Assembly (NCBI GenBank): GCA_009835395.1
Contig: VXXM01000073.1
Coordinates: forward strand, 82-64,081
Length of the DNA: 64,000 nt
Origin: Acidimicrobiia bacterium
GTDB taxonomy: Bacteria > Actinomycetota > Acidimicrobiia > Acidimicrobiales > CATQHL01
Direction of reading: 5' to 3'
Shown here: in pieces, positions 1 through 64,000 of the stretch
How the letters are laid out: each line of letters starts with the position of its first letter
Numbering within the stretch: the first letter of the stretch is position 1
Translations under genes and position numbers: made by a program
Notes under the pieces: generated by a model
The model's database searches: none
What the model was told of the DNA's origin: nothing
The model's input: only the letters and a program-made list of their open reading frames with translations

Positions 1-869
1 TTCTGCTGCACCAGGGTCACGTCGCTGTCGGGGTCGATGCCGTTGCGGCGCAGGCCGGCGAGCAGTTCGAACTCGTTGCCGAAGCCCCAGTTGCCGACGG
101 TCTTGCCGGCCAGGTCCTCGACGCTCTCGATGCCTGAATCGGCCCAGGAAACCTGCAGGGTGGCGCTGCGCTCGAAGATCTGAGCGATGTTCACCACGTC
201 GGCACCCTCCTCGCGCGGCACCAGCCCCCGCGGCACCCACGACACGGCGAAGTCGGCTCCGCCGGAGTCCAGCACCGGGATCGGGACGATCTCCACGCCG
301 CCCTCCAGGATGGTCACGTCGAGGCACAGGTCCTCGTAGAGCCCCTGGTCATGGGCGGCGTAGTAGCCGGCGAACTGCGACTGCGTGAACCACTGCAACT
401 GCACGACCACCTCGGTCAGCCCGTCGCACTCTCCCATCATGGCGGCGGCCTCCGCGGTGGCGGCCTCCGCGGCCTGCTCGGCCGCCTCAGCAGCGCTCCG
501 CGCCTCGTCGGCCTCCTCCTGTGCCGCTGCGGCATCGGCACGTGCGGCCTCCGCGGCCGCCTGTGCGGCCGCCAGGTCGGCCTCGGCCTGGGCGACGGCC
601 GCCTGGTTGCCCTCGGCGGTGGCCTGGGCGAGTGCCGCCGCGGCCGCCGCTGCGTCCGCCGCTGCCTGGGCCTGCCCTGCCTGGGCAGCCGCAGCCGACG
701 CCTCCGCCGACGCAACCCCGGCGTCATCCTGAGCCGACTGCGCCTCACTCATGGCCGCAGCGGCCGTGTCGGACGCGCCGTCGTCGGCAGCGCAGGCCGC
801 CGCGACCAGCCCGATCGCCAGCAGCACCGCCAGCGAGCGCCAAGTAGTTCTCTGTTTCGGAGTCTTCAT
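1..869 (-). CDS. ABC transporter substrate-binding lipoprotein, NMT1/SsuA-like (N-terminal part; gene continues past window start)
   Basis: Absent from the ORF track because it runs off the window edge. Manual minus-strand translation from ATG 869..867 (AGGGGAG just upstream) gives MKTPKQRTTWRSLAVLLAIGLVAAAC, a signal peptide with a lipobox-like AAAC. A ~115-aa Ala/Glu/Gln-rich linker follows, then LTEVVVQLQWFTQSQFAGYYAA...GADFAVSWVPRG, typical of NMT1/SsuA-type binding proteins. It lies directly downstream of the permease/ATPase genes on the same strand. Confidence 0.7.
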   Translation of the reverse strand, partial: MKTPKQRTTWRSLAVLLAIGLVAAACAADDGASDTAAAAMSEAQSAQDDAGVASAEASAAAAQAGQAQAAADAAAAAAALAQATAEGNQAAVAQAEADLAAAQAAAEAARADAAAAQEEADEARSAAEAAEQAAEAATAEAAAMMGECDGLTEVVVQLQWFTQSQFAGYYAAHDQGLYEDLCLDVTILEGGVEIVPIPVLDSGGADFAVSWVPRGLVPREEGADVVNIAQIFERSATLQVSWADSGIESVEDLAGKTVGNWGFGNEFELLAGLRRNGIDPDSDVTLVQQ

Positions 870-954
870 TGTCTCCCCTTTCATGTTTGGTGTCTTCCAC
901 TTGTCTCGGCGAGCGGGTTGCGAGGGCCCCGCCCGGAGATTCTGTTGCGCCCCC

Positions 955-1815
955 TCAGGCCTCCGCTGTGGCGCGGGCGTAGCGGCCCGTGGCGATCCGT
1001 TCGACGATGAGGGCGGCGAAGTAGAGGGCGATGCCGATGATGCTGCCCGCCACGACCGCGGCCCATGCCACGTCGTATCTCGTGAACTGGGCGTTCTGCG
1101 TGATGATGTTGCCCAAGGTGTCCTGGCGGCCGCCGAAGTACTCCACCACGATGGCGGCGATGACCGCCAGCGACGCCACCAGGCGCAGCGCCGTGAAGAA
1201 GAACGGCAGCGCGTTCGGGATGCGGACCGTGCGCATGATGCGCCAGTCGCTGGCGGCATAGGACTGCATGAGTTCGACCTGTTCCTCGTCCACCTCGCTG
1301 AGGCCGCGGGCGGTGTTGATGAACACCGGGAAGAACACCAGCAGCACCACCACGGCCTGGTTGGAGCGCGGCGAGGTGATCCCCAGCCAGTTGTTGAACA
1401 GCGGCGCCAGGGCGATGATCGGGATGGCGTTGATCGCCACCGCCAGCGGGGTGAGGGTCTCGTTCGCGGTCCGGAAGCGAATGACGATCAGCGCGGCGAC
1501 CGCGCCCAGCACGACGCCGCCGGCGAGCCCGCTGAGGATGATGAAGCCCGTGACCCGCGAGGCCATCCACACCTCGGAGATGTTCTCGCCCAGCGCGATG
1601 GCGATCTCGCTGGGACGTGGCAGCACGAAACCCTCCGGATCGGTCGCCCACAGCACCAACTCCCAGAGCCCGAGGGCCCCGGCCCCGAAGACGGCGGGCG
1701 GGAGCCAGGTGCCGCCGCGCAGACGCTTCACCGGGATTCCACCTTCACTCGTGTTCCACCGACCGCAGCGTGCGCCGCACCAGCGAGACGCTGCGGAAGA
1801 ACTCTTCGGTGTCAC
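955..1815 (-). CDS. ABC transporter permease (NitT/TauT-type, BPD_transp_1)
   Basis: 286-aa multi-TM ORF with an EAA-like loop region (NALPFFFTALRLVASLAVIAAIVVEYFGG). Adjacent to the ABC ATPase. Confidence 0.85.
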   Translation of the reverse strand: MTPKSSSAASRWCGARCGRWNTSEGGIPVKRLRGGTWLPPAVFGAGALGLWELVLWATDPEGFVLPRPSEIAIALGENISEVWMASRVTGFIILSGLAGGVVLGAVAALIVIRFRTANETLTPLAVAINAIPIIALAPLFNNWLGITSPRSNQAVVVLLVFFPVFINTARGLSEVDEEQVELMQSYAASDWRIMRTVRIPNALPFFFTALRLVASLAVIAAIVVEYFGGRQDTLGNIITQNAQFTRYDVAWAAVVAGSIIGIALYFAALIVERIATGRYARATAEA

Positions 1816-2560
1816 GCACCTGCGGGGCGCGCTCGGGCAGGTCGATGGGGATCTCGGCGGCGATGCGGGCCGGCCGGGGCGACATCACCGCCACCCTCGT
1901 GGACAGGAACACCGCCTCGGGAATGGAGTGGGTGATGAAGATGACCGTCGTGGCCGTCTCCCGCCAGATCTTCAGCAACTCCGTCTGCATGTACTCGCGG
2001 GTCATCTCGTCGAGGGCGCCGAACGGCTCGTCCATCAGCAGCAGCGACGGCTCGAAGCTGAGCGCGCGTGCGATCGAGACCCGCTGCTGCATGCCCCCGG
2101 AGAGCTCCGCCGGGTAGTGGGAGGCGAACCCGTCGAGGTCCACCAGCTCCAGCATCTCCTTGGCGCGGGCGCGGCGGCGGAACTTCGACCAGCCCATCAA
2201 CTCCAGCGGCAACTCCACGTTGCGGACCGCCGTGCGCCAGTCCAGCAGTCCCGCCGCCTGGAAGACCATCCCGTAGTCGCGCGCCAGGCGGGCCTCCTGC
2301 GCGCTGCGGCCGTTGACGGACAAGTCGCCCGCGGTGGGATCGATCAGCCCGCCCACCAGCCGCAACAGCGTGCTCTTCCCGCAGCCGGAGGGCCCGATGA
2401 TCGACACGAACTCCCGGGGACGCACCGACAGGTCCAACTCGGAAATGGCCGTCACGGCGTTGGCCCGGCCAGGGTTGAACGTCTTCTCGAGGCCCGCTAT
2501 CTCGAGAACCAGATCCTGTGCCACCTCTTCGGCTCCTTCCTGTGGCTCCGCGGCGTTCAC
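1745..2560 (-). CDS. ABC transporter ATP-binding protein
   Basis: C-terminal 271 aa of track ORF 1745..3319. Carries Walker A GPSGCGKST, signature LSGGMQQRV and Walker B LLLMDEPF. Start chosen at GTG 2560, which forms a GTGA overlap with the upstream permease stop (2557..2559). The longer N-terminal extension is Arg/Gly/Pro-rich shadow sequence overlapping the permease. Confidence 0.85.
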   Translation of the reverse strand: MNAAEPQEGAEEVAQDLVLEIAGLEKTFNPGRANAVTAISELDLSVRPREFVSIIGPSGCGKSTLLRLVGGLIDPTAGDLSVNGRSAQEARLARDYGMVFQAAGLLDWRTAVRNVELPLELMGWSKFRRRARAKEMLELVDLDGFASHYPAELSGGMQQRVSIARALSFEPSLLLMDEPFGALDEMTREYMQTELLKIWRETATTVIFITHSIPEAVFLSTRVAVMSPRPARIAAEIPIDLPERAPQVRDTEEFFRSVSLVRRTLRSVEHE

Positions 2561-3456
2561 TGCGCCACGATCCCGCGGCGTGCCAGCAGCAGCCGCTCCG
2601 CCGCGGCCACCACGCCCACCGCCACCAGACCGGTGATGCAGGCGCCGATGATCGCCACGTAGAGCCGCTCGGGCCCGGTGATGTACTTCCCGGCGAAGTC
2701 GAGGATCAGGCGGCCGAGGCCGCCGCGCACGCCGGCGGAGATCTCCCCCACGATGGCGCCGACCACGCTGGCCGTGGCGGCGATGCGCAGCGCGGGGAAC
2801 AGGTACGGCAGCGATGCCGGAAGCTGCAGCCGGCGCAGCACCTGCCGGCGGCCGGCGGCGTAGGACTGCATCAACTCGGAGGCCTCCGGCGACGGTGACT
2901 GGAGTCCCCGCAACCCGTTCACCGCCACGGGGAAGAACGTGAGGTAGGTGGCGATCAGCGAGACCGACATCCAGTCCTTCCACTCCCAGGGCAGGAACTC
3001 GAGGCCGGTGCGCCCCCACACCACCACGATCGGCGCGATGGCGATGAGGGGAACGGTCTGGCTGGCGATCACATACGGCAGCACGCCTCGCTCGGCGCGC
3101 CGCGACTGCAGCAGCACCACGGCGATGGCAAGCCCGATGATCGTCCCGGCGGCGAAGCCCACGGCGGCCTCCCGCAGGGTGAACAGGGCACCGTCGAGGG
3201 TGAGGCGGCCGATGGTGGTGCCCCCCTCGCGGGGCGCCTGACCGAACTCGGCAAGGATGTCCAGCACCGGCGGCATGTTCTTGTCGTCGCTGCGCGGCAG
3301 GAACGACCCCACGACCCACCAGTCCCGCTGCGTGTCGTCGACGGCCTGGCCGAACGCCTTGTAGCCGGTGTACAGCAGCGCCAGCACGACCAGGAAAACC
3401 GCGAAGACGAGCGTGCGGCGGGTCCGGGCCCGGCGGGTCGTCGAACGGTCGGTCAT
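2557..3456 (-). CDS. ABC transporter permease (second membrane subunit)
   Basis: 299-aa multi-TM ORF, paralogous in architecture to 955..1815. First gene of the transporter unit. Confidence 0.85.
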   Translation of the reverse strand: MTDRSTTRRARTRRTLVFAVFLVVLALLYTGYKAFGQAVDDTQRDWWVVGSFLPRSDDKNMPPVLDILAEFGQAPREGGTTIGRLTLDGALFTLREAAVGFAAGTIIGLAIAVVLLQSRRAERGVLPYVIASQTVPLIAIAPIVVVWGRTGLEFLPWEWKDWMSVSLIATYLTFFPVAVNGLRGLQSPSPEASELMQSYAAGRRQVLRRLQLPASLPYLFPALRIAATASVVGAIVGEISAGVRGGLGRLILDFAGKYITGPERLYVAIIGACITGLVAVGVVAAAERLLLARRGIVAQ

Positions 3457-3463
3457 GGTCGTC

Positions 3464-4468
3464 TCAGCCCACTCGCGCCATGGCGTCGATGATCCCGCCG
3501 TAGGCCTCCAGCGTCGCGTCGGGCTGGTCGTGCATCAGGTAGACGGCGAACTGGTCCACGCCCAGTTCGGCCAACTCCCGGAGTCGCGCGACGTGCGCCG
3601 CCGGCGGGCCGAGGAGGCAGAACCGGTCCACGATCTCGTCGGGCACGAAGTCGGTGTGGGTGTTCTCCGAGCGGCCGTGCTCGCTGTAGTCGTATCCCTT
3701 ACGGCCCTCGATGTAGTCGGTGAGCGCCCGCGGCACGCCCGAGCCGTCGCCGCCGTAGCGCGCCACCAGGTCCGCCACATGGTTGCCGACCATGCCGCCG
3801 AACCAGCGCACCTGGTCGCGCTGGTGCGCCAGGTCGTCACCCACGTAGGCGGGCGCGGCCACGCAGATCGTCAACTCGTCGGGGTCGCGCCCGGCCTCGG
3901 CGGCGGCGGCCCGCACCGCCCCGATGGTCCAGGCTGCGATGTCGACGTCGGCCAGCTGCAGGATGAAGCCGTCGGTCTTCGCTCCGCACAGCGCCAGCGC
4001 CCGCGGCCCGTACGCCGCCATCCACATCGGCAGGCTCCCCTCGCGACGCCAGGGGATCCGCAGCTCCTGGCCGTTGTAGGTCACCTCCCGGCCCTCGGCC
4101 AGGCCCTTGATGACACCCATGGCCTCCTCCAGCGTGGCGAGGGTGCACGGCCGGTGGCCGATGACCCGCATGGCCGAGTCGCCGCGCCCGATGCCGCAGA
4201 CGGTGCGCTCGCCGAAGGTGTCGTTGAGCGTGGCGAACAGCGAGGCGGTGACCGTCCAGTCGCGTGTGCCGGGGTTGGTGACCATCGGACCCACCACCAT
4301 GTTCTCGGTGGCCGCCAGCATCTGGGCGTAGATCACGAACGGCTCCTGCCACAACACGTGGGAGTCGAACGTGTAGGCGTGGCTGAAGCCGAGTTCCTCG
4401 GCTCGCTTCGTGAGTCCGACCACTCGCCGCGCGGGCGGATCGGTCTGCAGGACGAGGCCGAAGTCCAT
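3464..4468 (-). CDS. Luciferase-like (LLM-class) flavin/F420-dependent oxidoreductase
   Basis: C-terminal 334 aa of track ORF 3464..5362, starting MDFGLVLQTDPP at ATG 4468 with GAAAGGAG upstream. TIM-barrel LLM pattern (GFSHAYTFDSHVLWQEP, GIGRGDSA, MWMAAYGPRAL). The upstream part of the long ORF overlaps mmsA in another frame and is Pro/Ser/Thr/Arg-rich. Confidence 0.8.
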   Translation of the reverse strand: MDFGLVLQTDPPARRVVGLTKRAEELGFSHAYTFDSHVLWQEPFVIYAQMLAATENMVVGPMVTNPGTRDWTVTASLFATLNDTFGERTVCGIGRGDSAMRVIGHRPCTLATLEEAMGVIKGLAEGREVTYNGQELRIPWRREGSLPMWMAAYGPRALALCGAKTDGFILQLADVDIAAWTIGAVRAAAAEAGRDPDELTICVAAPAYVGDDLAHQRDQVRWFGGMVGNHVADLVARYGGDGSGVPRALTDYIEGRKGYDYSEHGRSENTHTDFVPDEIVDRFCLLGPPAAHVARLRELAELGVDQFAVYLMHDQPDATLEAYGGIIDAMARVG

Positions 4469-4508
4469 GCCGGCTCCTTTCTCCGACGAGGCGATCCCGC
4501 GATATCGC

Positions 4509-5999
4509 TCAGCGATTGCGCGGGAATCCCAGGTCGACGCTGCTCGTGGCCGGGTCGGGCCAGCGGCTGGTGACGACCTTGGCGCGGGTGTAGAAGTGGA
4601 TGCCCTCGGGGCCGTACATGTGCGTGTCGCCGAACAGCGACCCCTTCCAACCGCCGAAGGAGTAGTACGACACAGGCACGGGGATCGGCACGTTGATGCC
4701 CACCATGCCGGCGACGGCCTCGAACTGGAAGCGCCGGGCCGCACCCCCGTCGCGGGTGAAGATTGCGGCGCCGTTGCCCCACGGGTTGTCGTTGACGAGC
4801 CGCACCGCCTCGTCGTAGCCGTCGACCCGCACCACGCTGAGCACCGGCCCGAAGATCTCGTCGCGGTAGCAGGCCATGTCGGGAGTGACGTGGTCCAGCA
4901 GCGACACGCCCAGGAAGTAGCCGTCGAGGTTGGCGGCATCAGGGCGCCCGTCGCGCACGACGGCGGCGCCCTCTGCCCGGCCGCTGTCGATGTAGCCCGC
5001 CACGCGGTCACGGTGCTCGGCGGTGATGAGCGGCCCCATCTCTGCGTCGGGATCCTCGAGGCCGTCGCCGATGCGGATCTTGTCGAGGCGGGCGTCGATG
5101 GCGGCCACCAGCGGCTCGGCCACGCTGCCGACCGCCACGACGGCGGAGATGGCCATGCAGCGCTCGCCGGAGGATCCGTAGGCGGCGCTGACAGCGGCGT
5201 CGGCGGCGAGTTCCACGTCCGCGTCGGGCAGCACGACCATGTGGTTCTTGGCCCCGCCGAGCGCCTGCACCCGCTTGCCGTTGCGCGTGCCGGCCTCGTA
5301 GATCGCCCGCGCCACCGGCGTGGAGCCCACGAAGCTGACGGCGGCGATGTCGGGGTGCTCAAGCAGCCGGTCGACCGCGACCTTGTCGCCCTGTACGAGG
5401 TTCACGACGCCGGGCGGCAGACCGGCCTCGGCCAGGAGCTCCATCGTGAACAGCGGCGCCGAGGGATCTTTCTCGGAGGGCTTCAGCACGAACGTGTTGC
5501 CGCAGGCGATGGCGTTGGGGTACATCCACATGGGCACCATCGCCGGGAAGTTGAACGGCGTGATGCCGGCCACCACGCCGAGCGGCTGGCGGATGGAGTA
5601 GACGTCCACACCGCTGGAGGCCTGTTCCGTGTGCTCGCCCTTCAGCAGCTGTCCCACCCCGCAGGCGAACTCGATGTTCTCGAGGCCGCGGCTCACCTCG
5701 CCGGCGGCGTCGGCCAGCACCTTGCCGTGCTCGGCGGTCAGCAGCCGGGCGATGTCGTTGCGGTGACGCTCGACGAGTTCCCTGTAGCGGAACAGGATCT
5801 CGCTGCGGCGGCTCACGGGCACCTCGCGCCAGAACCCGAAGGCCTCGCGCGCCGAGGCCACCGCGGCGTCCACCTCGGCGACCGTGGCGAAGTCCACCTC
5901 GCCGGTCTGGGCCCCGGTGGCCGGGTTGTAGACGGGGCCACGGCGGTCGCCGGTGCCCGGAGTCAGCCTCCCGTCGATCCAGTGATGAATCCTCTTCAT
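4509..5999 (-). CDS. mmsA: Methylmalonate-/malonate-semialdehyde dehydrogenase (CoA-acylating)
   Basis: 496 aa. ALDH motifs FVLKPSEKDP, catalytic Cys in GERCMA, and the MmsA-typical C-terminal SYYSFGGWKGSLFGD. Confidence 0.9.
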   Translation of the reverse strand: MKRIHHWIDGRLTPGTGDRRGPVYNPATGAQTGEVDFATVAEVDAAVASAREAFGFWREVPVSRRSEILFRYRELVERHRNDIARLLTAEHGKVLADAAGEVSRGLENIEFACGVGQLLKGEHTEQASSGVDVYSIRQPLGVVAGITPFNFPAMVPMWMYPNAIACGNTFVLKPSEKDPSAPLFTMELLAEAGLPPGVVNLVQGDKVAVDRLLEHPDIAAVSFVGSTPVARAIYEAGTRNGKRVQALGGAKNHMVVLPDADVELAADAAVSAAYGSSGERCMAISAVVAVGSVAEPLVAAIDARLDKIRIGDGLEDPDAEMGPLITAEHRDRVAGYIDSGRAEGAAVVRDGRPDAANLDGYFLGVSLLDHVTPDMACYRDEIFGPVLSVVRVDGYDEAVRLVNDNPWGNGAAIFTRDGGAARRFQFEAVAGMVGINVPIPVPVSYYSFGGWKGSLFGDTHMYGPEGIHFYTRAKVVTSRWPDPATSSVDLGFPRNR

Positions 6000-6063
6000 G
6001 TCGGCTCCCTGCTCATCGATCGTTCATCGCTCCCCTGCCCCGGTGGCAAGTTCGCCCACAGGC

Positions 6064-7479
6064 TCACAGGAGGTACTGCGACAGGCTGCGCCGCAGGTAC
6101 CGGCCGTCGCCGGGGCTGCCCAGGTAGTTGCCGCCGTCGACCACCACCTGGCCACGTGACAGCACCGTCTCCACCGCGCCGGCGATCTCGAAGCCCTCGA
6201 AACACGAGTAGTCCATGTTCATGTGGTGCGTCTCGGCGCTGATGCGGCTCGTGGTGGTCGGGTTGTAGATCACCACGTCGGCATCGGCACCGGGGGTGAT
6301 GCTGCCCTTGCGGGGATACAGCCCGAACATGCGCGCCGGGGTGGTGGCGCAGGTCTCCACCCAACGCTCGAGTGACAGCTCGCCCTGGACCACGCCCTGG
6401 TAGATGAGGTCCATGCGGTGCTCCACCACGCCCATCCCGTTGGGGATGAGGCGGAAGTCGTCGCGTCCCAGTTCCTTCTGCTCCTTCATGCAGAACGGAC
6501 AGTGGTCGGTGGCGACCACGCACAGGTCGTTGGTGCGCAGTCCCCGCCACAGGTCTGCGTGGTGGGTCTCGTGGCGGCTGCGCAGCGGCGGCGAACAGAC
6601 GTAGCCGGCGCCGGCGAATCCGGGGGCACCGAGATGCTCCTCCAGGTTCAGGTACAGGTACTGCGGACAGGTCTCGGCGAACACGTTGTAGCCCTCGTTG
6701 CGGGCGGCGGCCACGTGCGCCAGGGCGTCGGAGGCCGACAGGTGCACGAAGTAGACCGGCGTGCCCGCCACCAGCGCCAACTGGATGGCCCGGTAGGTGG
6801 CCTCGCCCTCCAGCCGGGGCGGCCGGGTGATGCCGTGGTACACCGGGTCGGTCTGGCCCCGGGCGGCGGCCTGGGCGGCGATGACGTCGATGGCGATGCC
6901 GTTCTCGGCGTGCATCATGATGAGGCCGCCGTTGTGGTGCGCCTGCTGCATGGCCTGCAGGATCTTGCCGTCGTCGCTGTAGAGCACCCCCGGGTAGGCC
7001 ATGAACAGCTTGAAGCTGGTGATGCCGTCGTTGACGAGCGTGTCCATCTCCTTCAGCGACCGCTCGTCGATGCCGCCCAGGATCATGTGGAAGCCGTAGT
7101 CGATGGCGCACTGCCCCTCGGCCTTGGCGAACCAGGCGTCGAGGCACTCCCGCACGTCCTCGCCCTCGCGCTGCACGGCGAAGTCCACGATCGTGGTGGT
7201 GCCGCCGTGGGCGGCGGCGCGGGTGCCGGTCTCGAAGGTGTCCGAGGCGTAGGTGCCGCCGAAAGGCAACTCCATATGGGTGTGGACGTCCACGCCGCCG
7301 GGCACCACGTAGCGGTCGGTGGCGTCGATGACGTGCGCCTCACCGCCGCGCCGCAGGCTCTCGACGATCTCGCTGCCGGGGGCGACCACGGCCTCGATCA
7401 CCTCCCCCGACACCACCACGTCGGCCCGGACGCGTCCTGTGGCGCTGACGACCGTCCCGTCGGCGATGAGCGTGCGCAT
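6064..7479 (-). CDS. Dihydropyrimidinase / D-hydantoinase
   Basis: 471 aa from ATG 7479 (AGGAGGA upstream; the track ORF extends further in shadow sequence). Metal-binding GGVDVHTHM, FKLFMAY (carboxylated-Lys region), MMHAENG, VHLS, TDHCPF. Confidence 0.9.
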   Translation of the reverse strand: MRTLIADGTVVSATGRVRADVVVSGEVIEAVVAPGSEIVESLRRGGEAHVIDATDRYVVPGGVDVHTHMELPFGGTYASDTFETGTRAAAHGGTTTIVDFAVQREGEDVRECLDAWFAKAEGQCAIDYGFHMILGGIDERSLKEMDTLVNDGITSFKLFMAYPGVLYSDDGKILQAMQQAHHNGGLIMMHAENGIAIDVIAAQAAARGQTDPVYHGITRPPRLEGEATYRAIQLALVAGTPVYFVHLSASDALAHVAAARNEGYNVFAETCPQYLYLNLEEHLGAPGFAGAGYVCSPPLRSRHETHHADLWRGLRTNDLCVVATDHCPFCMKEQKELGRDDFRLIPNGMGVVEHRMDLIYQGVVQGELSLERWVETCATTPARMFGLYPRKGSITPGADADVVIYNPTTTSRISAETHHMNMDYSCFEGFEIAGAVETVLSRGQVVVDGGNYLGSPGDGRYLRRSLSQYLL

Positions 7480-7559
7480 GGCGTCCTCCTGTTCAGTGAT
7501 CGGCGGGGCGGCGCCCCAGGTGCTGTTCGGTCGTGGTGGCGGCCGGCCCTCCTCGTGCT

Positions 7560-8843
7560 CTAGCGCAGCTCCGCCGCCGCGGCCGCCAGGATCTCGACCG
7601 CCTCGTCGATCTCGGCGTCGGAGACGCACAGCGGCGGGGCGATGCGCAGGACGTTGCCGTAGAGCCCGCCCTTTCCGATCAGCAGGCCACGCCGGTGCGC
7701 CCCCTCGTGCATCGCTGCTGCCGCCGCCGCGTGCGGTTCGCGGCCACCCGGTTGGTTGAATTCCATGGCCAGCATCAGGCCGCGGCCGCGCAGCTCGGCG
7801 ATCTCCGGCGTCGCCTCGACCACCGGCTCGAGGCCGAGTCGCAGGCGGTTGCCCATCTTGGCGGCATTGGTCTGCAGATCGTGGTCCAGGAGGTACTCCA
7901 GGTTGGCCAGCGCCCCCGCGCAGACCAGGGGGTTGCCGCCGAAAGTGGAGATGGAGTTGGCGCCGAGACTGTCCATGAGTTCGGCGCGCGCCACCACACC
8001 GCCCAGCGCCAGGCCGTTTCCGACGCCCTTGGCGAAGGTCAGGAAGTCGGGCACGATGTCGTGGGCCTCATAGCCCCAGAAGTGCTCGCCGGTGCGCCCC
8101 CACCCCGTCTGCACCTCGTCGCTGATGAAGAGGATGCCGCTCTCGTCCAGCACCTCCTTCACAGCGCCGAAGAAGCCGTCAGGAGGCATGGCGAACCCGC
8201 CTACGCCCTGGATCGGCTCGGCGATCAACGCGGCGACGTGCCCGGTCGTGCACATGTCGATGACCTCGCGCAGATCCTGGGTGCAGGCGGTCGTATAGGA
8301 GTCATCGTCGTGGTCGGGCCAGGGGCTGCGCATCCGGTAGCCGCCGTGCACGAAGTTGACCGACAGGCCCGAGAGGCGCGACGCCGACCAGTAGCGGTTG
8401 CCGGTCACCGCCTGCGTGCTGAACGACCGGCCGTGGTAGCTGTTGCGCAGCGCCAGGATCTGATGGCTGGCGCGGTAGTTGGTGGCCAGCAGCAGGGCGG
8501 CGTCGTTGGCCTCGGTGCCCGAGGTCGTGAAGAACACCTTGGCATCGTCGATGCCGCTGAGGCCGGCGATCTTCTCCGCCAGAGCCACCATCGGCTCGAT
8601 CAGATAGAGCGTGGAGGTGTGGAGCATCCTCCCGGCCTGGGTCCGGATGGCGTCGATCACCTCCGGCACGTTGTAGCCCGTCATCGTCGTGAGGATCCCG
8701 CCGAAGAAGTCCAAGTGGCAGCGGCCCTCGCTGTCCCACACACGGCAGCCCTCGCCGCGTGTCAGCTCGATCGGCTCCTCGTAGTACAGGGCGAGCCAGT
8801 CCGGCATCACGCTGCGATGGCGAGCCAGCAATTCGTCGGGCAC
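7560..8843 (-). CDS. Class-III (omega) aminotransferase, beta-alanine/aminobutyrate-type
   Basis: 427 aa. FTTSGTEAND, EPIQGVGG, DEVQTGWGRTG, and the PLP-Lys in FAKGVGNG. Confidence 0.85.
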   Translation of the reverse strand: MPDELLARHRSVMPDWLALYYEEPIELTRGEGCRVWDSEGRCHLDFFGGILTTMTGYNVPEVIDAIRTQAGRMLHTSTLYLIEPMVALAEKIAGLSGIDDAKVFFTTSGTEANDAALLLATNYRASHQILALRNSYHGRSFSTQAVTGNRYWSASRLSGLSVNFVHGGYRMRSPWPDHDDDSYTTACTQDLREVIDMCTTGHVAALIAEPIQGVGGFAMPPDGFFGAVKEVLDESGILFISDEVQTGWGRTGEHFWGYEAHDIVPDFLTFAKGVGNGLALGGVVARAELMDSLGANSISTFGGNPLVCAGALANLEYLLDHDLQTNAAKMGNRLRLGLEPVVEATPEIAELRGRGLMLAMEFNQPGGREPHAAAAAAMHEGAHRRGLLIGKGGLYGNVLRIAPPLCVSDAEIDEAVEILAAAAAELR

Positions 8844-8872
8844 GAGCCTCTCCCTTCAGTCGGGGTACCGCG

Positions 8873-9715
8873 CTAGCCGGCCACCAGCGGGTCGTAGGCG
8901 TCGGGTCGGCGGTCCCGGTAGAACGCCCACTGATTGCGCACCTCGCCGATCAGATCCAGGTCGAGGTCGCGGACGATGACCTCGGGCTCGGTGTCGGAGG
9001 CCACTTCCCCCACGAACTGGCCGCGCGGGTTGGCGAAGTAGGACGTGCCGTAGAAGTCGTTGTCGCCCAGCGGCTCGACGCCGACCCGGTTGATGGCGCC
9101 GACGTAGTACATGTTCGCCGCCGCCGAGGCGGTCTGCTCGAGCTTCCAGAGGTAGGCCGACAGGCCCCGGCTGGTGGCCGAAGGGTTGAAGACGATCTGC
9201 GCCCCGCCGAGACCGAGGGCGCGCCAGCCCTCGGGGAAGTGGCGGTCGTAGCAGATGTACACGCCCACCTTCCCGACCGCGGTGTCGAAGACCGGGTAGC
9301 CCAGGTTGCCGGGCCGGAAGTAGTACTTCTCCCAGAAGCCCTTCACCTGGGGGATGTGGGTCTTGCGGTACTTGCCCAGGTAGGTGCCGTCGGCGTCGAT
9401 GACCGCGGCGGTGTTGTACAGCACCCCGGGCTGCTCCTCCTCGTATAGCGGGAGGACCATGACCATGCCCAGTTCGGCGGCCAGTTCACAGGCCAGCTTC
9501 GTCGTGGGGCCGTCGGGCACCGCCTCGGCCGTGGCGTAGAACGAGTCGTCCTGCACCTGACAGAAGTAAGGGCCGTTGAACAGCTCCTGGAAGCAGATCG
9601 CCTGCGCCCCCTGCTCGGCGGCGGCCCGGGCCCAGGCCATGTGCGCCTCGACCATCGAGTCGGCGTCTCCCGTCCAGGACTGCTGCACCAGAGCTGCCCG
9701 CACGACGTTGTCCAT
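8873..9715 (-). CDS. Beta-ureidopropionase-like carbon-nitrogen hydrolase (nitrilase superfamily)
   Basis: 280 aa. CN-hydrolase catalytic triad context: CFQELF (Glu), YRKTHIP (Lys), VYICYDRHFPE (Cys). Clustered with dihydropyrimidinase. Confidence 0.85.
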   Translation of the reverse strand: MDNVVRAALVQQSWTGDADSMVEAHMAWARAAAEQGAQAICFQELFNGPYFCQVQDDSFYATAEAVPDGPTTKLACELAAELGMVMVLPLYEEEQPGVLYNTAAVIDADGTYLGKYRKTHIPQVKGFWEKYYFRPGNLGYPVFDTAVGKVGVYICYDRHFPEGWRALGLGGAQIVFNPSATSRGLSAYLWKLEQTASAAANMYYVGAINRVGVEPLGDNDFYGTSYFANPRGQFVGEVASDTEPEVIVRDLDLDLIGEVRNQWAFYRDRRPDAYDPLVAG

Positions 9716-9912
9716 GACGTCTCCGATCTACCACCCGCCGCCGGTGCCGGGCGCGGGACCGTCCGTATGCGACCCGCTACCGCTGCCGGAACGGGAGCCG
9801 AATAATACCACCCGGCATATCCGGCCAAATACGGACGCCTGAGAACATCCGAACGCGCCGCGAATTCGGCGCCAGACGTGCGTCGGGTCATCGTGACGGG
9901 CATCATGGTGCA

Positions 9913-10755
9913 ATGAGTGTGCGCGTCGCCGAGTCCCTCGAGGAGGTGTGCAGCCTGCTGGCGGCCGATCCGGCGACCAGCCTGCTGGCCGGTGGGACCG
10001 ACTTCATGGTGGAGGTCAACTACAACCACCGGCGCCCGAGCTCGGTGGTCGTCATCGACAGGGTTCCGGAGTTGACCGGCTGGCGGCGGCACAACGGCCG
10101 CGTGGAGTTGGGTGCGGCGATGACTTACGCCGAGATGGAGCATCCGCTCTTCGCGGCCTACGTTCCGGCACTGGCGCAGGCGGCCAGGACCGTCGGGTCG
10201 CCCCAGATCCGCAACGCCGGCACGCTCGGCGGCAATCTGGCGACGGCGTCGCCGGCCGGCGACACGCTGCCCCCGCTGGCGGCTCTGGACGCCCGCATCA
10301 CCATCTGTTCGGTGCGCGGCACCCGGGAGGTTGGCCTCGACGAGTTGATCGTGGGCCCCAAGCAGAACACGCTGGCACCCGACGAGGTGATCCGCAGCGT
10401 GACCGTGCCGGTGGTCGACGGCCCGCAGGAGTTCCTGAAAGTCGGCACCCGCAACGCCATGGTCATCTCGGTGGCCACGGTGGCGCTGGTGCTGGACCGC
10501 GCCCGGCGCAGTGTGCACCTTGCGCTGGGGTCGGTGGCCCCGGTGCCCGTGCGCGCCACCGAAGCCGAGGAGTGGATTGCCGGCGTGGTCGACTGGGACG
10601 CACCCGAGGTTCCCCTCGACGACGTCCTGACTCGCTTCGGCGAGTTGGCGGCAGCGGCCTCCGTCCCCATCGACGATCACCGCAGCACCGCCGATTACCG
10701 CCGCCATGCCGTGGCCGTCATGGCGCGCCGCGCACTGGCGAGAGTGCTCTCATGA
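9913..10755 (+). CDS. FAD-binding (medium, CoxM/XdhB-like) subunit of a molybdopterin-dehydrogenase-family enzyme
   Basis: 280 aa. LLAGGTDFMVEVN and GSPQIRNAGTLGGNLATASPAGD motifs of FAD_binding_5. Confidence 0.8.
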   Translation: MSVRVAESLEEVCSLLAADPATSLLAGGTDFMVEVNYNHRRPSSVVVIDRVPELTGWRRHNGRVELGAAMTYAEMEHPLFAAYVPALAQAARTVGSPQIRNAGTLGGNLATASPAGDTLPPLAALDARITICSVRGTREVGLDELIVGPKQNTLAPDEVIRSVTVPVVDGPQEFLKVGTRNAMVISVATVALVLDRARRSVHLALGSVAPVPVRATEAEEWIAGVVDWDAPEVPLDDVLTRFGELAAAASVPIDDHRSTADYRRHAVAVMARRALARVLS

Positions 10756-11264
10756 GCGAGGATCGAAGCGTCGCCGGCGAGGCCACGCTGCACTACACGC
10801 TGCATGTCAACGGCAGCGATCGCGACGTCGCCGATGCCTGGCTCGGCGAGAGCCTGCTCTACGTGCTCAGGGAACGTCTCGGCCTGCCCGGCACCAAGAA
10901 CGCCTGCGACCAGGGCGAGTGCGGATCCTGCACCGTGCTGGCCGATGGCCTGCCGGTGTGCTCCTGCATGATGCTGGCCGCCGCCGCGGTCGGGCGGGAC
11001 ATCGTGACCGTGGAGGGACTCGGCGACGACGGCGAGTTGACCGATGTCCAGCAGGCGTTCGTGGACCACGGTGCCGTGCAGTGCGGCTTCTGCACCCCTG
11101 GCCTGATCGTGGCCGCCGACCACCTACTGTCGGTCAACCCGGAACCGACGGAATTGGAGATCCGCGAGGCCATCTCGGGCAACCTGTGCCGTTGCACCGG
11201 CTACGGCAGGGTGATCGCCGCCATCGCCGGCGTGGCCGAGGAGCGCGCAGCCTCGACCGGCTGA
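10752..11264 (+). CDS. (2Fe-2S)-binding small (CoxS/XdhC-type) subunit
   Basis: 170 aa within track ORF 9948..11264. ATG 10752 forms an ATGA overlap with the upstream stop. Cys clusters CDQGECGSC and QCGFCTPG ... CRCTGY. Confidence 0.85.
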   Translation: MSEDRSVAGEATLHYTLHVNGSDRDVADAWLGESLLYVLRERLGLPGTKNACDQGECGSCTVLADGLPVCSCMMLAAAAVGRDIVTVEGLGDDGELTDVQQAFVDHGAVQCGFCTPGLIVAADHLLSVNPEPTELEIREAISGNLCRCTGYGRVIAAIAGVAEERAASTG

Positions 11265-11321
11265 GCCGCACCGGCTCGGCGGGCGCGATCGGCCCGTCGA
11301 TCGGCTCCCTAGCCTGACGGC

Positions 11322-13199
11322 ATGGACTGGGGGCTGCACGCGGCTCTGGGGCGCGACGCCGAGGCGGTGAAGGGGCGCAACCTGGACCGCGCCGTGGTAC
11401 GGCGGGTGCTGGGTTTCGCCGCTCCGTACAAGCGCATGATCACGCTGTTCGTGATCGCCATCCTGCTCGGCGCCCTGTTGAGCCAGGTGCCGGCGCTGCT
11501 TTTCCGGGAGATCATCGACGACGCCATCGTCAACTCCGACCGGGGCTACGTGAACCTGCTGGCGGGATTGATCCTGGCGGCCGCCTTCGCCGAGGCGCTG
11601 CTGGCCTTCGGCGAGCGCTGGTGGTCGGCGCGCATCGGCGAGGGGCTCATCTTCGACCTGCGGGTGGCCCTGTACGACCACGTCCAGCGCATGGGGGTGT
11701 CGTTCTTCACCAGCGTGCAGACCGGCGCGCTGATCAGCCGCCTCAACAACGACGTCATCGGCGCCCAGCGGGCCATGACCGGCACGCTCGGACAACTGGT
11801 CTCGAACCTCTGCATTCTGCTGATCACACTGCTGACGATGTTCATCATCCTGGACTGGCGGCTCACGCTGCTGGCCCTGGCGCTGCTGCCGGTGTTCGTG
11901 ATCCCCGCCAAGCGCGTCGGGCGGCGGCTGCAGGCGCTGACGCGGCAGCAGATGGAGCACAACGCCGACATGAACACGCTCATGACCGAGCGGCTGGGCG
12001 TGGCGGGCGCGCTGCTGGTGAAGCTGTTCGGGCGCCACGACGGCGAGCGGGAGGCGTTCGCCGACAGGGCCGGGAAAGTGCGGGACCTGGGCGTGCGCAC
12101 CGCCATGTACGCCCGGGTGTTCTTCATCGCCCTGACTTTGCTGGGGGCCGTGGGAACGGCCGCGGTCTACTGGGTCGGTGGCCACCTGGCGATCTCGGGT
12201 TCGGTCACGATCGGCACCCTCGCTGCCATGGGCCTGCTCGTGATCCGCATCTACATGCCCCTCACGAGCCTCACCAACGCCCGTGTCGACATCATGACGG
12301 CGATCGTGTCCTTCGAGCGGGTCTTCGAGGTGCTGGACACGCCGAACGCCGTGCCGGACCGGCCCGGAGCCGGCACCCTGCGGCGCCCCCGGGGCCGGGT
12401 GGAGTTCCGGGACGTGCGGTTCACCTACCCTCCCACCGACACGGCCGCTCTGGCGTCGCTGACCCCCGCCGCACCCGATCGGCCGACCGACGGCGACAAG
12501 CCCGCCGGCCCGGCGCTGGACGGCGTGAGCCTCGATGTGTCCCCGGGCGAGTTGGTGGCGCTGGTGGGACCGTCCGGCGCCGGCAAGACGACGCTGACGG
12601 CTCTGCTGCTACGGCTCTACGACCCTGACGAGGGCACCATCGCCGTCGACGGCCACAACCTGCGCGACGTCACCGGCGAGTCACTGCGGGCCGCCGTCGG
12701 CGTCGTGCCGCAGGATCCGCATCTGTTCCACGACACGGTGGAGGCGAACCTGCGCTACGCCCGACCCGACGCCGACCGTGAAGAGATCGCCGCCGCCTGC
12801 CGGGCCGCCGGGATCCTGGATTTGATCGAAGGCCTGCCACAGGGATTCGACACGCTGGTGGGTGAGCGCGGCTACCGCCTCTCCGGCGGCGAGAAGCAGC
12901 GCCTCGCCATCGCCCGCATGCTGCTGAAAGACCCGGCCATCGTCATCCTGGACGAGGCCACCAGCCATCTCGACAGCGAGAACGAGGCGGCCGTCCAGGA
13001 GGCGCTGGCGGCGGCGCTGGGTGGTCGAACGTCGTTCGTCATCGCCCACCGTCTCTCCACGATCACCTCGGCCGACCGGATCGTCGTGCTGGACGAGGGT
13101 CGCCTGGTGGAGCAGGGCCGCCACGATGACCTGCTCGCAGCCGGCGGGCTCTACGCCAACCTCTACCGCACGCTGGTTCGCTCCGAGGGCGCCCTGTGA
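11322..13199 (+). CDS. ABC exporter, fused transmembrane + ATP-binding protein (MsbA/multidrug type)
   Basis: 625 aa. Six-TM N-terminal domain, Walker A GPSGAGKTT, signature LSGGEKQRLAIAR, Walker B ILDEATSHLD. Confidence 0.85.
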   Translation: MDWGLHAALGRDAEAVKGRNLDRAVVRRVLGFAAPYKRMITLFVIAILLGALLSQVPALLFREIIDDAIVNSDRGYVNLLAGLILAAAFAEALLAFGERWWSARIGEGLIFDLRVALYDHVQRMGVSFFTSVQTGALISRLNNDVIGAQRAMTGTLGQLVSNLCILLITLLTMFIILDWRLTLLALALLPVFVIPAKRVGRRLQALTRQQMEHNADMNTLMTERLGVAGALLVKLFGRHDGEREAFADRAGKVRDLGVRTAMYARVFFIALTLLGAVGTAAVYWVGGHLAISGSVTIGTLAAMGLLVIRIYMPLTSLTNARVDIMTAIVSFERVFEVLDTPNAVPDRPGAGTLRRPRGRVEFRDVRFTYPPTDTAALASLTPAAPDRPTDGDKPAGPALDGVSLDVSPGELVALVGPSGAGKTTLTALLLRLYDPDEGTIAVDGHNLRDVTGESLRAAVGVVPQDPHLFHDTVEANLRYARPDADREEIAAACRAAGILDLIEGLPQGFDTLVGERGYRLSGGEKQRLAIARMLLKDPAIVILDEATSHLDSENEAAVQEALAAALGGRTSFVIAHRLSTITSADRIVVLDEGRLVEQGRHDDLLAAGGLYANLYRTLVRSEGAL

Positions 13200-14494
13200 T
13201 CAGCGCCGACGGATCGACGACGCGCGGCGACGACACCACCACCTACGAGGTGGCCGAGCTGCTCGGCGAGTTGACGGTGGCGGTCGAGGCTGCACTTCCC
13301 GATGAGATCTGGATCAGGGGCCAGATCCGCAACCTCAGCAAGTCCCGCAAGGGCCACGTCTATTTCGATCTGGTGACGCCGGCACCGGCGGAGAGGTCGC
13401 CCGAGGCCGTGCTGCCCGTCGTGCTGTTCGACTGGTACCGGAAGATCGTGAACCGGATTCTCGGCCCCGGGGCGGCCGGGCAGATGGTCGACGGGGTGGA
13501 GGTGCGAGTCCGCGGCCAGGTCTCGATCTACAAGGCCCGGGGACAGCTGCAACTCCAGATGAAGGCCATCGACCCCGCCTACACGCTCAGCAGGCTGGCC
13601 GACGAGCGGGACCGGCTGCTGGCCGAGTTGAAGGCGGCCGGCCTGCTGGAGCGCAACAGGGCTCTCCCGTTGCCGACGCTGCCGCTGCGGGTGGGCCTGG
13701 TGACCAGCGCCGGCAGCGCGGCCGAGGCCGACTTCCGCCACGTTCTGACGGCCAGCGGGATCGGCTGGGAGATACTCGTCGTCGACACTCCCGTGCAGGG
13801 CTTCGGCAGCGAGCAGAGGATCGCCGCGGCGCTGGCGCTGGCCGAGCAGCACGGCGCCGAGGTGATCGCACTCGTGCGGGGCGGCGGCGCCCGCACCGAA
13901 CTGGCGCCGTTCGACAGCGAGGCGGTGGCGCATGCGGTGACGGCGCGCTCGGTGCCGGTGCTGACCGGCATCGGCCACGAGATCGACCGCTCGGTGGCCG
14001 ACGTCGTGGCCCACAACGCCTGCAACACCCCCACCGCCTGCGCGGCTGCGCTCGTGGAGCGCGCCGGGCAGTTCGACCGAGCCGCCCTGGCCCTCTGGCG
14101 GGGCATCGAAGGTGCCGCCACCGCCCGGTTGGCGGCGGACCGTCGCCTGCTCGACGCCGCCGGTCGGCGGACCGGCGCCGCCGTTGCGGCCTCCTGCCGG
14201 ACCGCTCGCAACGACGTGCGACGACTCGCCCTGGCCATCGACCGGGCGGCGCGCCACTGCAGCGAGCGCGCCCGCTTGCGACTCGACGCGCTCGAGGCGC
14301 AGGCGCACGCCTACGACCCGCAGCGGGCTCTGGAGCGGGGTTGGAGCATCACCACCGACGGTGAGGGACACCTGCTGCGATCGGTCGCCGGCATCAGGCC
14401 CGGCGCTACCCTGCGAACCCGGATGAGCGACGGGACGGTCACCAGCACCGCCGACGCGGTCACGCCCTCCGAGACGAACCGGGAACGACCATGA
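13196..14494 (+). CDS. xseA: Exodeoxyribonuclease VII large subunit
   Basis: 432 aa. OB-fold N-terminus (IWIRGQIRNLSKSRKGHVYFDL) and GHEIDRSVADVVA motif. GTGA overlap with the upstream stop; followed by xseB. Confidence 0.85.
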   Translation: MISADGSTTRGDDTTTYEVAELLGELTVAVEAALPDEIWIRGQIRNLSKSRKGHVYFDLVTPAPAERSPEAVLPVVLFDWYRKIVNRILGPGAAGQMVDGVEVRVRGQVSIYKARGQLQLQMKAIDPAYTLSRLADERDRLLAELKAAGLLERNRALPLPTLPLRVGLVTSAGSAAEADFRHVLTASGIGWEILVVDTPVQGFGSEQRIAAALALAEQHGAEVIALVRGGGARTELAPFDSEAVAHAVTARSVPVLTGIGHEIDRSVADVVAHNACNTPTACAAALVERAGQFDRAALALWRGIEGAATARLAADRRLLDAAGRRTGAAVAASCRTARNDVRRLALAIDRAARHCSERARLRLDALEAQAHAYDPQRALERGWSITTDGEGHLLRSVAGIRPGATLRTRMSDGTVTSTADAVTPSETNRERP

Positions 14495-14763
14495 CTGAGA
14501 GCACCCCCCCGCAGGCTCCCTCCGACGGTTACGCCGCCGCCCTGGCCGAGTTGCAGAAGATCCTCGACGCCCTCGAGGCCCCCGACGTGGACGTTGACGC
14601 CCTCGCCTCCCACGTGGACCGGGCGGCCGAGTTGCTCCGCTTCTGCCGCGAGCGCCTCGTCGCAGCGGAGACCCAGGTGACCGAGATCGTCGCCGGTCTG
14701 GAGGATCTCGCCACCGAGTCCGACACGCCGGAGGCGGCCTCTGCCGCTGATCCCGACGGCTAG
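14491..14763 (+). CDS. xseB: Exodeoxyribonuclease VII small subunit
   Basis: 90 aa, helical (YAAALAELQKILDALE...). 4-nt overlap with xseA. Confidence 0.8.
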   Translation: MTESTPPQAPSDGYAAALAELQKILDALEAPDVDVDALASHVDRAAELLRFCRERLVAAETQVTEIVAGLEDLATESDTPEAASAADPDG

Positions 14764-14780
14764 GCACACCGGTCCTGTCG

Positions 14781-15848
14781 ATGGGCATGCGCAAGCTCTC
14801 CGGCACCGACGGTTTCGTCGTCGTCGACCTCGACGGCGCCCCGGGCTCCGCCGGACTCATGCGGTTGGCGCCGAAGATCCTCCCGAGCGGCGCCCGGGAG
14901 ATGGCCCGCTCGGCCACCTACACCTTCGCCAGCGTCGGCATGCAGCGCTCGGGAGCGTCGGGGGGGATCAACGCCCGACCCGATGGTCGCGACGGCGCCG
15001 TTGAGGCCTTCCTGGCGGAGAGCGAACCCTGGGTGACGGCCGGCGAGTTCCTCCCCGACCCGGGCAAGGGCCTGACAGCCGCCGATCTGGCGCCGCTCCA
15101 GGCCCATGATCCGCGCCACCCGATCCGTCTCAGCACCACCGGCGGGATCAGCCTCAGCGAGCGTCTGGCCGGCAGCGGTGCGGTTGCCGCCGCGTCCGCG
15201 GCACTGGACGGCCTGGAGGGACGCCGGATCGTGATCGAGGGTTGCGGTCCCGCCGGTGTGGCGGCCGCCGCCACCGCGGCCGCACAGGGGGCGGTGCTTG
15301 CGGGGGTCGCCTCCGAGAAGGGCTTCTGCGCAGCCTCCGACGGCCCAGGCCTCGATGCCGCCGCAATCGGTGCGGCGTGGACGGCCCATGGTCCCGGCTT
15401 CGTGGAGCACTTGGACGGCGCCTGCTCGGACCCCGGCGACGTGTGGGGCGCAGCCGGCGACATCCTGCTGGTGGGCTCCAAGATGGGCGTTCTCGACCAC
15501 AACATCGCTGCGGGCCTGAACGCGTCGCTGGTTGCCTGCCTGCACCCGATCCCGTTCACGACACGGGCGCTGGTGATCCTGCAGGCGGCCGGGTCGGTGG
15601 TACTGGCCGACTTCGTCTGCCTCGCCGGGCCGCTATTCGCCGCCTGGCCCGCCGAGCTGATCGGCCTCGAAGGCGACTGCGTCACCGCCGAGGCGATCGA
15701 GACCGCCGCAACCGAGGCCATCGCGAGCCTGGTGCGGGAGACCGCCGGCCACCCCGAGGGCGCCTTCCTGGGCGCCTGCCACCACGCCGAGAGCTTCCTG
15801 GCCACCTGGCGCGACGAACTCCCCTTCGGCCGCCCCCTCGCCGCCTGA
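14781..15848 (+). CDS. Glu/Leu/Phe/Val dehydrogenase-family protein, divergent (catalytic Lys positions substituted)
   Basis: 355 aa. N-terminal half follows the ELFV_dehydrog_N pattern, and a Rossmann-like IVIEGCGPAGVAAA follows. The GGGK-type motif reads SGASGGINA. Confidence 0.5.
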   Translation: MGMRKLSGTDGFVVVDLDGAPGSAGLMRLAPKILPSGAREMARSATYTFASVGMQRSGASGGINARPDGRDGAVEAFLAESEPWVTAGEFLPDPGKGLTAADLAPLQAHDPRHPIRLSTTGGISLSERLAGSGAVAAASAALDGLEGRRIVIEGCGPAGVAAAATAAAQGAVLAGVASEKGFCAASDGPGLDAAAIGAAWTAHGPGFVEHLDGACSDPGDVWGAAGDILLVGSKMGVLDHNIAAGLNASLVACLHPIPFTTRALVILQAAGSVVLADFVCLAGPLFAAWPAELIGLEGDCVTAEAIETAATEAIASLVRETAGHPEGAFLGACHHAESFLATWRDELPFGRPLAA

Positions 15849-15939
15849 GTCGAGCCGCCGCGGGGGGCGCGGCAACGGCGGCGGCGCGGGGCACCGCCCG
15901 TTAGTCGGCCCAGGCTGACGCAGGCGCGGTCGGTGGGGC

Positions 15940-17619
15940 TCAGGGCTCCCAGAGGAGCGTGTCGGGCCTGAATTGGCTCCAGGCGAACCAGAACGCCTGA
16001 TGGCCTTCGATCTCGACGCCGGCGGCGTCGACGGCGCGCACGCCGCCTCCGTCGAGGCGGAGGCTGACGCCGGCAAGTTCCACCGTTCGGCCGGACTCGA
16101 GCGCGGCGACCGCTGCGTCCACCGGGAAGGCGACGGGGGTGCCGTCGTCGAGGACCACGCCGAAGACCTGTTCGTGCACGGTCAGGCGCCCGTCCAGGTC
16201 ACCGATCGGGAAGATGGGCCCGTCATCGTCCCGGCCGCGCAGTGGGTCGAGGGGGTAGTTGTGGCCGATCCCGCCGTCCCGGGCGACGATCGTCGTCTCC
16301 GGGTGTGCAGCCTTCCACTCACCCCAGGTGGTGGTAACGACGGTCGCCTGGTTCAGGACCACTCCCTTCTCGCGGAGCGGACCCGAGACCGCCTCGCCGG
16401 TGAATGTGTCGAACACCGACTTGGTAACGAGGTCGTACATGACCTTGTTCGACCGTGAGAGCAGCCCGGAGGTCCTGAGCACGGGCGTCTCGACGCCGGG
16501 GGGAACGTCGTCGGTGAAATAGGCCTGGGCGGAGCCGCACAGCGTGCAGTAGGGGAAGCCGATCCGGCGCCCGCCGAGCGTGTCGTTGACCATCTCGTGG
16601 ATTTCCATGAAGTTCTTCGGGTATGCCCGGGCTTCGCCGCCGATCACGACGGCGAAGACGACGCGGTCGTCGGGATACCAGGCGCCTCCGGCGGCGTCGG
16701 TGACCGGGGGGTCGTCGCGGGCCGGGATGCAGCCCCGGACACACCGCTCCGGGTCGCCGAGCGGGCGGTCGTCGATCCGCACGCCCCCCCAACTCACGAG
16801 TCGCCAGTCGATGTTGGCGTCACGATCGTCGAAGAATGGCTGCCAGCCCGGCTCCACCAGCGTGAACAGCCGCTCCTTGTAGTCGACGTAACCCTCGAAG
16901 GCGGGCAGATCCCAGGCGATCAGGTGATCGGTGACCGATTGCCACGGGCTGCGGGCTGCCACGGGGTCATCGGCCAGGCTCACACCCGTCAAGGTCTCGA
17001 AGGTGGACACCGCCGCCTCGTGGACCTCGCCGTAGTAGAAGAACCGGAGGAGGTCGGAGAGGATCCAGCCCAGCCGGGCATCCCCGGACTCGCCGAGCGC
17101 ACTGAGCGCGGCGAGGTCGACCTCGGTGGTCATGGTGGACCAGACGGTCTCGAGGTCGCCGGCCGCCGTCTGCCCGAGTGGGCCGACCGGCACCTCGGGC
17201 GAGGGCGGGAACTCGTAACCGCGGAAGTTTCGCAGGGTGGCGCTTTCGATCGGGTGCAAGCCGGCTCCATCCGGCTCCGGGGGGCCGTCAGCGGTCTCCT
17301 GCACCTCGGCGACCGATCCGGCGCCGTTGGCCGGCTCCAACTCGACGACATCCTCGGCGCCACCGGCCGGCGGGGCCGGGATGGCGACCGGATCGGAGCC
17401 GTCGGGGTCAGGCGCTGCATCGGGGGCGGGCACGTCCTCCGAATCCGAGCCTGCGGCGGGCGGCGGATCAGCAGCGGGGGGAGCCGGCATGTCACCGCCC
17501 CCGGCCCCCGGCTCAGCCGACGGCGCGGCGCGACCGGCCGGCTGCTCATCGGCTCCCGAACAGGCGGCGGCCAGGAACACGAACCCAACCAGCACGATGC
17601 AGACACGCCGCACGAACAC
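15940..17619 (-). CDS. Secreted lipoprotein with C-terminal DUF3179 domain
   Basis: 559 aa. Signal peptide + lipobox-like FLAAAC, then an acidic Pro/Ala-rich linker. C-terminal part carries DUF3179 hallmarks (ARAYPKNFMEIHEMVND, YCTLCGS, TSGLLSRSNKVMYD). Confidence 0.7.
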   Translation of the reverse strand: MFVRRVCIVLVGFVFLAAACSGADEQPAGRAAPSAEPGAGGGDMPAPPAADPPPAAGSDSEDVPAPDAAPDPDGSDPVAIPAPPAGGAEDVVELEPANGAGSVAEVQETADGPPEPDGAGLHPIESATLRNFRGYEFPPSPEVPVGPLGQTAAGDLETVWSTMTTEVDLAALSALGESGDARLGWILSDLLRFFYYGEVHEAAVSTFETLTGVSLADDPVAARSPWQSVTDHLIAWDLPAFEGYVDYKERLFTLVEPGWQPFFDDRDANIDWRLVSWGGVRIDDRPLGDPERCVRGCIPARDDPPVTDAAGGAWYPDDRVVFAVVIGGEARAYPKNFMEIHEMVNDTLGGRRIGFPYCTLCGSAQAYFTDDVPPGVETPVLRTSGLLSRSNKVMYDLVTKSVFDTFTGEAVSGPLREKGVVLNQATVVTTTWGEWKAAHPETTIVARDGGIGHNYPLDPLRGRDDDGPIFPIGDLDGRLTVHEQVFGVVLDDGTPVAFPVDAAVAALESGRTVELAGVSLRLDGGGVRAVDAAGVEIEGHQAFWFAWSQFRPDTLLWEP

Positions 17620-17780
17620 GACGCCACGTTAGGGGCTGCGGGCCACGGCGACGGCGCACGGAACGCGTGGCGCAGCAGCCTCCTAGGACCGTGCTGAGTA
17701 ATCCACGGGCAGCGCCGGTCGGCTGGCCAGGTCCTGGATTCCGGCCTGCGCCGGAATGACGTGTCGGGGCGTCGGGAGCA

Positions 17781-18932
17781 TTACTCAGCAGCCTCGTAGG
17801 CCGGCTTCCGGGCCAGGAAGCAGTACAAGGGCGTGAAGATCCCTGCCTTCCCCCCGCTGACATACGCCTCAGCCGATCGATTCATGAGGCCGATGACCTT
17901 GGCCGAACCCCGCGGGAAGACTCGCACGATCTCCGCCAACCTGATCACTTCCTGAACGGCTCTGCGGCCCGCCGGGACGCGGACGAGCGCACGGTGCCAA
18001 CCCCCGTAGCGGCCCTCCATGGGCGCGTACCAGGGAACCTCGCCGACATTCCTGTCCGTGGCCTCCAGAACCTCGAATCCGGCCGACTCGAGCGCCTGAT
18101 TGACATCTGCGAAGGTGGGGATCTCCTTCAACACGATGTACCGCATGAGGTCCTGCTTGATGGACTGGTGTTCGGTGGAGGTCGGATCGAAATCGTCGGT
18201 CAGGCACATTTCCTGGCCCCAGAACAGCGCGCCGGGCCGCAGGAGGCGGAAGATCTCCGCGAATGCCTCCACCCGGTCGGGGGCATAGCACGTCGACTCA
18301 ATGGCATAGCCCCTGTCGAATGAGGCAGCCTCGATGCTGCTCATATCCATGATGTTGGACTTGAGGCAGTCCACCTTCCCATCCAGGCCGGCTTCGCGAT
18401 TGCGAACTCTGACCTGCTCGAGTTGGTGATCGTTGTTGTTGATACCAACCACGCTGACGCCTGCCTCCGCTGCAAGACGGCGCATCAGTGCGCCGAATCC
18501 GCACCCCACATCGACAACCTGCATCCCCTCCTGAAGCCTCAGCTTGTCGATCATCACCCGCTGGTGCCGAGCAATGGCCTGCGCCAACGTCTCGTCGTGC
18601 GCCAAGGGCGCAAACTGCAACGATTCACTCCAGCCGAACAACATGAATCTGTTGCAGAGGTCGTAATAGTCATTGACTGTTGTGGTGTGATCGTAGGCTG
18701 GGGAATCCGCGTGGCCGGCGCTGGAACGCTCGATCCAGCTCTCGATGTCCGCCACGACTGCCGGGACATCCCGGTCTCGATACGCGGCGCGCAGGGAACC
18801 GGCGAGCCCGCCGGGCGCCATCAACGACCTGCTCGCACGTCGGAGTACGGGATCACTAAAGCCGGTATTCTTCGCGAGGGATGCCAACGATGTCAATCCG
18901 GCCCACCGAGCCCGCCAACGCCCTGTCGCCAC
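17781..18932 (-). CDS. Sterol 24-C-methyltransferase (ERG6/SMT1) family SAM-dependent methyltransferase
   Basis: Three SMT signature regions: YYDLCNRFMLFGWSESLQFAP (region I, cf. YEYGWG.SFHFA); VDVGCGFGALMRR (SAM site); YAIESTCYAPD (cf. YAIEATCHAP). The C-terminal Sterol_MT_C-like tail ends GIFTPLYCFLARKP (cf. IFTPMYFFVARKP). Start uncertain: GTG 18932 has GGAG abutting it, and ATG 18821 is a plausible alternative. Confidence 0.8.
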   Translation of the reverse strand: MATGRWRARWAGLTSLASLAKNTGFSDPVLRRASRSLMAPGGLAGSLRAAYRDRDVPAVVADIESWIERSSAGHADSPAYDHTTTVNDYYDLCNRFMLFGWSESLQFAPLAHDETLAQAIARHQRVMIDKLRLQEGMQVVDVGCGFGALMRRLAAEAGVSVVGINNNDHQLEQVRVRNREAGLDGKVDCLKSNIMDMSSIEAASFDRGYAIESTCYAPDRVEAFAEIFRLLRPGALFWGQEMCLTDDFDPTSTEHQSIKQDLMRYIVLKEIPTFADVNQALESAGFEVLEATDRNVGEVPWYAPMEGRYGGWHRALVRVPAGRRAVQEVIRLAEIVRVFPRGSAKVIGLMNRSAEAYVSGGKAGIFTPLYCFLARKPAYEAAE

Positions 18933-19987
18933 CTCCTTTCCCCGAGGGCTGGTACTTCCTCGCGAGCCGACGAGCCGTGGAGAAGGCGAAGCTCATACAG
19001 AAGACCTGGATGGGCGAGAGCATCATCATCTGGTGCGACGACGACGGACGCATCTGCGTAGCCGAGTCCCATTGCCCGCACCTCGGCGCGGATCTGGGGC
19101 CCGAAGCGGGCGGGCGTGTCTGCGACGGCCGGCTCGTCTGCCCGTTCCACGGCTTCGAGTACGACACCGGCGGCCAGTGCGTGGCCACTCCCTTCGCGCC
19201 CGCACCGAAGGCCGCCCGACTGCGGGTCTTCGAGACGACCGAAGTCCTAGGCCTCATCTTCGCCTGGTGGGGAATCGGAGGACGGCCGCCGCAATGGAAC
19301 CTGCACCCCGACCCGCTGGACCAGACCGGCTGGAGCAGCCTCAGCATCCAGACCCTCCGCTTTCCCGGCCATCCTCAGGAGACGGCCGAGAACGCCGTCG
19401 ACCTGGCCCACTTCCGCTACGTCCACGGCTACCACAACGTGAGTCGCATCAAGCCTGTGTCCGTGGACGGGCACTGTCTCCTGAGCCGGTTCGACTTCGC
19501 GAGCAAGCGCACGATCGCAGGATTCCCGTACTTGACGCTCAATATGACCGCCACCACCCACGTCTGGGGGCTCGGCTGCTCGTTCGTCGAGGTCCGCGAG
19601 CACTCGACGCCCTTCGACATGCGCTTCTGGGTCCTGGCGACGCCGGTCGACGGAGAACTCATCGACTTGTCGCTGGTCACGCAGGTGGGGGGGATGAGCG
19701 ACCCGAAGCGCCGGATCGCAGGCCTGGGATTCCTCCCGGTCCCGCTGCGTGCGCGCGTCATGAACCGGATTCTGACTCCCATGCAGAAGCGGGACGTCCT
19801 GCAGGACGTGAAGATCTGGAGCCGCAAGCAGCACCTGCGCCGCCCGCGCCTGGCCCGTTCCGACGGCGAGATCATGCGGTACCGGGCCTATTGCCGCCAG
19901 TTCTACCCCGCCCCGCCCGGTGGTAACCACAACGACAAGGGTGATCACGAGGCCCGCGAGAAGGCCCGCGAGTCCCAGCTGCAGTAG
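18890..19987 (+). CDS. Rieske [2Fe-2S] non-heme-iron oxygenase, KshA/Neverland-like
   Basis: Rieske motif CPHLG...x17...CPFHGF. Mononuclear-iron motif ENAVDLAHFRYVHG. KshA-family C-terminal DVKIWSRKQ. ATG 18890 sits 9 nt after GAGGG; track start 18881 is also possible. Divergent from the methyltransferase. Confidence 0.85.
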   Translation: MSIRPTEPANALSPPPFPEGWYFLASRRAVEKAKLIQKTWMGESIIIWCDDDGRICVAESHCPHLGADLGPEAGGRVCDGRLVCPFHGFEYDTGGQCVATPFAPAPKAARLRVFETTEVLGLIFAWWGIGGRPPQWNLHPDPLDQTGWSSLSIQTLRFPGHPQETAENAVDLAHFRYVHGYHNVSRIKPVSVDGHCLLSRFDFASKRTIAGFPYLTLNMTATTHVWGLGCSFVEVREHSTPFDMRFWVLATPVDGELIDLSLVTQVGGMSDPKRRIAGLGFLPVPLRARVMNRILTPMQKRDVLQDVKIWSRKQHLRRPRLARSDGEIMRYRAYCRQFYPAPPGGNHNDKGDHEAREKARESQLQ

Positions 19988-20079
19988 CCGGACCCGCCCA
20001 TAGTACGCGTTATGTCGTAGACGACCGGTCCCGCGGTGTGTCCCGGGGCTTCAACGGGCGTCAGGTACAGTCGTCTGGC

Positions 20080-22560
20080 ATGAACCGCCTGCTGGATAGG
20101 TTCAGCCGGTTAGTCACGGCCCGCCCGTGGATCACGATCGGTGTCCTAGTACTCATCACTGTTGTGCTGGCCATGGGGGCGACGCGACGGGCGCCCCCGA
20201 CGGAGGGGGCGTCGGTGGCACTGCTCCCGCCCGGCAACGCCGTCGCCGAAGCGGTGGCCGACATCGACGAACTCTTCGGGGATCACAGCGATGTGAATAC
20301 CGTGACGCTGGTCTTCCGCGGCGAGGTGCTCACACCCGGCGGGCTCTCCCAGATGGACGCCCTCCTCGACGACATCCTCGCCGAGCCGGGCGTGGCGCCG
20401 CTCCTGGCGCCGTCCGATCCGATCGTGGCGCCCAGTTCGCTGGTGGGGTTCGTACTCGGCACCGACGACCTCTCGTCGATCACACAGGCGGAGATCGACT
20501 CGGTGCGCGGCCTCCCGGAGATCGGTGCGGCGCTCAACGCCCTGACCGGCAACGACACGGACGGCACCCCGGTCGGGATCGCCAACATCCGCCTGCTCGA
20601 CACGGGCGACGAACGAGTCCTCGACATCGAACGGCGGATCGACGATCTGGCGCTGGCCGCCGAGGGCCCGCTGCGGGTGACCAGCGTCTCGACGGCGGTC
20701 GTCGAGGACGAGTACACGGAGGCCACCGAGTCGGGGATGGTGCCGCTGATCGGGATCGCGCTGCTGCTGATCGCGGCGCTGATCATGCTCTTCATGCGGA
20801 CGCTCTCGGATCTGCTGCTCACGCTGGCGGGACTCCTGTTCTCGGTGATCTGGATCGTCGGGCTCGAGGGCTGGCTCGGGCCGGAGGCGCTGGGGTGGAT
20901 CGGTCCGCCGAGCTCGCTCTCGACGATGGTGCCGATCATCATGATCAGCCTCACGGTGGACTACGCCATCCAGGCCATCTCGCACTACCGCGAGCAGCGC
21001 ACCGAGGGTCTCCCCGTGCTGCAGGCGATCCGGACGGGGCTGCGAAACGTCGCCGTACCGCTGGTGCTGGCCGCCGTCACGACGATCGCCAGCTTCCTGG
21101 CCAACCTGTTCTCACCGATATCGACGATCGCCGACTTCGGCATCATTGCGGGCCTCGGCGTGGGACTGAGCCTGCTCGTGATGCTGACGCTGATTCCGGC
21201 CGGGCGGACGATCATCGACCGGCGCCGCGAGGCACGCGGCAAGCTCAAGGAGCCCCGCCCGATCTCCGCGGCGCTGCCCGGCATCGGACGGGCGGCGGAA
21301 GTCATCGGGGCAGGGGTGGCGCGCCGTCCCGCGCCCTACCTCATCGCCGTGGTCGGCATAACGATCTGGATGGGTTTCTCGGCCACCGGACTCAAGTCGG
21401 AGTTCACCATCCGCGACATCCTGCCCCGGGGCGGGACCGCGCTGAACGACCTGGAGACGCTCGACGCGGCCGTCGGCGGCTCGACGCAACTGGCCAGCGT
21501 GCTCGTGACGGCCGAGGCCACCGAGACCCGCACGCTCCTCAACCTGCAGGATCTGGAGGCCGCCTTCGCGGACGAGCAGCGCCGCCCGGCGGCGGCGGCG
21601 GGACCGCTGGAGGCATCGTACGAGTCGCTCGTGGCCGACTGGACCCACGACAGCGGCGAGCCCGGCGACAACTACGACCCGGAACTCGCCGCGCTCTACT
21701 ACGAGGCCGCGGCGGAGGTGCAACTGGATCCGGTGCTGATGCAGGAACTCCTGGACAGGCTCGGGGAGAGGGAACCCGCCCTCGGGCGCGCCCTGGTCAA
21801 CAACCGGGACGGCACTGATGCGCTCCTGCTCCAGTTCTCGAGCTACACGGACGATCCGGCGGCGACCGCCGTGATCCAGGAGGACATCGAGGCGCTCTGG
21901 TCCGGCGATGACGACGCCATCACGGCCACGTCGGAGGCCATCCTGGCCGTCGAGGTCACCGACCAGATCACGGCCCGGCAGACCGAGGCGATCAGCACGA
22001 CCATCGCCATCGCCCTCGGCATCCTCGCCCTCTTCTTCTGGGTGACGCTGCGCCGGCCCACGCTGGGGATCATCGCGGTCGGACCGATCGTGCTAGTGCT
22101 CATCTGGGTACTGGGCACGATGGCCCTGCTGGGCATCCCCTACACACTGATCACCTCGATCATCACGGCGCTATCCATCGGTATCGGCGTGGACTACACC
22201 ATCCACGTGATCCATCGCTACCGCGAGGAGTTCTCCCGGGTGCGCAACCCGGAGAAGGCCGCGATCCGGACGCTCGCCACCACTGGCTCGGCGCTGCTGG
22301 GATCCGCGCTGACGACGGCCTTCGGGTTCGGCGTGCTGGTGTTCTCGCCGGTCGCGGGGACCCAGCAGTTCGGCATCACCGCGGCGATCACGATCGCCTA
22401 CTCGCTGCTGGTCGCCATCCTGGTGGTGCCGCCGGCCATGACCGTCTGGGGCGCCTACGAGAACGCGCGCCTCCGCTCGACGGTGCAGCGCCTGTGGGAC
22501 GACCTCGACGTGGCCGCCGAGGAGATCCAGCGCCGCCACGAGGAGGAGGGCGCCACGTAG
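20080..22560 (+). CDS. MMPL/HpnN-like RND-superfamily lipid transporter (paralogue 1)
   Basis: About 826 aa from ATG 20080 (MNRLLDRFSRLV; track ORF starts 14 codons earlier). Two 6-TM bundles, each ending in ..VDYAIQAISHYREQ / GVDYTIHVIHRYREE, plus two large extracytoplasmic domains. Confidence 0.8.
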   Translation: MNRLLDRFSRLVTARPWITIGVLVLITVVLAMGATRRAPPTEGASVALLPPGNAVAEAVADIDELFGDHSDVNTVTLVFRGEVLTPGGLSQMDALLDDILAEPGVAPLLAPSDPIVAPSSLVGFVLGTDDLSSITQAEIDSVRGLPEIGAALNALTGNDTDGTPVGIANIRLLDTGDERVLDIERRIDDLALAAEGPLRVTSVSTAVVEDEYTEATESGMVPLIGIALLLIAALIMLFMRTLSDLLLTLAGLLFSVIWIVGLEGWLGPEALGWIGPPSSLSTMVPIIMISLTVDYAIQAISHYREQRTEGLPVLQAIRTGLRNVAVPLVLAAVTTIASFLANLFSPISTIADFGIIAGLGVGLSLLVMLTLIPAGRTIIDRRREARGKLKEPRPISAALPGIGRAAEVIGAGVARRPAPYLIAVVGITIWMGFSATGLKSEFTIRDILPRGGTALNDLETLDAAVGGSTQLASVLVTAEATETRTLLNLQDLEAAFADEQRRPAAAAGPLEASYESLVADWTHDSGEPGDNYDPELAALYYEAAAEVQLDPVLMQELLDRLGEREPALGRALVNNRDGTDALLLQFSSYTDDPAATAVIQEDIEALWSGDDDAITATSEAILAVEVTDQITARQTEAISTTIAIALGILALFFWVTLRRPTLGIIAVGPIVLVLIWVLGTMALLGIPYTLITSIITALSIGIGVDYTIHVIHRYREEFSRVRNPEKAAIRTLATTGSALLGSALTTAFGFGVLVFSPVAGTQQFGITAAITIAYSLLVAILVVPPAMTVWGAYENARLRSTVQRLWDDLDVAAEEIQRRHEEEGAT

Positions 22561-22602
22561 CGGCGTGGTGAGCAGACCCGCCTCGGCGGGGGTGCGGCGC
22601 CC

Positions 22603-24633
22603 TCAGACGGGCAATTCGTGCCGCCGCTCGACGATCTTGAACTTCAGCTTCTTGCTCGGCGACATCGACGGGACCGGGTCGATCTTGAACTTGTAGTTCT
22701 TCGGGGCGATCTCGAGGGTGAAGTGGTGGACGATCAACAGCAGGTTGAGCGCCAACTGCATCTCGGTCCAGCGAGAACCGAGACAGACGTGCGTGCCCAG
22801 CCCGTAGGGGGAGTACCCGATTCCGAGGTGTTCCTTGCGCGGCGGCTTGTAGCGGTCGATGTCGAACTTGAACGGGTCGGGGAAGAGATCGCCCATGTAG
22901 TGCGTGGCCGTCTGGACGATGAAGACCCGTGCGCCCTCGGGCAGTTCGTAGCCCTCGACGACGGTGGCGTTCATCACGTTCCGTATCGACATCGGAACGA
23001 TCGGGTACATGCGCATGGACTCCATGATGACGCGGCGCGTCACGTCGGTGGCGGGCCCGTTGACGGTCTCGTGGTCAGGATCGCCGTCCGCGAACAGGGC
23101 GTCCGCCTCGGCGCGGACCTGGTCGTAGAGCTCCGGCCGCGACAGCATCGCGTGGAGGATGAAGCTGAGCTGATCGCCCACGTACATGCTGGCGATCAGC
23201 GGCGCCGACAGCACGAAACGCAGATTCGACTCCGGGAGCAGCTGGCAATCGTTGGCGTGCATGGTCAATAGATCGTCGGCGAGGTCACGGGGGCAGCCGG
23301 CGCGCTGGGCGGGCGTGTGGACTCGCTGAACCCGCTCGACCACCTCGTCGATCAGTCTCGCCCGACGCTTCATGGCCGGGGTCTGCAGCATGAATTTGGG
23401 CATGGTCCGGCCGATGTGGGTCTTGAGCGCCCGTTCCTTGAACTTGTGCAGATCGTCGACGACATCCTGCGAATCGATGCTGACCGCCAGCGGCGACATT
23501 TCCGAGTTGACCAGCTTCCTGCACATGGGCACGGCGGAGCGGCTCTCGCCGACGCTCCAGGTCGCCATGTGCCGGCGCGCATGGCCGCAGAACGTGCTCA
23601 ACTCGGCCTCGAGCCTGGTGCGGGAGTACGCCGGCTGGATGGTCTTGCGATAGCGGAAGTGATCGGCCCCGTCGAGGGTGGGCAGGATTCCCGACCCGCC
23701 GTAGACCTTCTCGAACTCCTCCAGATAGTCCCGGGCTCGCAGGTACATGCGCCCGTGACGATGCACCCAGCGATTCGTCCGGGGCCCGCAGAGGAAGATC
23801 ATGCGTTGAACGAACGGCACCTTGATCTGGAACACCGGCCCGTACTCCCCGGCGAGACTCGCAAAGAGTGCCGGCAGGTTCCCACTGCGCACATGCCGGT
23901 TGCGCAGCAGCTTGAGGAGCGACACAACGGGGATCGCCTTGGCGAAAGTGGACCGTCGGAGCAAGGGGCCGGCAACGCTGTCCGTGATCGCATCGGCGAT
24001 CGCCCGGCCGATCAAATCGATTTTGCAGAGTTGCTCGACGCGCGCCGCGGCTTCGTCGTCGAGTTGGAATATGAGGCGCAGGACGTCGCACGCATTGGTG
24101 AGGCTGATGATGATCGCATCGCCCGGATCGGGAAGCTCCTCTCCGAATATGGCCCTGCTGATACGGGTCTTGACGAACTCGGCGGCTGTCTCATCATCGG
24201 CCTGACCGCGGAGGTTCGCCTGCCAGCCCGCACGAGCCAGTGTCCAGAACCCGCCGTCGTGGTGTTCCAGCACCTTGAGCAACACCAGCCGTTCCAGGGT
24301 CGCGTCGATGATCGACTCGCCGCGGATCGCCAGCCGTTCGACCCAGTACTGGGCGTTGTGTCGAACCGGCTCGGCTGCAATCTTCTCCAGGATGGGATCG
24401 AGGGCGGGATCGCCCGTCGGTGTCTCGTCCAGGAGGATCAGAGATTCGACGTCGGTGTCGATGCGCGATCGCAACGACAACTCCCCCAGCGCGGCGCCGA
24501 CGACCGCGCAGTTCAGATCCCAGCCGGGTACCTGATGGAAATAGCCGGCCTCCTCGTTGAGGAGCGTCAGGAGGAACTCGTCGACCAGACTTAGCGTTTT
24601 GGTCGGCGCGGCGGCGCCTGTGGCGGAACTCAT
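22603..24633 (-). CDS. Fusion protein: N-terminal GPP34/GOLPH3-like domain + C-terminal cytochrome P450
   Basis: 676 aa from ATG 24633 (GGAGAA upstream; the track ORF extends 44 codons further). The N-terminal ~215 aa follow the GPP34 pattern (LSLVDEFLLTLLNEEAG..., DLNCAVVGAALGELSL, PTGDPALDPIL, PDPGDAIIISLTNACDVL). The P450 part has EXXR (ESMRMYP), PERF-like FPDPFKFDIDRY and the heme loop YGLGTHVCLG (Cys codon 22783..22785). Confidence 0.8.
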   Translation of the reverse strand: MSSATGAAAPTKTLSLVDEFLLTLLNEEAGYFHQVPGWDLNCAVVGAALGELSLRSRIDTDVESLILLDETPTGDPALDPILEKIAAEPVRHNAQYWVERLAIRGESIIDATLERLVLLKVLEHHDGGFWTLARAGWQANLRGQADDETAAEFVKTRISRAIFGEELPDPGDAIIISLTNACDVLRLIFQLDDEAAARVEQLCKIDLIGRAIADAITDSVAGPLLRRSTFAKAIPVVSLLKLLRNRHVRSGNLPALFASLAGEYGPVFQIKVPFVQRMIFLCGPRTNRWVHRHGRMYLRARDYLEEFEKVYGGSGILPTLDGADHFRYRKTIQPAYSRTRLEAELSTFCGHARRHMATWSVGESRSAVPMCRKLVNSEMSPLAVSIDSQDVVDDLHKFKERALKTHIGRTMPKFMLQTPAMKRRARLIDEVVERVQRVHTPAQRAGCPRDLADDLLTMHANDCQLLPESNLRFVLSAPLIASMYVGDQLSFILHAMLSRPELYDQVRAEADALFADGDPDHETVNGPATDVTRRVIMESMRMYPIVPMSIRNVMNATVVEGYELPEGARVFIVQTATHYMGDLFPDPFKFDIDRYKPPRKEHLGIGYSPYGLGTHVCLGSRWTEMQLALNLLLIVHHFTLEIAPKNYKFKIDPVPSMSPSKKLKFKIVERRHELPV

Positions 24634-24859
24634 CAGAGTTGTTCTCCGTACACCATCCCACTGCCCCCGTCGTGTGAGGGTCGGGCAACTCGGACAGTGT
24701 ACTTTCTTTCTGCTCACGCGAACCATCGCTTCGACTCCTAGTGGGCCGCGGACGGACTCGTCCATGCCGCCGTCGCCTGAAGGACCCCGGTCGGGAGGGG
24801 TTCCAGCGGCCGTTGCTAGCCTGATCCGTCGCGGCCCCGGCGTTCTGCGGGGCCCCGGC

Positions 24860-24936
24860 GGGGCTGTAGCTCAGTTGGCTAGAGCACTTGCTTTGCAAGC
24901 AAGGGGTCGTGGGTTCGAGTCCCATCAGCTCCACCA
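24860..24936 (+). tRNA. tRNA-Ala (anticodon TGC), CCA encoded
   Basis: Manual cloverleaf. Acceptor GGGGCTG/CAGCTCC with the G3:U70 alanine identity pair. Anticodon loop cTTTGCAa, T-loop TTCGAGT, 3' ACCA. Confidence 0.9.
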
Positions 24937-24951
24937 CAGGGAGAAGCCGTG

Positions 24952-25497
24952 ATGCTCAGGATCTTCCAAAACACCGCGATCGCAAGCGGGATCGCCGTCG
25001 CCGCGTTGATCGTCGCTCTGATCGCCCTGTTTTCGCCCCTCCGGGAATCGTCATCGCGGGGCGACGGTCCCGACCCGGTCACCGTCGGAGTGCCCCAGCA
25101 GCCGGCGGAAACCGTCGCCTTCGTTCAGGAGGCTCTGGACTTCTACGACTCCGAGGGGCGCCAGGCCACCATCGACCACTACAACTCCCCGGACAGCGCC
25201 GACGGCCAGAACTACCTGTTCATCCTCGACGAGGACGGCGTCCTCGTCGCACATCTCAACCAGGATCTCCTGGGCAGGGACGTGCACACCAGCTTCGGCG
25301 TCGACGTGGACGGCAACCGCTTCGGTCTCTTGATGCTGGAGGCGACCTCCGAGGGGATGTGGATCGACTACGTCTACCTCAACCCGCACACCGGGTTCCG
25401 GGAACTGAAACACTCCTGGGTCGTCGGTCACGACGGGCTGGTCTTCGGCTCGGGGTGGTACGAACTGCAGCGGCCGTCCATCGTGGAGTTCGTCTAG
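24952..25497 (+). CDS. Membrane-anchored single-Cache (sCache_2-like) domain protein without output domain
   Basis: N-terminal TM (IASGIAVAALIVALIALF), then a Cache-like core (NYLFILDEDGVLVAHLNQDLLGRD ... WIDYVYLNPHTG ... KHSWVVGHDGLVFGSGWY). ATG 24952 sits 5 nt after GGGAGAAG; the track lists GTG 24949. Confidence 0.6.
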   Translation: MLRIFQNTAIASGIAVAALIVALIALFSPLRESSSRGDGPDPVTVGVPQQPAETVAFVQEALDFYDSEGRQATIDHYNSPDSADGQNYLFILDEDGVLVAHLNQDLLGRDVHTSFGVDVDGNRFGLLMLEATSEGMWIDYVYLNPHTGFRELKHSWVVGHDGLVFGSGWYELQRPSIVEFV

Positions 25498-25532
25498 GAG
25501 ACGCCGTCCGCCTACAGGCGCGCAGCGGCAAG

Positions 25533-25556
25533 CGGGCGGGTTGGAGAGCCCGCCCG
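25533..25556 (+). terminator. GC-rich hairpin downstream of the Cache gene (possible intrinsic terminator)
   Basis: CGGGCGGG-ttggagag-CCCGCCCG, an 8-bp perfect stem with an 8-nt loop. No clear U-tract. Confidence 0.4.
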
Positions 25557-25600
25557 GGTCTGGCAGGATCAGCGAAGAGAGATGCAGGAAGGAAGCGACC

Positions 25601-27040
25601 ATGATCGATGCGCTGAATCAGCTCGGGGAGTTGCTCCTCGACGGTGACGCCCCGCATGCCAACGGCAAGCTGGACGTGTTCGATCCGACCACAGGCGACC
25701 TGATCGCCGGCGTCGCCACGTCCATGGTGGATGACTGCCTGGCGGCCGTGGAGACGGCGGAACAGGCGGCCGGCGGCTGGGCGGCCGCGCCGCCGCGCGA
25801 GCGGGCCGAGATCTTGCGTCGCTGCTACGAGACGATGATGGCCGAACAGGCCCAGATCGCCGCGCTGCTGCAACTCGAGAACGGCAAGCCCATGGCCGAG
25901 GCCCTCGGTGAGGTGGCGTACGCGGCCGACTTCTTCCGCTGGTTCAGCGAGGAGGCGGTGCGCATCGCCGGGGAGGTGCGCCGCGCGCCGATGGGCGACA
26001 AGCGCATCATCGTGCTGCCCGAGCCGGTGGGGGTCTCCCTGCAGATCACGCCCTGGAACTTCCCCGCCGCCATGCCGGTACGAAAGATCGCACCGGCGCT
26101 CGCTGCGGGATGCACCACCATCGTGAAACCGGCACCGGCCACACCGCTGACCGCCTATTACATCGCCGATCTGATGGAACGCTGCGGCACACCGGTGGGC
26201 GTGGTCAACCTGGTGCTCCCCGAACCGCCGAATGAGGCCACGGTGGCGATGCTGGCGCACCGGGCCGTGCACAAGGTGTCCTTCACCGGCTCGATAGCGG
26301 TCGGCAAGCACCTGCTGCGCCTCGCCGCCGACCGGGTGCTGCGAACCAGCATGGAGTTGGGCGGCAACGCCCCGTTCGTGGTGCTGGCCGACGCCGACGT
26401 GGAGGTGGCCACCGAGGCCGCCATCGCCGCCAAGATGCGCAACACCGGCGCCACGTGCGTTGCTCCGAACCGGCTGTACGTGCACGAGAGGGTCGCCGAC
26501 GACTTCACCGAGGCGCTCAGCGCCCGCATGGCCGGCCTCACCGTCGGTTATGACCGGCAGCCCGACGCCCAGGTCGGCGCGCTGATCAGCACCCGCGAGC
26601 GCGAGAAGGTGGCCGGTCTTGTGACCTCAGCCGTGGACCGCGGCGCCAAGGTGGTGACCGGCGGGCGGGCGCCGGACTGCGGCGGCTATTTCTACGAGCC
26701 GACCGTGCTGGCCGACGTCGAGCCGGACGCGCCCATCCTGGCCAGGGAGATCTTCGGGCCGGTGGCGCCCCTGGTGCGCTTCCGGGATGAGGCCCGCGCG
26801 ATCGAGATGGCCAACGACACCGACGCCGGGTTGATCGCCTACGTCATGAGCGGCGACATGGGCCATGGTCTGACCGTCGGCGAGCAACTCGATGCGGGCA
26901 TGGTCGCCGTGAACAGGGGCATCATCTCCGATGCGTCGGCCCCGTTCGGGGGTGTCAAGGAGAGCGGCATTGGCCGCGAGGGAGGCTTCGAGGGGATCGA
27001 GGAGTACCTCGAACGCAAATACGTGGCGAGCAACTGGTAG
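25601..27040 (+). CDS. gabD: NAD(P)-dependent succinate-semialdehyde-type aldehyde dehydrogenase
   Basis: 479 aa from ATG 25601 (GGAAGGAAG upstream). ALDH motifs ITPWNFP, IVKPAP.TP, MELGGNAP and the catalytic Cys in NTGATCVAPNR. The gabD assignment is family-level only. Confidence 0.8.
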   Translation: MIDALNQLGELLLDGDAPHANGKLDVFDPTTGDLIAGVATSMVDDCLAAVETAEQAAGGWAAAPPRERAEILRRCYETMMAEQAQIAALLQLENGKPMAEALGEVAYAADFFRWFSEEAVRIAGEVRRAPMGDKRIIVLPEPVGVSLQITPWNFPAAMPVRKIAPALAAGCTTIVKPAPATPLTAYYIADLMERCGTPVGVVNLVLPEPPNEATVAMLAHRAVHKVSFTGSIAVGKHLLRLAADRVLRTSMELGGNAPFVVLADADVEVATEAAIAAKMRNTGATCVAPNRLYVHERVADDFTEALSARMAGLTVGYDRQPDAQVGALISTREREKVAGLVTSAVDRGAKVVTGGRAPDCGGYFYEPTVLADVEPDAPILAREIFGPVAPLVRFRDEARAIEMANDTDAGLIAYVMSGDMGHGLTVGEQLDAGMVAVNRGIISDASAPFGGVKESGIGREGGFEGIEEYLERKYVASNW

Positions 27041-27116
27041 AAGATCTGTCGTCGCGGCAATACACGGCAAACCTGAAGTAACGTCAGGACGCGCTGTGCA
27101 AGGACGATCTTCGAGC

Positions 27117-28295
27117 ATGAAACTCCCCACCGACTACGACCACCCGGGTGTTGCGCGGGCCCGAGTTCTCGAGCCCGAGATGGTCGAGAACTATCTGGCG
27201 CACACCCTGGTCGGGGACCCCGTGGCCGACGCCGCTGTCGAGGCGCTCGCCGCGCTGGACCGCGGGCGGTCGAGCCGGCTGATCGCGGCGTTCGTCAACA
27301 GCAGCGGCTCCGACACCTGGCCCGACGCACCGCCGGCGGTGCGGGAACTCTTCGTGGACGCCACGACGCCGCCCGATTGGCTTGACCTGCCGGCCCTCGC
27401 GCCCGGCGTGCGTATGTTCCACCGGAACACCAAGTTGGTGCTGGCCTCGATGGTGGCGGCCGTCTTGGTGGAGGGCTTCGCGTCGAACATCAGCCAGTCC
27501 TTCTTCATCACGGGACGCCTGCGCGACCAGGGGGTTCGCCGGCTGCAGCAGAACAACCGGCACATGGTGGAGATCTTCTTCCCGGACGGGATGGAGAGCT
27601 ACGGCGACGGCTGGAAGCTGTCGGTGCGGATCCGGCTCGTGCACGCCCACGTCAGGCGGCTGCTCGCCAACTCCGAGGACTGGGATACCCCGGCGTGGGG
27701 GGTCCCGCTGAGCGCCGCGCACGTCGGCTACGCCATCACGGCGTTCTCGGCGAGGCTCCTCGTACACATTCGAAGCCTCGGAGCCAGCTTCAGCGCCGAG
27801 GAGGCGGCCAGCTTCATGGCCACCTGGCGCTACTCCGGGCATCTGATGGGAGTGCCGGACTCCATCCTCTACCGCGACGAGGCCGAGGCGCTTCGACTCT
27901 TCGCCGTGGGCGGGCTGTGCGAACCGGAACCCGACGATGCGTCCATCGCCCTGGCGAACGCCCTGGTTAACTCCGCCCCCCTGGTTGTGGGGATCGACGA
28001 TCCGGTCGAGCGGCGGAATCTGGCCAAATACGTCTACAAGGTCTCGCGCGCCATGATCGGCCACGACCTCGCCGACAAGCTCCGCTACCCCAAGCAGTCC
28101 AGCTTCGGCGTGCTGGGTTGGTTCCGCTTCCAATCCCGCTACGACCGGCTCCTGAAGCGCTGCCGCCCGAAGTACGAACGCCGGAACAACTTCACGAGCT
28201 TCACGACCCTGCTGTCGGGTTCGAGATACGACGACGAGGGCATCACCTACCGGATGCCCGACCACGTCTACGCCGAGCGCTCCAACAACTGGTAG
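27117..28295 (+). CDS. MpaB/DUF2236-family oxygenase (rubber-oxygenase/Lcp-related fold)
   Basis: 392 aa from ATG 27117 (MKLPTDYD). Conserved core WKLSVRIRLVHAHVRRLL and W..P.WG.PL..AH, characteristic of DUF2236. Confidence 0.65.
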   Translation: MKLPTDYDHPGVARARVLEPEMVENYLAHTLVGDPVADAAVEALAALDRGRSSRLIAAFVNSSGSDTWPDAPPAVRELFVDATTPPDWLDLPALAPGVRMFHRNTKLVLASMVAAVLVEGFASNISQSFFITGRLRDQGVRRLQQNNRHMVEIFFPDGMESYGDGWKLSVRIRLVHAHVRRLLANSEDWDTPAWGVPLSAAHVGYAITAFSARLLVHIRSLGASFSAEEAASFMATWRYSGHLMGVPDSILYRDEAEALRLFAVGGLCEPEPDDASIALANALVNSAPLVVGIDDPVERRNLAKYVYKVSRAMIGHDLADKLRYPKQSSFGVLGWFRFQSRYDRLLKRCRPKYERRNNFTSFTTLLSGSRYDDEGITYRMPDHVYAERSNNW

Positions 28296-29504
28296 ATGGG
28301 CGACGACGAATCCGGGGGGCGTCACGGCGTCGGGCCCGCGGCGACCTCGGCAACCGATTTCCTGGGAATCGACTCGCTGCTGAACGAGGAGCAGTTGCTG
28401 CTGCGGGACACGGTGCGCCGCTGGGTGGCCGAGCGGATCCTGCCAGAGGTCGGAGATTGGTTCGAGCGGGGGGTCTTCCCGGCCGAGACGATCGGACCCG
28501 AGCTGGGTGCTCTGGGTCTACTGGGCATGCACCTCGAGGGCTACGGCTGCGCCGGGGCCGGCGCCACCGACTACGGCCTGGCGTGCATGGAGCTGGAGGC
28601 CGGGGACTCAGGCGTGCGCAGCTTCATGAGCGTGCAGGGTTCGCTGGCGATGTTCCCGATCCGCGCCTTCGGCAGCGAGGAGCAGCGGCGGCAGTGGCTG
28701 CCCGCCATGTCCGCCGGCGAGGCGATCGGCTGCTTCGGCCTGACCGAGCCCGACGCCGGCAGTGACCCGGCAAGCATGCGGACCCGGGCGCGCCGCGACG
28801 GCTCCGACTGGATCCTCAACGGCACCAAGATGTGGATCACGAACGGCTCGATCGCCCATGTCGCGGTCGTGTGGGCGCAGACCGCCGACGGCGTGCGGGG
28901 GTTCGTCGTGCCGACCGAGGTGCCGGGCTTCGGTGCTCGCGACATTCCCCGCAAGCTCTCACTGCGCGCCTCGGTGACGTCTGAACTGGTGCTGGAGGAT
29001 GTGCGCCTGCCCGCCGACGCGGTCCTGCCGGAAGTTGTCGGCATGCGGGGGCCGCTGTCGTGCCTAAACGAAGCCCGCTTCGGAATCCTCTTCGGCGCCG
29101 TCGGCGCGGCCCGCGCCTGCTATGAGGCGGCGCTGGGCTACGCGACCGAGCGCGACGCCTTCGGTGGGCCCATCAGTCGCTTTCAACTCACCCAGCAGAA
29201 GCTGGTCGAGATGATGATCGCCGTCCAGCGGGGCACCTTGCTGGCGCTGCACCTCGGGCGGCTGCGCGACGCCGGACAACTCAGTGCCGCGCAGATCAGC
29301 GTCGGCAAGCTCGACAACGTGCGCATGGCCCTGGAGGTGGCCCGCAGCGCCCGCGGCGTGCTGGGCGCCAACGGCATCACGCTCGAGTACCCGGTGATCA
29401 GGCACATGAACAACCTCGAGTCGGTCTACACCTACGAGGGCACCCACGAGATCCACACCCTCATCCTCGGCCAGGCGCTCACCGGGCGGTCCGCCTTCGC
29501 CTGA
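28296..29504 (+). CDS. Acyl-CoA dehydrogenase, glutaryl-CoA dehydrogenase-like
   Basis: 402 aa. GCFGLTEPDAGSDP, WITNG, and C-terminal YEGTHEIHTLILGQALTG, typical of the GCDH subfamily. Confidence 0.85.
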   Translation: MGDDESGGRHGVGPAATSATDFLGIDSLLNEEQLLLRDTVRRWVAERILPEVGDWFERGVFPAETIGPELGALGLLGMHLEGYGCAGAGATDYGLACMELEAGDSGVRSFMSVQGSLAMFPIRAFGSEEQRRQWLPAMSAGEAIGCFGLTEPDAGSDPASMRTRARRDGSDWILNGTKMWITNGSIAHVAVVWAQTADGVRGFVVPTEVPGFGARDIPRKLSLRASVTSELVLEDVRLPADAVLPEVVGMRGPLSCLNEARFGILFGAVGAARACYEAALGYATERDAFGGPISRFQLTQQKLVEMMIAVQRGTLLALHLGRLRDAGQLSAAQISVGKLDNVRMALEVARSARGVLGANGITLEYPVIRHMNNLESVYTYEGTHEIHTLILGQALTGRSAFA

Positions 29505-29544
29505 TCACCACCACCGCGCCCGCCCCCGGAACTAGCGTCACAGC

Positions 29545-32007
29545 ATGTTCGGTTGGCAGGCCCGGATCATCCAGAAGTCGCCGAAACGGGTGCTGGCGGC
29601 ATTGGGAGCAGTGACGCTCGCCCTGCTCGCCGGCGTCCTGGTGCAGGATCCGCCCGAGGGCCCCATCGACTCCACCAGCATCTTCCTGCCCTCCGGCAGT
29701 GACCTGGCGGCGGCGACCGACGTCATCAGGGAGAGCTTTCCCGCGGCTGCCGACCTGCGGGTGGTCCAGATCCTCGCCAAGGGCGACGTCCTGGCGGCGG
29801 ACTCGCTACGGGCGATCAACGACCTGCAGATCGCCATCAGCAGCGATCCCGCTATTCAGCCGTTCCTGGTCGCCGAACCCCTCTACGGCTATGTCCAACT
29901 CATCGAACTGGCGGCCGCCGAGGCGGGCCTGTCCCTGACGACCATCACCGACACCCAGGTCTCCCTGGGCCTGGCTCAACTGGCGGGCGATCCGCAACGG
30001 GCAGAACTGCACGACCTGCTGCAGCGCTTCATCGCGCGAGACGCAACCGGGGAGCCGATGGCGGGGCTCTCCCTGGTCATCCTGGACGACGCCGGCGACG
30101 CGCTCGGGCAGGAGCAGGCGCAATTGCGCGCTCACGAGATCGCCGAGTCCGCCGACACCAGCGCGCTGGACACTTCGATCATCACCTTGGCGCAGAGCGA
30201 CATCGAGGCCAAGGAGGCGCGAGACCGGAACCTCATCGTGGTCACCCTCATCGCCCTGGCCGTGATCGTGGTGCTCCTGGCCGTCTTCTACCGAACCCAG
30301 TCCGACGTCCACATCACCATGGCGGGCCTCGGCATGACGATCCTGTGGATGCTCGGCGCGCAGGCCTGGCTGTCACCCGGCGGTGCCGGCATCGTGGACC
30401 CGGACAACATCCTGCTGACGCTGATACCCGTCCTGCTGATCAGCCTGGCGGTGGACTACGCGCTGCAGATCACCGGCCGCTACCGGGAGGCGCTGCGCGA
30501 CGACGCCGAACGGGCGCCCGACGCCTCGGGCCGGGCCATCGCACGCTCCGTGCGGCTCTGCGGCGTGCCGGTGCTGCTGGCAGCGGGCACGACCGCCGTC
30601 AGCCTGCTCGCCAACCTGACGAGCCGCTTCAAGCCCATTGCCGAGTTCGGCATCATCGCCAGCATCGGTGTCGTCTCGGGCTGGATCGTGATGACCAGCT
30701 TCGTCCCGGCCGCCCGCCTGACGCTGGACCGGTGGCGCGCCACCAAGGGCCGGGAGCCGGCGGTCCAGCCCATAGCCGACACGATTCCCGGCGCTGCGGC
30801 CGCCCTCCCCCGCATCGCCGCGATCGTGGTGCGCCGGCCGCTCCCGGTTCTCGCCGCCGCCATCGCCGTCACGGTCCTGGCCGTCGTGGCCGCCACCAAC
30901 CTCAGCACGACGTTCGCGGTGAAGGACTTCCTGCCGCGGGACTCCGAGGTGGCGGAGAACTTCGACTACCTGGACGAGAACTTCGACGGGAGCGCCACCT
31001 TGATGACGGTGCTCATCGAGACCGATCTCAGCAGTGGTCGGGCGGTTCGTGACCTCAGCGACCTCCACACGGTCCTCGTCGACCCGGCCCGGCGCCCCGA
31101 CGGCATCATCGGACCTCCCCTGTCCTCGGCCGGGACGCTCCTCGCCGAACGGACCGACGATGAGGCTGCCGTCGCCGATGCCTTCGCCGAACTGCGCAGC
31201 GACGTGACGGCGGCCGAGGGGGACGTCCGGCGCGCGTGGGCACTGCTCGAAGGTGTCGACGCCGCCGGCTTCGCCGAGGTCCTCGACTTCCGGGCCGACG
31301 GCCCCGACCGCACCATCATCCAGATACCGGTTGCGGTGGAGAGCAACGAGGCGCTGCAGGAGTTGATCGAGGAGATCGAGGCGCTGTGGGGCGGTGGCGC
31401 CTCGGAGATCACCGTCACGGGAGGAGACGCGCTCATCGCTCTGATCACCGACGAGTTGGCGGCCAGCCAGGTCTCGAGCGTGAGCCTCGTCGTCGCCGCC
31501 GCGCTGGCGATCCTCATCCTCTACTTCGGCCTCCGCGAGCGCCGCCCGCTGCTCGGGCTGATCACGATCCTGCCGATCATCGTGACCCTGGCCTGGCTGC
31601 TTGGCGCCATGTGGCTGTTCGGGATCTCCTACAACATGAGCACCGCCCTCATGGTGGTGCTCACGATCGGGATCGGGGTCGACTACACCATCCACCTCAC
31701 GCACCGCTTCCTGGAGGAGCACCGGGAATCGCCACAGGTCCCCGAGGCATTGCGGCGGGCGATGGTCACCACCGGCGGGGCGCTCCTGGGCAGCGCACTC
31801 ACCACGGCGCTTGGCCTCCTGATGCTGGTGTTCTCCCCGCTGCGGCCGATGCAGGAACTGGGCATCCTCGCCGCCGTCACGATCCTGCTGGGGCTCATCG
31901 CCACCTTCACCGTGCTGCCGCCGCTGCTGGTGCTGTGGTCGCGCTACCACCGCTGGCGCGGTCGCGAAGCCGGAACGCCGAGCCGGCCGGCGAGCACTAC
32001 CGCCTAG
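29545..32007 (+). CDS. MMPL/HpnN-like RND-superfamily lipid transporter (paralogue 2)
   Basis: 820 aa. Same two-bundle architecture as 20080..22560 (SLAVDYALQITGRYRE / GIGVDYTIHLTHRFLEE). Confidence 0.8.
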   Translation: MFGWQARIIQKSPKRVLAALGAVTLALLAGVLVQDPPEGPIDSTSIFLPSGSDLAAATDVIRESFPAAADLRVVQILAKGDVLAADSLRAINDLQIAISSDPAIQPFLVAEPLYGYVQLIELAAAEAGLSLTTITDTQVSLGLAQLAGDPQRAELHDLLQRFIARDATGEPMAGLSLVILDDAGDALGQEQAQLRAHEIAESADTSALDTSIITLAQSDIEAKEARDRNLIVVTLIALAVIVVLLAVFYRTQSDVHITMAGLGMTILWMLGAQAWLSPGGAGIVDPDNILLTLIPVLLISLAVDYALQITGRYREALRDDAERAPDASGRAIARSVRLCGVPVLLAAGTTAVSLLANLTSRFKPIAEFGIIASIGVVSGWIVMTSFVPAARLTLDRWRATKGREPAVQPIADTIPGAAAALPRIAAIVVRRPLPVLAAAIAVTVLAVVAATNLSTTFAVKDFLPRDSEVAENFDYLDENFDGSATLMTVLIETDLSSGRAVRDLSDLHTVLVDPARRPDGIIGPPLSSAGTLLAERTDDEAAVADAFAELRSDVTAAEGDVRRAWALLEGVDAAGFAEVLDFRADGPDRTIIQIPVAVESNEALQELIEEIEALWGGGASEITVTGGDALIALITDELAASQVSSVSLVVAAALAILILYFGLRERRPLLGLITILPIIVTLAWLLGAMWLFGISYNMSTALMVVLTIGIGVDYTIHLTHRFLEEHRESPQVPEALRRAMVTTGGALLGSALTTALGLLMLVFSPLRPMQELGILAAVTILLGLIATFTVLPPLLVLWSRYHRWRGREAGTPSRPASTTA

Positions 32008-32956
32008 GGCAGACCTCGTAGCCGGGCTTTTCGGGCTCGTCGTCGATCAGCTCGGCGGGGAAGCCGGGGGCGCGGATCTTCAGGCCCGTCCGCTCTTCGA
32101 GACGGCGGATCACGTTCGGGGACCACTCGCGGGAGCCGTATCGCTCCTGCGCGTCACCGAAGATGTCCAGGATCAGCGGCGACAGTTCCAGAGGCACGCC
32201 CGCGCGTTCGGCCAGAGACTGGAACAGGCCCATGTCCTTGACGACGAGGTCCATGGTGAAGTTGATGTTGCGGCTGCCGTTGAGGATCACCTGGCTCTCG
32301 GTCTCGTGCACGAACGAATTCCCCGAGGAGACACGGATGGCCTCGTAGGTGGTGTTGAGATCCATGCCCGCCGCACTGGCGATCACCAGGGCCTCGCAGA
32401 GGGAGAGCAGGTTGGCGCTGGCCAGGTAGTTGGTGACGACCTTGAGAACGGTGGCACTGCCGAGCGGACCGGTGTGCAGGATGCGGCGGCCCATGGCTGA
32501 CAGGATCGGCAGGATGCGTTCGAAAGTCGCCCGGTCGCAGCCCGCGAAGATGGCGATGTTGCCCGTGGCAGCCCGGTGACAGCCGCCCGAGACCGGGCAG
32601 TCCATCGCAGTCGCGCCGGTGGCGGCGACCAGCGAACCGAGACGTCGCACCTCGCTCTCGTCGGTGGTGCTCATCTCGGCCCATACCTTGCCGGGCCCCA
32701 GTCCGGCGAGTAGCCCGTCATCGGCTTCGAGCACAGCCGCGCTGACAGCGGGGCTCGGCAGGCACGTGATCACGACGTCGCAGGCCTCGGCCATCGCCCG
32801 CGGGTTGTCCGCCCACGCCGCACCCGCGTCGACGAGCGACCGGGCCGCGGATCGGTCCAGATCGTGCACGATCAGGTCGACCCCGTTGCGCAACAGGGAC
32901 CCCGCCAGCTTGCCGCCGACGTTGCCCAGCCCGATGAAGCCCACTCTTGGTGACAT
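31997..32956 (-). CDS. NAD(P)-dependent oxidoreductase, 3-hydroxyisobutyrate dehydrogenase (HIBADH) family
   Basis: 319 aa. N-terminal GFIGLGNVGGKLA Rossmann motif and an NAD_binding_2/11 pattern. 11-bp convergent overlap with the MMPL gene. Confidence 0.85.
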   Translation of the reverse strand: MSPRVGFIGLGNVGGKLAGSLLRNGVDLIVHDLDRSAARSLVDAGAAWADNPRAMAEACDVVITCLPSPAVSAAVLEADDGLLAGLGPGKVWAEMSTTDESEVRRLGSLVAATGATAMDCPVSGGCHRAATGNIAIFAGCDRATFERILPILSAMGRRILHTGPLGSATVLKVVTNYLASANLLSLCEALVIASAAGMDLNTTYEAIRVSSGNSFVHETESQVILNGSRNINFTMDLVVKDMGLFQSLAERAGVPLELSPLILDIFGDAQERYGSREWSPNVIRRLEERTGLKIRAPGFPAELIDDEPEKPGYEVCPRR

Positions 32957-33020
32957 CCCGCTCCTCCCGATCGCCGCAGCCGCGAACAGACAGCCGACGG
33001 GGTAGCGTCAGGGCGCCCCT

Positions 33021-33091
33021 GCGGGTGTAGTTCAATGGTAGAACATCAGCTTCCCAAGCTGAATACGGGGGTTCGATTCCCCTCACCCGCT
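33021..33091 (+). tRNA. tRNA-Gly (anticodon CCC), no encoded CCA
   Basis: Manual cloverleaf. Acceptor GCGGGTG/CACCCGC, anticodon stem TCAGC/GCTGA with loop tTCCCAa, T-loop TTCGATT. Confidence 0.9.
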
Positions 33092-33687
33092 CGCACACGT
33101 GAAGAACGGCCACCGTCGGCCGACCACCTGTGGCCGCGGTGGTGCGTGGAGCCCAACTCATCGCCGCGGCAGTCGCTCAAGGCGGTCTCGCCGCCCGGTT
33201 GGTCGCCATCGACCCGGGCCGTGATGTGTGCCTCCAAGGCGGCGATGCAGGCCGCCCGGTCCTCGGCCTCGAGCCGGCCGTCCTCCATCGCGGTGTCGAT
33301 CCGGGCGACTACCTGATCGACGAGCAGGTCCACGACCGCGCCAGCCTCGACGCCGGCGGCCTCGGCCAGCTCGGCGAGGGTCTCACCGGCCCGTAGCTCC
33401 GCCCGGAGATCGGACGAACTCAATCCCAGCAACTCGGCCAGATCGCCGCCGACATGCCCGCCGACACCCGGACCGCCCCAGCGCCGACCGTGGTGCCACT
33501 TGAACCCACCGGAGGGCTCATCTTGGTCGCTCTCGTCGTCGGAGTCGTCGGCGTCGGTCTGTGCGACGGCCGGAAGCGTGAGTGCCAGAACCCCCGCGAT
33601 CAGGGCGCAGACCAGCGAGACCGCCGCCACGATCGTGAATCGTCTGTTGCGGGCATCATGTGACGTCTGTCGTTGCTGTATGTCCAA
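33046..33687 (-). CDS. Hypothetical membrane-anchored/secreted protein
   Basis: 213-aa ORF. TM/signal anchor (FTIVAAVSLVCALIAGVLALTLPAVA), an acidic tract, a Gly/His-rich segment, then a helical region. The last 46 nt overlap tRNA-Gly on the opposite strand, so the true 3' end is doubtful. Confidence 0.4.
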   Translation of the reverse strand: MDIQQRQTSHDARNRRFTIVAAVSLVCALIAGVLALTLPAVAQTDADDSDDESDQDEPSGGFKWHHGRRWGGPGVGGHVGGDLAELLGLSSSDLRAELRAGETLAELAEAAGVEAGAVVDLLVDQVVARIDTAMEDGRLEAEDRAACIAALEAHITARVDGDQPGGETALSDCRGDELGSTHHRGHRWSADGGRSSRVRAGEGNRTPVFSLGS

Positions 33688-33797
33688 GGCTGCTCCTCCT
33701 AGCTCGCCGGTCGGCTACGAGGAGAGCATGGGAGGTGCAGGTAAGCGGAGCCGGAGGTCCGGACAAGAATCGACTAAGAATCCGGCGCCGGGCCGGC

Positions 33798-34766
33798 TCA
33801 GCGCGTGAAGTTCAGCAGCAGTTCGATGGTCCCGACGTCCTCCACCGACAGCACCACGGGAGCCCGGGGAGGAACGATCCCGTAGTCCTCGAAGCGGATC
33901 TCGAACGTTCCGCCCACGATCACGACTCCCTCGATCCAAGTGGCCTCGAGCGAGATCTCCACCGGGCGGCTGGCGCCGTGGATCTCGAAGGCTCCGACGA
34001 CGGTCGCCGTCACCGACTCGCCCGCGGCGGGCAGGCTCTCGAAGGTGACCGGCTCGGTCAACTCGAAGCGGGCGGACGGGAACTGCTGGGTGTCCAAGGA
34101 CCGCCGCACCAGACCGTCACGCTGGGGCCGGTCGCTGACCACCGTGGTGAGGTCGACTTCCACGACGGCCGCCGCGACAGTCGTCCCGGCGATCTCCAGG
34201 GTTCCGGACACAGCCGGAGTCCGCCCGACTGCGTCGGTGGCCCCGATTCCCGAGAGTTCCTCGCCCACCCGGTAGCCGGCCCAGGAACTCGTGTAGTCCT
34301 CGAAGCTCCCGAGCGTCGTGTTGACCGACCACACGCCGTCGAGGTCGGCTGCGGCGGGTTCGGCGGGTTCGGCGGGCGGCGCCGGCTCAGCGGGGGGTGG
34401 CGGTTCGGGTTCAGGCGGTGGCGGCGGGGACTCGGGCTCCGCCGGCGGAGCCGGTGCAGCAGGCGGCGTCGGCGGCGAGTCGGTTGCCTCGGGCGCGGAT
34501 GGTTCGGCAGGCGGTGCCGGCTCGACGGGGGCCGGTGGAGGAGCGGACGCGGCCTGATCGTCGGCCGCGGGAGCCGGCGCGGGCGCCTCTGTCGTTGCCG
34601 TCAGTGCCTCGCTGCGTTCGAGCACCGACGGTGGCGGCGGGGCGTCGCCGCGCCACACCAGCAGCCACACCAGCACGATCGCCACGACCACGGCCACGAC
34701 ACCGGCCGCCAGAAGGGTCAGGATCTTGCGGCGCCGTGACCAACCGCTGAGACGTTCGAGGATCAT
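33798..34766 (-). CDS. YceI-family protein with N-terminal TM anchor and Pro-rich linker
   Basis: 322 aa from ATG 34766 (MILERLSG). TM helix, then ~110 aa of PAEP/PPPP low complexity. YceI core follows (WSVNTTLGSF..., TLEIAGTTVAAAVVEVDLTTVVSD, RDGLVRRSLDTQQFPSARFE, HGASRPVEISLEA). Confidence 0.8.
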   Translation of the reverse strand: MILERLSGWSRRRKILTLLAAGVVAVVVAIVLVWLLVWRGDAPPPPSVLERSEALTATTEAPAPAPAADDQAASAPPPAPVEPAPPAEPSAPEATDSPPTPPAAPAPPAEPESPPPPPEPEPPPPAEPAPPAEPAEPAAADLDGVWSVNTTLGSFEDYTSSWAGYRVGEELSGIGATDAVGRTPAVSGTLEIAGTTVAAAVVEVDLTTVVSDRPQRDGLVRRSLDTQQFPSARFELTEPVTFESLPAAGESVTATVVGAFEIHGASRPVEISLEATWIEGVVIVGGTFEIRFEDYGIVPPRAPVVLSVEDVGTIELLLNFTR

Positions 34767-34904
34767 GAAGGTACTCCCGCCGCAAGGGTAGGCGGCACAG
34801 GCTGCGCTCCGGGCCCCTTCAGCGGGCACGGAGGCAAGAAGCGCCTAAGAATCCGCTGCTCGGCTCGGCCTCGCCGGAGGTGCGGCACTACCGTCGCAGC
34901 AGCC

Positions 34905-35603
34905 ATGACACGTTCGTCCATCCTCGTGGCCGAGGACGACCCCGCCATCACCAACGCCTTGCGGCGGGCGCTCACGCACGAGGGCTACGCCGTCCGCAGC
35001 GCCGCCGACGGCGCGGAGGCACTGGAGGCGCTCGCAGCCGAGGCGGCGGATCTCGTGATCCTGGACGTGGCCATGCCGTACGTGGACGGCCTGGAGGTGT
35101 GCCGCCGCCTCCGGCGCGCCGGCAACCGCACACCGATCCTGATGCTGACGGCGCGCCACACCGTCGGAGACCGGGTGGAGGGCCTCGACGCCGGCGCCGA
35201 CGACTACCTCGTCAAGCCCTTCTCGCTCAACGAGCTGTTCGCCCGGATCAGGGCACTGCTCCGTCGCACCAGCGTCACCGGCGAGGAACCCCCCGGCGGC
35301 CGGGCGACCTTGCGCGTCGCCGACCTGGAACTGGATCAAGCCGGGCGCTCGGTCAACCGGGGCGGACGGGAGATCAGCCTGACGAAGACGGAGTTCGACC
35401 TTCTGGAACTGCTGGTGCACAACGCCGGCATCGTCCTCAGTCGCGATCTGATCTACGAGCGCGTCTGGGGCTACGACTTCGAGACCGACTCCAAGTCACT
35501 GGACGTGTACGTCGGCTACCTGCGGCGCAAGCTGGAACTCGACGGAGGCGACCGCCTCCTGCACACCGTGCGCGGCGTGGGCTACGTGGTGCGTGAGCCG
35601 TGA
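34905..35603 (+). CDS. OmpR/PhoB-family response regulator
   Basis: 232 aa. Receiver domain (ILVAEDD, DLVILDVAMP, the phospho-Asp context) plus a winged-helix Trans_reg_C (LTKTEFDLLELL, VWGYDF, VDVYVGYLRRKL). Confidence 0.9.
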   Translation: MTRSSILVAEDDPAITNALRRALTHEGYAVRSAADGAEALEALAAEAADLVILDVAMPYVDGLEVCRRLRRAGNRTPILMLTARHTVGDRVEGLDAGADDYLVKPFSLNELFARIRALLRRTSVTGEEPPGGRATLRVADLELDQAGRSVNRGGREISLTKTEFDLLELLVHNAGIVLSRDLIYERVWGYDFETDSKSLDVYVGYLRRKLELDGGDRLLHTVRGVGYVVREP

Positions 35604-37024
35604 GCCTGCGGGGCCGGTACGGCCTGATCCGCGGATGGCGCGTGGTGCCCGCCTCCCAGGTGAGTCTCCGGGCACGTGTCGGGCTGCTGGCATTTGCCGG
35701 AGTGATCCTGGGAGTCGGGTTGGCCGTTGGCGGCGGGTATTACTTCGCCCAACGAGAGCTGCACCAGGAGGTTGACCAGTTCCTGGCGCGTCGCGCTCAC
35801 GCGGTCTCGGAGGTGTTGGAGAATCCGTCCGGCCTCGCGCAACAGCGCCAACGCGGCGCCCGGCCAGTCATTGGCAGGATTCCGCTCGCCGACTTCGACG
35901 CCCAAGTGCAGATCCTCAATGCCGCCGGTCGGCCCGTCTTCGCCGTCAGCGACGTGCCACTGCCGGTCGGTGCCGACGACAGGCTGCTCGCCGTCGAGGG
36001 TGGGGAACCGCTGCGCCGCACGGTCACCCTCGACGGGCAGCGCTACCGGATGCTGACCAGCGCGCTCGACGGGAACGGCGCGGTGCAGGTCGCACGGGAT
36101 CTGGGCGAGACCGACCGGGCACTGAACGACCTGCTCCGGCGAACGATCCCGCTGGGCGTGATCCTGGCGACCGTGGCAGCCGCCATGGCGTGGTTGCTGG
36201 CGCGCCGGGCACTCCGGCCAATCGAGCAACTCACGAGCGCCACCGAGCGCGTCGCGCAGACCAAGGAACTGGCCGGCACGATCGAGGCCACCAGGGACGA
36301 CGAGGTCGGACGCCTCGCCCGCAGCTTCAACTCCATGCTCGAGGCGCTGCAGACGTCGCGCCGCCAGCAGCAGCGACTTGTTGCGGACGCCGGGCACGAG
36401 CTGCGCACTCCCCTGACCAGCATGCGTACCAATATCGAGCACCTGCAGCGCGTCGAGTCCCTGGGCGAGGAGGCGCGACGCCGCATCCTCGTCGACGTCA
36501 ACGCGGAACTCCGGGAACTCGGCGATCTGGTGGCCGAGTTGGTGGAGTTGGCCAGCGAAACCGGGGCGGCGGACGAACCGCTGGCGACAATCGAGCTGGC
36601 CGACCTGGCCGAAGGCGCCGCGGCGCGCGCCCGCCGCCGCACCAACCGTGACATCACCACCGTGGCCGAGTTCGCGGGCACCGTCCAAGGGCAGCGGGGA
36701 TCCCTGGAGCGAGCTGTGGACAATCTCGTGGGCAACGCCCTCAAGTTCAGCCCCGAGGACACCCCTATCCGTCTCGTGACAAGCGGAGGGCGCCTCGAGG
36801 TCCACGACTGCGGACCGGGCATTCCTACCGAGGATCAGCCTCTGATCTTCGAGCGATTCTTCCGCTCGGCGGGAACGCGCTCGGAGCCGGGATCGGGTCT
36901 CGGCCTAGCCATCGTCAAGCAGATCGTCGAGCGCCATGGCGGCCGAGTCTGGGCCGGCGCGTCCCCGGAGGGAGGGGCCGCGGTCGGCTTCGAGATCCCG
37001 ACCGGCGAGGCGGACGACCACTAG
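35600..37024 (+). CDS. Sensor histidine kinase (TM-sensor-HAMP-HisKA-HATPase_c)
   Basis: 474 aa. GTGA overlap with the regulator stop. H-box DAGHELRTPLTS, N-box VDNLVGNALKFSP, G-boxes DCGPGI and GSGLGLAIV. Confidence 0.9.
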   Translation: MSLRGRYGLIRGWRVVPASQVSLRARVGLLAFAGVILGVGLAVGGGYYFAQRELHQEVDQFLARRAHAVSEVLENPSGLAQQRQRGARPVIGRIPLADFDAQVQILNAAGRPVFAVSDVPLPVGADDRLLAVEGGEPLRRTVTLDGQRYRMLTSALDGNGAVQVARDLGETDRALNDLLRRTIPLGVILATVAAAMAWLLARRALRPIEQLTSATERVAQTKELAGTIEATRDDEVGRLARSFNSMLEALQTSRRQQQRLVADAGHELRTPLTSMRTNIEHLQRVESLGEEARRRILVDVNAELRELGDLVAELVELASETGAADEPLATIELADLAEGAAARARRRTNRDITTVAEFAGTVQGQRGSLERAVDNLVGNALKFSPEDTPIRLVTSGGRLEVHDCGPGIPTEDQPLIFERFFRSAGTRSEPGSGLGLAIVKQIVERHGGRVWAGASPEGGAAVGFEIPTGEADDH

Positions 37025-37112
37025 CGCAGCAGGTGCGTCGCTATCAGCGGATGCCTCTGGGCTCGGGGCCAGACCGAACCGGAGACGGCGCCGAGCAGGG
37101 GAACTGGCACCC

Positions 37113-37970
37113 TCAGCCCGGTTCGGGGCCGGTGGCGACGGGGCGGTCGAGGTCGGCCCCCCAGGCGGACCAGGAGCCCACGAACAGCCGGCCGGGGCCG
37201 AGGCCGGCCACTTCGAGTGCCAGCAGGTCAAGGTTGGCGCTGACGCCCGACCCGCAGTACGCCACCACCTCGGCAGCGCCGTCGACTCCCACCGCTGCGT
37301 AGCTCCGCCCCAGCTCGTCGGGACTCCGGAGCGTGCCGTCGGGCATCAGATTGGCGGCGCAGGGCGCGCTCACCGCGCCCGGGATGTGCCCGAAACGGGG
37401 ATCGATGGCGTTGGGCTCACCCCGGTAGCGCTCGGAGGAGCGGGCGTCGAGAACCACGGTCCCCCGATCGCGGCTCGCCGCATCCACCTCGGTGACGGAG
37501 GCGAACGATTCCGGCGGCCACGGGCGTGGCGTGAAACGGGCGGGCGAGATCTCCGGACACTCGGTGCTGAGCGCGCCCGGCCAGGCCGCGAGGCCGCCGT
37601 CGAGAACCGCCACAGGCTCTCCGAGCGAGCGCAGCATCCACCAGAGCCGCCCCGCCACCATGCCCGAGGCGTCGTCGTAGACCACGACCCCGCAGCCGTC
37701 GCCGATGCCGGACGCGCCGAGCGCGGCGGCGAAGTCCTCCGGGGTGGGCAGCGGGTGGCGGCCGCCGACGGCGCTCGACGGGGCGGACAGATCCTTGTCG
37801 AGATCCACGAACACAGCGCCCGGAATGTGTCCCGCCTCGTAGGCGGCTCGGCCCGAGCGGCCGTCGAGGTACCAGCGCACGTCGGCGACGACCACATTGT
37901 CGAGGTTGGCCTGCAGCCAGGCGCCGCTGACGACGGGTCCCGGCAGTTCGGCGCCGGCGGGCGAACCCAC
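37113..37970 (-). CDS. Tandem-rhodanese sulfurtransferase (3-mercaptopyruvate/thiosulfate type)
   Basis: 285 aa from GTG 37970, one nt after the upstream stop. GHIPGAVFVDLD in domain 1 and active-site loop YCGSGVSA in domain 2. The track ORF's extra 40 codons overlap the crotonase gene. Confidence 0.85.
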   Translation of the reverse strand: MGSPAGAELPGPVVSGAWLQANLDNVVVADVRWYLDGRSGRAAYEAGHIPGAVFVDLDKDLSAPSSAVGGRHPLPTPEDFAAALGASGIGDGCGVVVYDDASGMVAGRLWWMLRSLGEPVAVLDGGLAAWPGALSTECPEISPARFTPRPWPPESFASVTEVDAASRDRGTVVLDARSSERYRGEPNAIDPRFGHIPGAVSAPCAANLMPDGTLRSPDELGRSYAAVGVDGAAEVVAYCGSGVSANLDLLALEVAGLGPGRLFVGSWSAWGADLDRPVATGPEPG

Positions 37971-37971
37971 G

Positions 37972-38754
37972 TCAGCGTCCCACGAAGCTGGCCTTGCCGG
38001 GGCCGTGCTCGACGAAGCTCTGGACGCCGATGCGCGCATCCTCGGTGGCGAAGGCGGCGACGAACTCCCTGGACTCCAGGTCGAGGGCATCGTCGAGCGG
38101 CAGGCCGAAGCCGTCGTTCATGGCGGTCTTGGCGTACCGCAGCGCCGCGGGTCCCGCGGCGAAGCGCTCGGCCATGGCCACCGCCCGGTCGTACGTCTCC
38201 GCTGCGGGGTGCACGGCATCGGCCAGACCGATGGCCAGGGCCTCCTCGGCGGTCACACGGCGGCCGCTGTAGATGATCTCCTTGGCGCGGCTGAGGCCCA
38301 CGAGGCGCGGCAGGCGCTGCGTGCCGCCCGCGCCGGGGATGATGCCCAGCAGGATCTCCGGCTGACCGAAGACCGCGTCGTCCGCCGCCACGCGGAAGTC
38401 GGCGGCCATCGCCAACTCACAACCGCCGCCGAGGGCGTACCCGTTCACGGCCGCCACCAGAACCTGCGGAATGCACTCCAACTGCCGTAGAGCACCGGTC
38501 AGACTCACGGGTGCTCCCGCGCCGCCGCCGGAGCCGCCGGGGCGGAATTCCTTGATGTCGGCACCGGCGGCGAAGATTCTGGGGCCTCCCCACAAGACGG
38601 CGGCGCGAGTGTCCGAGCGCCCTCGCAACTCCTCGGCCACGGCGGCGATCTCCGCCGACACCGCATTGCTCAGGGCGTTCATTTTCGGTCGATCCAGGCG
38701 GATCGTCGCCACGCCCGGCGCGGCGTCGTGTTGGAGGTGGACGAATTCGCTCAT
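37972..38754 (-). CDS. Enoyl-CoA hydratase/isomerase (crotonase) family protein
   Basis: 260 aa. RPKMNAL, FAAGADIKE, NGYALGGGCELAMAAD, GIIPGAGGTQRL. Confidence 0.85.
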   Translation of the reverse strand: MSEFVHLQHDAAPGVATIRLDRPKMNALSNAVSAEIAAVAEELRGRSDTRAAVLWGGPRIFAAGADIKEFRPGGSGGGAGAPVSLTGALRQLECIPQVLVAAVNGYALGGGCELAMAADFRVAADDAVFGQPEILLGIIPGAGGTQRLPRLVGLSRAKEIIYSGRRVTAEEALAIGLADAVHPAAETYDRAVAMAERFAAGPAALRYAKTAMNDGFGLPLDDALDLESREFVAAFATEDARIGVQSFVEHGPGKASFVGR

Positions 38755-38765
38755 GGCGGGTCAAG

Positions 38766-38978
38766 CTATCCGGCCACGAGACTGGCCAACGCCCAGATGG
38801 CGGCAACCGTGCCGACGGCGATCATGACGAGGCTCCGCGCCAGTGGCGGGCGGGGCAGGTCCTCGCCCGCGCCACCGGGAGGCCGTGGCCGGGTGAGGGC
38901 CAGGATGTTGCCGACGGCCATCGCGCCGCCGAGGGCCAGGACGAGCCAGCGCAGGATGTCGTCGCCGAGGAAGACCAC
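38766..38978 (-). CDS. Small two-TM membrane protein (hypothetical)
   Basis: 70-aa ORF from GTG 38978, 4 nt after the dnaB stop. Two hydrophobic helices (WLVLALGGAMAVGNILAL; LVMIAVGTVAAIWALASLVA). No recognisable family. Confidence 0.35.
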   Translation of the reverse strand: MVFLGDDILRWLVLALGGAMAVGNILALTRPRPPGGAGEDLPRPPLARSLVMIAVGTVAAIWALASLVAG

Positions 38979-38982
38979 GCGC

Positions 38983-40425
38983 TCAGAACTCCCCTTCCGA
39001 CGAGCGCTGGCTGAGGTTGTCGAAGCGCGTGTAGTGCGGCAGGAAAGCCAGCTTGACGACCCCGGTGGGCCCGGTGCGGTGCTTGGCGACATGCAGCTCG
39101 GCGATACCGCGGTCGGAGGTGTCGGAGTTGTACATCTCGTCGCGGTACAGGAACATGACCACATCGGCGTCCTGCTCGATGGCGCCGGACTCGCGCAGGT
39201 CCGCCAGCATCGGCCGCTTGTCGGCACGGCTCTCCGGAGCGCGGGACAGCTGTGAGAGCGCCACCACCGGGCACTCCAGTTCGCGGGCCAGGATCTTCAG
39301 CCCCCGGCTCATCTCACTGACCTCCACCTGGCGGCTCTCGGCGCCGATCCGGCCACCCATCAGCTGCAGGTAGTCGACGACCACGAGGCCCAGATCGCCC
39401 CATTCGGCATGCTTGCGGCGCGCCTTGGCGCGGATCTCCAGAACCGAGGTGTTGGGGTTGTCGTCGATCCACAGCGGTGCCTCGGCGAGATGCCCCACAG
39501 CGGCGTTGACGCGCTTCCAATCGTTGTCGCTGAGACGGCCCGAGCGGATGTTCTGCGTGCTGACCTGCGCCTCGGAGCACAGCAGCCGCTGGGTCAACTC
39601 CAGATGGCTCATCTCCAGGGAGAAGAACAGCACCGGCCGGCGGGCGTCCATGGCGGCCGCGGCGGCCATGCCCAGCGCCAGGGAGGTCTTGCCGATGCCC
39701 GGACGGGCACCGAGGATGACCAGCGTGGACGGCTGCAGACCCAGCAGGAGGTTGTCCAGGTCGGTGTAGCCGGTCGGCACGCCGGTGAGGCTCTGACCGT
39801 GCTGGTACAGCTTCTCCAGGTGCTCCACGCCCTTGTCGATGAGCGTGTAGAGCGACTCCAGTGTCGTGGCCGAGCTCCCGCTGGCGACCGAGAAGATCAT
39901 CGACTCGGCCTGATCCAACGCCGCGTCGACATCCGCGGGCCGGCTGTAGGCCAACTCGGCGACCTCGCCGGCCGCGCCGATCAGCCGCCTGAGGGTGGCG
40001 TTCTTGGCCACGATTCCGGCGTAGTGCGCGGCGTTGCCCGCCACCGGCGTGCTGGCCTGAATCTCCACGAGAGCACCGGCGCCGCCCACGGACTCCAGCA
40101 GCCCGTTCCGCTGCAACTCCGCCGCCACGGTGACGGTGTCCACCGGTTCACCGGCGCCGTACAGCGCGGCGACGGCGTCGAAGGCGTGGGCGTGCGCGGG
40201 CCGGTAGAAATCCTCCGCGGCGGTCAACTCCACCGCATCGGCGATGGCCTCGGCGGTCAGGAGCATCGCCCCCAGCAGCGCCCGCTCCGCCGCGAGGTCG
40301 TGCGGCGGCACCCGTCCCGGCGCTCCCTGGCCCGGCCGGTCGGCGTCGCCACGGCGCGCCGCGACGGCGCCCTCGCGGGCACCGGATCCGGGCTGCAGGG
40401 TGCTCGAAGTGGTGGTCATGGTCAC
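38983..40425 (-). CDS. dnaB: Replicative DNA helicase DnaB (no intein)
   Basis: 480 aa. N-terminal PPHDLAAERALLGAML, Walker A GARPGIGKTS, Walker B VVVDYLQLM, SQLSR and the C-terminal RecA-like core. Confidence 0.95.
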   Translation of the reverse strand: MTMTTTSSTLQPGSGAREGAVAARRGDADRPGQGAPGRVPPHDLAAERALLGAMLLTAEAIADAVELTAAEDFYRPAHAHAFDAVAALYGAGEPVDTVTVAAELQRNGLLESVGGAGALVEIQASTPVAGNAAHYAGIVAKNATLRRLIGAAGEVAELAYSRPADVDAALDQAESMIFSVASGSSATTLESLYTLIDKGVEHLEKLYQHGQSLTGVPTGYTDLDNLLLGLQPSTLVILGARPGIGKTSLALGMAAAAAMDARRPVLFFSLEMSHLELTQRLLCSEAQVSTQNIRSGRLSDNDWKRVNAAVGHLAEAPLWIDDNPNTSVLEIRAKARRKHAEWGDLGLVVVDYLQLMGGRIGAESRQVEVSEMSRGLKILARELECPVVALSQLSRAPESRADKRPMLADLRESGAIEQDADVVMFLYRDEMYNSDTSDRGIAELHVAKHRTGPTGVVKLAFLPHYTRFDNLSQRSSEGEF

Positions 40426-40530
40426 CGCTTCAATGTGCGACGGGGGTGTGACAGCGTCCCCCGAGGGAGTTCAGTTGAACGATGGGGCCCGAGGGCCGGA
40501 AGGCCGGATATCCGCAGGCGCGGTCCCGGC

Positions 40531-40600
40531 GAGGTCCCTTTCGGGGACTAGCGACCGGGCAGGCCGCTCATTCCCGTGCGTCCCCGGGCGTGCCGGGGAC
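40531..40600 (-). terminator. Two hairpins between ssb and dnaB (possible attenuator/terminator)
   Basis: On the minus strand after the ssb stop: GTCCCCGG-cacgc-CCGGGGAC (8-bp stem, plus-strand coords 40580..40600) and GTCCC-cgaaa-GGGAC (about 40531..40551). No U-tracts. Confidence 0.3.
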
Positions 40601-40615
40601 CTGGATCCGGTCTGC

Positions 40616-41071
40616 TCAGAAAGGTTCTTCGTCGCCGTAGGAGGGCGCCGCAGCCCGCGCGGGGCTCCCCTCGGGCGCAGCGGTCCGCCGCGGGGCAGTC
40701 CCGTTGCCCTCCCGGAACTCGTTGCGGTTGACCTGAGCGGAGGCCCAGCGCAGGCTGGGCGCCACTTCGTCGGCCACGATCTCGACCTTCGACCGGCGCT
40801 CACCATCGGGCGTGTCCCAGGAACGTTGGTCCAGCCGGCCATAGACGATGACCCGAGTGCCCTTGGTGATGGACTCCGCAACGTTCTCGGCCAGCGAACG
40901 CCAACAAGTGACGTCGAAGAACGAGACCTCCTCCACCTGTTCGCCACCTCGCTCGTAGCGGCGATTCCACGCCACGCCGAAGTTGCAGACCGGCGATCCC
41001 GAGGGCGTGAACCGCAACTCGGGATCGCGTGTGACATTTCCAACAATCGACACTGTGTTATCGAATGCCAT
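40616..41071 (-). CDS. ssb: Single-stranded DNA-binding protein
   Basis: 151 aa. OB-fold N-terminus (VSIVGNVTRDPELRFTPSG), a Gly/Pro/Ala-rich linker and the acidic C-terminal tip DEEPF. Confidence 0.95.
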   Translation of the reverse strand: MAFDNTVSIVGNVTRDPELRFTPSGSPVCNFGVAWNRRYERGGEQVEEVSFFDVTCWRSLAENVAESITKGTRVIVYGRLDQRSWDTPDGERRSKVEIVADEVAPSLRWASAQVNRNEFREGNGTAPRRTAAPEGSPARAAAPSYGDEEPF

Positions 41072-41347
41072 CTGAACTCTCCTCCTTCGTTCCTCCGCAA
41101 CATCTTAGTACAGATGTTCGGACACACCACTTCGGCCGGACGCCGGGGCGCTCGGCATGATCGCGCCACCGGCCTGGGGGGCGCTTGTCAAAGCCCTAGG
41201 GATTTGGGGGGCAAAACCCGCCCTCGACAGTGGATGGACCGCGGGATCCGCGGGGATCATCGGGGGGAAACCGAGAGGCGATTTGTGAACAAGACGCCCA
41301 GCGTGGGCACAACGACGGCGACCGACGTCGACATTCGCACTAAGAAT
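41072..41347 (-). ncRNA. Long structured 5' leader of ssb, or independent C-rich-loop sRNA (6C-like candidate)
   Basis: About 275 nt between a promoter-like element and the ssb start. The transcribed (minus) strand carries three C6 tracts (plus-strand G6 at 41176-81, 41206-11, 41262-67). One lies in the loop of hairpin GGGUUU-UGCCCCCC-AAAUCC. A 7-bp hairpin AACATCT-gtacta-AGATGTT (41100..41119) abuts the ssb SD. Confidence 0.3.
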
Positions 41348-41353
41348 CAGCAT

Positions 41354-41381
41354 ACTATATTGAAACGTATTGACTTTACAA
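41354..41381 (-). promoter_or_regulatory. Sigma-70/SigA-like promoter candidate for ssb
   Basis: Minus strand reads TTGTAA-16 nt-TATAGT inside the most AT-rich island of the region (41341-41385). No ORF start nearby. Confidence 0.4.
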
Positions 41382-41409
41382 CAACGCGTGCAGTGCCCAC
41401 GCGCTTGAG

Positions 41410-41859
41410 TCACTCTTCGGCAATGACCTCGACGCTCACCTCAGCGGCGACTTCGGGGTGGGGTTTCACCGGCACCACGTAGCTCCCGACCTCTTTGATC
41501 GGCTCGGGAATCTCCAGCATCTCCGGGTCGAGCACCACCCGTTCCTGCTCCGCGATGGCCGCGGCAAGGTTCGCCGCGTTCACAGACCCGTAGAGGCGGC
41601 CGGCCTCGCCGGCACGCGCCACGACGCGAATACTGCATCCCGCGAGCCGCCCGGCCATCTCCTGGGCCTCGCTCAGCACCGCCGCGTCGGCGATCTCGCG
41701 GCGTCGGCGCATGGCCTCGGCCTCGCGCTCGGAGCCTCGTGTGGCGCGTATCGCCAGGCCCTTCGGAATGAGGTAGTTCTGTGCGTAGCCGTCGGCCACC
41801 TCACAGATGTCACCCCGCCGGCCGAGAGACGGCACCTCGTCGCGCAGCACCACTTTCAC
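41410..41859 (-). CDS. rplI: 50S ribosomal protein L9
   Basis: 149 aa. [39 protein letters not shown] start in a GTGA overlap with the rpsR stop. Confidence 0.9.
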
Positions 41860-42347
41860 GACGCCGTCTCCCCCGTGTCCTCCCGAGCTCCCTCGTCCTC
41901 CCGGGCTCCCTCGTCCTCCGGAACCCCTGCAACCTCCGGAGCCTCCGCGTCCTCAGGAACCACGGCCTCCTCGGCTGCGAGGGCCGGCGGGGGCGGGGGC
42001 ACACTCGGCGGGCTCGGGGCCGAACCATCGCGCCAGCCCGGGCCGCCCTCGCCGCGCGGGCCGCCGCTGCGGCCGGCGCCGCGCTGGGTCGTGATCCGGT
42101 TGGCGTACGGCAGCAAGGCCATCTCCCGGGCGTTCTTGATCGCACGGGCGACGGTGCGCTGCTGCTGCGCGTCGTTGCCCGTCACACGGCGGGCACGGAT
42201 CTTGCCCCGATCCGACATGAAGCGGCGCAGCAGGTCCACATCCTTGTAGTCGATGTACTCCACGCGCTTGTGGGTGAGGACGCTGACCTTCTTCTTGCCT
42301 CTGCGGACGTTGTCCCGGCTCTTGGCGCGCGGGCGGCTCTTGGACAT
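41856..42347 (-). CDS. rpsR: 30S ribosomal protein S18 with ~75-aa Pro/Glu-rich C-terminal extension
   Basis: 163 aa from ATG 42347 (GGAGGAG upstream). S18 core ([51 protein letters not shown]) followed by an acidic/proline tail. Confidence 0.85.
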
Positions 42348-42369
42348 GGTCTCCTCCGGTACGGGCGGG

Positions 42370-42726
42370 CTAGGAGGCTTCGGCGGCGACGGGATCGGGT
42401 GACGTTCCGAGCAGACCGCGCCGGGCGGCTTCGGAGTCGGGCAGCCGGATGAGCTTGTGACGGACCACCGCGTCCTGCAGGCGGAGCGACCGCTCGAAGC
42501 CCGACAGGTCGAGCCCGTCGCCGACGAACTCGATGACCACGTAGTAGCCCTCGTGCAGGTGGTCGATCTCGTAGGCGAACCGGCGCTTGGGCCAGCGGTT
42601 GACCCGCTCGGGATCGACTTCGATGCCCAGTGATGCCAGCCCGGACAGCGCCCGCCCGAGTGGCTCATCGACGGCGTCCTCGGCCAGATCGCCGCGATAG
42701 ATGATCATCAACTCGTACGCCCTCAC
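42370..42726 (-). CDS. rpsF: 30S ribosomal protein S6
   Basis: 118 aa. [14 protein letters not shown] ... [23 protein letters not shown] start with GGAGG upstream. Confidence 0.9.
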
Positions 42727-42848
42727 GGAAACAGGGCACCTCCTCTGGTCCTGCGGATGCAGGGCCCCGCCGTACGGTCCGGCGGAGCAGGCTCTCGATT
42801 GAAGATCACCCTACCGGCACTCGCCGCGGGCCGGCGCGGTGGCCGAAC

Positions 42849-43703
42849 TCAGGAGGCGTAGAGCCCCAGCGCGGCGGCTTCGGTGGAGTTCAGCGAGTAC
42901 GACTCCTGCGGCGACGGGAACCGGCCCGAGCGCACGTCGGCAGCGAAACGGCCGAGCGCCTCGACGGTGGCGTCGCCGAGGTCCGCGTAGCGACGAACGA
43001 ACCGGGGGCGCAGATCGTCCTGCAGACCCAGCAGGTCGTGATACACAAGCACCTGGCCGTCGCAGTCCGGGCCCGCTCCGATGCCTACCGTCGGCACGCC
43101 GACGGCCTCGGTGATGAGCCCGGCCACGTCGGCGGGAACGCCCTCCAGCACGACCGCGAAGCAGCCGGCGTGCTCGAGGGCCTTGGCGCTCTCGACCAGC
43201 TGCATCGCCGCCTCGGCAGTGCGCCCCTGAACCCGGAACCCGCCCAGGGCGTGGACCGATTGAGGTGTGAGGCCGACGTGACCCATGACCGGAATCTCAG
43301 CCGCCACCAGGGCTTCGATCATCGGGACCCGCCCGGTGCCCCCCTCCAGCTTCACGGCCTGCGCGCCGGCGCGGATGAGCCGGGCCGCATTGCAGATGGT
43401 GTCTTGGGGCGACACGTGGTAACTCAGCCACGGCAGGTCGGCCACGATGAGCGCGTCGGGCTCGGCCCGGGCAACGGCGGCGGTGTGATGGACCATGTCC
43501 TCGACGGTGACGCTGAGCGTGTCCGGATAGCCCAGGACCACCATGGCCAGGGAATCACCCACGAGCAGCATGTCGACGCCGGCCGCATCGGCCAGTCTTG
43601 CTCCCGGAGCGTCGTAGGCGGTCACCATGACGAGCGGTTCGCCGCCGGCGCGCGCTTTGCGCGCCCGAACGGCGGGAACGGTGAGACGAGTGCCCATGGG
43701 CAC
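42849..43703 (-). CDS. panB: 3-methyl-2-oxobutanoate hydroxymethyltransferase
   Basis: 284 aa. MVTAYDA, LLVGDSLAMV, KLEGG, MGHVGLTPQS. Confidence 0.9.
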   Translation of the reverse strand: MPMGTRLTVPAVRARKARAGGEPLVMVTAYDAPGARLADAAGVDMLLVGDSLAMVVLGYPDTLSVTVEDMVHHTAAVARAEPDALIVADLPWLSYHVSPQDTICNAARLIRAGAQAVKLEGGTGRVPMIEALVAAEIPVMGHVGLTPQSVHALGGFRVQGRTAEAAMQLVESAKALEHAGCFAVVLEGVPADVAGLITEAVGVPTVGIGAGPDCDGQVLVYHDLLGLQDDLRPRFVRRYADLGDATVEALGRFAADVRSGRFPSPQESYSLNSTEAAALGLYAS

Positions 43704-43798
43704 CTCCTTTTCGGTGTCCAGCGCGCAAGGCTGCCGGCAGGTGCCAGCGTAGCCGGACAGTCGGCGGGTACCGCCTCAGGTGCGGTCCCCCGAGCCTG

Positions 43799-44197
43799 TC
43801 AGCGCGCGCCCGCGACGCCGAAGCGGAACCGGAGGTGGTTCCAGGAACAGTCCGAGCAGACCTCCACCACGTAGCAGGTGAAGTCCCCCTTGCGCCGGCG
43901 GATCCGGTCCCAGTCCCCGTTCGTGGCCACGCAGCGGCCGTTCGGGGGCAGGCGAGGTCCGAAGACGTACCGGACGAGGACGAGCGGCCCATCACCGCAG
44001 AGCGGGCAGGGCTCGCCGGTCTCCTCGCTGTAGGACCGCGCCGCTCGCAGCAGCTCCGGGTGCGCGTCGCAGGCATCCGCCCGGCTGATGCGTCCCTGGC
44101 GGACGCCGGTCAGCGTGGCCTCCCGCAGCAGCCGGTAGTCCACCCTTCCCAGCCCCCGGGTGGGGGCGTACAGCGCTGCCGGATCCGTCGTCACCAC
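43799..44197 (-). CDS. Conserved actinobacterial zinc-ribbon protein (DUF5318-like)
   Basis: 132 aa with paired Cys motifs CPLCG ... CSDCSWNH. Family name recalled from memory, not searched. Confidence 0.5.
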   Translation of the reverse strand: MVTTDPAALYAPTRGLGRVDYRLLREATLTGVRQGRISRADACDAHPELLRAARSYSEETGEPCPLCGDGPLVLVRYVFGPRLPPNGRCVATNGDWDRIRRRKGDFTCYVVEVCSDCSWNHLRFRFGVAGAR

Positions 44198-44209
44198 GCA
44201 AGACAGTAC

Positions 44210-45502
44210 TCATCTGTCAGCGCGGCGTTTGCGACTGCGCTCCCACCACTCGCTCAGGCGGCGCCGAGCCTCGTCGCCATCCAGCGGTCCACCGGCGATC
44301 CGCAACTCCTCAAGATGGCGCAGCGCAGCGCCCACGTCGGGGCCCGCGTCGATTCCGAGATGTGCCATGACCTCCGATCCGCTGAGCGGTGGGAGCGCCG
44401 ACGGTCGCTCGCGGGACCTCAGCCGCTCCCAGCGATCCACGAACGCCGCAACTCCCGCATCGTCGGGCGCCACCGCCGCGGCAAGTTGCGCCGACGCCGG
44501 GGAGACATCACCGGCGTCAGCGGCCCAGCGCCGGATCGCGGCGTCGCCGGATGGCGCCGAAGCAGCATCGAGCAGCGACCGTGCCGCGGCGGCAATGCGC
44601 CCGGCGCGGCGGGCCACCGCCCCGGGAAAGCGCAGCCGGCCGGCGGCGGCGGCGACGTCGGGCACCGTCCAGAGCAACGCGGCCAGCCGGAGCGGCTCTT
44701 CCGGCGCCACCGAGTCCAGGAGTGCCACACCGGCTGCGGCGTCCGGCTCCGAGGCGGCCAACTCGGGCACGATCTCGGCCAGCACGCCCGTCCGGGCCAA
44801 CAGGTCGGCCCCGGCGCCAGGAGACTCGGCGACCAGCAGCAGCGAGAGCTCCCGGGCGCAGCGCTCCGCCGACACGATCGCCAGACGGTCGCGGAGTCGA
44901 CGCATGGCGGCCTCGAGGTCCGGCTCGGCGGTCAAGCCCAGCGTGGCCACGAACCGGCCGGCGCGGAGGATCCGCAGCGGGTCCTCGCTGAAGGAGAGTT
45001 CGGCCGAGCGGGGCGTGCGCAGGCGGCCCCGCTCCAGATCCTCCCGGCCGCCGAATGGATCGATCAGCTCGGTTGTCTCCGCCGCCGCAGCGCTGGCGGG
45101 CACCTCGAACGCCATGGCCCCGATGGTGAAGTCGCGCCGGGTCAAGTCGGCCAGCAGGTCGCCGCCGTAGGTCACCTCGGGCCGGCGCGAGCCCTCCACG
45201 TACACCTCGGCGCGGTGTGTGGTGATCTCGACGGTCCGCCGCCCGTGCCGGCATCCCACCGTGCCGAACCGCTCGCCCTGGGTCCAGACGGTGTCGGCCC
45301 AGCCGGTCAGGACTCGTCGGACCACCTCGGGACGCGCATCGGTGGTCATGTCAACCTCGTCCTCGGGGCCCAACGGCGTACCACCCAGGAGACTCCGGAC
45401 CGCTCCTCCCACCACGTACAGCCGCCACGCTCCGGCTCCGGCGAACTGCCGGCCCCAGGGAACCAGCATGGCCGCGGCGCTGCGGATCGTGGCCAGGCTC
45501 AT
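44210..45502 (-). CDS. CCA-adding enzyme / poly(A) polymerase family tRNA nucleotidyltransferase
   Basis: 430 aa from ATG 45502 (MSLATIR). Nucleotidyltransferase motif YVVGGAVRSLLLG..DEVDMTTDARP, RDFTIGAMAF and an HD-like C-terminal helical region. The track ORF's N-terminal 124 codons are Arg/Gly-rich and overlap the upstream gene. Confidence 0.8.
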   Translation of the reverse strand: MSLATIRSAAAMLVPWGRQFAGAGAWRLYVVGGAVRSLLGGTPLGPEDEVDMTTDARPEVVRRVLTGWADTVWTQGERFGTVGCRHGRRTVEITTHRAEVYVEGSRRPEVTYGGDLLADLTRRDFTIGAMAFEVPASAAAAETTELIDPFGGREDLERGRLRTPRSAELSFSEDPLRILRAGRFVATLGLTAEPDLEAAMRRLRDRLAIVSAERCARELSLLLVAESPGAGADLLARTGVLAEIVPELAASEPDAAAGVALLDSVAPEEPLRLAALLWTVPDVAAAAGRLRFPGAVARRAGRIAAAARSLLDAASAPSGDAAIRRWAADAGDVSPASAQLAAAVAPDDAGVAAFVDRWERLRSRERPSALPPLSGSEVMAHLGIDAGPDVGAALRHLEELRIAGGPLDGDEARRRLSEWWERSRKRRADR

Positions 45503-45531
45503 CGCCGTCTCACCGGGCGCGGCCCGGCCAC

Positions 45532-46539
45532 TCAGCGATCCAGGTGCAGCCGGGCAGCAGCGTCCACGACGGCACCCCCCGGCCCGCCCGAAGTGACGGG
45601 CTCCGGCCGGTACGACACGCCGGCGAGCGCGGCGACGCAGGCAGCCGCACTCGCCCCCAGCGCCGCCAGGTCGTACCCCCCTTCCAGGAACGCCACGATG
45701 CGTCCCGCCGGTGCCACGGCGCGCACGGCGGCCGTCAGGTCGGCGAAGTCGCCGGCGCTCAGACCCAGCATGGTCAGCGGATCGGCCCGGTGGGCGTCGA
45801 AGCCCGCCGACAACAGCACCCACGTGGGCGCGAACCGCTCCACGACCGGTGAGACGACCTCGTCGACGGCGCACCGGAAGACGTCTCCGGTGGCCCCCGG
45901 AGGCAGCGGAACGTTGAGCGTCGTGCCGCGCCCGGCTCCCGCTCCGATCTCGTCGACGGCACCCGTGCCCGGGTACGCCGGGAACTGATGCAGCGACACG
46001 TACAGCACGTCGGGGGACTCGTAGAAGATGTCCTGCGTGCCGTTTCCGTGGTGAGCGTCGTAGTCAACGATGAGGACGCGCTCGCCATCGGTGACCAACC
46101 GCGCCGCGGCGATCGCCACGTTGTTGAACAGGCAGAATCCCATCGACCGGAACGGCGTGGCGTGATGGCCGGGCGGCCGCACGGCACAGAAGGCGGCGTC
46201 GCCCCGGCCGGCAGCCAGTTCCGCCACGGCAGTGAGGCCGGCACCCGCCGCCAGCCGGGCCGCGGTGACCGACCCGCCGCTGAGCACGGTGTCGGGATCG
46301 AGGGCACCGCCGCCGCCGGCCGCCAGGGCGGTGGCGCGCGCCACGACGTCGGCGCCATGCACCGTCCGCAGGTCCGCAGCAGTCGCTTCGCCGGGCGTGC
46401 ATTCCACGAGTGCGTCGCCGAGTCCCGCGGCGAGCACGCCCTGACGCACTGCGTCGACGCGCCGGGGACGCTCAGGGTGCCCCCGGCCCGGATCGTGGTC
46501 GAGGCAGCGCTCGTCGGCGAGGAACAGAACCGTCACCAC
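45532..46539 (-). CDS. Histone-deacetylase-family (AcuC/Aph-type) deacetylase
   Basis: HDAC core RPPGHHA, DYDAHHGNGTQ, GFDAH..DPL, LEGGY. Start uncertain: GTG 46539/46536 or ATG 46590. Confidence 0.8.
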   Translation of the reverse strand: MVTVLFLADERCLDHDPGRGHPERPRRVDAVRQGVLAAGLGDALVECTPGEATAADLRTVHGADVVARATALAAGGGGALDPDTVLSGGSVTAARLAAGAGLTAVAELAAGRGDAAFCAVRPPGHHATPFRSMGFCLFNNVAIAAARLVTDGERVLIVDYDAHHGNGTQDIFYESPDVLYVSLHQFPAYPGTGAVDEIGAGAGRGTTLNVPLPPGATGDVFRCAVDEVVSPVVERFAPTWVLLSAGFDAHRADPLTMLGLSAGDFADLTAAVRAVAPAGRIVAFLEGGYDLAALGASAAACVAALAGVSYRPEPVTSGGPGGAVVDAAARLHLDR

Positions 46540-46640
46540 GGCGAGCCTAACCCAGCGCCCTTCCGGGACATCCGTGGCTGTGGCGCACATTAGGGTCAGG
46601 CCGGTAGAACCGACGAGCCGGCCACCGAGGAGGATCCGCC

Positions 46641-47489
46641 ATGAGCAGCATCCGCATCGTCACCGACAGCGCCAGCGACCTCACCGACGAGCTGATCGAG
46701 CAGTGGGGGATCAGCGTCGTACCGTTGATCATCACCTTCGGCGAGGAGCCCCTGGTCGACCGGGCGGAGCTGGCACCGCAGGACTTCTACGCACGCATGA
46801 GCGCCGCCGAGGAGTTGCCCACCACCGCTGCTCCCTCCCCGGGGAGTTTCGAGGAGGTGTTCAGGGCACTCGCCGACGACGGCGCCACCGGGATCGTCTG
46901 CGTCAACCTCTCCTACGAGCTCTCCGCCACCGGGCCGGCTGCCGTCACGGCCGCCAAGTCCGTATCCGACCTCGTCGAGGTTCGCTGTGTGGACTCGCGC
47001 TCGTTGACGAGCGGGCTGGGTTCGATCGTCCTGGAGGCGGCGGCCGCCGCCGCGGACGGCAAGTCGCTCGACGACGTCGAGGAGCTCTGCGCCGCCATGG
47101 CCGAGCGCACGCGCATGTTCGGCGCCATCGACACTATGGAGAACCTTCGCAAGGGCGGCCGTGTGGGCGGTGCCAAGGCGATGGTGGGTTCGATGCTGTC
47201 GATCAAGCCCATCGTGGACGTGAGCAGCGGGCGCGTCGAGGAGGCGGCCAGGACGCGTACCCGGCGCCGGTCCTTCGCCTGGCTGCGTGACCGGATCCTC
47301 GCCGACGAACCGGTCACCCACCTCTGTGTCGGGCACGGCGCCGCCGAGGACATGGACGACTTCCTGGCACTGCTCGGCGAGTCGCTCGATCTCGAGCGGG
47401 TCCGCACCGGCTGGATCGGCCCGGTGATCGGCACCCACGCAGGTCAGGGAGTGATCGGCGTCACATACGTGGTCGCCGGCGCCGACTGA
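46641..47489 (+). CDS. DegV-family fatty-acid-binding protein
   Basis: 282 aa. IRIVTDSASDL, TTAAPSPGSF, NLSYELSAT, LRKGGR. Confidence 0.85.
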   Translation: MSSIRIVTDSASDLTDELIEQWGISVVPLIITFGEEPLVDRAELAPQDFYARMSAAEELPTTAAPSPGSFEEVFRALADDGATGIVCVNLSYELSATGPAAVTAAKSVSDLVEVRCVDSRSLTSGLGSIVLEAAAAAADGKSLDDVEELCAAMAERTRMFGAIDTMENLRKGGRVGGAKAMVGSMLSIKPIVDVSSGRVEEAARTRTRRRSFAWLRDRILADEPVTHLCVGHGAAEDMDDFLALLGESLDLERVRTGWIGPVIGTHAGQGVIGVTYVVAGAD

Positions 47490-47494
47490 CGCCG

Positions 47495-49102
47495 GTGACC
47501 GCATCCGCCGGAGACAACAGCGGGCGCGGGCGCGGCGGAGCGACGGCCGGGCAGATCCTCAAGGGGCGCTACCGACTCCTGCGCTCGCTGGCAGCAAGTT
47601 CCCGAACCGAGCTCTGGACGGCGCGCGACGAGGTTCTGGACCGGACGGTGCTGGTGAAGCTCCTGCGCATCGCGCCCGGCAGTGCGGCAGTCCGGGAACG
47701 ATTCCGCAGCGAAGCGCTGGCCGTGGCACGGCTCGCCCACCCGGGCATCGTGGCGGTTTACGACACCCTCCTCGAGCCCGACGTCACCGGTCTCGTCCTC
47801 GAACACGTCGAAGCCACCCCTCTCAGCCGGTTTCTCCACGAGGGAGCAGCGGTGGCGGTGGGCGAGGCCCTGAGCATCGCACTGCAACTGGCCGATGCGC
47901 TCGCTGTGGCTCACGATCATGGCGTCCGCCACTGCAACCTGTCGCCCGACAGCGTCTGGCTCTGCGGTGATCAGCGCATCAAGATCACGGACTTCGGAAC
48001 CGCCTGGACCATGGGCGAGATGGCGGCCGGCGACCTGCCCGTCTCGGCCTGGGCGCAGGAGCAGGCCGACATCCGCGCCCTCGCCGGTGTGCTGCGAGAC
48101 TGCCTCGTCTCCGGTGGCGACCCGGACGACCTTCCCGAAGACCTGGCGGCGTTCATTGCCACCACAGAGGCCCGTCCGGCCAACAGCCGGTTCGGCTCGA
48201 TCGCCGAGGCGCGGGCCTTCCTGGCGTCGGTGCGCGGTGTGTCGCCGTCGCCGGAGCTTCCCCGCACCGACTTCCCGGCACGCCCTCTCGAACCTCCCCC
48301 GGCGCACCCCGAGCCGGCGCCCGGGCCGGCCGGTCGCCCGCGCCGATTCCCGCGGGCCTTGGCGCTCGCGCTGGTTGCCGCCGCGGTGGTGGCCGCGCTC
48401 GTCGTCCCGGCACTCACCGGTGAGGGCCCGCCCGCCCCGGATCCGCCGCTGCCGGCGCCCCCGGTCATCACGACCCGGGCGCCGGAGGCTCTGGCGGTCG
48501 GCGAGCAGCCACCGCCCGCCGTCGCAACCGACGAGGGAGAGAAGGACGAGTTCGACGACGAGGCCGCCACAGAGGCCGAGAACGAGATCGAAGGCACTGG
48601 CGACGAGTCCCCGGTTCCGGCCGCGGACGGCTCGCTCCCGTCCGGCGACACCGGTGTGGCGATCGTGGACGTGCGGCCCGTCACCTTCCGCTCGCAGGCA
48701 GCCGGCGCGGACGACCCCGATGCCCTCCGCACCCTCGACGGCGATCCCTCGACACACTGGGCCACTCCGGGTCTCAGTGCCGGGGACAGCACCGTCGCCG
48801 GTGTCGGGCTGGAGTTCCGCCTCGCCGAGCCGACCGTCGTCTCACAGTTGGCGGTCACCTCCGACACAGCCGGCTGGGAAGCGGCAGTCTTCGTCGGCGC
48901 GGGCGGCCACGAGCGATTGAGCGACTGGGGCCCGCTCGTCGACCAGCAGGTCAACACCACCGGTCATATGATCCTCGGCCTGGCGCACCAGCAAGCGGCC
49001 GCGGTGCTGCTGTGGATTCCCGACCCCCGGGCAGCGCTGACCGACGAGATCCGCATCGCCGAGGTGATCATCTCGGCGGTACCCGACCCCGCAGTACGCT
49101 GA
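47495..49102 (+). CDS. Stand-alone MviN-type pseudokinase: Ser/Thr-kinase-like domain, TM helix, extracellular discoidin/CBM-like domain
   Basis: 535 aa. Kinase fold is recognisable (RYRLLRSL, VLVKLL, HPGIVAVYD, ITDFGTA). The Gly-loop lacks glycines and HRD reads RHCNLSPDS. A Pro-rich linker, TM (ALALALVAAAVVAALVVPAL) and a C-terminal domain with LDGDPSTHWAT follow. Confidence 0.7.
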   Translation: MTASAGDNSGRGRGGATAGQILKGRYRLLRSLAASSRTELWTARDEVLDRTVLVKLLRIAPGSAAVRERFRSEALAVARLAHPGIVAVYDTLLEPDVTGLVLEHVEATPLSRFLHEGAAVAVGEALSIALQLADALAVAHDHGVRHCNLSPDSVWLCGDQRIKITDFGTAWTMGEMAAGDLPVSAWAQEQADIRALAGVLRDCLVSGGDPDDLPEDLAAFIATTEARPANSRFGSIAEARAFLASVRGVSPSPELPRTDFPARPLEPPPAHPEPAPGPAGRPRRFPRALALALVAAAVVAALVVPALTGEGPPAPDPPLPAPPVITTRAPEALAVGEQPPPAVATDEGEKDEFDDEAATEAENEIEGTGDESPVPAADGSLPSGDTGVAIVDVRPVTFRSQAAGADDPDALRTLDGDPSTHWATPGLSAGDSTVAGVGLEFRLAEPTVVSQLAVTSDTAGWEAAVFVGAGGHERLSDWGPLVDQQVNTTGHMILGLAHQQAAAVLLWIPDPRAALTDEIRIAEVIISAVPDPAVR

Positions 49103-49148
49103 GTCGATCGGTCGCCAGTTCCACGAGGACCTAGATCGCAACCCCGCC

Positions 49149-49760
49149 GTGCCGCGCCGCCGGCGCCCGGCACCGGCGAGCCGGCAGCGGAGGCAATTCT
49201 CCGACGCCGACCTTGCGAGAGCGGCCGCGAGGGACGACCGGGACGCCATGGAACTCCTTCTGCGCCGTCACTATCCCCGCGTCTACGCCGTCTGCCGCCG
49301 GCTCGCCGGCAACGACGCCGACGCCGCCGACGCCGCCCAGGAGGCACTCATTGCGATCAGTCGCGGCCTGAAGAGTTTCGACAGCCGCTCCAGCTTCACG
49401 ACGTGGAGCTACCGCGTCGCCACCAACGCCTGCCTGGACGAGTTGCGGCGCCGGGGCCGGCGCCATGCCGGACCCCTGCCGGAGCAGCTCGCAGGCGGTC
49501 ACGCCGATCCCGTCGGAGAGGGGATCAGCACACGCCTCGACCTCGACGCGGCGCTGAGGGCGCTCGCTGAGGAGTTCCGCGTGCCGGTGGTGTTGCGGGA
49601 CCAGGCGGGGCTCAGCTACGCCGAGATCTCCGAAGTGCTCAGGATCCCACCGGGCACCGTGCGGTCACGCATCGCCCGCGGGCGGGCGCGGCTCGTCGAG
49701 CTGCTCGGCGAGGGGAACCAGACGCCCGCTGGGGAACGTCAGAAGAGCGACGAGCCATGA
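49149..49760 (+). CDS. ECF-type RNA polymerase sigma factor (SigM-like position)
   Basis: 203 aa. Region 2 (DRDAMELLLRRHYPRVYAVCRRL, AQEALIAISRGL, FTTWSYRVATNACLDELRR) and region 4 (SYAEISEVLRIPPGTVRSRIARGR). Confidence 0.85.
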   Translation: MPRRRRPAPASRQRRQFSDADLARAAARDDRDAMELLLRRHYPRVYAVCRRLAGNDADAADAAQEALIAISRGLKSFDSRSSFTTWSYRVATNACLDELRRRGRRHAGPLPEQLAGGHADPVGEGISTRLDLDAALRALAEEFRVPVVLRDQAGLSYAEISEVLRIPPGTVRSRIARGRARLVELLGEGNQTPAGERQKSDEP

Positions 49761-50845
49761 ACGATCACCGCATTCCCCCCGACGAAGCGGCCTCGGCCTT
49801 CCTCGACGGCGAACTCGGCGCCGAAGAGGCCGAGACCGTCCGCCGGCATCCCCGGCTGGCCGCCCGCGCCCGCGCCCTGCGCCGCGCCGCCGAGGCGGTT
49901 GGCGACCCCGTGGCGCCGCCACCGGGCGCGGCCGACGCCGCAGTGGAGGCCGCTCTGGCGGACTTCGACGCCCGCCGCGAGTCGGCGGCAAGGCTGGCGC
50001 ACCGGCGCTCCCGCAGCCTCTCGGTCATCACCGGTGTGGCGGCCGCCGTGGCCATCGGCTTCATCGTGGCCGCCGCGGTGGGACTGTTCGCCGAGCGGGG
50101 AGCGGACGACGACGCGGACACCGCCGCAGCGCCCGCTCCCCAGGCGGCCGCGGTGGAGGCGGCACCCCCGCCGCCGGCGGAGGCCGCCGCTGAGGCTCCG
50201 CCGCCTGCCGCCGACGAGGCGCCGGCCCCGGCCCCGGAGCTTCCGCCACCTGCGCCACCTCCGGCGACCACGCTCCCGTCGCCATCCGAGGTGGTTGCGG
50301 CTCCGCTGCCCGACGCGCTGGATGCCGCCGCCGAACCGGGGGCCGCGCTGGCAGAGGCTCAGGCACAGGCGAACGCTGCGTCCGCGGCCGCCGCGGCCGA
50401 AGCGGACGTCGAACCGGCACCCGCGCCGGCGCCCGCGGCGGAAGCCGCTCCTCCGGCCGCCGACGAGATGGAGGCCCTGGACGACACGGAACCGCCGGCC
50501 GCGGTCCTCGCGGAGCCCGCACCCGAGGAGGGCTGCGCCGGCGCCATCGGCGGCAGAACCGTCGAAGCGCGGCTCACCGTCGGCGGTGCACCCATCCTCG
50601 TCCTCGGCACTCCCGACGCACCGCTGACCGCCCTCGACGGCACCACCTGCGTCGAGATCCCGCCACCAGACGGCACCGAGATGGTCGCCGACGAGGCGCC
50701 GGACGGCTGCGCCGGCGCCATCGGTGACGGCACCGTCGAACTCCGCCTGACCTTCAGCGGCACGCGGATCCTGGTGGTCCGGACCGGCGACGGGTCGCTC
50801 ACCGCGCTCGACGGCACCACCTGCGGGGGGATCCCGGCCGGGTAA
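49757..50845 (+). CDS. Anti-sigma factor-like membrane protein with duplicated C-terminal Cys-pair module
   Basis: 362 aa. 4-nt overlap with the sigma gene. N-terminal anti-sigma-like helix (AASAFLDGELGAEEAETV), one TM (ITGVAAAVAIGFIVAAAVGLF), an Ala/Pro-rich linker and two 40-aa repeats. Confidence 0.6.
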   Translation: MNDHRIPPDEAASAFLDGELGAEEAETVRRHPRLAARARALRRAAEAVGDPVAPPPGAADAAVEAALADFDARRESAARLAHRRSRSLSVITGVAAAVAIGFIVAAAVGLFAERGADDDADTAAAPAPQAAAVEAAPPPPAEAAAEAPPPAADEAPAPAPELPPPAPPPATTLPSPSEVVAAPLPDALDAAAEPGAALAEAQAQANAASAAAAAEADVEPAPAPAPAAEAAPPAADEMEALDDTEPPAAVLAEPAPEEGCAGAIGGRTVEARLTVGGAPILVLGTPDAPLTALDGTTCVEIPPPDGTEMVADEAPDGCAGAIGDGTVELRLTFSGTRILVVRTGDGSLTALDGTTCGGIPAG

Positions 50846-50870
50846 TCCGCCTCGGTAGACTTTCGACTTC

Positions 50871-51218
50871 ATGCCCCTCAACCCGCCGGAACCGCAGCCC
50901 CGTGCCCTGCCGGGGCTGTCCGAAGACTGGCCGCGCCGGGTCGCCGACCGGATCGTGGGGATCGTGGGGCGCATCCGCGCAGCCACGGACCGACCCAGTG
51001 CCAACCTTGCCCGCCGTCTCGTCTACGGGCTGATCATGGTCGTGCTGGCCGTCCTGATGCTGGTCCTGGGCGTCATCGGGCTCGTGCGGCTCATCGACTC
51101 CTACCTGCCCGGCGACGTTTGGGCCACGTACGTCCTCTTGGGGGCATTCTTCTGTGGGATCGGCCTGCTGCTGTGGGCCAAGCGCCCGCGACGCGCCGCC
51201 TCGCGGCAAGCCACGTGA
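50871..51218 (+). CDS. Hypothetical two-TM membrane protein
   Basis: 115 aa with two hydrophobic helices. Its stop overlaps the trxB GTG start (GTGA). Confidence 0.5.
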   Translation: MPLNPPEPQPRALPGLSEDWPRRVADRIVGIVGRIRAATDRPSANLARRLVYGLIMVVLAVLMLVLGVIGLVRLIDSYLPGDVWATYVLLGAFFCGIGLLLWAKRPRRAASRQAT

Positions 51219-52186
51219 CCTCCGCGCACCGCGACGTCGTCATCGTCGGCTCGGGCCCTGCGGGACTGACCGCCGCCATCTACTGCGCCCGCGCCAACCT
51301 GGAGCCTCTGGTCTTCGAGGGCGAGCCGTCGTCGACCGGCGACCAGCCCGGCGGGCAACTCATGATCACAACCGACGTGGAGAACTACCCCGGCTTCCCC
51401 GACGGGATCATGGGCCCCGACCTGATGGCGGCGTTCCGCGCCCAGGCCGCCAGGTTCGGGGCGGAGTTCCGGACCGAGAAGATCAGTCGGGTGGACTTCT
51501 CCGGCCAGCCCCTCCGGCTCTGGGTCGGAGACGACGACGCTCCCAGCGCGCTGGCCCGGACGGTGATCGTCTCGACCGGCGCGCAATCGCTGATGCTGGG
51601 GCTCGCGGCCGAGGAACGCCTCATCGGGCGCGGCCTCTCCACGTGCGCCACCTGCGACGGGTTCTTCTTCAGTGGCCAGGAGATCGCCGTGGTGGGCGGC
51701 GGCGATTCCGCCATGGAGGAAGCGCTCTTCCTCACCAAGTTCGCCACCAAGGTCACGGTGATCCACCGGCGCGACCAGTTGCGGGCCTCGAAGATCATGC
51801 AGGACCGTGCCTTCGCCTCGGACCGCATCGACTTCCTCTGGAACCATGTCGTCACCGACATCCTGGGCGACGAGACTCTGGAAGGGGTGCGCGTCCGGCA
51901 CACCGGCACCGGCGACGAGGACACGCTACCGCTCGCCGGCCTGTTCATCGCCATCGGGCACCGGCCGAACACCGATCTCTTCCGGGGCTCGCTGGCCATG
52001 AAGCCCAACGGCTACCTGATCACCGAACCGGGCTCGACGAACACGAACGTTCCCGGGGTGTTCGCCTGCGGCGACGTGCAGGACGACGTCTACCGCCAGG
52101 CGGTGACAGCCGCCGGCAGCGGCTGCATGGCCGCCATCGACGCCGAGCGCTGGCTCGAGGCGCAACACGACGCCGGGCACCGCTAG
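51215..52186 (+). CDS. trxB: Thioredoxin-disulfide reductase
   Basis: 323 aa from GTG 51215. VVIVGSGPAGLTAAIY, redox-active CATCDG, GGGDSAMEEA, GVFACGDV. Confidence 0.9.
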   Translation: MTSAHRDVVIVGSGPAGLTAAIYCARANLEPLVFEGEPSSTGDQPGGQLMITTDVENYPGFPDGIMGPDLMAAFRAQAARFGAEFRTEKISRVDFSGQPLRLWVGDDDAPSALARTVIVSTGAQSLMLGLAAEERLIGRGLSTCATCDGFFFSGQEIAVVGGGDSAMEEALFLTKFATKVTVIHRRDQLRASKIMQDRAFASDRIDFLWNHVVTDILGDETLEGVRVRHTGTGDEDTLPLAGLFIAIGHRPNTDLFRGSLAMKPNGYLITEPGSTNTNVPGVFACGDVQDDVYRQAVTAAGSGCMAAIDAERWLEAQHDAGHR

Positions 52187-52283
52187 CGTTGCGGGGCGGT
52201 GACGCGGTGCGCCGCCGACACCCCCGAATACTTGGGCGCGGCGCCGCAGACGGTGCTGCGCCCGCACCGGCCTTGGAGGACAC

Positions 52284-52607
52284 ATGGCAGCCATTACGAC
52301 ACTCTCCTCAGCAAGCTTCGACGAGACCGTCGGCGCAGCGACGAAGCCGGTGCTCGTGGACTTCTGGGCCGAATGGTGCGGTCCGTGCAAGATGATCGCG
52401 CCGATCCTCGACGAACTCGCCGGCGAGCACGGCGAGAGCATCACGTTCGCCAAGCTCAACGTGGACGAGGCGCCCGACGTGGCGCGGCGCCACGGCGTGA
52501 TGAGCATCCCCACGCTCATCGTCTTCGACGGCGGTGAGGCCAGCACGCGCATCGTCGGCGCCAAGAGCAAGGCGGCGCTGCTGGAGGATCTTGCGGAGTA
52601 TCTGTAG
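52284..52607 (+). CDS. trxA: Thioredoxin
   Basis: 107 aa with the WAEWCGPCK active site. Confidence 0.95.
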   Translation: MAAITTLSSASFDETVGAATKPVLVDFWAEWCGPCKMIAPILDELAGEHGESITFAKLNVDEAPDVARRHGVMSIPTLIVFDGGEASTRIVGAKSKAALLEDLAEYL

Positions 52608-52814
52608 GCCGTCGGCGGGTCGGGCCCGGCGCCGGGCGGAGGGAGAGCACCGATAGCCGAGGAGGCACTGCCTCTCAGAATCGGTGCCCGAGGGGCGACC
52701 GTCCGCGACCTGCATCGCAAGCTGACCGAGGCCGGAGAGTTCGAGATCGCCTCGACAGAGGAATACACGGCGGCGACCGCCGAGGCGGTCAAGCGCTTTC
52801 AGCAGAGTCGCGGG

Positions 52815-53618
52815 TTGCTGGCCGACGGGGTCTGCGGCGCCGGCACGTGGGCTGCGCTTGTCGAGGCCGGACATCGCCTCGGCGACCGGCTGCTGTATCT
52901 CCGCACCCCCTACCAGCGAGGCGAGGACGTGGCGGACCTCCAGCGCAGGTTGGGAGCCCTGGGCTTCTCCGCGGGTCGGGTCGACGGGATCCTCGGTCCC
53001 GACACCGCCGCCGCCATCGGCGCTCTGCAGGAGAACGCCGGACTCACCGCTGACGGGATTTGCGGTCCCGACACCGTGGCCGTCCTGGACCGGATTCCCT
53101 CCGGCGACAGTCACAGCATGCAGATGCTGCTGGAGCGGGAACGCCTGCGCAGCAGGCCGCGACTGCTGAGCGCCGCTCCGATCGCGCTGGCCGGCGCCGA
53201 TTCGCTCGTCGTGGCCGCAGCTCGAGTGCTGCGCCGCCGGGGAGCCAGAGTGCTCGTCCTGGCGCAACGCGAGGGCTCCGATGTGGCGGCAGCGGCAAAC
53301 GAACTCGACACCTCGGTGCTCCTGGATGTCCAGCTGGCGGACGGCCGCAGCTGCGAGACGTTCTACTTCGAGACCGCCGGCTTCACCTCCAGCGGTGGAA
53401 AGCGCCTGGCGGAGATGTTGGCCGCCGAATTGAGCAGCGTGCTGGATGTGCCCGCAGCGGCCGCCGGGATGCGCCTCCCGCTGCTGCGGGAGAGCCGGAT
53501 GCCAGCGGTGGCCTGCCACCTCGGACCGCCGCCGGCCGTGGTCGAGCAGCAGGCAGTCCTGGCCGACCGGATCGCGCAGTGCCTCGCCGACTGGGTCGCG
53601 GAGCCACTCGGAAGATAG
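52815..53618 (+). CDS. CwlM-like protein: two PG_binding_1 repeats + degenerate Amidase_3 domain (5' end probably further upstream)
   Basis: The track ORF starts at TTG 52815, inside the first peptidoglycan-binding repeat. The frame is open back to 52608 and encodes the rest of that repeat (IGARGATVRDLHRKL...AVKRFQQSRGLLADG). Position between trxA and parB matches cwlM in mycobacteria. Confidence 0.7.
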   Translation: MLADGVCGAGTWAALVEAGHRLGDRLLYLRTPYQRGEDVADLQRRLGALGFSAGRVDGILGPDTAAAIGALQENAGLTADGICGPDTVAVLDRIPSGDSHSMQMLLERERLRSRPRLLSAAPIALAGADSLVVAAARVLRRRGARVLVLAQREGSDVAAAANELDTSVLLDVQLADGRSCETFYFETAGFTSSGGKRLAEMLAAELSSVLDVPAAAAGMRLPLLRESRMPAVACHLGPPPAVVEQQAVLADRIAQCLADWVAEPLGR

Positions 53619-53660
53619 ACGAACACCTGTTCGTATAGCTGAGCCGACTGCCGCCGGCGG

Positions 53661-54554
53661 TCAGCGAGTCACCAGGTGGTAGATGCGTTCGAGATCGTCG
53701 AGATCGGCAAACTCCACCATGAGGCGGCCCTTCTTCTCACCGATCTCGACGCGCACCACCGTCGAGAGAAACTCCGCCAGCAGGTTCTCGAGCTCCAGCA
53801 ATGCCGACTCGCTGACCACGCTGCCGTCGCTCTGCCCATCGGACTCCGCCGCCCGCTTCGCTGGCCCGGCGCCAGCGGCAATCCCCCCTGCTGCCAGAGA
53901 TGACCGCAGGTGGTCCTCCAACTGGCGCACCGACCAACCTTCGCGAACGATCTGGCGTGCAAGGTCCACCTGCTCGGCGGAATCGGCGATGCCGGCGAGC
54001 GCCCGGCCGTGCCCGGCCGACAGCCGGCGGGAAGCAATGAGCTCCTGCACTTCGCCAGGAAGTTGCAGGAGGCGGGTCGAGTTGGTCACAGCCGCCCGGC
54101 TGCGACCCACACGGTTCGCCACCGCCTGCTGGGTGAGTCCGAAGTCCTGCTGCAGCTGCAGGAACGCGGCGGCTTCCTCCAACGGGTTCAGATCCTCCCG
54201 GTGGAGGTTCTCGACGAGCGCCTCCTCGAGTGATTCCTGGTCCTCAGCCGACCGGACAAGCGCTGGAATCGTCTGGAGACCTGCACGCTTGGCCGCCCGC
54301 CAACGCCGCTCACCGGCGATCAGTTCGAAGCGGTCTGCCTCGACCTGCCTCACCAGAACCGGTTGCAGCACGCCGATCCGACCAATCGAGTCAGCGAGAG
54401 CGTCGAGCGGTTCCTCGTCGAAGTGGGTCCGCGGCTGGTTCGTGTTGGGCACAATGCTGACGACCGCGATCTCGCGATAACCGCCCGCGAGGCGGCCGCC
54501 GGTCGGAATGAGAGCGCCCAGGCCTCGGCCCAAGCCGCGCTCACCGTGCGCCAT
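53661..54554 (-). CDS. parB: Chromosome partitioning protein ParB
   Basis: 297 aa. GLGRGLGALI, ParB box IAGERRWRAAKRAGL, HTH GLTQQAVANRVGRSRAAVTN. Confidence 0.9.
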   Translation of the reverse strand: MAHGERGLGRGLGALIPTGGRLAGGYREIAVVSIVPNTNQPRTHFDEEPLDALADSIGRIGVLQPVLVRQVEADRFELIAGERRWRAAKRAGLQTIPALVRSAEDQESLEEALVENLHREDLNPLEEAAAFLQLQQDFGLTQQAVANRVGRSRAAVTNSTRLLQLPGEVQELIASRRLSAGHGRALAGIADSAEQVDLARQIVREGWSVRQLEDHLRSSLAAGGIAAGAGPAKRAAESDGQSDGSVVSESALLELENLLAEFLSTVVRVEIGEKKGRLMVEFADLDDLERIYHLVTR

Positions 54555-55317
54555 TGGCCTCGAACTCCTTGGCCAGAATGCGATACGTCAGGGCGGCCCG
54601 TGAGCGCGGCGAGTACACCGTGATGGGCAAACCCCTCGCCGGTGCCTCGGCAAGGCGCACCGACCGCGGGATCACGGTGTGGCAAACGCGTTCGTCGTAC
54701 AGGCCGCGTACCTCCTGAGACACCTGCTGGGACAGGTTCGTCCTGGCGTCGTACATCACGAGCAACAACCTGGACACGCGCAGATCCGGGTTCAGATGCC
54801 GTCGAATCTGGTCCACGTGCATCGTGAGCTGGGCGAGCCCCTCCAGGGCGAAATACTCGCACTGGATCGGCACGAGCACCTCGCGCACCGCTGTCAGTGC
54901 GTTCACCGCCAGCAGCCCGAGAGCCGGCGGGCAGTCCACGAAGAGGTAGTCGAACTGCCCGATCACGTGCCCGAGCGACGCAGCCAGGCGGCGTTCCCGG
55001 TTGAACGCAGACTGCAGTTCGATTTCGGCGCCCGCCAGATCCAGGTGCGACGGGACAGCCATCAACCCCTCAACGGGGGTCGGCACGATGCAATCCGCCA
55101 TCGACCTGCCGTCCAGCAGGACGTCGTAGACCGAGACCGTGAGTTCCCGGGGATCCAGACCAATGCCCGTGGTGGCGTTCGCCTGGGGATCCATGTCCAC
55201 GACCAGCACCCGCCGTCCCAGTTCGGCCAGGGCAGCAGCGAGGTTGATCGCCGTCGTGGTCTTCCCGACGCCACCCTTCTGGTTGGCGACGGCGATCGTG
55301 CGGCAATCAGATGTCAC
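54541..55317 (-). CDS. parA: Chromosome partitioning ATPase ParA/Soj
   Basis: 258 aa with the deviant Walker A NQKGGVGKTTT. 14-nt overlap with parB. Confidence 0.9.
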   Translation of the reverse strand: MTSDCRTIAVANQKGGVGKTTTAINLAAALAELGRRVLVVDMDPQANATTGIGLDPRELTVSVYDVLLDGRSMADCIVPTPVEGLMAVPSHLDLAGAEIELQSAFNRERRLAASLGHVIGQFDYLFVDCPPALGLLAVNALTAVREVLVPIQCEYFALEGLAQLTMHVDQIRRHLNPDLRVSRLLLVMYDARTNLSQQVSQEVRGLYDERVCHTVIPRSVRLAEAPARGLPITVYSPRSRAALTYRILAKEFEANGAR

Positions 55318-55384
55318 TGGAGCAACACCTCCAACGAGACCGACTGCTCAGGAGTGTAACCGCCCGGTCCTCGCCGGAGGGTGA

Positions 55385-55400
55385 TGTTTCACGTGAAACA
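55385..55400. promoter_or_regulatory. parS centromere-like site (perfect consensus)
   Basis: TGTTTCACGTGAAACA, a perfect 16-bp palindrome identical to the canonical parS consensus. Lies in the parA-rsmG intergenic region. Confidence 0.9.
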
Positions 55401-55452
55401 TAGAGTTCGGATCACACCGCCTCCGTGGCGGCCCGCCTACAGCGAACGCGGC

Positions 55453-56160
55453 CTAGTAGAGAGGGTCTCGTTGCATCGCGGCCGGGCGCCGCGGGAAGCG
55501 ATCCTCATGCGGTGTCACCTTCCGGAGTTCCACGAACCGCGGCTCAGTGCCGGTCGTGTACATTGCCAGACCCAGCCTCCTCAGCGGCGCAGACGGCCAG
55601 CGAGTCGCCGCCTCATGCTCCGGTTCGCTCACGACAAGGCGTCCCCCGAGCGCCAGGAAGCCCGTCGCGCACTCCGCGGTGAGCGGCGGGGGCCCGAAAG
55701 CCCTGGCGGCCACGAGTGCGAAACCTCCTGCCAGTGTCTCCTCGCGCGCCAGTTCGGCCGCCTCTCCCCGCCTGAAAGACACCCGCTCGCCCATGTCCAG
55801 CACGCCGATCGCCCATCGGACAAAGTTCTCGCTGCGCAGCCGCCGATCGGTCAGCAACCAACGTGTGGCAGACCAGCACGTTGCCATGACGAGTCCGGGT
55901 AGCCCCGCGCCGGTTCCCAGATCCAAGCAGCGACCCTCACCGGGATCGGTGAGTTGCCGTGCGAGCGCCGCGGCGTGCATCCACTCCTGGCGGGGAGCGG
56001 TGGCGCGACCGAGCAGGCCCTGTTCCTGCGCCCGCTCGAATATCTCGTCAAGGCGATCCGCCGCCGGCGAGAGTGCTGCTGCGTCGGGCGCCAGGTCAGC
56101 TCCCCGGGCGCACCACAACGCGCCGACGGGGCTCCTCCCCTTCCGACGCGGTCTCCACAC
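55453..56160 (-). CDS. rsmG: 16S rRNA (guanine527-N7)-methyltransferase RsmG/GidB
   Basis: SAM-binding CLDLGTGAGLPGLV and conserved gene position. Start uncertain. ATG 56160 would overlap jag by 65 nt. A CTG at 56094, 1 nt after the jag stop and 5 nt after GGGGAG, is an alternative. Confidence 0.8.
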   Translation of the reverse strand: MWRPRRKGRSPVGALWCARGADLAPDAAALSPAADRLDEIFERAQEQGLLGRATAPRQEWMHAAALARQLTDPGEGRCLDLGTGAGLPGLVMATCWSATRWLLTDRRLRSENFVRWAIGVLDMGERVSFRRGEAAELAREETLAGGFALVAARAFGPPPLTAECATGFLALGGRLVVSEPEHEAATRWPSAPLRRLGLAMYTTGTEPRFVELRKVTPHEDRFPRRPAAMQRDPLY

Positions 56161-57007
56161 CGGTCAATTCCACGATGGCGTCGTGCACGATCTTGCGATC
56201 TGCCGCGTTCATCGGCTCGAGGACCTTCGGATCACCGGTCTCGATGACTTCCGCGGCAATGCGCCGGGCGAAGGACTCCAGTGCCTCCTTCCGGCGCCGC
56301 TTGTACCCGCCGACCTCCAATCGCACCTTGCTGGAACGGCGCCCCTGCGCCCTACGTTGGACCACAACCCGCAGCAACTCCTCGATGGCGGCCAGCGTCG
56401 TGCCCCGCCGGCCGATCAGCAACCCCACCTCGTCTCCGTCGACGGCCACCTCGAGAGCGCCGTCGTCGGTGCGCGTCGTCGTCACCGACGCGTCCACCCC
56501 GAACGCCTCGATGAGGCCCGCCGCGAATGAGAGAAGCAACTCCTCCTCGTTCGCCGGGTCCATCCTGTCGTCTCCGCCATTGCCCTCAACCGTGTTCATC
56601 TTCTCTCCTCTGCCCTTCGATCTCGATGCTGCCGTTGGTTTCTGTGTGCGGCCCTTGGGCGCAGTTGGCGACGCCCGGCGCTCGGGCCGCTTCTTCTTCG
56701 TCTCCGGCGCGTCCCGCTCGACGCCGCCGGGTGCGTCGTTGGACGATGGTTGCTTCTCGCCGGTGGACTTCTGCTTTCGCTCCCCGCTACGGGCACGCCG
56801 CTGCCGGCCACGGCGATCCGGGGGAGTCTCCACACGAGGCATCACCCGGGCTCGTACCTGCGCGTTGGCCCGGCCGAGTCCCAAAAGGCCGCGCTGCGGT
56901 TCTGCGAGCACCTCGAACTCGGCCTCGCGCTCGTCGACGCCCAGCTCGTCGAGGGCCGCCTCCTTGGCCTCCGCGACCGTGCGCGCCTCCGTCACTATCC
57001 ACTCCAT
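56096..57007 (-). CDS. jag: Jag/KhpB RNA-binding protein (Jag_N + KH + R3H)
   Basis: 303 aa from ATG 57007 (MEWIVTEARTVAEAKEAALDELG). A basic low-complexity insert, a KH-like GLLIGRRGTTLAAIE and R3H-like EPMNAADRKIVHD follow. Confidence 0.85.
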   Translation of the reverse strand: MEWIVTEARTVAEAKEAALDELGVDEREAEFEVLAEPQRGLLGLGRANAQVRARVMPRVETPPDRRGRQRRARSGERKQKSTGEKQPSSNDAPGGVERDAPETKKKRPERRASPTAPKGRTQKPTAASRSKGRGEKMNTVEGNGGDDRMDPANEEELLLSFAAGLIEAFGVDASVTTTRTDDGALEVAVDGDEVGLLIGRRGTTLAAIEELLRVVVQRRAQGRRSSKVRLEVGGYKRRRKEALESFARRIAAEVIETGDPKVLEPMNAADRKIVHDAIVELTGVETASEGEEPRRRVVVRPGS

Positions 57008-57014
57008 AGGCCTC

Positions 57015-58283
57015 TCACTTCTTGTAGCGCTTGCTCCGCTGCTGCTTCGCACCCTTCGGTGTGACACGACTCGGCACTGGCTTCGGCGGCGGTGTGTCCT
57101 TCTTTTTCGAACGCCTGTTCGTTCCTTCGGCCTTGCGGCGGTCCGGTCGCGTGGCCTGCGGGCGCGCTGCGCCGGCCTTGCCCGCCGCCCGAGGCGATGG
57201 CTCACGCGCCGGCCGCGGCACCGCCGCCCTGGCGGTCGGTGGAACGGACTTCGGCTTCGGCGCAGCCCCGCTCACCGGGCGCTGCCGGCCGTGCCGGAGC
57301 GGATCAGGAGCGCTGACGAGTCCCAGCCGTTCTGCCAACCCGCGTGGCGCCTCGGGCTGGCGCGCCGGCTCCGGCTCCGGCTCCTCACCGCGCTCGACCG
57401 CCTCCTCCGCCGCCTTGCGGGCGGCCTCCTCCTCGGCGAACGGCCGGTACAGCCGCCGCGTGATCATCGCCTGCTGGCCGATGCGAATGATGCTCTGCGC
57501 GTTGTAGTACAGCACCAGCCCGGCCGACAGGCTGAACGAGATGATCGGCAGCATGATCGGGATAATTCGCATCATCATGCGTGCTTGCGGCGTCTGCTCC
57601 TCTGCGGACATCCGACCGCTGATCTGACGCTGCTGGTAGTAACCCAGCCCCGCCACCAGGACAATCATCCCGAGGTACGGCAGCCCCGATACGAACGAGT
57701 TCCCCAGTGCGGAACTGGCGGTCTCGGCCAGGTCCAAGCCCCATCCACGCATCTCGGTGCTGACCACAAGATCCTGGTAGAGCCGGCTGTCGGGGTTCAG
57801 GTAGTCCGGATTGAACGTCTGTTTGGGCGCGCTGGTCAGTTGCGGCGCGCAGTCGGTGCCAGGAGACGCAGCGCAGACCGCGGCCGCCTGACCGGACGAC
57901 CAGCCCAGCACGGAGGTCCGCCGCGTCAAGCCACGCAGCACATAGAAGAGCGAGATGAAGATCGGCGACTGCATCAACAGCGGGAGGCATCCGCCCAACG
58001 GATTGACGCTGTTGGACCGGTACAGCGCCATGACCTCCTCGTTCATCCTCTGGCGGTCGTGGCGATACTCCGCTTGCAGCCGCTTGACCTCCGGCGCCAG
58101 GCGGCGCATGGCCAGCATCGACTTCGTGCTGCGGATCGTGACCGGCGTGAGGATCGTCATCACGCACACCGTGAGCAGCACGATCGCCCCCGAGTAGCTC
58201 GGCCACACGTCGTAGAAGAACGAGAGCACACGCGCCACCAGCGTCATCAGGGGATTGAACGCCCGACCGATCGCGTCGAACAT
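57015..58283 (-). CDS. yidC: Membrane protein insertase YidC with long basic C-terminal tail
   Basis: 422 aa. 60-kDa-IMP core (LAMRRLAPEVKRLQAEY, GCLPLLMQSPIFISLFYVL) and a ~140-aa Lys/Arg/Pro-rich tail. Confidence 0.9.
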   Translation of the reverse strand: MFDAIGRAFNPLMTLVARVLSFFYDVWPSYSGAIVLLTVCVMTILTPVTIRSTKSMLAMRRLAPEVKRLQAEYRHDRQRMNEEVMALYRSNSVNPLGGCLPLLMQSPIFISLFYVLRGLTRRTSVLGWSSGQAAAVCAASPGTDCAPQLTSAPKQTFNPDYLNPDSRLYQDLVVSTEMRGWGLDLAETASSALGNSFVSGLPYLGMIVLVAGLGYYQQRQISGRMSAEEQTPQARMMMRIIPIMLPIISFSLSAGLVLYYNAQSIIRIGQQAMITRRLYRPFAEEEAARKAAEEAVERGEEPEPEPARQPEAPRGLAERLGLVSAPDPLRHGRQRPVSGAAPKPKSVPPTARAAVPRPAREPSPRAAGKAGAARPQATRPDRRKAEGTNRRSKKKDTPPPKPVPSRVTPKGAKQQRSKRYKK

Positions 58284-58537
58284 CAGGTAGCGCCCTCAGT
58301 TGTGACCAGTTCGCCGCGTCGTGGCGGCACCGGATCAACCCCGTACGGCCCGAGCGGATGACACTTCAACAGCCTGCGGGCGGCGTACCAGCAGCCGCGC
58401 CAGGCACCGTGGGTCTGGATCGCCTCCAGGGCGTACGCCGAACAGGTCGGCAGGAAGCGACAGCGCGGTGGGCGCACCGCGCTGAAGGCCTGGTAGAGGC
58501 GGATCGCCCCGACGAGTGAACGCCTAGGCAGGCTCAC
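58283..58537 (-). CDS. yidD: Membrane protein insertion efficiency factor YidD
   Basis: 84 aa. [15 protein letters not shown] and RLLKCHPLG motifs. Confidence 0.85.
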
Positions 58538-58887
58538 GAGGAGTCCTCGTCCTCGACGATGCGCGCCAGGAGGCGCTCGGCGTCCCGGCGCAGCCGGGCG
58601 AAGTCGGCGCTGCCGGCGTTGCGGCGCGGGCGGAGCAGGTAGTCGCCGCTCGGAAAGGCCGGCCGGCGAGCGGGATCAGCCAACTCACGCATCACAGCGC
58701 GCAGCCGTCGCCGCAGACGGTTCCGCGCCACCGCCGAACCGGTGCCGGCAGACACGGCGAACGCCACACGCGGTGGGTCGCCGCCCCCGTCGAGGAGATA
58801 GCGGATCTCGAGCAGTCCATGACGGACGACGCGACCATCCCGGCGGAGCCGCTCGAATGTCGTCCCGGACCGGATTCGCCCGATCAG
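58534..58887 (-). CDS. rnpA: Ribonuclease P protein component (start codon non-canonical or far upstream)
   Basis: Conserved core [30 protein letters not shown] ... [13 protein letters not shown]. There is no in-frame ATG/GTG/TTG between the rpmH stop and this core. Start placed at CTG 58887 (CTGA overlap with the rpmH stop). The track ORF extends to TTG 59154, completely covering rpmH. Confidence 0.65.
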
Positions 58888-59018
58888 GCTGACAACCTCT
58901 GACGACCGCGCCGTCGCCTGGCTCTCAGAACAGCCCGTCCGCCGCGACTGCTCATCCGCTTCCGGAACCCGTGCCGCCGAGACCGGCGGCGTACATTCGG
59001 CTGGTACGTCCGCTTCAC
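58884..59018 (-). CDS. rpmH: 50S ribosomal protein L34
   Basis: 44 aa, (V/M)[46 protein letters not shown] 59018 has GGAGGA 7 nt upstream. It is the C-terminal part of track ORF 58884..59240. Confidence 0.9.
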
Positions 59019-59464
59019 TTCCGTTCCTCCTTGCGCCGGGCCAACCCACCCCCGCCGATGCACACGCAACGAGTGGGTCCCGCGCGCCGGATCCTCGGGC
59101 CGGGTGCCGCGAGGACCGTCGAGACCGGTGGTCCGGACAGGCGACCGGACACAACTCGACCGTCTCACGCTACGGGGACACGATGGCCGCCACAACCGGG
59201 TCGCTCGGGCTGTACCGCACGAGCCGGCGACGTACTCCACCGGCGACTTCCAGGCTTATGGTCAGCGTCACGAAAAAATCCAGAGAATCATGCAGAAAGT
59301 CACATGAATCAACTTCCGCCGCCAACACGCGCCGAGCGGTGCGGCTAGATTGCCCGCCACGACGAACACCGCAGGTCCGTCAAGCAGCCGACCAGCGTGA
59401 CCACTCGCCCTCCGCCGACAGTTGGAGCCGGCAAGGCGGTCCCCATCAGAACTGAGCCGCAACC

Positions 59465-60889
59465 GTGAACGACCCAGCGCATCTGTGGAGCGCATGCGCG
59501 ACCACGATTCAGAACCACGTCTCCGATGCCGTCTGGCATTCGACGTTCCGGGACATCCGACCGCACGACTTGACGAGCGACGGGCTGCACATCCACGTCG
59601 CCAGCAGCATTGCCCGGGACAAGATCGAGCGGCGCTACCGGCACCTCATCGAGGACGTTCTCACCGAGATCACCGGCCAACCATTGACGCTCGTCATCGA
59701 CATCGAACCCATCTCGCTCGAACCCGCCGACCCGCGTGCGCTCGAGGAGCTGCTGCTGCCCGCCGCTGAGGACACGACCACCGCCCGCCGGACCGAGGAA
59801 CCCCGCCAGGTAACGGTTCCGTCCGCCGCTGAAGGACTCTTCGTCGACGAGCCGCTCAACCCGCGGTACAAGTTCGAACACTTCGTCTGCGGCCCCTCCA
59901 ACTCCTTCGCGCAAGCCGCCGCTTTCCAAGTCGCCGAACAGCCGGGCAAGGTGTACAACCCCCTGTTCATCTACGGCGGCGCCGGCCTCGGGAAGACGCA
60001 CCTGCTTCATGCGATCGCCCACTACGTCAACGAGCACTACCCGGGGTCGCTGGTGCGCCTCGTGTCCACCGAGACCTTCCTGAATCGTTTCGTATACGCC
60101 ATCCGGTCCAACCAACTGCCCGCCTTCAAGGACTACTACCGGCGACTCGACGTGCTACTCGTGGACGACGCCCAGTTCTTCGCCGGCAAGGAAGGTCTCC
60201 AGGAGGAGTTCTTCCACACGTTCAACACTCTGTACGAGACCAGCAGCCTGCTGGTCATCACCTGCGACCGGCCGCCCGACTCGATCCCCACCCTCGAGGA
60301 CCGCCTGCGCAGCCGTTTCAAGATGGGACTGATCACCGACATCCAGCCGCCCAACATCGAGACCCGCCTCGCCATCCTCGACCACCGTGTGCCCGCGGAC
60401 TGCCGGCACCTGCTGTCCAACAAGGTGCTCGAACTGATTGCCGAGCGTGTCACCAACAACATCCGCGAGCTCGAGGGAGCGTTGACCCGGGTCTGCGCGT
60501 TCGCCACGCTCAATCGCCAGGAGATCTCGGTCCCGACTGCTCAGGAGTTGCTGCGCGACGTCTTCACGCCGCAGAAGCAGCAGGTCGTCATGCCCGCACA
60601 CATTATGAACGCATGTTCGAATATGTTCGGCCTCTCGGTCGAGGAGATCGTCGGCACGAGCCGGCGCCGCCAACTGGTCACCGCGCGGCACATCGCCATG
60701 TACGTGATGCGGGAACTGACCGACCTCAGCTTTCCGGCGATCGCAACGGAGTTCGGCGACCGAGACCACACGACGGTCATCCACGCCGTGAACAAGATCA
60801 AACAGATGATGTCAGAAAAGCAGCAGGTCTACGAACAAGTCACTCAACTTACCCGTATGCTGCGCAGCAACGTGGGGAGTGCCGCGTAG
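59465..60889 (+). CDS. dnaA: Chromosomal replication initiator protein DnaA
   Basis: 474 aa. AAA+ Walker A GGAGLGKTHLL, Walker B LLVDDAQF, sensor motifs, and C-terminal DNA-binding RHIAMYVMRELTDLSFPAIATEFG.RDHTTVIHA. Confidence 0.95.
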   Translation: MNDPAHLWSACATTIQNHVSDAVWHSTFRDIRPHDLTSDGLHIHVASSIARDKIERRYRHLIEDVLTEITGQPLTLVIDIEPISLEPADPRALEELLLPAAEDTTTARRTEEPRQVTVPSAAEGLFVDEPLNPRYKFEHFVCGPSNSFAQAAAFQVAEQPGKVYNPLFIYGGAGLGKTHLLHAIAHYVNEHYPGSLVRLVSTETFLNRFVYAIRSNQLPAFKDYYRRLDVLLVDDAQFFAGKEGLQEEFFHTFNTLYETSSLLVITCDRPPDSIPTLEDRLRSRFKMGLITDIQPPNIETRLAILDHRVPADCRHLLSNKVLELIAERVTNNIRELEGALTRVCAFATLNRQEISVPTAQELLRDVFTPQKQQVVMPAHIMNACSNMFGLSVEEIVGTSRRRQLVTARHIAMYVMRELTDLSFPAIATEFGDRDHTTVIHAVNKIKQMMSEKQQVYEQVTQLTRMLRSNVGSAA

Positions 60890-61121
60890 CCCTGGCGGCT
60901 TTGGGGAATCCTGTGCACAACCGACGGGCAACATCGTACGGATCACCACCGCTGCCATCGGTGACCGTTCCTCCGTCACCGGCTGCTCGGGAAAATCGGG
61001 CCATGACCTCCACAGACACCCGCCGGGCTGACCTGCACCGCAGGCCGGAAATGCACAATCCCCAGCCCTACTACCACTACAAACTTATGTACAACGAGAT
61101 CCTGAGTGAAGGACGGAACCT
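60890..61121. other. Candidate oriC (dnaA-dnaN intergenic region)
   Basis: Position typical of actinobacterial oriC. DnaA-box-like 9-mers: TTGTGCACA (complement of 60912-20; 8/9 to TTGTCCACA), ACCTCCACA (61006-14), TTGTGCATT (complement of 61050-58), TTATGTACA (61085-93). Local AT-rich stretch at 61070-61100. The boxes are degenerate and the region is short. Confidence 0.4.
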
Positions 61122-62216
61122 GTGAAGTTCAAATGCGAACGGGACACGCTCATCAGCGCCCTGAGTAGAGCCGGTCGTGCCGTGACGACCAAGGCCGGGC
61201 CCGTGGTGGGACTGTCGGGAGTCCTGCTCGAGTTGTCCGGTGACAGCCTCTCAGTCACCGGGAGCGACGTCGATCTGACGATCGCGGACCGGATCACCGT
61301 GAGTGGCAGCGAGAACGGTTCCGCGCTGGTCCAGGCGCGCCTGCTGACCGACATCGTCCGGTCGCTGGATCTGGGCGCGGTGGAGATGGAGTTTGAGGAT
61401 CAGGCCCTCAACGTGCGCGCCGGGCGCTCGGAGTTCTCGTTGCGGACGATGCCCTCATCGGACTTTCCGCGAATCCCGTTGCTCGGTGAGGCCACTGTCA
61501 CCGTCGACGGGCAGGCGTTGGTCGGTGGGCTGCGTCAGGTGGTGTCGGCCGCCGGGCGCGACGAGTCGCGGCCGGTTCTGACGGGAGTGCTACTGACGGC
61601 GTTCGGTGGTGGTCTGCGGGTGGTGGCGACCGACTCGTACCGGTTGGCACAGCGGGACCTCACCAGCGTGTCGATGGAGGTCGGCGAGAAGGGTGTGCTG
61701 GTGCCGTCACGGGCGCTGGAGGAGGTGAGTCGGCTGGTTGTCGGGGATGTGCGCGTCGGCGTCCAGCTCGACGAGAACACCGTGCTGTTCGAGGTCGGAG
61801 AGACGCGTCTGTCGGCGCGCCTGATCAACGGAGACTTCCCGAGCTATGAGGGGCTCATCCCGACCGACCATCCGAATCGGCTGCTGACCGACCGGCAGAA
61901 TCTCCTCGATGCCATTCGGCGTGTTCGTCTGCTGGCGCTGGCGCAGGTCCCGATGCGCGTGAGCATGCAGGCCGGCGGGATGACGTTGTCGGCACGCGCC
62001 CAGGACGTGGGTGAGGCGACGGAGGAGGTGGCCGCCTCCTACGAGGGCGAGGACCTGGTCATCGCCTTCAACGCGCAGTACCTGCACGACGGTGTGGAGG
62101 CGCTCGACGGGGAGGAGATCGCGCTGCTCACGGCTGACAAGTTGAAGCCGGCACTGCTGCGCTCTCCTGCCGAGGACGACTTCCTGTACGTCCTCATGCC
62201 GCTGCGCATCACCTGA
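61122..62216 (+). CDS. dnaN: DNA polymerase III beta sliding clamp
   Basis: 364 aa. Three-domain clamp pattern starting (GTG)KFKCERDTLISALSRAGRAV. Position after dnaA. Confidence 0.95.
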   Translation: MKFKCERDTLISALSRAGRAVTTKAGPVVGLSGVLLELSGDSLSVTGSDVDLTIADRITVSGSENGSALVQARLLTDIVRSLDLGAVEMEFEDQALNVRAGRSEFSLRTMPSSDFPRIPLLGEATVTVDGQALVGGLRQVVSAAGRDESRPVLTGVLLTAFGGGLRVVATDSYRLAQRDLTSVSMEVGEKGVLVPSRALEEVSRLVVGDVRVGVQLDENTVLFEVGETRLSARLINGDFPSYEGLIPTDHPNRLLTDRQNLLDAIRRVRLLALAQVPMRVSMQAGGMTLSARAQDVGEATEEVAASYEGEDLVIAFNAQYLHDGVEALDGEEIALLTADKLKPALLRSPAEDDFLYVLMPLRIT

Positions 62217-62225
62217 GGAGGCGCG

Positions 62226-63323
62226 CTGCTTCGCTGGCTGGAGGTCAACGACTTCCGTCTGCACAAGAGTGTCGCGTTCCAACCCGCCGACGGTCTGACG
62301 GTCGTTCGCGGCCCGAACGGGTCGGGCAAGACGTCGCTTCTGGAAGCGGTCGGCTACCTGGGGACGCTGTCGTCGTTTCGCGGGGCCGGAACGGCTGACC
62401 TCGTCCGGGCCGGCGCCTCCCAGGCGGTGCTGCGCGGTGAGTTCGAGATGGCGGGGCGCCGCCTGCTGGTGGAGACCGAGCTCCGGCCGGCCGCGGGACG
62501 CAACCGGACCCAGGTGAACCGCCAGCCCCTGCGCCGGACCGCGGAACTCCAGGAGCAGGTGCCGGTGCTGACCTTCCAGCCCGACGATCTGCTGGTGGTC
62601 AAGGGCTCCCCCGGCGCACGCCGGGACGCGATCGACGGCGCGATCGTCAGCTTGCGGCCCCGCACCGCCGAGGATCGCCGGCGCCTGGCCGCATGCCTGC
62701 GCCAGCGCAACGCCCTGCTGCGCCAGCTCGGTCCCGGGCATCGCATCGATGCCGACGGCCGGCGCTCGCTCGACATCTGGGACGACCGGCTCGCAGTCGC
62801 CGGCGAGACATGGGCGGAGCATCGCCGCGGCGCGGTCCGCGAACTCCAGCCGCGCATGGAGCGTTTCTTCCGGGAGCTCAGCGGCGACAGAGTGAGTGTC
62901 GTCGAGATGTCGTACGAACCGTTCTGGCTGGCCGCGGGGCTCCAGGCTGCCCTGACGGAGGCCCGCGGCGAGGATCTGCGGCGCGCGGCCACGACCGTCG
63001 GTCCGCATCGCGATGATCTGCACTGGCGCCTCGACGGGTTGCCGGCCCGGACGCACGCCTCGCAGGGCAACCAGAGGTGCCTCTCCCTCGCCCTGCGCCT
63101 GGCACTGCACGAGACGATGACCGAGGCCGCCGGCGCACCTCCGCTCCTGTTGCTGGACGACGTCTTCTCCGAGTTGGATCCCCGGCGTCAGGGGCGGCTG
63201 CTGGCGTTGCTGCCGGCGGGGCAGATTCTGCTGGCGACCGCCGGGGAGGTTCCGCCGGCGGCGCGCCCGGCACAGGTGCTGTGGGTCGAGGAGTTGCCGG
63301 CAGCCCCGACGGCGCCAGGATGA
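62226..63323 (+). CDS. recF: DNA replication/repair protein RecF (apparent CTG start)
   Basis: The track ORF (GTG 62427) lacks the P-loop. The frame is open from the dnaN stop and encodes LLRWLEVNDFRLHKSVAFQPADGLTVVRGPNGSGKTSLLEAV. The only start-like codon is CTG 62226, 4 nt after GAGGAGG. The C-terminal signature LLLDDVFSELD is present. Confidence 0.85.
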   Translation: MLRWLEVNDFRLHKSVAFQPADGLTVVRGPNGSGKTSLLEAVGYLGTLSSFRGAGTADLVRAGASQAVLRGEFEMAGRRLLVETELRPAAGRNRTQVNRQPLRRTAELQEQVPVLTFQPDDLLVVKGSPGARRDAIDGAIVSLRPRTAEDRRRLAACLRQRNALLRQLGPGHRIDADGRRSLDIWDDRLAVAGETWAEHRRGAVRELQPRMERFFRELSGDRVSVVEMSYEPFWLAAGLQAALTEARGEDLRRAATTVGPHRDDLHWRLDGLPARTHASQGNQRCLSLALRLALHETMTEAAGAPPLLLLDDVFSELDPRRQGRLLALLPAGQILLATAGEVPPAARPAQVLWVEELPAAPTAPG

Positions 63324-63664
63324 GCCAGGCATCCGGCGGTCGGCGCGGGCCGCGCCACGTCAAGGACGGCCTGAACCGGCTCTTGGGAGGCCTCGGCTCG
63401 CCGTCCGCGGATGTTCTGGTGGCCCTCTTCGAGCACTGGCCGGAGGTCGCCGGTTCCGCGCTGGCCGATCGCGCCCGGCCTGTGCGCCTCGTTCACCGGC
63501 GCCTGACCGTCGATGTGGACGATCCGGCGCTGGCAGCGCAGGTGCGCTTGCTGGAGAGCGAGTTGGTGGCTCGTCTGGCCGAGCGGCTGGGTCACGGGAA
63601 AGTGCAGTTCATTCGCCCGAGAGTGGTCGGCAGAAGCAACCGGGACCGGCCGCGGAGGCGGTAG
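63320..63664 (+). CDS. dciA: DUF721 protein, DciA-like (Rv0004 position)
   Basis: 114 aa from ATG 63320 (ATGA overlap with the recF stop). DUF721 pattern FEHWPEVAGSALADRARPVRLVHRRLTVDVDDPALAAQVRLLESELVARL. Confidence 0.75.
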   Translation: MSQASGGRRGPRHVKDGLNRLLGGLGSPSADVLVALFEHWPEVAGSALADRARPVRLVHRRLTVDVDDPALAAQVRLLESELVARLAERLGHGKVQFIRPRVVGRSNRDRPRRR

Positions 63665-63789
63665 AATGACCCTGGTCGAGAACAGCCGGCGGCCGGCACC
63701 ACCGGTGCATGCGCTACCCCGTCCAGGGCGCGCGACATGGCCTCACCGAGGCCCCGAGAACGACCGGTACCGGACGGAGACGCTTTCGA

Positions 63790-64000
63790 GTGGTTGATAG
63801 GGCCGAGTCCTACGAAGCAGCTGACATCACCGTTCTCGAAGGTCTGGAGGCTGTACGCCGCCGACCCGGGATGTACATCGGGTCGACCGGGCCCACGGGC
63901 CTGCACCACCTGGTCTACGAAGTGGTGGACAACGCGGTCGACGAGGCGATGGCGGGTCATTGCAGCGAGGTGGACGTCACCCTCCACGCCGACGGGTCCT
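63790..64000 (+). CDS. gyrB: DNA gyrase subunit B (N-terminal 70 codons; continues past window end)
   Basis: Absent from the track (runs off the edge). Manual translation from GTG 63790: [57 protein letters not shown]. Confidence 0.9.

Follow-up and report, generated by a model that had tools for sequence, protein, structure and literature searches.

A candidate F420H2-dependent pyrimidine reductase in an actinobacterial uracil/thymine breakdown operon

For the operon at the start of the window (the whole 64,000-nt stretch of DNA analyzed, from a sponge-associated actinobacterium), the question is which enzyme performs the first step of pyrimidine breakdown. Nine co-directional minus-strand genes are delineated at window positions 3-9715 by GC3 frame analysis and the ORF list, with intergenic gaps of -4 to 80 nt, and the ORFs and profile matches bear out the original prediction of a co-directional cluster encoding steps 2-5 of the reductive pathway together with an ABC importer. 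The uracil/thymine breakdown operon is complete apart from the usual first enzyme, and an LLM-class F420-dependent oxidoreductase lies at 3464..4468, exactly where it had been placed. The LLM protein is read here, with moderate confidence, as an F420H2-dependent uracil/thymine reductase that non-orthologously replaces dihydropyrimidine dehydrogenase, and every computational check put forward with the earlier proposal of this protein as a candidate substitute for the first step supports that proposal, as a prediction.

The first operon gene encodes a 280-aa CN-hydrolase (8873..9715; PF00795, 219 bits) that is predicted to be the N-carbamoyl-beta-alanine/beta-ureidoisobutyrate amidohydrolase of step 3. 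Its earlier description as a beta-ureidopropionase holds in that the protein is a beta-ureidopropionase-type CN-hydrolase, but it belongs to the nitrilase superfamily and is not of the M20 PydC type. It is claimed by no curated NCBIfam model, the nearest being the one for N-carbamoylputrescine amidase (251 bits, cut-off 410), and it scores 206 bits against the solved N-carbamoylputrescine amidohydrolase 5h8i, 188 and 170 bits against the solved beta-ureidopropionases 2vhh and 6ftq, and only 101-106 bits against D-carbamoylases. The class-III (omega) aminotransferase that follows (427 aa, 7560..8843; PF00202, 310 bits) has the GabT/PuuE 4-aminobutyrate aminotransferases as its closest solved structures (214-232 bits) and is the predicted beta-alanine/beta-aminoisobutyrate transaminase of step 4. 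Profile matches well above cut-off identify the remaining two pathway enzymes, the dihydropyrimidinase/D-hydantoinase of step 2 (471 aa, 6064..7479; TIGR02033, 546 bits, cut-off 393) and the CoA-acylating malonate/methylmalonate-semialdehyde dehydrogenase of step 5 (496 aa, 4509..5999; TIGR01722, 713 bits, cut-off 448).

The LLM protein itself (334 aa; PF00296, 200 bits) has an AGGAG ribosome-binding site 7 nt ahead of its ATG and is a full member of TIGR03842 (569 bits, cut-off 295), an uncharacterized F420 LLM family of NCBIfam; no paper in the library searched assigns uracil/thymine reductase function to it. The AlphaFold model (pLDDT 92.2) has an F420-type fold: every one of its 21 best structural matches is an F420-dependent LLM. 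Mer aligns at TM 0.77-0.80, and Fgd, Adf and hydroxymycolic acid dehydrogenase also appear among the fold matches. The significant solved sequence relatives, to E 1e-5, are likewise all F420 enzymes. The motif GPMVTNP (60-66) is the counterpart of the F420-backing loop in Mer, and Asp97 is invariant.

With respect to F420 supply, the genome's own biosynthetic genes are recovered in part: CofC, CofD, CofE and Fno are present, but FO synthase (CofG/CofH) was not found at 94% completeness, so that F420 supply would depend on taking up FO, unless an assembly gap hides the gene. CofH passes its cut-off in 24 of the 31 genomes from this order. Across a sample of 401 Actinomycetota genomes, CofD occurs in 84 of the 88 that carry the LLM family versus 237 overall, and three of the four carriers without it hold cut or frameshifted CofD pieces. 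This co-occurrence bears on an alternative in which the LLM protein would instead be an oxygenase that depends on flavin (FMNH2) and either cleaves the pyrimidine ring or hydroxylates it. The Rut pathway's own pyrimidine oxygenase, RutA, has the LLM fold, and its partner RutB is a member of the isochorismatase family, which is also represented next to the divergent TIGR03842 member P0037, along with a second LLM and an amidase. Such a RutA-like role is nonetheless highly improbable, given the association with CofD, the F420 enzymes that make up the protein's sequence and fold neighbors, the absence of a RutA model among its 16 NCBIfam matches at E 1e-5 and the operon's lack of a flavin reductase; oxidative ring cleavage would moreover leave the dihydropyrimidinase redundant.

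The canonical first-step enzyme, noted originally as missing, was not found by profile search for PreA/PydA-type genes in the 94.4%-complete genome, and PreA exceeds its cut-off in only two of the 401 genomes and in none of the 88 LLM carriers. The window's contig has no PF01180 (DHO_dh) match, and the one real match in the whole genome is a biosynthetic class-1B PyrD on C49, which passes NF005574 at 314 bits (cut-off 269) but reaches only 90 bits with the PreA model (cut-off 335). This PyrD has a dihydroorotase-like gene 5 kb upstream. Uracil could also be reduced by an unrecognized enzyme elsewhere in the genome, either OYE-type or another LLM paralog, with the TIGR03842 protein acting on something related, e.g., a modified pyrimidine. 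The genome is rich in LLM paralogs (at least 22) and may, at its level of completeness, be missing genes, yet no other candidate has a genomic link to the pathway, while TIGR03842 is linked in 85 of 88 genomes, and this explanation is considered distinctly unlikely.

The link is evident both in gene neighborhoods and in the phyletic profile, consistent with the predicted pyrimidine reductase. In the 80 best related loci (69-94% identity), which extend from Acidimicrobiia to Streptomyces, Lentzea, Kutzneria and Actinoplanes, dihydropyrimidinase is a co-directional neighbor of the LLM gene within 8 kb in 75, the CN-hydrolase is co-directional with it in 73, and the triad of the three genes is present in 73. 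The aminotransferase lies no more than 8 kb from the LLM gene in 27 of these loci and the semialdehyde dehydrogenase is found in 25. Members only 43-51% identical (P0019, P0018 and P0014) retain the pathway link, but two divergent ones, P0037 and P0044, lie in other contexts, a point against the reductase reading; P0044 has MaoC and an acyl-CoA ligase as neighbors. Among the 401 genomes, the LLM family is found in 88, dihydropyrimidinase in 122 and both in 85, a co-occurrence for which a Fisher test overstates independence because the genomes of one phylum are related; the three genomes with the LLM protein only are fragmented assemblies. Pairs on the same contig lie within 8 kb in 72 of 78 cases. 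Most of the dihydropyrimidinase-only genomes examined have a reductive urate cluster, some with another Mer-like LLM.

Synteny speaks for pathway membership and not for which step the LLM protein performs. A downstream role as an F420-dependent alcohol/aldehyde oxidoreductase, e.g., interconverting malonate/methylmalonate semialdehyde and 3-hydroxypropionate/3-hydroxyisobutyrate in a PydE-like manner, would agree with the position of the gene directly after the semialdehyde dehydrogenase in the window and with the alcohol or carbonyl substrates of the characterized F420 LLMs among the fold matches (Fgd, Adf, hydroxymycolic acid dehydrogenase). Against this, 39 of the 80 loci hold the triad with neither aminotransferase nor semialdehyde dehydrogenase within 8 kb, which argues that the LLM protein belongs with the ring-opening steps, and its nearest relatives are Mer reductases rather than dehydrogenases, making the downstream role quite improbable.

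The remaining four genes encode an importer of the NitT/TauT type. Permease 1 (2557..3456; PF00528, 69 bits) starts 7 nt beyond the LLM stop codon and comes after the LLM gene in 22 of the 80 loci, and its own stop codon is overlapped by the GTG start of the ATPase (1745..2560; PF00005, 107 bits; TauB-like NF008421, 223 bits, under cut-off). Permease 2 has its longest ORF at 955..1815 (PF00528, 93 bits), with the true start probably the GTG at 1731. The NMT1/THI5-type substrate-binding lipoprotein (3..884; PF09084, 84 bits) has an Ala-rich linker and is cut at its 3′ end by the contig end, from which the window begins 81 nt away. Its weak solved relatives are the formylaminopyrimidine-binding protein ThiY (3ix1, 30 bits) and THI13, i.e., one pyrimidine-binding protein and one pyrimidine-biosynthesis enzyme. 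Kutzneria and Lentzea have an NCS1 cytosine/uracil/hydantoin-type permease; the transporters thus differ between loci yet would suit pyrimidines. Upstream of the operon, the divergent intergenic region (9716..9912) presumably contains the promoter. Its alignment with three close relatives reveals a conserved GGACGGTCCCG palindrome-like element, a GGAG ribosome-binding site precedes the CN-hydrolase ATG, and no Rfam family or sigma-70 consensus match was found in the region.

The importer also raises the possibility that the rings enter the cell in reduced form, as dihydrouracil, dihydrothymine or 5-substituted hydantoins, with no first reductive step and with the LLM protein in an accessory role on a substituted ring or side product. 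The NMT1 ABC and NCS1 families also carry hydantoins, TIGR02033 takes in D-hydantoinases as well and the binding protein has no known ligand. This account is nevertheless unlikely, as it gives no reason for an F420 oxidoreductase to be nearly inseparable from dihydropyrimidinase and CN-hydrolase across the phylum; in addition, the CN-hydrolase scores closer to beta-ureidopropionases than to D-carbamoylases, the aminotransferase and semialdehyde dehydrogenase suit pyrimidine-derived beta-amino acids, and no hydantoin racemase was noticed.

For the LLM protein as a pyrimidine reductase, we infer its substrate, reaction direction, use of F420 and hydride/proton chemistry from the combination of family, fold and context. 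Uracil or thymine would be imported by the NMT1-type ABC transporter and F420 would be reduced with NADPH by Fno, after which the LLM protein would transfer a hydride from F420H2 to pyrimidine C6, with protonation of C5 giving 5,6-dihydrouracil or 5,6-dihydrothymine. Dihydropyrimidinase would then open the ring, the CN-hydrolase would release beta-alanine or beta-aminoisobutyrate with NH3 and CO2, the GabT-like aminotransferase would form malonate or methylmalonate semialdehyde, and the dehydrogenase would convert the semialdehyde to acetyl- or propionyl-CoA. The LLM protein would thus probably represent a novel type of pyrimidine-ring reductase.

Among known systems, the closest solved relative by both sequence (89 bits) and fold is Mer, the F420-dependent 5,10-methylene-tetrahydromethanopterin reductase (PDB 1Z69, 8QPL). 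The two share the GP-x-VTNP loop, which in Mer bears a non-prolyl cis-peptide beneath F420, and an Asp (Mer Asp96, window Asp97) that, in the Mer model, touches the pterin's pyrimidine ring. However, identity is only 22-25%, scores with the Mer NCBIfam models are 99-116 bits versus cut-offs of 276-349, the catalytic Glu6 of Mer (of which E6Q keeps 0.4% activity) is replaced by Val6, and the context is pyrimidine catabolism as opposed to C1 metabolism. RutA resembles the candidate in its fold, in attacking uracil and in standing at the start of a catabolic pathway, but it is an oxygenase that cleaves the ring with FMNH2 and O2 and works with RutB-G. The window protein, by contrast, has enzymes of the reductive pathway as neighbors and matches no RutA model.

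Two further systems are precedents that favor the reductase reading. In the mureidomycins, C5-C6 reduction of the uracil ring genetically requires a putative F420/FMN oxidoreductase, for which the in vitro assay failed (PMC10714638); this enzyme, SSGG-03002, and its napsamycin counterpart NpsU are likened to the window protein by description, their fold class being unstated, and differ in that the substrate is a nucleoside-antibiotic intermediate and the cluster is biosynthetic. In reductive urate clusters, a Mer-like F420 LLM is predicted to substitute for a PydA-like ring reductase (YgfK/UacX) beside a hydantoinase-family enzyme (PMC12507026, which also cites the Rut pathway), in parallel with the window, and the same arrangement is present in the Actinomycetota genomes G351, G109 and G228. 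That LLM, whose function is also a prediction, belongs to another clade (95-105 bits against TIGR03842, 188 bits against the Mer model) and has SsnA, YgeW and diaminopropionate ammonia-lyase as neighbors. PydA/PreT-PreA (EC 1.3.1.1/1.3.1.2) and the ferredoxin-dependent PydAc (PMC7332683) carry out the very reaction proposed for the LLM protein, uracil or thymine to the 5,6-dihydro form, and PydA occupies the matching position at the head of the Pyd pathway in a like gene cluster. Fold and cofactors are unrelated: PydA carries Fe-S clusters and an FMN barrel of the DHO_dh type, whereas the window protein is a luciferase-like barrel with no PF01180 domain, to which free F420H2 would presumably supply the hydride. 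The electron donor of PydA itself varies between NAD(P)H and ferredoxin, such that, as PydAc illustrates, the donor for the first step already differs between lineages (PMC7332683).

The start of the window is occupied by nine co-directional genes on the minus strand, which were resolved between positions 9715 and 3 by third-position GC analysis and an ORF list in DNA of about 70% G+C and whose spacing ranges from a 4-nt overlap up to 80 nt. The first transcribed gene encodes a CN-hydrolase (8873-9715) and is followed by those for a GabT/PuuE-like class-III aminotransferase (7560-8843), the dihydropyrimidinase PydB (6064-7479; TIGR02033, 546 bits against a cut-off of 393), a CoA-acylating methylmalonate-semialdehyde dehydrogenase (4509-5999; TIGR01722, 713 bits) and the luciferase-like (LLM) oxidoreductase (3464-4468). 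An ABC importer follows the LLM gene and comprises a permease (2557-3456), an ATPase (1745-2560), a second permease (955-1815) and an NMT1/THI5-type binding lipoprotein (3-884), whose gene continues past the contig end and which carries an Ala/Glu/Gln-rich low-complexity linker of about 110 residues between its lipobox and binding domain. The original prediction of a co-directional pyrimidine-catabolism cluster with an ABC importer was right, coordinates included, by the ORF list, the GC analysis and curated models, and its dihydropyrimidinase and malonate/methylmalonate-semialdehyde dehydrogenase both exceed the cut-offs of their models. The CN-hydrolase is a candidate for the predicted beta-ureidopropionase: it is above the cut-off of no curated model, and its relatives of solved structure include eukaryotic beta-ureidopropionases (170-188 bits) and equally N-carbamoylputrescine amidohydrolase (206 bits), with D-carbamoylases reaching only about 100 bits. 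The putative step-3 enzyme of the window is of the CN-hydrolase type, whereas bacterial PydC is of the M20 type. Both enzymes needed for the extended pathway, the GabT-like class-III aminotransferase and the TIGR01722 dehydrogenase, are present with presumed substrate specificities, and the sole redox enzyme in the operon without an assigned role is the LLM.

The usual first-step dihydropyrimidine dehydrogenase (PydA/PreA), which had been predicted to be missing from the cluster, was not found elsewhere in the genome either. A PF01180 search of the window's own genome (3.16 Mb, 95 contigs, 94.4% complete) returned a single real DHO_dh protein, a class-1B PyrD that scores 314 bits with NF005574 and only 90 bits with the PreA model NF006183, against a cut-off of 335. 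With a gene for a dihydroorotase-like protein 5 kb upstream of it, this PyrD is assigned to biosynthesis, and the searches with PF01180 and the PreA model found no PreA/PydA/PydAc-type enzyme in the window or in the 94.4%-complete genome. Less probably, an unrecognised reductase elsewhere in the genome reduces uracil. The LLM itself was rejected as a PydA/PreA enzyme, as it bears PF00296 only and no DHO_dh domain.

The LLM is a full member of the TIGR03842 family (F420_CPS_4043), scoring 569.3 bits over residues 2-326 of 334 against a curated cut-off of 295.45. The boundary of this family is sharp over 401 Actinomycetota genomes, with members at 422 bits or more and the remaining LLMs at 190 bits or less. 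Among sequence relatives of solved structure, Mer ranks first (81-89 bits), followed by F420-dependent hydroxymycolic acid dehydrogenase, Fgd1 and Adf. An alignment of 30 sequences gave an AlphaFold model with mean pLDDT 92, whose best 21 Foldseek matches are all F420-dependent LLMs with Mer at the top (TM 0.77-0.80); FMN-dependent luciferases and monooxygenases rank after these. The GPGVTNP loop of the Mer enzyme jMer corresponds in the HMMER alignment to GPMVTNP (60-66) of the window LLM; in jMer this loop includes the Gly61-Val62 non-prolyl cis-peptide beneath the F420 ring (bioRxiv 10.1101/2023.09.18.558202). In the 30-sequence family alignment Val63 and Thr64 never vary and Asn65 and Pro66 hardly do, and the fold neighbours together with the GP-x-VTNP loop indicate indirectly that the TIGR03842 LLM may bind and use F420. 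Asp96 of jMer, which touches the pyrimidine ring of the pterin in a ternary model, matches the invariant Asp97 of the window LLM, whereas the catalytic Glu6 at the end of beta-1, whose E6Q variant retains 0.4% activity (bioRxiv 10.1101/2023.09.18.558202), aligns with Val6, the family consensus at this position. The LLM was accordingly rejected as a Mer, with 116 bits for NF002619 (cut-off 276), 99 bits for TIGR03555 (cut-off 349) and no Glu6; by its sequence it looks like a Mer-lineage F420 enzyme minus the residue specific for methylene-pterin activation. Nine over-long TIGR03842-like representatives (380-529 aa) carry PF00296 alone and are probably miscalled high-GC ORFs, so that they provide no Rosetta-stone fusion and gene fusion was set aside.

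Among 596 relatives, with one genome scanned per species, the loci of the best 80 (69-94% identity) were compared by tblastn with the window proteins. They come from Acidimicrobiia MAGs, Streptomyces, Lentzea, Amycolatopsis, Kutzneria, Actinoplanes, Micromonospora and others. The dihydropyrimidinase gene is co-directional with the LLM gene and no more than 8 kb away in 75 of these 80 loci, with three of the other five interrupted by contig ends, and the triad of CN-hydrolase, dihydropyrimidinase and LLM is present in 73. The triad occurs with neither aminotransferase nor semialdehyde dehydrogenase in 39 loci, which conflicts with a role of the LLM downstream in the pathway as an alcohol or aldehyde enzyme. 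Transport varies: in about 22 of the 80 best loci the gene after the LLM begins an ABC importer, and Kutzneria and Lentzea have in its place an NCS1 permease (cytosine/uracil/hydantoin family) before the CN-hydrolase. The link to the pathway is retained in members at 43-51% identity, including P0019 with translational coupling to a CN-hydrolase, P0018 with an amidohydrolase on one side, a CN-hydrolase on the other and an NMT1 ABC system and aminotransferase close by, and P0014 with the same dehydrogenase-LLM-ABC order as the window. Two divergent members, P0037 and P0044, lie in contexts other than the pathway cluster. P0037 (399 bits; gene 3204-4223 of metagenome contig L089) is found with a 446-aa LLM, an isochorismatase-family protein, an amidase and a PCMT-type methyltransferase, a layout reminiscent of Rut-like chemistry and less of the Pyd pathway. 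The metagenome contigs of P0004 and P0041 are short, with no readable gene context.

The same association is seen in the phyletic profile of the 401 Actinomycetota genomes (at least 90% complete), which were each searched with four families. Proteins over cut-off were found in 88 genomes for TIGR03842, 122 for TIGR02033 (dihydropyrimidinase), 2 for PreA and 237 for CofD. In the co-occurrence check that had been proposed, dihydropyrimidinase is present in 85 of the 88 LLM carriers; the remaining three genomes are split into 350-600 contigs, and their LLM lies on a small one. Where both genes share a contig, 72 of 78 pairs are within 8 kb. PreA is found in none of the 88 carriers, and CofD is over cut-off in 84, with truncated or frameshifted CofD pieces in three of the remaining four. 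The Fisher p of 4e-53 is merely descriptive because related genomes are not independent. The tallies include the unpublished genomes G088 (LLM, dihydropyrimidinase and CofD), G120 (dihydropyrimidinase only) and G001, G048, G316, G392 and G398 (neither LLM nor dihydropyrimidinase), and dropping them shifts each count by at most 1 and leaves the conclusions the same. Less probably, the rings are imported already reduced, but such import leaves a near-obligate LLM without explanation. A RutA-like oxygenase role for the LLM is at odds with its family and fold neighbours, with its link to CofD and with the dihydropyrimidinase beside it; the RutA model is also absent among the 16 NCBIfam families that the LLM matches at E 1e-5, and its operon neighbours are Pyd-type.

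Genes for F420 supply were only partly recovered from the window's own genome, which encodes at least 22 LLM paralogs. CofD (306 bits) and CofE (251 bits) at 117828-119500 of contig C41, CofC (123 bits) at 4095-4655 of C65 and the NADPH:F420 oxidoreductase Fno (175 bits) at 10842-11465 of C24 are all over cut-off, and Fgd was not found in this genome. The 94%-complete assembly yielded no FO synthase (CofG/CofH or FbiC), with no match for CofG and 28 bits for CofH. Across 31 genomes of the same order, CofH is over cut-off in 24 and absent also in three others. The missing FO synthase is the chief genome-specific caveat to the F420 reading and may reflect an assembly gap or FO uptake by an FO-scavenging sponge symbiont.

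The divergent intergenic region (9716-9912) contains a palindrome-like element, GGACGGTCCCG, which precedes the CN-hydrolase ATG by about 45 nt. The element is kept in three close relatives and could be an operator, and no regulator gene is adjacent. No Rfam family was found in window 1-12000 and no sigma-70 consensus, and terminator-like matches are not above chance. Divergent from the operon on the plus strand are genes for a CoxM-like molybdopterin-dehydrogenase FAD-binding subunit (9913-10755) and a CoxS-like 2Fe-2S subunit (10752-11264), which are followed by an ABC exporter (11322-13199) and not by a molybdenum large subunit. Only the four closest relatives have the pair next to the cluster, and it was set aside as part of the system. 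Farther along is a possible neighbourhood for steroid or lipid handling, with genes for a KshA-like Rieske oxygenase (18860-19987), an MMPL/sterol-sensing-domain transporter (19945-22560) and, on the minus strand, a P450 with a fused GPP34 domain (22603-24870). Of the sampled words from window 1-9900, 40-95% occur in sponge metagenomes of three studies, one run matching without differences, and the sponge metatranscriptome X20 yields contigs from a related strain that are 91-94% identical over most operon genes. X20 was rejected as proof of operon expression, given that these contigs belong to a relative, the LLM is not among the long pieces listed and DNA carry-over is possible.

Taken together, the data make it reasonably probable that the TIGR03842 LLM is an F420-dependent uracil/thymine reductase. 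In the proposed mechanism, NADPH would reduce F420 via Fno and the LLM would transfer a hydride to C6 of uracil or thymine, with a proton added to C5, to give the dihydropyrimidine. The products would then be converted through beta-alanine or beta-aminoisobutyrate and the semialdehyde to acetyl- or propionyl-CoA by the enzymes whose genes are identified in the operon and whose specificities are predicted. The potential of F420, an obligate hydride carrier, is near that of NAD(P)H, and the energetics of the reaction would thus resemble those of NADPH-dependent dihydropyrimidine dehydrogenase. By a narrower balance, the evidence also leans toward TIGR03842 as a third class of dihydropyrimidine dehydrogenase, F420H2-dependent and without evolutionary relation to the others, and toward F420-dependent pyrimidine catabolism in most pathway-bearing Actinomycetota.

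Such an activity would fill a long-standing hole in Actinomycetota, which have dihydropyrimidinase and carbamoyl-amidohydrolase and almost never a dihydropyrimidine dehydrogenase (2/401), and would give a function to TIGR03842, a widespread 'hypothetical equivalog' family. Coenzyme F420, known mostly from methanogenesis, antibiotic biosynthesis and xenobiotic or prodrug reduction, would gain a core nucleotide-catabolic role, and biocatalysis a simple single-subunit uracil reductase without iron-sulfur clusters. The hypothesis is directly testable, as F420 regeneration systems exist and cultured carriers are available among Streptomyces, Lentzea, Kutzneria and Amycolatopsis. To this the window adds an operon that covers all five steps and includes an NMT1-type ABC importer, from a sponge-associated Acidimicrobiia genome, and the apparent absence of FO synthase.

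A second LLM clade, seen in urate clusters, would explain the genomes with dihydropyrimidinase only. Four of the 37 such genomes were inspected, and in three of them (G351, G109, G228) a HyuA-type hydantoinase is accompanied by reductive uric-acid pathway genes: an SsnA-like aminohydrolase within 1-10000 of contig C43 (G351), YgeW-like carbamoyltransferase within 10000-20000 of C142 (G109), and YgeW-like carbamoyltransferase with diaminopropionate ammonia-lyase within 53000-68000 of C9 (G228). All three loci encode a distinct Mer-like F420 LLM that scores 188 bits with the Mer model and about 100 bits with TIGR03842. The fourth genome (G277) belongs to a family that lacks CofD and encodes canonical YgeY and YgeW. 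Many of the apparent exceptions fall away because their TIGR02033 matches belong to another pathway. From their gene content, the three loci look like a reductive uric-acid pathway in which an F420 LLM takes the place of YgfK/UacX. If this and the F420H2-dependent reading of TIGR03842 both hold, Mer-like F420 LLMs of TIGR03842 and the urate-cluster clade would be general catalysts for reductive dearomatisation of N-heterocycles where PydA-like flavo-iron-sulfur enzymes are absent.

The searched literature, which comprised papers outside subscription-only access, holds no function for TIGR03842 and no F420-dependent dihydropyrimidine dehydrogenase, and known systems offer partial parallels. The reductant of PydA differs among lineages (PMC7332683). 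In mureidomycin biosynthesis, a putative F420/FMN oxidoreductase is genetically required for reduction of the uracil C5-C6 bond (PMC10714638); the fold class of this enzyme, SSGG-03002/NpsU, is not given in that paper. An F420 LLM in the position of the PydA-like ring reductase YgfK/UacX has been predicted in Chloroflexota only (PMC12507026), and the urate loci of Actinomycetota parallel that prediction, with an F420 LLM where a PydA-like reductase is expected.

Follow-up and report, generated by a model that had tools for sequence, protein, structure and literature searches.

The window, a 64,000-nucleotide stretch of DNA from an Acidimicrobiales sponge symbiont positioned near oriC, carries four adjacent genes for an SMT-family methyltransferase, a KshA-type Rieske oxygenase, an RND transporter and a GPP34-cytochrome P450 fusion. 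From the comparison of this locus with its counterparts in other bacteria we conclude, with moderate confidence, that the four genes probably form an accessory sterol-tailoring and export module that was exchanged across phyla. The locus joins two hitherto unlinked lines of work, the debate on a possible bacterial origin of side-chain-alkylated “sponge” steranes and the recent recognition of the GPP34-P450 as a hallmark of sponge symbiosis. The parts had been published separately, the bacterial SMTs in 2022–23 and the GPP34-P450 in 2025. In the searched literature we found neither a description of a linkage between bacterial SMTs and the GPP34-P450 nor any paper linking GPP34 with sterol methyltransferases, such that the combination still counts as undescribed as a system, as a first, sequence-only reading of the window had claimed. 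The cassette and its surroundings comprise the following features:

17781..18932, minus strand: SMT-family gene, ORF call; CMAS/Methyltransf_11 and Sterol_MT_C (Pfam)
17781..18821, minus strand: type-B SMT-family SAM methyltransferase, 346 aa from M38 (homologues 341-346 aa)
18867..18896, minus strand: sigma-70-like promoter match in the divergent SMT/Rieske intergenic region, TTGACA-18-AAGAAT, 10/12
18881..19987, plus strand: Rieske gene, ORF call; Rieske and KshA_C (Pfam)
18890..19987, plus strand: KshA_C-type Rieske non-haem iron oxygenase, 365 aa
20038..22560, plus strand: RND gene, ORF call; MMPL and Sterol-sensing/Patched SSD (Pfam)
20080..22560, plus strand: MMPL/HAE3-type RND transporter with sterol-sensing domain, 826 aa, 2x6 TM pattern (hydropathy)
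22603..24765, minus strand: GPP34-P450 gene, ORF call; GPP34 and p450 in one ORF (Pfam)
22603..24630, minus strand: fusion of a GPP34 (GOLPH3-like) N-terminal domain and a cytochrome P450, 675 aa
24860..24936, plus strand: tRNA-Ala(TGC), landmark beside the cassette
24949..32007, plus strand: downstream lineage-specific neighbours, namely sCache_2, aldehyde dehydrogenase, MpaB/Lcp-type oxygenase, acyl-CoA dehydrogenase and a second MMPL/SSD RND (Pfam)

Pfam profile searches agreed with the domains that had been predicted for the four genes. The true starts are likely located at 18821 (SMT), 18890 (Rieske), 20080 (RND) and 24630 (P450), as chosen from the orthologue calls in L001, the homologue lengths and the promoter-like site at 18896..18867. 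The latter lies upstream of M38 of the SMT and is a consensus match only, with 2 sites found compared to 0.8 expected. By hydropathy, the three enzymes (SMT, Rieske protein and GPP34-P450) lack TM or signal-like segments. The cassette itself did not reveal a partner of the ferredoxin or reductase kind. None of the genes for OSC, SMO, CYP51, ERG24, SdmA/B or a canonical SMT was found in the window, in agreement with the initial observation that it lacks a cyclase and a squalene epoxidase.

Horizontal acquisition had first been suggested by a low G+C content of the cluster. Compared to the window mean of 69.7% (sd 2.8, 44 genes), the SMT (62.8%) and GPP34-P450 (63.8%) genes are indeed low, but the Rieske (67.1%) and RND (69.1%) genes are ordinary, and dnaA, a core gene of the same window, is equally low (63.2%). 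Synonymous codon usage was atypical for the SMT alone (rank 6 of 44; P450 21, Rieske 33, RND 35). As proof of horizontal transfer, G+C content and codon bias were rejected as weak. The reported position beside a tRNA-Ala gene was recovered, and it recurred in 8 of the 8 Acidimicrobiales-type loci checked, while no att-like direct repeat matching the tRNA end was found around the cassette. Since the adjacency is conserved throughout the lineage and such a repeat is missing, it cannot serve as evidence for a recent insertion, and we ruled out a recent island insertion at tRNA-Ala.

It is the comparative context that supports a horizontally spread module for tailoring and transport of sterol-type lipids. 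With the type-B SMT as anchor, 66 full-flank loci from different species and more than 10 phyla were compared. Within 10 kb of the anchor the GPP34-P450 was found in 55 of the 66 loci, an RND pump in 47, the Rieske gene in 40 and a FAD amine-oxidase-like protein (c9) in 21. A second comparison was anchored on the GPP34-P450 in metagenomes: among the best 80 loci, many of them on short contigs, 37 contained the Rieske gene, 25 the type-B SMT and about 47 an RND gene (three types summed, with possible double counts). Co-location of the four genes in relatives is thus borne out, with the same gene set recurring across more than 10 phyla. The nearest relatives were found in MAGs and metagenomes from Ircinia and other sponges. 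As far as sampled, the module is confined to sponge-dwelling bacteria and one coral.

At several loci the module is physically joined to sterol synthesis genes. It is contiguous with SdmB-SdmA-ERG24-P450-[SMO-OSC] in L050, L072, L053 and L134 and lies beside partial core sterol sets in L055, L012 and L065; ERG4/ERG24 reductases were found at 8 loci. Overall, core sterol genes are located next to the module in only about 8 of the 66 loci. In addition, an SMO-OSC fusion was found on contigs that match the chromosomes of three close relatives exactly in length. One position was confirmed, on a 3,528,285-bp chromosome with a syntenic cassette, and an ERG2-like gene is located nearby.

Bacterial sterol clusters have been described by Brown et al. 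2023 (PMC10070321) and by Kelly et al. 2022 (“CSGs”, PMC9531527), and their habitat, taxa and SMT family are the same as for the cassette. The published core and the module are physically joined in L050, L072, L053, L055 and L134, whereas the window represents the accessory module without core genes. Neither paper, in the parts searched, names the GPP34-P450, the KshA-type Rieske protein, the FAD oxidoreductase or the RND pumps as members of a cluster. Furthermore, the SMT type shown to make 24-alkyl sterols is not type B, unlike the SMT of the window. Gene order and gene numbering identify L055 as the “Nitrospira coral reef” contig of Brown et al. 2023, and the window-type SMT corresponds to their “Nitrospira 2 of 2” gene.

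The methyltransferase had been credited with all three SMT signature regions. While its Sterol_MT_C tail (PF08498, 56.3 bits at a cut-off of 21.7) and its SAM motif (GxGxG, conserved in type-B SMTs) were confirmed, Regions I and II deviate: Region I reads GWSESLQF instead of the GWGxxFHF of functional SMTs, and Region II reads DVGCGFGAL instead of DxGxGxxGP. The protein has a class I SAM-MTase core (Methyltransf_11/25 and the DVGCGFG motif) and its best Pfam match is the CMAS family. A PDB search for an SMT template matched only generic MTases and CFA synthases. In ERG6 numbering, for which we used a reference sequence checked only against a recent preprint (10.64898/2025.12.19.695621), with whose motif positions it agrees throughout, and against partial PDB alignments, the window protein carries the exchanges T78N, Y81M, G86S, F89L, H90Q, G132A and P133L. 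According to the same preprint, 25 residues are common to all functional SMTs, among which Region I (GWGxxFHF), Y74 and T78 are always conserved, and H90, D125, G129, P133 and E195 are essential in ERG6. The window SMT departs from the Region I pattern (84-GWGxxFHF-91 plus Y74 and T78), and from the essential set it keeps D125, G129 and E195, while H90 is replaced by Q and P133 by L. S/N78, M81 and L89 are found in the entire type-B family, which also deviates from the 25 common residues. H90Q, G132A and P133L are shared with 6 of 6 other Acidimicrobiales-type sequences, whereas most other type-B members keep H, G and P. Type-B SMTs are 39–42% identical to functional type-A SMTs, with 42% between the window SMT and the type-A SMT of L055. 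By these residues the window methyltransferase is a divergent type-B SMT paralog and not a canonical SMT, and in its lineage the replacement of H90 and P133 could reflect a lost or changed activity. The type-B family was found in at least 598 species and should be left out when C-24 methylation capacity is tallied in metagenome surveys.

Enzymes of this type have already been assayed. Brown et al. 2023 (PMC10070321) assayed the type-B gene of L055 (2682229270, “Nitrospira 2 of 2”) and the “2 of 2” SMT of A. aerophoba, which is 35% identical to ERG6 and, from this identity, probably type B as well. Since type-B SMTs violate residues conserved in all functional SMTs, we infer that both were among the enzymes without activity on desmosterol and 24-methylenecholesterol, so that the substrate might be something other than a sterol.

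The type-B SMT and the oxygenases might then modify another membrane lipid that is exported by the RND protein. Such an activity would fit the deviation from the 25 residues, the replacement of H90 and P133 in this lineage and the best Pfam match being the CMAS family. FAD amine-oxidase-like proteins, to which the frequent partner c9 belongs, are paired with CFA-type methylases in fatty-acid modification (UfaM/UfaD, BfaA/BfaB), and MMPL/HpnN-type pumps carry many lipid classes. Hopanoid-like or other isoprenoid lipids and unsaturated acyl chains (CFA/UfaM-type) would be the candidates. We nevertheless consider a non-sterol substrate unlikely: the Sterol_MT_C tail is kept, the identity to functional type-A SMTs is 39–42%, a sterol-sensing domain is part of the transporter, OSC clusters and ERG4/ERG24 reductases repeatedly adjoin the module, and relatives carry the SMO-OSC fusion.

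The Rieske protein had been assigned to a family that includes KshA as well as the SdmA class. The KshA part of this assignment stood. Pfam recognized the Rieske (61 bits) and KshA_C (82 bits, 81.6 before rounding) domains, and the best PDB match is KshA (E 2e-26), with a phmmer alignment of 96 bits that covers residues 13-202 only. The 2Fe-2S ligands C65, H67, C87 and H90 and the Fe ligands H177, H182 and D309 (368-aa ORF numbering, from 18881) are conserved in 45 family members. SdmA, too, belongs to the Rieske oxygenases and occurs in bacterial sterol clusters. On the SdmA model NF052579, however, the window protein reached only 32 bits, compared to 408–415 bits for the SdmA-type genes of L072, L055 and L053, which themselves lie below the curated cut-off of 600. 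Its identity to SdmA is 24%, and true SdmA genes coexist with the cassette Rieske gene in L053 and L055. We thus ruled out an assignment as SdmA on the basis of 32 bits versus about 410 in true orthologues.

A KshA-like oxygenase and a P450 could also start the degradation of host sterols taken up via the MMPL protein, in the manner of cholesterol catabolism in actinobacteria. Domains and ligands are shared with the 3-ketosteroid 9-alpha-hydroxylase KshA/KshB, whose Rieske family also includes the Neverland/DAF-36 branch, KshA is the best match among solved structures, and an aldehyde dehydrogenase, an acyl-CoA dehydrogenase and an MpaB/Lcp oxygenase are located just downstream in this lineage. 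A sponge-only KshA cluster in MAGs (cluster IV), which may or may not include the window Rieske protein, was read in terms of catabolism by Holert et al. 2018 (PMC5790920). A SAM methyltransferase has no role in the 9,10-seco pathway, and neither a 9,10-seco context nor any KstD, HsaA-D or KshB-like reductase family was found among the conserved neighbour families of the cassette in 80 loci, in a screen that covered ferredoxins from 90 aa upwards. Also in the window no KshB-type reductase is adjacent. In several phyla the module is joined to biosynthetic OSC, CYP51-like and SdmAB genes, i.e. its context is biosynthetic and not catabolic, and RND/MMPL proteins are exporters as a rule. Steroid catabolism or scavenging is therefore a distinctly unlikely function.

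As had been noted initially, the GPP34 (PF05719, 101 bits) and p450 (PF00067, 137 bits) domains lie in a single ORF. The P450 contains the haem Cys motif YGLGTHVCLG as well as ExxR; the haem Cys is conserved, and Y483 is invariant in the family. Upon alignment to CYP51 and CYP725 the I-helix of the P450 reads ASMYVG, corresponding to AGHHTS of M. capsulatus CYP51, such that the acid/Thr pair is absent. An identification as CYP51 was rejected, since the A-G-x-[DE]-T-[TS] pair is missing and the identity to the cluster-encoded CYP51-like P450 is 23%. Phmmer matches of the GPP34 domain in the PDB were too weak to compare the lipid pocket, and a profile alignment was used instead (hhalign to GOLPH3, probability 96.6%). 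Eukaryotic GOLPH3 binds PI4P, which would favour a host-directed effector; the 2009 studies of GOLPH3 and Vps74 reportedly located the pocket at W81, R90, R171 and R174 (human numbering). In the fusion family W81 aligns with the invariant W37, while R90 is replaced by V/A, R171 by E and R174 by I, leaving three of the four residues non-basic; the GOLPH3 reference used is backed by the PDB alignments at residues 59-157 and 239-275, with R171 and R174 lying between these stretches, in 158-238.

The window protein is a member of GPP34_L, with the same two-domain architecture and sponge restriction, as described by Ferreira et al. 2025 (PMC11706023), who proposed PI4P binding and phagosome evasion and analysed the flanks for the short GPP34 form only. 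In contrast to their description, the fusion is found here together with SMT-family, Rieske, RND and sterol synthesis genes. That the GPP34-P450 is released into sponge cells, binds phagosome PI4P and blocks maturation is in our view very unlikely, despite the exclusive occurrence of the fusion in sponge symbionts of about 16–20 phyla (PMC11706023) and although all assignable contig series among the best 80 metagenome matches come from sponges: the pocket arginines are replaced, a signal peptide or TM segment is lacking, a P450 depends on haem, O2 and redox partners of the bacterium, and tight genetic linkage connects the fusion with cytoplasmic enzymes that depend on SAM and Fe-S as well as with sterol synthesis clusters. 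Equally improbable is that the neighbouring genes would be unrelated in function or indirectly anti-phagocytic; their linkage was not examined in PMC11706023, where methyltransferases and steroids are never mentioned. Exported modified sterols could also affect phagocytosis, such that the two views can overlap. The company of the SMT paralog, the KshA-type protein and the pump, the adjacency to OSC clusters and the non-conserved PI4P arginines thus provide a testable alternative function for the fusion.

The classification of the transporter as MMPL-type RND protein proved correct (Pfam, MMPL 149 bits plus Sterol-sensing/Patched SSD). On the NCBIfam models it remained below the cut-offs for HAE3 (225 vs 352 bits) and HpnN (128 and 79 vs 752 and 1100), and it scored 51 bits on the BstA model (cut-off 1400). 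Although HpnN is its best PDB match, the protein is by these scores a superfamily member outside the HpnN, BstA and HAE3 equivalog families. It shares with HpnN, BstA and MmpL the RND/MMPL fold with a sterol-sensing-type domain as well as the clustering with a lipid pathway that it would serve. BstB/BstC partners, as in the BstA system, were not seen here. The MMPL-type pump occurs in Acidimicrobiales and Chloroflexota; elsewhere a different MMPL/SSD RND protein or a tripartite HlyD/AcrB/OMF system is found, with other RND types replacing the pump in diderm symbionts. The pump type thus changes with the envelope type. This non-orthologous replacement argues that transport is part of the module function. 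For its direction we assumed export from the behaviour of the family.

For a sterol-tailoring and export module we propose the following steps because of the domains and their context, the SMO-OSC genes of the relatives having been shown separately. The sterol would be supplied by the bacterium's own squalene-monooxygenase/oxidosqualene-cyclase pathway, the gene for which is found elsewhere on the chromosome in close relatives; the sterol might also come from the host. Three soluble or membrane-peripheral enzymes (SMT, Rieske and P450) would then tailor it. Judged by the conserved Rieske and Fe ligands, haem Cys and GxGxG motif, these enzymes look functional. The type-B SMT may alkylate a side-chain olefin, probably other than desmosterol or 24-methylenecholesterol, and the KshA-type Rieske protein may hydroxylate or desaturate the sterol. 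The GOLPH3-like N-terminal domain would dock the P450 to the membrane or lipid substrate rather than to PI4P. Finally, the SSD-bearing RND pump would move the product out of the cytoplasmic membrane to the cell surface or the host.

More tentatively, the cassette might be the genetic basis of an unconventional sterol that is made and exported by the symbiont. With its altered Region I and, in this lineage, without the H90 base, the type-B SMT might conceivably alkylate a position or substrate unlike that of canonical SMTs. Delta-25 sterols like (epi)codisterol would be a speculative example and would yield 26-methyl, aplysterol-type side chains; a cyclopropyl product is another conceivable outcome. 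Further sponge-type modifications could, again as a tentative suggestion, be added by the Rieske protein and the Thr-less P450. If this were true, part of the “sponge” sterols that serve as biomarkers of Neoproterozoic animals would have a bacterial origin, and the “symbiosis factor” GPP34-P450 would act on sterols rather than as an effector that binds PI4P. The cassette provides candidate enzymes for unexplained sponge sterol modifications.

The genes at 24949..32007 may belong with the cassette, on the basis of synteny within the lineage. The MpaB gene adjoins the cassette in L001, L004-L008, L088 and L136, and the second MMPL/SSD RND protein (29545-32007) is 34% identical to the first.

The four adjacent genes that the sequence-only reading had placed at 17781-24765 were recovered there by ORF listing and profile searches:

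Cassette genes and adjoining tRNA gene
17781..18932, minus strand: class I SAM methyltransferase with Sterol_MT_C tail (56 bits, cut-off 21.7)
18881..19987, plus strand: Rieske protein with KshA_C catalytic domain (61 and 82 bits)
20038..22560, plus strand: MMPL-type RND transporter with sterol-sensing/Patched domain (149 and 55 bits)
22603..24765, minus strand: GPP34 domain fused to a cytochrome P450 (101 and 137 bits)
24860-24936: tRNA-Ala(TGC), following the GPP34-P450 gene

From orthologue gene calls on a related contig (~93% DNA identity to the window across the cassette), homologue lengths and a promoter-like site in the divergent spacer between the methyltransferase (SMT) and Rieske genes, the true starts are probably at 18821 (SMT), 18890 (Rieske), 20080 (RND) and 24630 (P450). 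The RND protein has the 2x6 transmembrane layout usual for such transporters.

Relatives of the methyltransferase were sought in one genome per species, and at least 598 species were positive. The best 80 of these, many with bin names typical of sponge studies, belonged to Acidimicrobiales, Dehalococcoidia/Chloroflexota, Alpha- and Gammaproteobacteria, Nitrospirota, Nitrospinota, Binatia, Gemmatimonadota, Latescibacterota, Thermodesulfobacteriota, Rhodothermaceae, Dadabacteria and Poriferihabitaceae. The relatives were 55-60% identical to the window protein whatever the phylum; within type B, the divergent SMT paralog found in the window, mean identity was 67%. For the neighbour families all ORFs of the loci were clustered, shadow ORFs were removed and the 66 loci with full 10-kb flanks were counted. 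In agreement with the four genes having been taken as a system, the partners were co-located in many other genomes: the flanks held the GPP34-P450 in 55 of the 66 loci, the RND pump in 47 and the Rieske protein in 40, as well as an FAD amine-oxidase-like protein (21/66) and ERG4/ERG24 reductases (8/66). The FAD protein (family c9, 460 aa) is a frequent fifth member (loci L011, L029, L033, L037, L049, L050 and others) and is often located between the two SMT types described below. The window lacks it; its role could be that of a side-chain reductase or desaturase.

The pump is not orthologous between groups: the MMPL type of the window occurs in Acidimicrobiales and Chloroflexota, and in other phyla its place is taken by another MMPL/SSD RND or by a tripartite HlyD/AcrB/OMF system. 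The pump protein was swapped and its function kept, which argues for transport as part of the module. JGI metagenomes were scanned independently with the GPP34-P450 as anchor. Among the 80 best loci, many of them on short contigs, the neighbours included the Rieske protein (37), type-B SMT (25), the FAD protein (20) and RND pumps (~47, a sum over three RND types in which a few loci may be counted twice). We infer from a near-duplicate locus that the MKWU contig series comes from A. aerophoba.

In two Nitrospira loci (L050, L072), a Binatia locus (L053) and an A. aerophoba metagenome locus (L134) the module forms one continuous stretch with the genes for SdmB, SdmA, a reductase of the ERG24 type, a P450 resembling CYP51 and a fused squalene monooxygenase/oxidosqualene cyclase (SMO-OSC); core-gene profile scores were 737 bits for osq_cycl, ~410 bits for SdmA and ~300 bits for SdmB. 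Locus L055 is identical with the contig published by Brown et al. 2023 (PMC10070321) as 'Nitrospira sp., coral reef' (70,077 bp); their gene numbering maps one-to-one onto the ORFs listed for the locus here. A search of the 64-kb window found none of these core sterol genes, which bears out the claim that it contains no cyclase or squalene epoxidase. The cyclase search placed SMO-OSC fusions on contigs of 3,528,285, 2,951,365 and 3,724,546 bp, sizes that match exactly three Acidimicrobiales-type chromosomes carrying the window-type SMT. The 3,528,285-bp chromosome has a syntenic cassette with an SMT 90% identical to that of the window; its cyclase lies at ~650 kb, ~1.1 Mb from the cassette, with an ERG2-like gene nearby. 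The close relatives are thus very probably sterol producers, and the module is an accessory that may lie next to the core pathway or at a distance.

Fusion of SMO and OSC in one protein of ~1114-1146 aa was seen in many symbiont genomes, and the top 120 database matches, across phyla, had 78% identity or more with the query. Examples are:

SMO-OSC fusions by locus
L050:2181-5621
L072:4360-8022
L053:15427-19236
L164:10001-13345

The central idea of a sterol-type tailoring and transport system survived and was considerably strengthened by the comparative data; the details on G+C, the tRNA, complete signature regions and the SdmA class proved wrong or weak. On balance we favour an accessory sterol-tailoring and export module that is shared horizontally among sponge symbionts. 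Its substrate would be a sterol on which the methyltransferase, Rieske protein and P450 would each act, with the GPP34 domain serving for docking and the pump working in the direction of export. Papers of 2022-23 described bacterial SMTs and sterol clusters from sponge symbionts (Kelly et al. 2022, PMC9531527; Brown et al. 2023); their searched parts name neither the fusion nor the KshA-type Rieske protein nor the pumps. Literature joining 'GPP34' with 'sterol methyltransferase' was not found in the library searched, and broader searches gave nothing closer. The parts are known; the module and its implication for the GPP34-P450 as a 'symbiosis factor' appear to be undescribed.

Two SMT types occur in the loci. 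Type A adjoins the cyclase and corresponds to the '1 of 2' enzymes of Brown et al., which make 24-alkyl sterols. It keeps nearly all residues that every functional SMT shares according to Brown and Welander (preprint 10.64898/2025.12.19.695621). Type B adjoins the GPP34-P450. One member is the 'Nitrospira 2 of 2' enzyme of Brown et al. (L055:9992-11026, which has H90), and another, judged by 35% identity to ERG6, is probably the '2 of 2' gene from A. aerophoba. The mean identity of type B is 34% to ERG6 and 39% to type A, and the type carries S/N78, M81, L89 and I249. The methyltransferase had been credited with all three SMT signature regions and the Sterol_MT_C tail; the tail is present, and signature residues are altered (S/N78, M81, L89). 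Since type B breaks residues reported as invariant among functional SMTs, we infer that the assayed type-B enzymes were among those inactive on desmosterol and 24-methylenecholesterol.

The Acidimicrobiales subclade (window 17781-18821 and the Acidimicrobiales-type loci L001 and L004-L008) additionally has H90Q, G132A and P133L. The H, G and P are kept in most other type-B sequences (66/81, with A132 in 7 and Y90 in 1); according to the same preprint, yeast ERG6 depends on H90 and P133, and every SMT tested by the authors retained both. The numbering of the ERG6 reference used here reproduces every motif position quoted there. With 69-98% identity within the Acidimicrobiales lineage the SMT is clearly under constraint, such that we read the three changes as pointing to altered chemistry or substrate and not to decay. 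An altered substrate would also fit a module acting on a non-sterol lipid. Considering the contiguity with sterol synthesis genes, we regard this as unlikely. Compared with the window, SMT identity is 74% in L007 and 69% in L008, far more diverged than the RND protein (86% and 94%) or the P450 domain (85% and 90%), and in L008 also than the Rieske protein (83%, against 75% in L007). These identities suggest faster evolution or replacement of the Acidimicrobiales SMT alone.

A steroid-degrading role would be compatible with the Rieske protein, whose best solved relative is KshA (96 bits, residues 13-202 only). A KshA clade restricted to sponge MAGs was interpreted as steroid catabolism (Holert et al. 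2018, PMC5790920) and may be the family found here. Sterol catabolism is nevertheless quite improbable as the function of the module, which in several loci lies next to synthesis genes. Across 45 family members, both the ligands of the Rieske centre (C65/H67/C87/H90) and those of the iron (H177/H182/D309) are conserved. Membership of the SdmA class, named earlier for the family, did not hold (32 bits against a 600-bit cut-off): identity to SdmA is 24%, and L053 and L055 encode a true SdmA in addition to this protein, which rules out this identity.

In the fusion protein the haem Cys and ExxR motifs of the P450 are present. The P450 is distant from all solved P450s (best E ~1e-23 to 1e-21, to taxadiene hydroxylase and M. 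capsulatus CYP51). Its I-helix reads ASMYVG versus AGHHTS in CYP51, without the acid-alcohol pair used for O2 activation, and a Tyr at the I-helix site is invariant family-wide (P450 domain 22603-23940); together these features may indicate an unusual mode of oxygen activation or a reaction other than monooxygenation. The GPP34 domain aligns to human GOLPH3 with 96.6% probability. GOLPH3 W81 is conserved, and in this alignment the positions of the three PI4P-pocket arginines are taken by V/A, E and I. The GOLPH3 reference agrees with PDB alignments over residues 59-157 and 239-275; R171 and R174 lie outside these stretches. Ferreira et al. 2025 (PMC11706023) presented the fusion as found exclusively in sponge symbionts and proposed that it binds host PI4P; their paper mentions neither methyltransferases nor steroids and analysed flanks only for the short GPP34 form. 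A secreted PI4P-binding effector is very doubtful given the lost arginines; a sequence scan of SMT, Rieske protein and GPP34-P450 found no transmembrane-like or signal-like segments. Tandem or nearby duplicates of the GPP34-P450 gene, with clearly diverged copies, occur in L084, L085, L087, L090, L015, L116, L142 and L143.

The cluster had been described as low in G+C, indicative of horizontal acquisition. This applies to the SMT (62.8%) and GPP34-P450 (63.8%) genes, ~2-2.5 sd below the window mean of 69.7% (sd 2.8; 44 genes), but not to the Rieske (67.1%) and RND (69.1%) genes, which are ordinary, and dnaA is just as low (63.2%). In synonymous codon usage only the SMT was somewhat atypical (rank 6 of 44 genes); P450, Rieske and RND ranked 21, 33 and 35. 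The adjacent tRNA-Ala is real; it adjoins the cassette in 8/8 Acidimicrobiales-type loci examined, and no att-like repeats bracketing the cassette genes were found, such that it fails as an argument for recent insertion. Composition and tRNA evidence are thus insufficient to show a recent insertion. The closest relatives come from sponges and comprise Acidimicrobiales MAGs and metagenome contigs, e.g. an Ircinia bin and a 142-kb sponge-metagenome scaffold, with 86-93% DNA identity to the window across the cassette. Within window 13000-30000 the cassette is 93.1% identical to L001/L004 and the flanks only 83.9% and 86.4%, which reflects either stronger selection on the cassette or exchange among related strains.

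The genes jag, yidC, dnaA (59465-60889) and dnaN (61122-62216) at 56096-62216 and a cumulative GC-skew minimum near 60-61 kb put the distance between the cassette and the replication origin at ~35-40 kb. A 559-aa DUF3179 protein (15940-17619) is encoded between the SMT and the exonuclease VII/ELFV genes, as in L001. Downstream of the tRNA (24949-32007) follow an sCache_2 protein, an aldehyde dehydrogenase, an oxygenase of the isoprenoid-cleaving MpaB/Lcp type, an acyl-CoA dehydrogenase and a second MMPL/SSD RND protein, 34% identical to the cassette RND. This run could be a linked lipid-processing unit; the MpaB gene lies beside the cassette in all Acidimicrobiales-type loci.

Follow-up and report, generated by a model that had tools for sequence, protein, structure and literature searches.

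A divergent SMT-superfamily methyltransferase clade and its putative sterol-tailoring gene module in sponge-associated bacteria

The side-chain-alkylated steranes 24-isopropylcholestane and 26-methylstigmastane are central to the evidence for early animals, and bacterial sterol methyltransferases (SMTs) complicate how that evidence is read. Bacterial SMTs, and what they imply for biomarkers, have been described previously (PMC10070321), and an earlier study noted that sponge-associated Acidimicrobiia carry SMT genes (PMC9531527). A reading frame in a 64-kb stretch of Acidimicrobiia DNA (hereafter the window) was predicted to encode a bona fide-looking sterol C-24 methyltransferase, homologous to eukaryotic SMT1/ERG6, in an actinobacterial context. 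The question raised by this locus is whether the protein is indeed a C-24 methyltransferase of the classical kind, or a relative with another substrate or another chemistry.

The reading frame is present at 17781-18932 on the minus strand, as predicted, and encodes 383 amino acids when counted from a GTG codon at 18932. Because its homologues are 341-346 amino acids long and begin near 'LAGSLRAAYR', the true start is probably Met38 (ATG at 18821), giving a protein of 346 amino acids. The GTG start produces a 52-bp overlap with the divergent Rieske gene that begins at 18881, and the Met38 start leaves a gap that is presumed to be a shared promoter region; the counterpart of this spacer in locus L001 is 75 bp. 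The features of the locus are as follows.

15940..17619, minus strand: DUF3179 protein, downstream of the methyltransferase gene and a conserved neighbour only in Acidimicrobiales
17781..18821, minus strand: SMT-superfamily methyltransferase, 346 amino acids from Met38, of the M81/L89/I249 clade and its Q90/A132/L133 subclade
17781..18932, minus strand: the same frame read from the alternative upstream GTG start at 18932, 383 amino acids
18822..18880, no strand: 59-bp spacer between the divergently oriented methyltransferase and Rieske genes, 59% G+C
18881..19987, plus strand: KshA-like Rieske non-haem-iron oxygenase (Pfam Rieske 60.6 bits, KshA_C 81.6 bits)
20038..22560, plus strand: RND/MMPL transporter with a sterol-sensing domain, HAE3/HpnN-like (Pfam MMPL 148.8, Sterol-sensing 55.5, Patched 49.8 bits)
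22603..24765, minus strand: GPP34 (GOLPH3-like)-cytochrome P450 fusion 'GPP34_L' (Pfam GPP34 100.9 bits, p450 136.7 bits)
24949..32007, plus strand: Acidimicrobiales-specific module extension with sCache_2, aldehyde dehydrogenase, MpaB/Lcp-type oxygenase, acyl-CoA dehydrogenase and MMPL/SSD (Pfam)
29545-32007, plus strand: second MMPL/SSD transporter, within the Acidimicrobiales-specific extension

The methyltransferase gene is unusual in composition, with 62.5% G+C against 69.5% for the window and a GC3 of 78% against 85-92% for neighbouring genes. It was claimed to be the most AT-rich gene in the window, and it does have the lowest G+C among the 45 called genes, followed by dnaA (63.1%) and the GPP34-P450 gene (63.8%). 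A 60-nt line of about 53% G+C had also been reported; three such lines of the gene are at 53.3%, and lines at or below this value make up 1.1% of all 60-nt lines in the window. Among stretches of the same size, only that of dnaA/oriC near 60 kb is lower in G+C. Low G+C was considered as a clade-wide trait and rejected, the mean difference between gene and locus across phyla being 0.000 (sd 0.029); the deficit is confined to Acidimicrobiales.

Homology to ERG6 runs from end to end. By BLASTP, yeast ERG6 and the window protein are 32% identical over 332 amino acids (E 2e-60), in full-length collinear alignment with a characterised SMT, the ERG6 sequence used agreeing at 27 of 27 numbered positions with preprint 10.64898/2025.12.19.695621; identity to a canonical bacterial SMT is 40%. 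Pfam places Methyltransf_11 (59.1 bits) upstream of Sterol_MT_C (PF08498, 56.3 bits against a cut-off of 21.7, residues 321-377), which is the architecture of a class I SAM methyltransferase with a Sterol_MT_C domain. The four motif strings quoted in the original prediction (FMLFGWSESLQFAP, VDVGCGFG, YAIESTCYAPD and GIFTPLYCFLARKP) are all found in the translation, and in the end-to-end alignment they fall at the ERG6 positions of Regions I-III and the C-terminus, so that the protein is a true relative of ERG6/SMT1 by both Pfam and BLASTP rather than a chance motif match. Clustering with non-sterol methyltransferases was not seen, the clade to which the protein belongs lying inside the SMT superfamily and being physically linked to sterol genes. 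The actinobacterial context was likewise borne out, the nearest genome records being Acidimicrobiales MAGs with synteny over nine genes.

The top-scoring Pfam hit is CMAS, but the match is partial (67.6 bits, profile positions 7-215 of 273), and identity as a cyclopropane synthase was rejected against the NCBIfam cut-offs (CfaB 61.6 against 650 bits, CFA synthase 48.3 against 400). The NCBIfam mycolic methyltransferase model gave 40.4 bits against a cut-off of 390. NCBIfam has no SMT model, and the canonical paralogue also falls under every cut-off; the lack of an NCBIfam assignment for the window protein therefore carries no information. Sequence and fold searches of the PDB found no SMT structure, and the nearest entries are generic class I or olefin C-methyltransferases (TleD, BezA, the GPP and FPP methyltransferases) and cyclopropane synthases, so that substrates are not separable by fold comparison. 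Such neighbours invite the suggestion that a non-sterol lipid (squalene, a polyprenyl, a hopanoid or an unsaturated acyl chain) is methylated or cyclopropanated, with the linkage to sterol genes being incidental. The prenyl C-methyltransferases and cyclopropane synthases among the PDB neighbours and the top rank of CMAS in Pfam fit this suggestion, and the triterpene methyltransferases of Botryococcus are SMT-like. The Sterol_MT_C domain, the full-length homology to ERG6 and the scores of all NCBIfam cyclopropane synthase models, which lie far under their cut-offs (62 bits against 650), argue against it, and gene linkage, considered below, bears on it further.

The features of functional C-24 SMTs, together with the ERG6 numbering, were taken from preprint 10.64898/2025.12.19.695621, and by these the window protein departs from the canonical enzymes in Regions I and II. 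Region I, 84-GWGxxFHF-91 in functional SMTs, reads GWSESLQF (G86S, F89L, H90Q), and Region II, 125-DxGxGxxGP-133, reads DVGCGFGAL (G132A and P133L, with D125, G127 and G129 kept). E195 in Region III (YAIESTCYAP) and G217 in Region IV are retained. Overall, 18 of the 25 residues of the functional-SMT set are kept, including D125, G127, G129, E195 and W286, and seven deviate (T78N, G86S, F89L, H90Q, G132A, P133L, L341M); D189 and the core DxGxGxG motif are intact. Y81M, F89L, D/N/G249I and T78S/N are clade-wide changes, and the alignment to ERG6 shows the side-chain pocket residues 81, 89 and 249 to be changed throughout the clade; G86S, H90Q, G132A, P133L and L341M are specific to the sublineage of the window protein. 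The same preprint describes H90 and P133 as indispensable in yeast and as kept by all SMTs that were tested, and F89 as common to every functional SMT (10.64898/2025.12.19.695621). H90 is the proposed deprotonating residue, and G132/P133 lie in the SAM loop.

H90Q and P133L could represent loss of catalysis in the window sublineage, which would make the Q90/L133 proteins pseudoenzymes, kept as sterol- or SAM-binding partners of a gene module after methyl transfer was lost. The replacement of the proposed catalytic base and of the SAM-loop G132/P133, the number of altered positions (7 of 25), and the low confidence of the AF2 model at residues 66-69 and 261-272, stretches that include Region I, are in keeping with such a loss. 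Even so, it is very unlikely. Values of dN/dS against orthologues are 0.13-0.32, and purifying selection thus acts on the gene; the DxGxGxG core, D189 and E195 remain in place; the Q90 subclade is conserved across at least five species-level genomes; and the best partial matches in Pfam and NCBIfam are to CMAS/CfaB, enzymes whose own loop is of a non-GP kind. Cyclopropane synthases have a loop of the G-A-T/L-M type, and a non-GP loop need not block SAM binding.

The window protein belongs to a clade that, judged by sequence, is separate from the canonical SMTs. An exhaustive search of representatives gave 403, 309 and 255 bits for the top hits, followed by a drop to 225 bits or less. Canonical representatives carry TDFYEYGWGxSFHF, and members of the clade carry xxFMxFGW[GNS]ESL[HQ]F together with I249. 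In a neighbour-joining (NJ) tree of 123 sequences, drawn without named references from plants, STRMs or triterpene methyltransferases, the M81 clade with P0125 included and the Q90 subclade each had bootstrap support of 300/300, and the exact M81 bipartition excluding P0125 had only 54-58%; the M81 clade adjoins canonical-type sequences, ERG6 among them.

One member of this clade appears to have been assayed. Second SMT copies are named in PMC10070321 (Supplementary Data 1, Table 4), including 'A. aerophoba JGIcombinedJ30088_10000835 2 of 2', and a neighbouring gene pair in loci L075, L097 and L099 matches the A. aerophoba '1 of 2' and '2 of 2' of Brown et al. The M81 copy of the pair is 35.159% identical to ERG6, against 35.16% published, the gene order is identical, and the F81/F83/G249 combination published for the propylating enzyme recurs in the canonical copy. 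The assayed 'A. aerophoba 2 of 2' was equated with the clade member by this identity fingerprint and the gene order. Its activity was judged from published text on assays with two substrates: since it has L89, and the preprint gives F89 for all functional SMTs, '2 of 2' would be among the inactive enzymes, and we infer that it is inactive on desmosterol and 24-methylenecholesterol. Such inactivity could reflect poor expression or, only two substrates having been assayed, specificity for the sterol nucleus rather than for the side chain.

The latter point allows for a classical sterol C-24 methyltransferase that adds one methyl group at delta-24, with a preference for a nucleus (lanosterol, a 4,4-dimethyl or a delta-8 intermediate) unlike that of the assayed substrates. 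ERG6 homology from end to end with Sterol_MT_C, and the retention of E195 and Region III, would be expected of such an enzyme. With the substitution G249I, a bacterial SMT continues to yield C28 sterols, and soybean SMT1 with Region I aromatics changed to leucine loses only the second methylation; M81/L89/I249 is thus compatible with a mono-methylating C-24 enzyme. The gene is possibly the sole SMT of the Acidimicrobiales, as no canonical SMT on Acidimicrobiales contigs was found among the best 120 hits (down to 76% identity), and the 3.53-Mb chromosome of a relative with a 90%-identical orthologue encodes SE-OSC and ERG2. Nevertheless, residues that are essential in yeast and universal in tested SMTs, H90 and P133, are here Q and L, and the assayed clade member is apparently inactive on both substrates. 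Canonical SMT paralogues coexist with the M81-clade gene in 11 loci, which argues for a different role for the clade. A classical C-24 enzyme is accordingly possible, but on balance doubtful. As for the designation 'bona fide', the homology to ERG6/SMT1 on which it was founded stands, but with Regions I and II altered, seven of 25 residues different, a separate clade, and an assayed clade member that is apparently inactive, the label is too strong and overstates the likeness to canonical SMTs.

Gene linkage associates the clade with a recurrent module, as seen in neighbourhood gene clusters that were built from greedy non-overlapping ORFs. A GPP34-P450 gene lies within 10 kb of the methyltransferase gene in 58 of 67 genome loci with full flanks, a Rieske gene does so in 43 of the 67, and sterol-sensing-domain transporters occur in about 35 loci. 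Genes of sterol synthesis are found beside the methyltransferase gene less often: ERG4/ERG24 in 8 of 80 genome loci, CYP51 in 6 of 80 (the cluster representative matching solved CYP51s at 3e-102), and an SE-OSC fusion in at least 3 of 80. SE, OSC, CYP51 and ERG24 are absent from the 64-kb window, and the case for a sterol substrate of the window gene is built on relatives and neighbouring genes. The Acidimicrobiales module does contain a member of the MpaB/Lcp-type isoprenoid-cleaving oxygenase family, an aldehyde dehydrogenase and an acyl-CoA dehydrogenase, as might suit a non-sterol lipid; however, repeated adjacency to OSC, CYP51, ERG24, canonical SMTs and sterol-sensing transporters in several phyla makes a non-sterol substrate quite unlikely.

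The neighbouring proteins themselves are recognizable by domain and motif. The Rieske protein combines a Rieske [2Fe-2S] domain (ligands CPH...CPFH), KshA_C and the non-haem iron motif E-x3-D-x2-H-x4-H, read as ENAVDLAHFRYVH in the translation, and among solved structures those of KshA come closest, at E 2e-26 across the N-terminal 200 residues. No KshB-type reductase is present in the module. SdmA was rejected as an identity for this protein, NF052579 giving 32 bits against a cut-off of 600 and matching the Rieske domain only. The transporter at 20038..22560 is syntenic in Acidimicrobiales and Dehalococcoidia loci, its matches to NCBIfam HAE3 and HpnN being under cut-off. GPP34_L is a single polypeptide with GPP34 at residues 60-261 and p450 at 279-709 of the window product; its homologues are 675 amino acids long, and for this reason its true start is probably near 24630. 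Its haem-ligand loop is YGLGTHVCLG, and its similarity to PDB entries is weak (about 75-85 bits). The extension at 24949..32007 keeps its gene order in L001, L004 and L006, and occurs in only 5-7 of 80 genome loci, with high identity in five Acidimicrobiales loci (L009-L013). The DUF3179 protein is probably outside the core module.

Members of the clade span about 15 phyla or classes, and all of their identifiable sources are sponge or coral microbiomes. Among 241 million JGI records, the traceable hits at 49% identity or more are all sponge metagenomes (PMC10070321 Supplementary Table 4), with sponge origin assigned to traceable records and MKWU, Ga02097xx, Ga02095xx and some MAGs outside that assignment. 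The MAG isolate names IRC, RHO, COS, Plut and 'Poriferihabitaceae' suggest sponge or coral hosts, and the clade appears restricted to sponge and coral symbionts. The GPP34-P450 fusion has itself been reported as exclusive to sponge symbionts, with PI4P binding and interference with phagocytosis proposed for GPP34_L, in a study that mentions neither the methyltransferase, MMPL nor sterols (PMC11706023). Its tight linkage to the methyltransferase clade suggests that this hallmark of sponge symbiosis, hitherto read only as a phagocytosis-evasion factor, has a role in modifying sterols or lipids.

Together, these findings favor, at a rough probability of 0.55, a sterol-tailoring methyltransferase that belongs to a discrete paralogous branch of the SMT superfamily and departs from canonical SMTs in substrate or regiochemistry. 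The protein would be a SAM-dependent olefin C-methyltransferase of the ERG6/SMT superfamily, in the M81/L89/I249 paralogous clade, that acts within a sponge-symbiont module for sterol tailoring and trafficking along with the GPP34-P450, the KshA-like Rieske protein and the sterol-sensing RND transporter; in diderm bacteria, other envelope transporters would take the place of the latter. The organism is an Acidimicrobiales sponge symbiont whose close relatives encode an SE-OSC fusion elsewhere on the chromosome. Given the sterol-gene module and the SE-OSC fusion of relatives, the substrate is most likely a sterol, either made by the bacterium or derived from the host, and the methyl group of SAM would be added to a double bond of that sterol. 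Because the 81/89/249 pocket is changed clade-wide, with H90Q and G132A-P133L in addition in the window sublineage, the reaction probably differs from that of classical SMTs on the delta-24 sterols desmosterol and 24-methylenecholesterol. Homology, clade separation, residue changes, purifying selection, gene linkage and host restriction are observed; the sterol substrate, the non-canonical substrate or regiochemistry, and the parts assigned to the partner enzymes and transporter are putative.

A more specific suggestion is that the M81/L89/I249 clade is the missing unconventional sponge-sterol methyltransferase, for example the 26-SMT that Brown et al. explicitly called undiscovered (PMC10070321). 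The clade enzyme would then methylate delta-25(27) products ((epi)codisterol, clerosterol) of the adjacent canonical paralogue, and yield precursors of aplysterol-type 26-methyl sterols. This is unlikely, but if true, bacterial symbionts would be the source of some of the 26-methylstigmastane 'sponge' biomarker signal, and the GPP34-P450 and Rieske proteins would be sterol-tailoring enzymes rather than anti-phagocytosis effectors. More generally, annotation as a 'bacterial SMT' does not predict the chemistry of a gene; the clade is large, has a remodelled pocket and is apparently inactive on standard substrates, and counting it among C-24 methyltransferases would mislead biomarker arguments. 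The defined enzyme set (methyltransferase, P450 fusion, Rieske oxygenase, FAD oxidase and SSD transporter) opens the origin of unconventional sponge sterols to direct tests.

In comparison with known systems, the window protein shares its domain architecture with ERG6, plant SMT1/SMT2 and the bacterial SMTs of PMC10070321, and Regions I-IV are alignable among them; like those of canonical SMTs, the gene clusters of clade relatives contain OSC, CYP51 and ERG24. The '2 of 2' copies of A. aerophoba, 'T. swinhoei Chromatiales' and 'Nitrospira coral reef' are similarly low in identity to ERG6 (34.5-35.6%), and the A. aerophoba match in L075, L097 and L099 has about 57% identity with the window protein, both of them carrying M81, L89 and I249. 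However, the '2 of 2' copies keep H90 and G132-P133, where the window protein has Q90 and A132-L133, and they lie beside genes for de novo sterol synthesis, whereas the window gene is beside Rieske, MMPL and GPP34-P450 genes only. KshA, the oxygenase of 3-ketosteroid 9-alpha-hydroxylase (PDB 4QDC, 2ZYL), has the KshA_C domain and both metal motifs in common with the window Rieske protein, and KshA and the bacterial sterol C-4 demethylase SdmA both act on steroid or sterol nuclei. As for the GPP34_L system (PMC11706023), the same fusion is found in the window, 3.7 kb from the methyltransferase gene, and the window lineage (sponge Acidimicrobiales) fits the sponge-associated Actinobacteriota analysed there. 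Finally, the STRM-type C-4 methyltransferases of nematodes, dinoflagellates and haptophytes (PMC9136925) are members of the SMT superfamily with altered regiochemistry that act on 3-ketosteroids; these enzymes are eukaryotic and are likened to the window clade by description, and they provide a precedent for a divergent SMT paralogue that methylates another position (PMC9136925).

The open reading frame of the original prediction exists on the reverse strand, and all of the motif strings claimed for it were found in its translation:

17781..18932, (-) strand, methyltransferase ORF, 383 aa from GTG

Since homologues have 341-346 aa and an N-terminus around 'LAGSLRAAYR', the true start is likely Met38 at 18821, predicting a protein of 346 aa; with this start the gene does not overlap the divergent Rieske gene, and a 59-bp spacer separates the two instead. 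The gene had been described as the most AT-rich in the window, and at 62.5% G+C (69.5% for the window) it is indeed the lowest of the 45 called genes, with a GC3 of 78% versus 85-92% in neighbour genes. Three of its 60-nt lines are at 53.3%, where one of about 53% had been counted, and 1.1% of the window's lines are as low; among stretches of similar size, G+C drops further only once, around dnaA/oriC near 60 kb. These observations on ORF, motifs and G+C are confirmed.

Pfam assigns to the protein a class I methyltransferase domain and Sterol_MT_C (56.3 bits, cut-off 21.7). BLASTP aligned 332 of its residues with yeast ERG6 (a reference sequence agreeing with the preprint 10.64898/2025.12.19.695621 at 27/27 numbered residues) at 32% identity and E 2e-60. 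The alignment is collinear all the way from Region I through the C-terminus, and the motifs are therefore positionally homologous to the regions of sterol methyltransferases (SMTs). No SMT structure was found in the PDB by sequence and fold searches. An AlphaFold2 model (pLDDT 81.9, pTM 0.83) resembles class I methyltransferases, and its fold matches include the C=C-methylating enzymes TleD, BezA, GPP and FPP methyltransferases and cyclopropane synthases; the predicted fold fits olefin methylation chemistry, and does not discriminate substrates. That the protein is a methyltransferase of a non-sterol lipid is unlikely. NCBIfam contains no sterol methyltransferase model, and public MAG records give bacterial SMTs, canonical and M81-type (below) alike, no more specific name than 'methyltransferase domain-containing protein' or 'class I SAM-dependent methyltransferase'.

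The label "bona fide" proved too strong. According to the preprint, 25 residues are conserved across all functional SMTs; the yeast enzyme requires H90 (proposed to deprotonate the sterol cation) and the SAM-binding residues D125, G129 and P133, every SMT its authors tested has kept H90 and P133, and positions 81 and 249 are no more than 5 angstroms from the side chain of the docked sterol. Of the 25 residues, 18 are retained in the window protein, which shows the changes T78N, G86S, F89L, H90Q, G132A, P133L and L341M and additionally carries Y81M and D249I. Part of this pattern is general among its closest relatives, which define an M81 clade (M81/L89/I249).

Residues at ERG6 positions in the 120 closest database proteins
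Position 81: M in 120
Position 89: L in 120
Position 249: I in 116, V in 4
Position 90: H in 95, Q in 25
Position 133: P in 96, L in 24

An exhaustive search of 1.84 billion cluster representatives returned scores of 403, 309 and 255 bits, then a sharp fall to 225 or less, past which the representatives have the canonical TDFYEYGWGxSFHF, DVGCGVGGP and D/N at 249. In neighbour-joining trees of 123 sequences (300 bootstrap replicates), the clade including an intermediate protein, P0125, was recovered in 300/300, as was the window's own Acidimicrobiales subclade (Q90/A132/L133); the exact M81 bipartition without P0125 was recovered in 163/300. Comparison with five orthologues gave dN/dS of 0.13-0.32, or purifying selection, and on this measure the window methyltransferase is not a decaying copy. 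That proteins of the Q90/L133 sublineage are non-catalytic binding proteins, as loss of both residues might imply, is very unlikely.

The preferred reading, at a probability of about 0.55, is that the gene encodes a sterol-directed olefin C-methyltransferase paralogue whose substrate or regiochemistry would be unlike that of the canonical delta-24 reaction. Its main rival, an enzyme that would methylate C-24 only once and prefer another sterol nucleus, is a tentative possibility: a G249I mutant still makes C28 sterols, and leucine at the Region I aromatics abolishes only the second methylation. Among the best 120 matches, which reach down to 76% identity, no canonical SMT was seen on Acidimicrobiales contigs.

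Elsewhere the two types occur together, a canonical-type paralogue being the second copy in 11 of the 80 best genome loci. Two to four SMT-family paralogues, canonical and M81 mixed, stand side by side in the retrieved loci L026 (four), L020, L034, L043, L054, L056, L058, L068 and L075. Brown et al. (PMC10070321, Supplementary Data 1) list two ERG6 homologues each in an A. aerophoba scaffold, a T. swinhoei Chromatiales MAG and a Nitrospira MAG, one of each pair at 39-42% and the other at 34.5-35.6% identity to ERG6, the lower being '2 of 2' in their Supplementary Table 4. Loci L075, L097 and L099, mutually 99.995% identical and one of them from an A. aerophoba metagenome, have the order ERG24, CYP51, SE-OSC (squalene epoxidase and oxidosqualene cyclase fusion), canonical SMT, M81-type SMT and GPP34-P450, that of genes _14 to _9 of Brown's scaffold, and the M81-type protein they encode shares 35.159% identity with ERG6 (35.16% reported). 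An M81-clade member thus appears, from these matches, to have been assayed already in published work. The canonical copy has none of the 25 deviations and carries F81, F83 and G249, the published signature of the propylating enzyme. The M81 copy has T78S and F89L; as every functional SMT of the preprint retains F89 and T78, we infer that '2 of 2' was probably not among the functional enzymes, in agreement with the reported inactive counts (2/10 symbiont and 2/14 environmental SMTs). Inactive SMTs may, in their authors' view, require other sterol substrates. The two SMT genes (L075 ~9480-9950, also L097 and L099) are separated by a short segment that is 51% identical to the window Rieske protein and that, in this A. 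aerophoba Nitrospira cluster, may be a truncated Rieske gene or remnant.

In the window, the methyltransferase neighbours a KshA-like Rieske oxygenase, an MMPL/RND transporter with a sterol-sensing domain (SSD) and a GPP34-cytochrome P450 (GPP34-P450) fusion, with a second MMPL/SSD transporter farther along. The Rieske protein has Pfam Rieske and KshA_C domains, matches KshA structures (E 2e-26) and has both metal motifs; an NCBIfam model search ruled it out as an SdmA equivalog. GPP34-P450 fusions are reported to be monophyletic, exclusive to sponge-symbiotic bacteria and possibly for phagocytosis evasion (PMC11706023), in a text that nowhere mentions methyltransferase, MMPL or sterol. Of the 67 genome loci whose 10-kb flanks are complete, 58 (87%) have the fusion and 43 (64%) the Rieske gene no farther than 10 kb from the methyltransferase; the fusion is also present in 13/25 full-flank metagenome loci. 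This tight linkage with the M81 clade is apparently unreported. Loci L020, L056 and L065 have two fusion genes each. Unbiased clustering of neighbouring ORFs in the 80 genome loci gave further partners:

FAD amine-oxidase-like protein, 21/80 genome loci
MMPL/SSD transporter type a, 21/80 genome loci
MMPL/SSD transporter type b, 14/80 genome loci
AcrB (mostly with HlyD and OEP), 12/80 genome loci

TonB-dependent receptors and MFS transporters recur too, so that transporter type follows the cell envelope. The FAD protein (471 aa) recurs in the module outside Acidimicrobiales (21 genome loci, e.g. L016, L034, L039, L042, L045, L051, L053, L054), and only its N-terminal FAD-binding region matches curated families (protoporphyrinogen oxidase models, far below cut-off). 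In the window, the longest ORFs of an aldehyde dehydrogenase (25541-27040) and an MpaB/Lcp-type oxygenase (26931-28295) share 110 nt; with orthologues called at 479 and 392 aa, each of the two genes probably starts farther downstream. Under the preferred reading, the paralogue would be partnered with the GPP34-P450 fusion and Rieske oxygenase, and handling of the lipid would fall to the SSD transporter.

A sterol context is evident at related loci. The methyltransferase is adjoined by an ERG4/ERG24-family reductase (239 bits) in 8/80 genome loci, by a P450 cluster in 6/80 (representative L017, 3e-102 to solved CYP51 structures), and by SE-OSC in a single ORF in at least 3/80. This neighbourhood is the ERG24-CYP51-LSS cluster known from Ircinia symbionts, including Acidimicrobiia (PMC9531527). 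None of ERG4/ERG24, CYP51 or SE-OSC was found in the window. An SE-OSC fusion does occur on a 3,528,285-bp Acidimicrobiales chromosome. It lies ~1.1 Mb from the methyltransferase gene there, which shares 90% identity with that of the window, and an ERG2-family gene follows 5 kb downstream of the fusion; a second fusion is on a 2,951,365-bp contig, equal in length to the contig with an 83% methyltransferase orthologue. Close relatives can therefore cyclise oxidosqualene, and their sterol genes are scattered, not clustered. In sponge symbionts SE-OSC is one polypeptide of ~1114-1156 aa (L054:2157-5618, L056:15430-19236, L075:4351-8019, L169:10001-13345, L170:10001-13375); ERG1 and ERG7 share a single gene ID in PMC10070321, Supplementary Data 1, as for such fusions.

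In a one-genome-per-species scan, relatives turned up in at least 594 genomes. Uncultured MAGs make up all of the best 80, among them Acidimicrobiales, Dehalococcoidia, Gamma- and Alphaproteobacteria, Arenicellales, Nitrospira/Nitrospirales, Nitrospinota, Binatia, Gemmatimonadota, Thermodesulfobacteriota, Latescibacterota, Dadabacteria, Rhodothermaceae and 'Candidatus Poriferihabitaceae', and many of the names given to isolates (IRC, RHO, COS, Plut) resemble codes for sponge or coral hosts. IRC4_bin_37 matches best, at 98% protein identity, and Acidimicrobiales MAGs come next (69-91%); in Acidimicrobiales loci, whose mean nucleotide identity to the window is 87-91%, nine neighbour genes are syntenic with the window. 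In 241 million JGI metagenome records, relatives are encoded on only 108 stretches. All matches of at least 49% identity fall in two record groups, one sponge-linked (LXNI, Sarcotragus foetidus; LXNJ, Petrosia ficiformis; JGIcombinedJ30088 and Ga0209021, Aplysina aerophoba; PMC10070321, Supplementary Table 4) and one host-unassigned (MKWU01, Ga0209754, Ga0209544, Ga0209543, Ga0209022, JGI24796, JGI24797); clearly different series hold only the 34-39% matches. From this taxonomy and these records, the actinobacterial context was correctly called, the source organism is a sponge-symbiont Acidimicrobiales, and the M81 clade is apparently restricted to sponge and coral symbionts. For Brown et al. 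the 26-SMT has yet to be discovered, and they point out that (epi)codisterol, on which it presumably acts, is a product of bacterial SMTs; it is rather doubtful that the M81 clade is this enzyme, or a different unconventional methyltransferase acting on the side chains of sponge sterols.

The window also places the gene on the chromosome:

54541-55317, parA
57015-58283, yidC
59465-60889, dnaA
61122-62216, dnaN

These genes lie together within 54541-63323, and the cumulative GC-skew minimum is at ~60-61 kb, in the stretch of lowest G+C (61%). The replication origin is probably within 54541-63323, and with these genes present the methyltransferase locus is core chromosome, ~40 kb from oriC. Across phyla, methyltransferase minus locus G+C averages 0.000 (sd 0.029); in five of five Acidimicrobiales orthologues the gene is 4-6 points below its locus, a pattern that fits a gene acquired from a donor of lower G+C and so far incompletely ameliorated. 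Nucleotide identity is mosaic along 17781-22560 against two related loci.

Nucleotide identity of the window to L009 and L013
L009: SMT 97.7%, Rieske 97.7%, MMPL1 94.7%, flanks 83-90%
L013: SMT 75.7%, Rieske 86.9%, MMPL1 to MPAB 92-95% (sCache: no match)

This mosaic suggests recent recombination between related Acidimicrobiales, in which the SMT-Rieske pair may have been swapped as a cassette. The SE-OSC fusions of Nitrospira, Acidimicrobiia and Rhodospirillales share 79-91% identity, a similarity that points to probable transfer among co-resident symbionts, as proposed earlier (PMC9531527).

In summary, the finding is real and more specific than first described: the protein is an SMT variant whose catalytic and pocket residues are changed, which appears confined to symbionts of sponges and corals, and whose tight linkage to GPP34-P450 seems not to have been reported before. 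As a kind of system it is not new, bacterial SMTs having already been published and a member of the clade apparently assayed.
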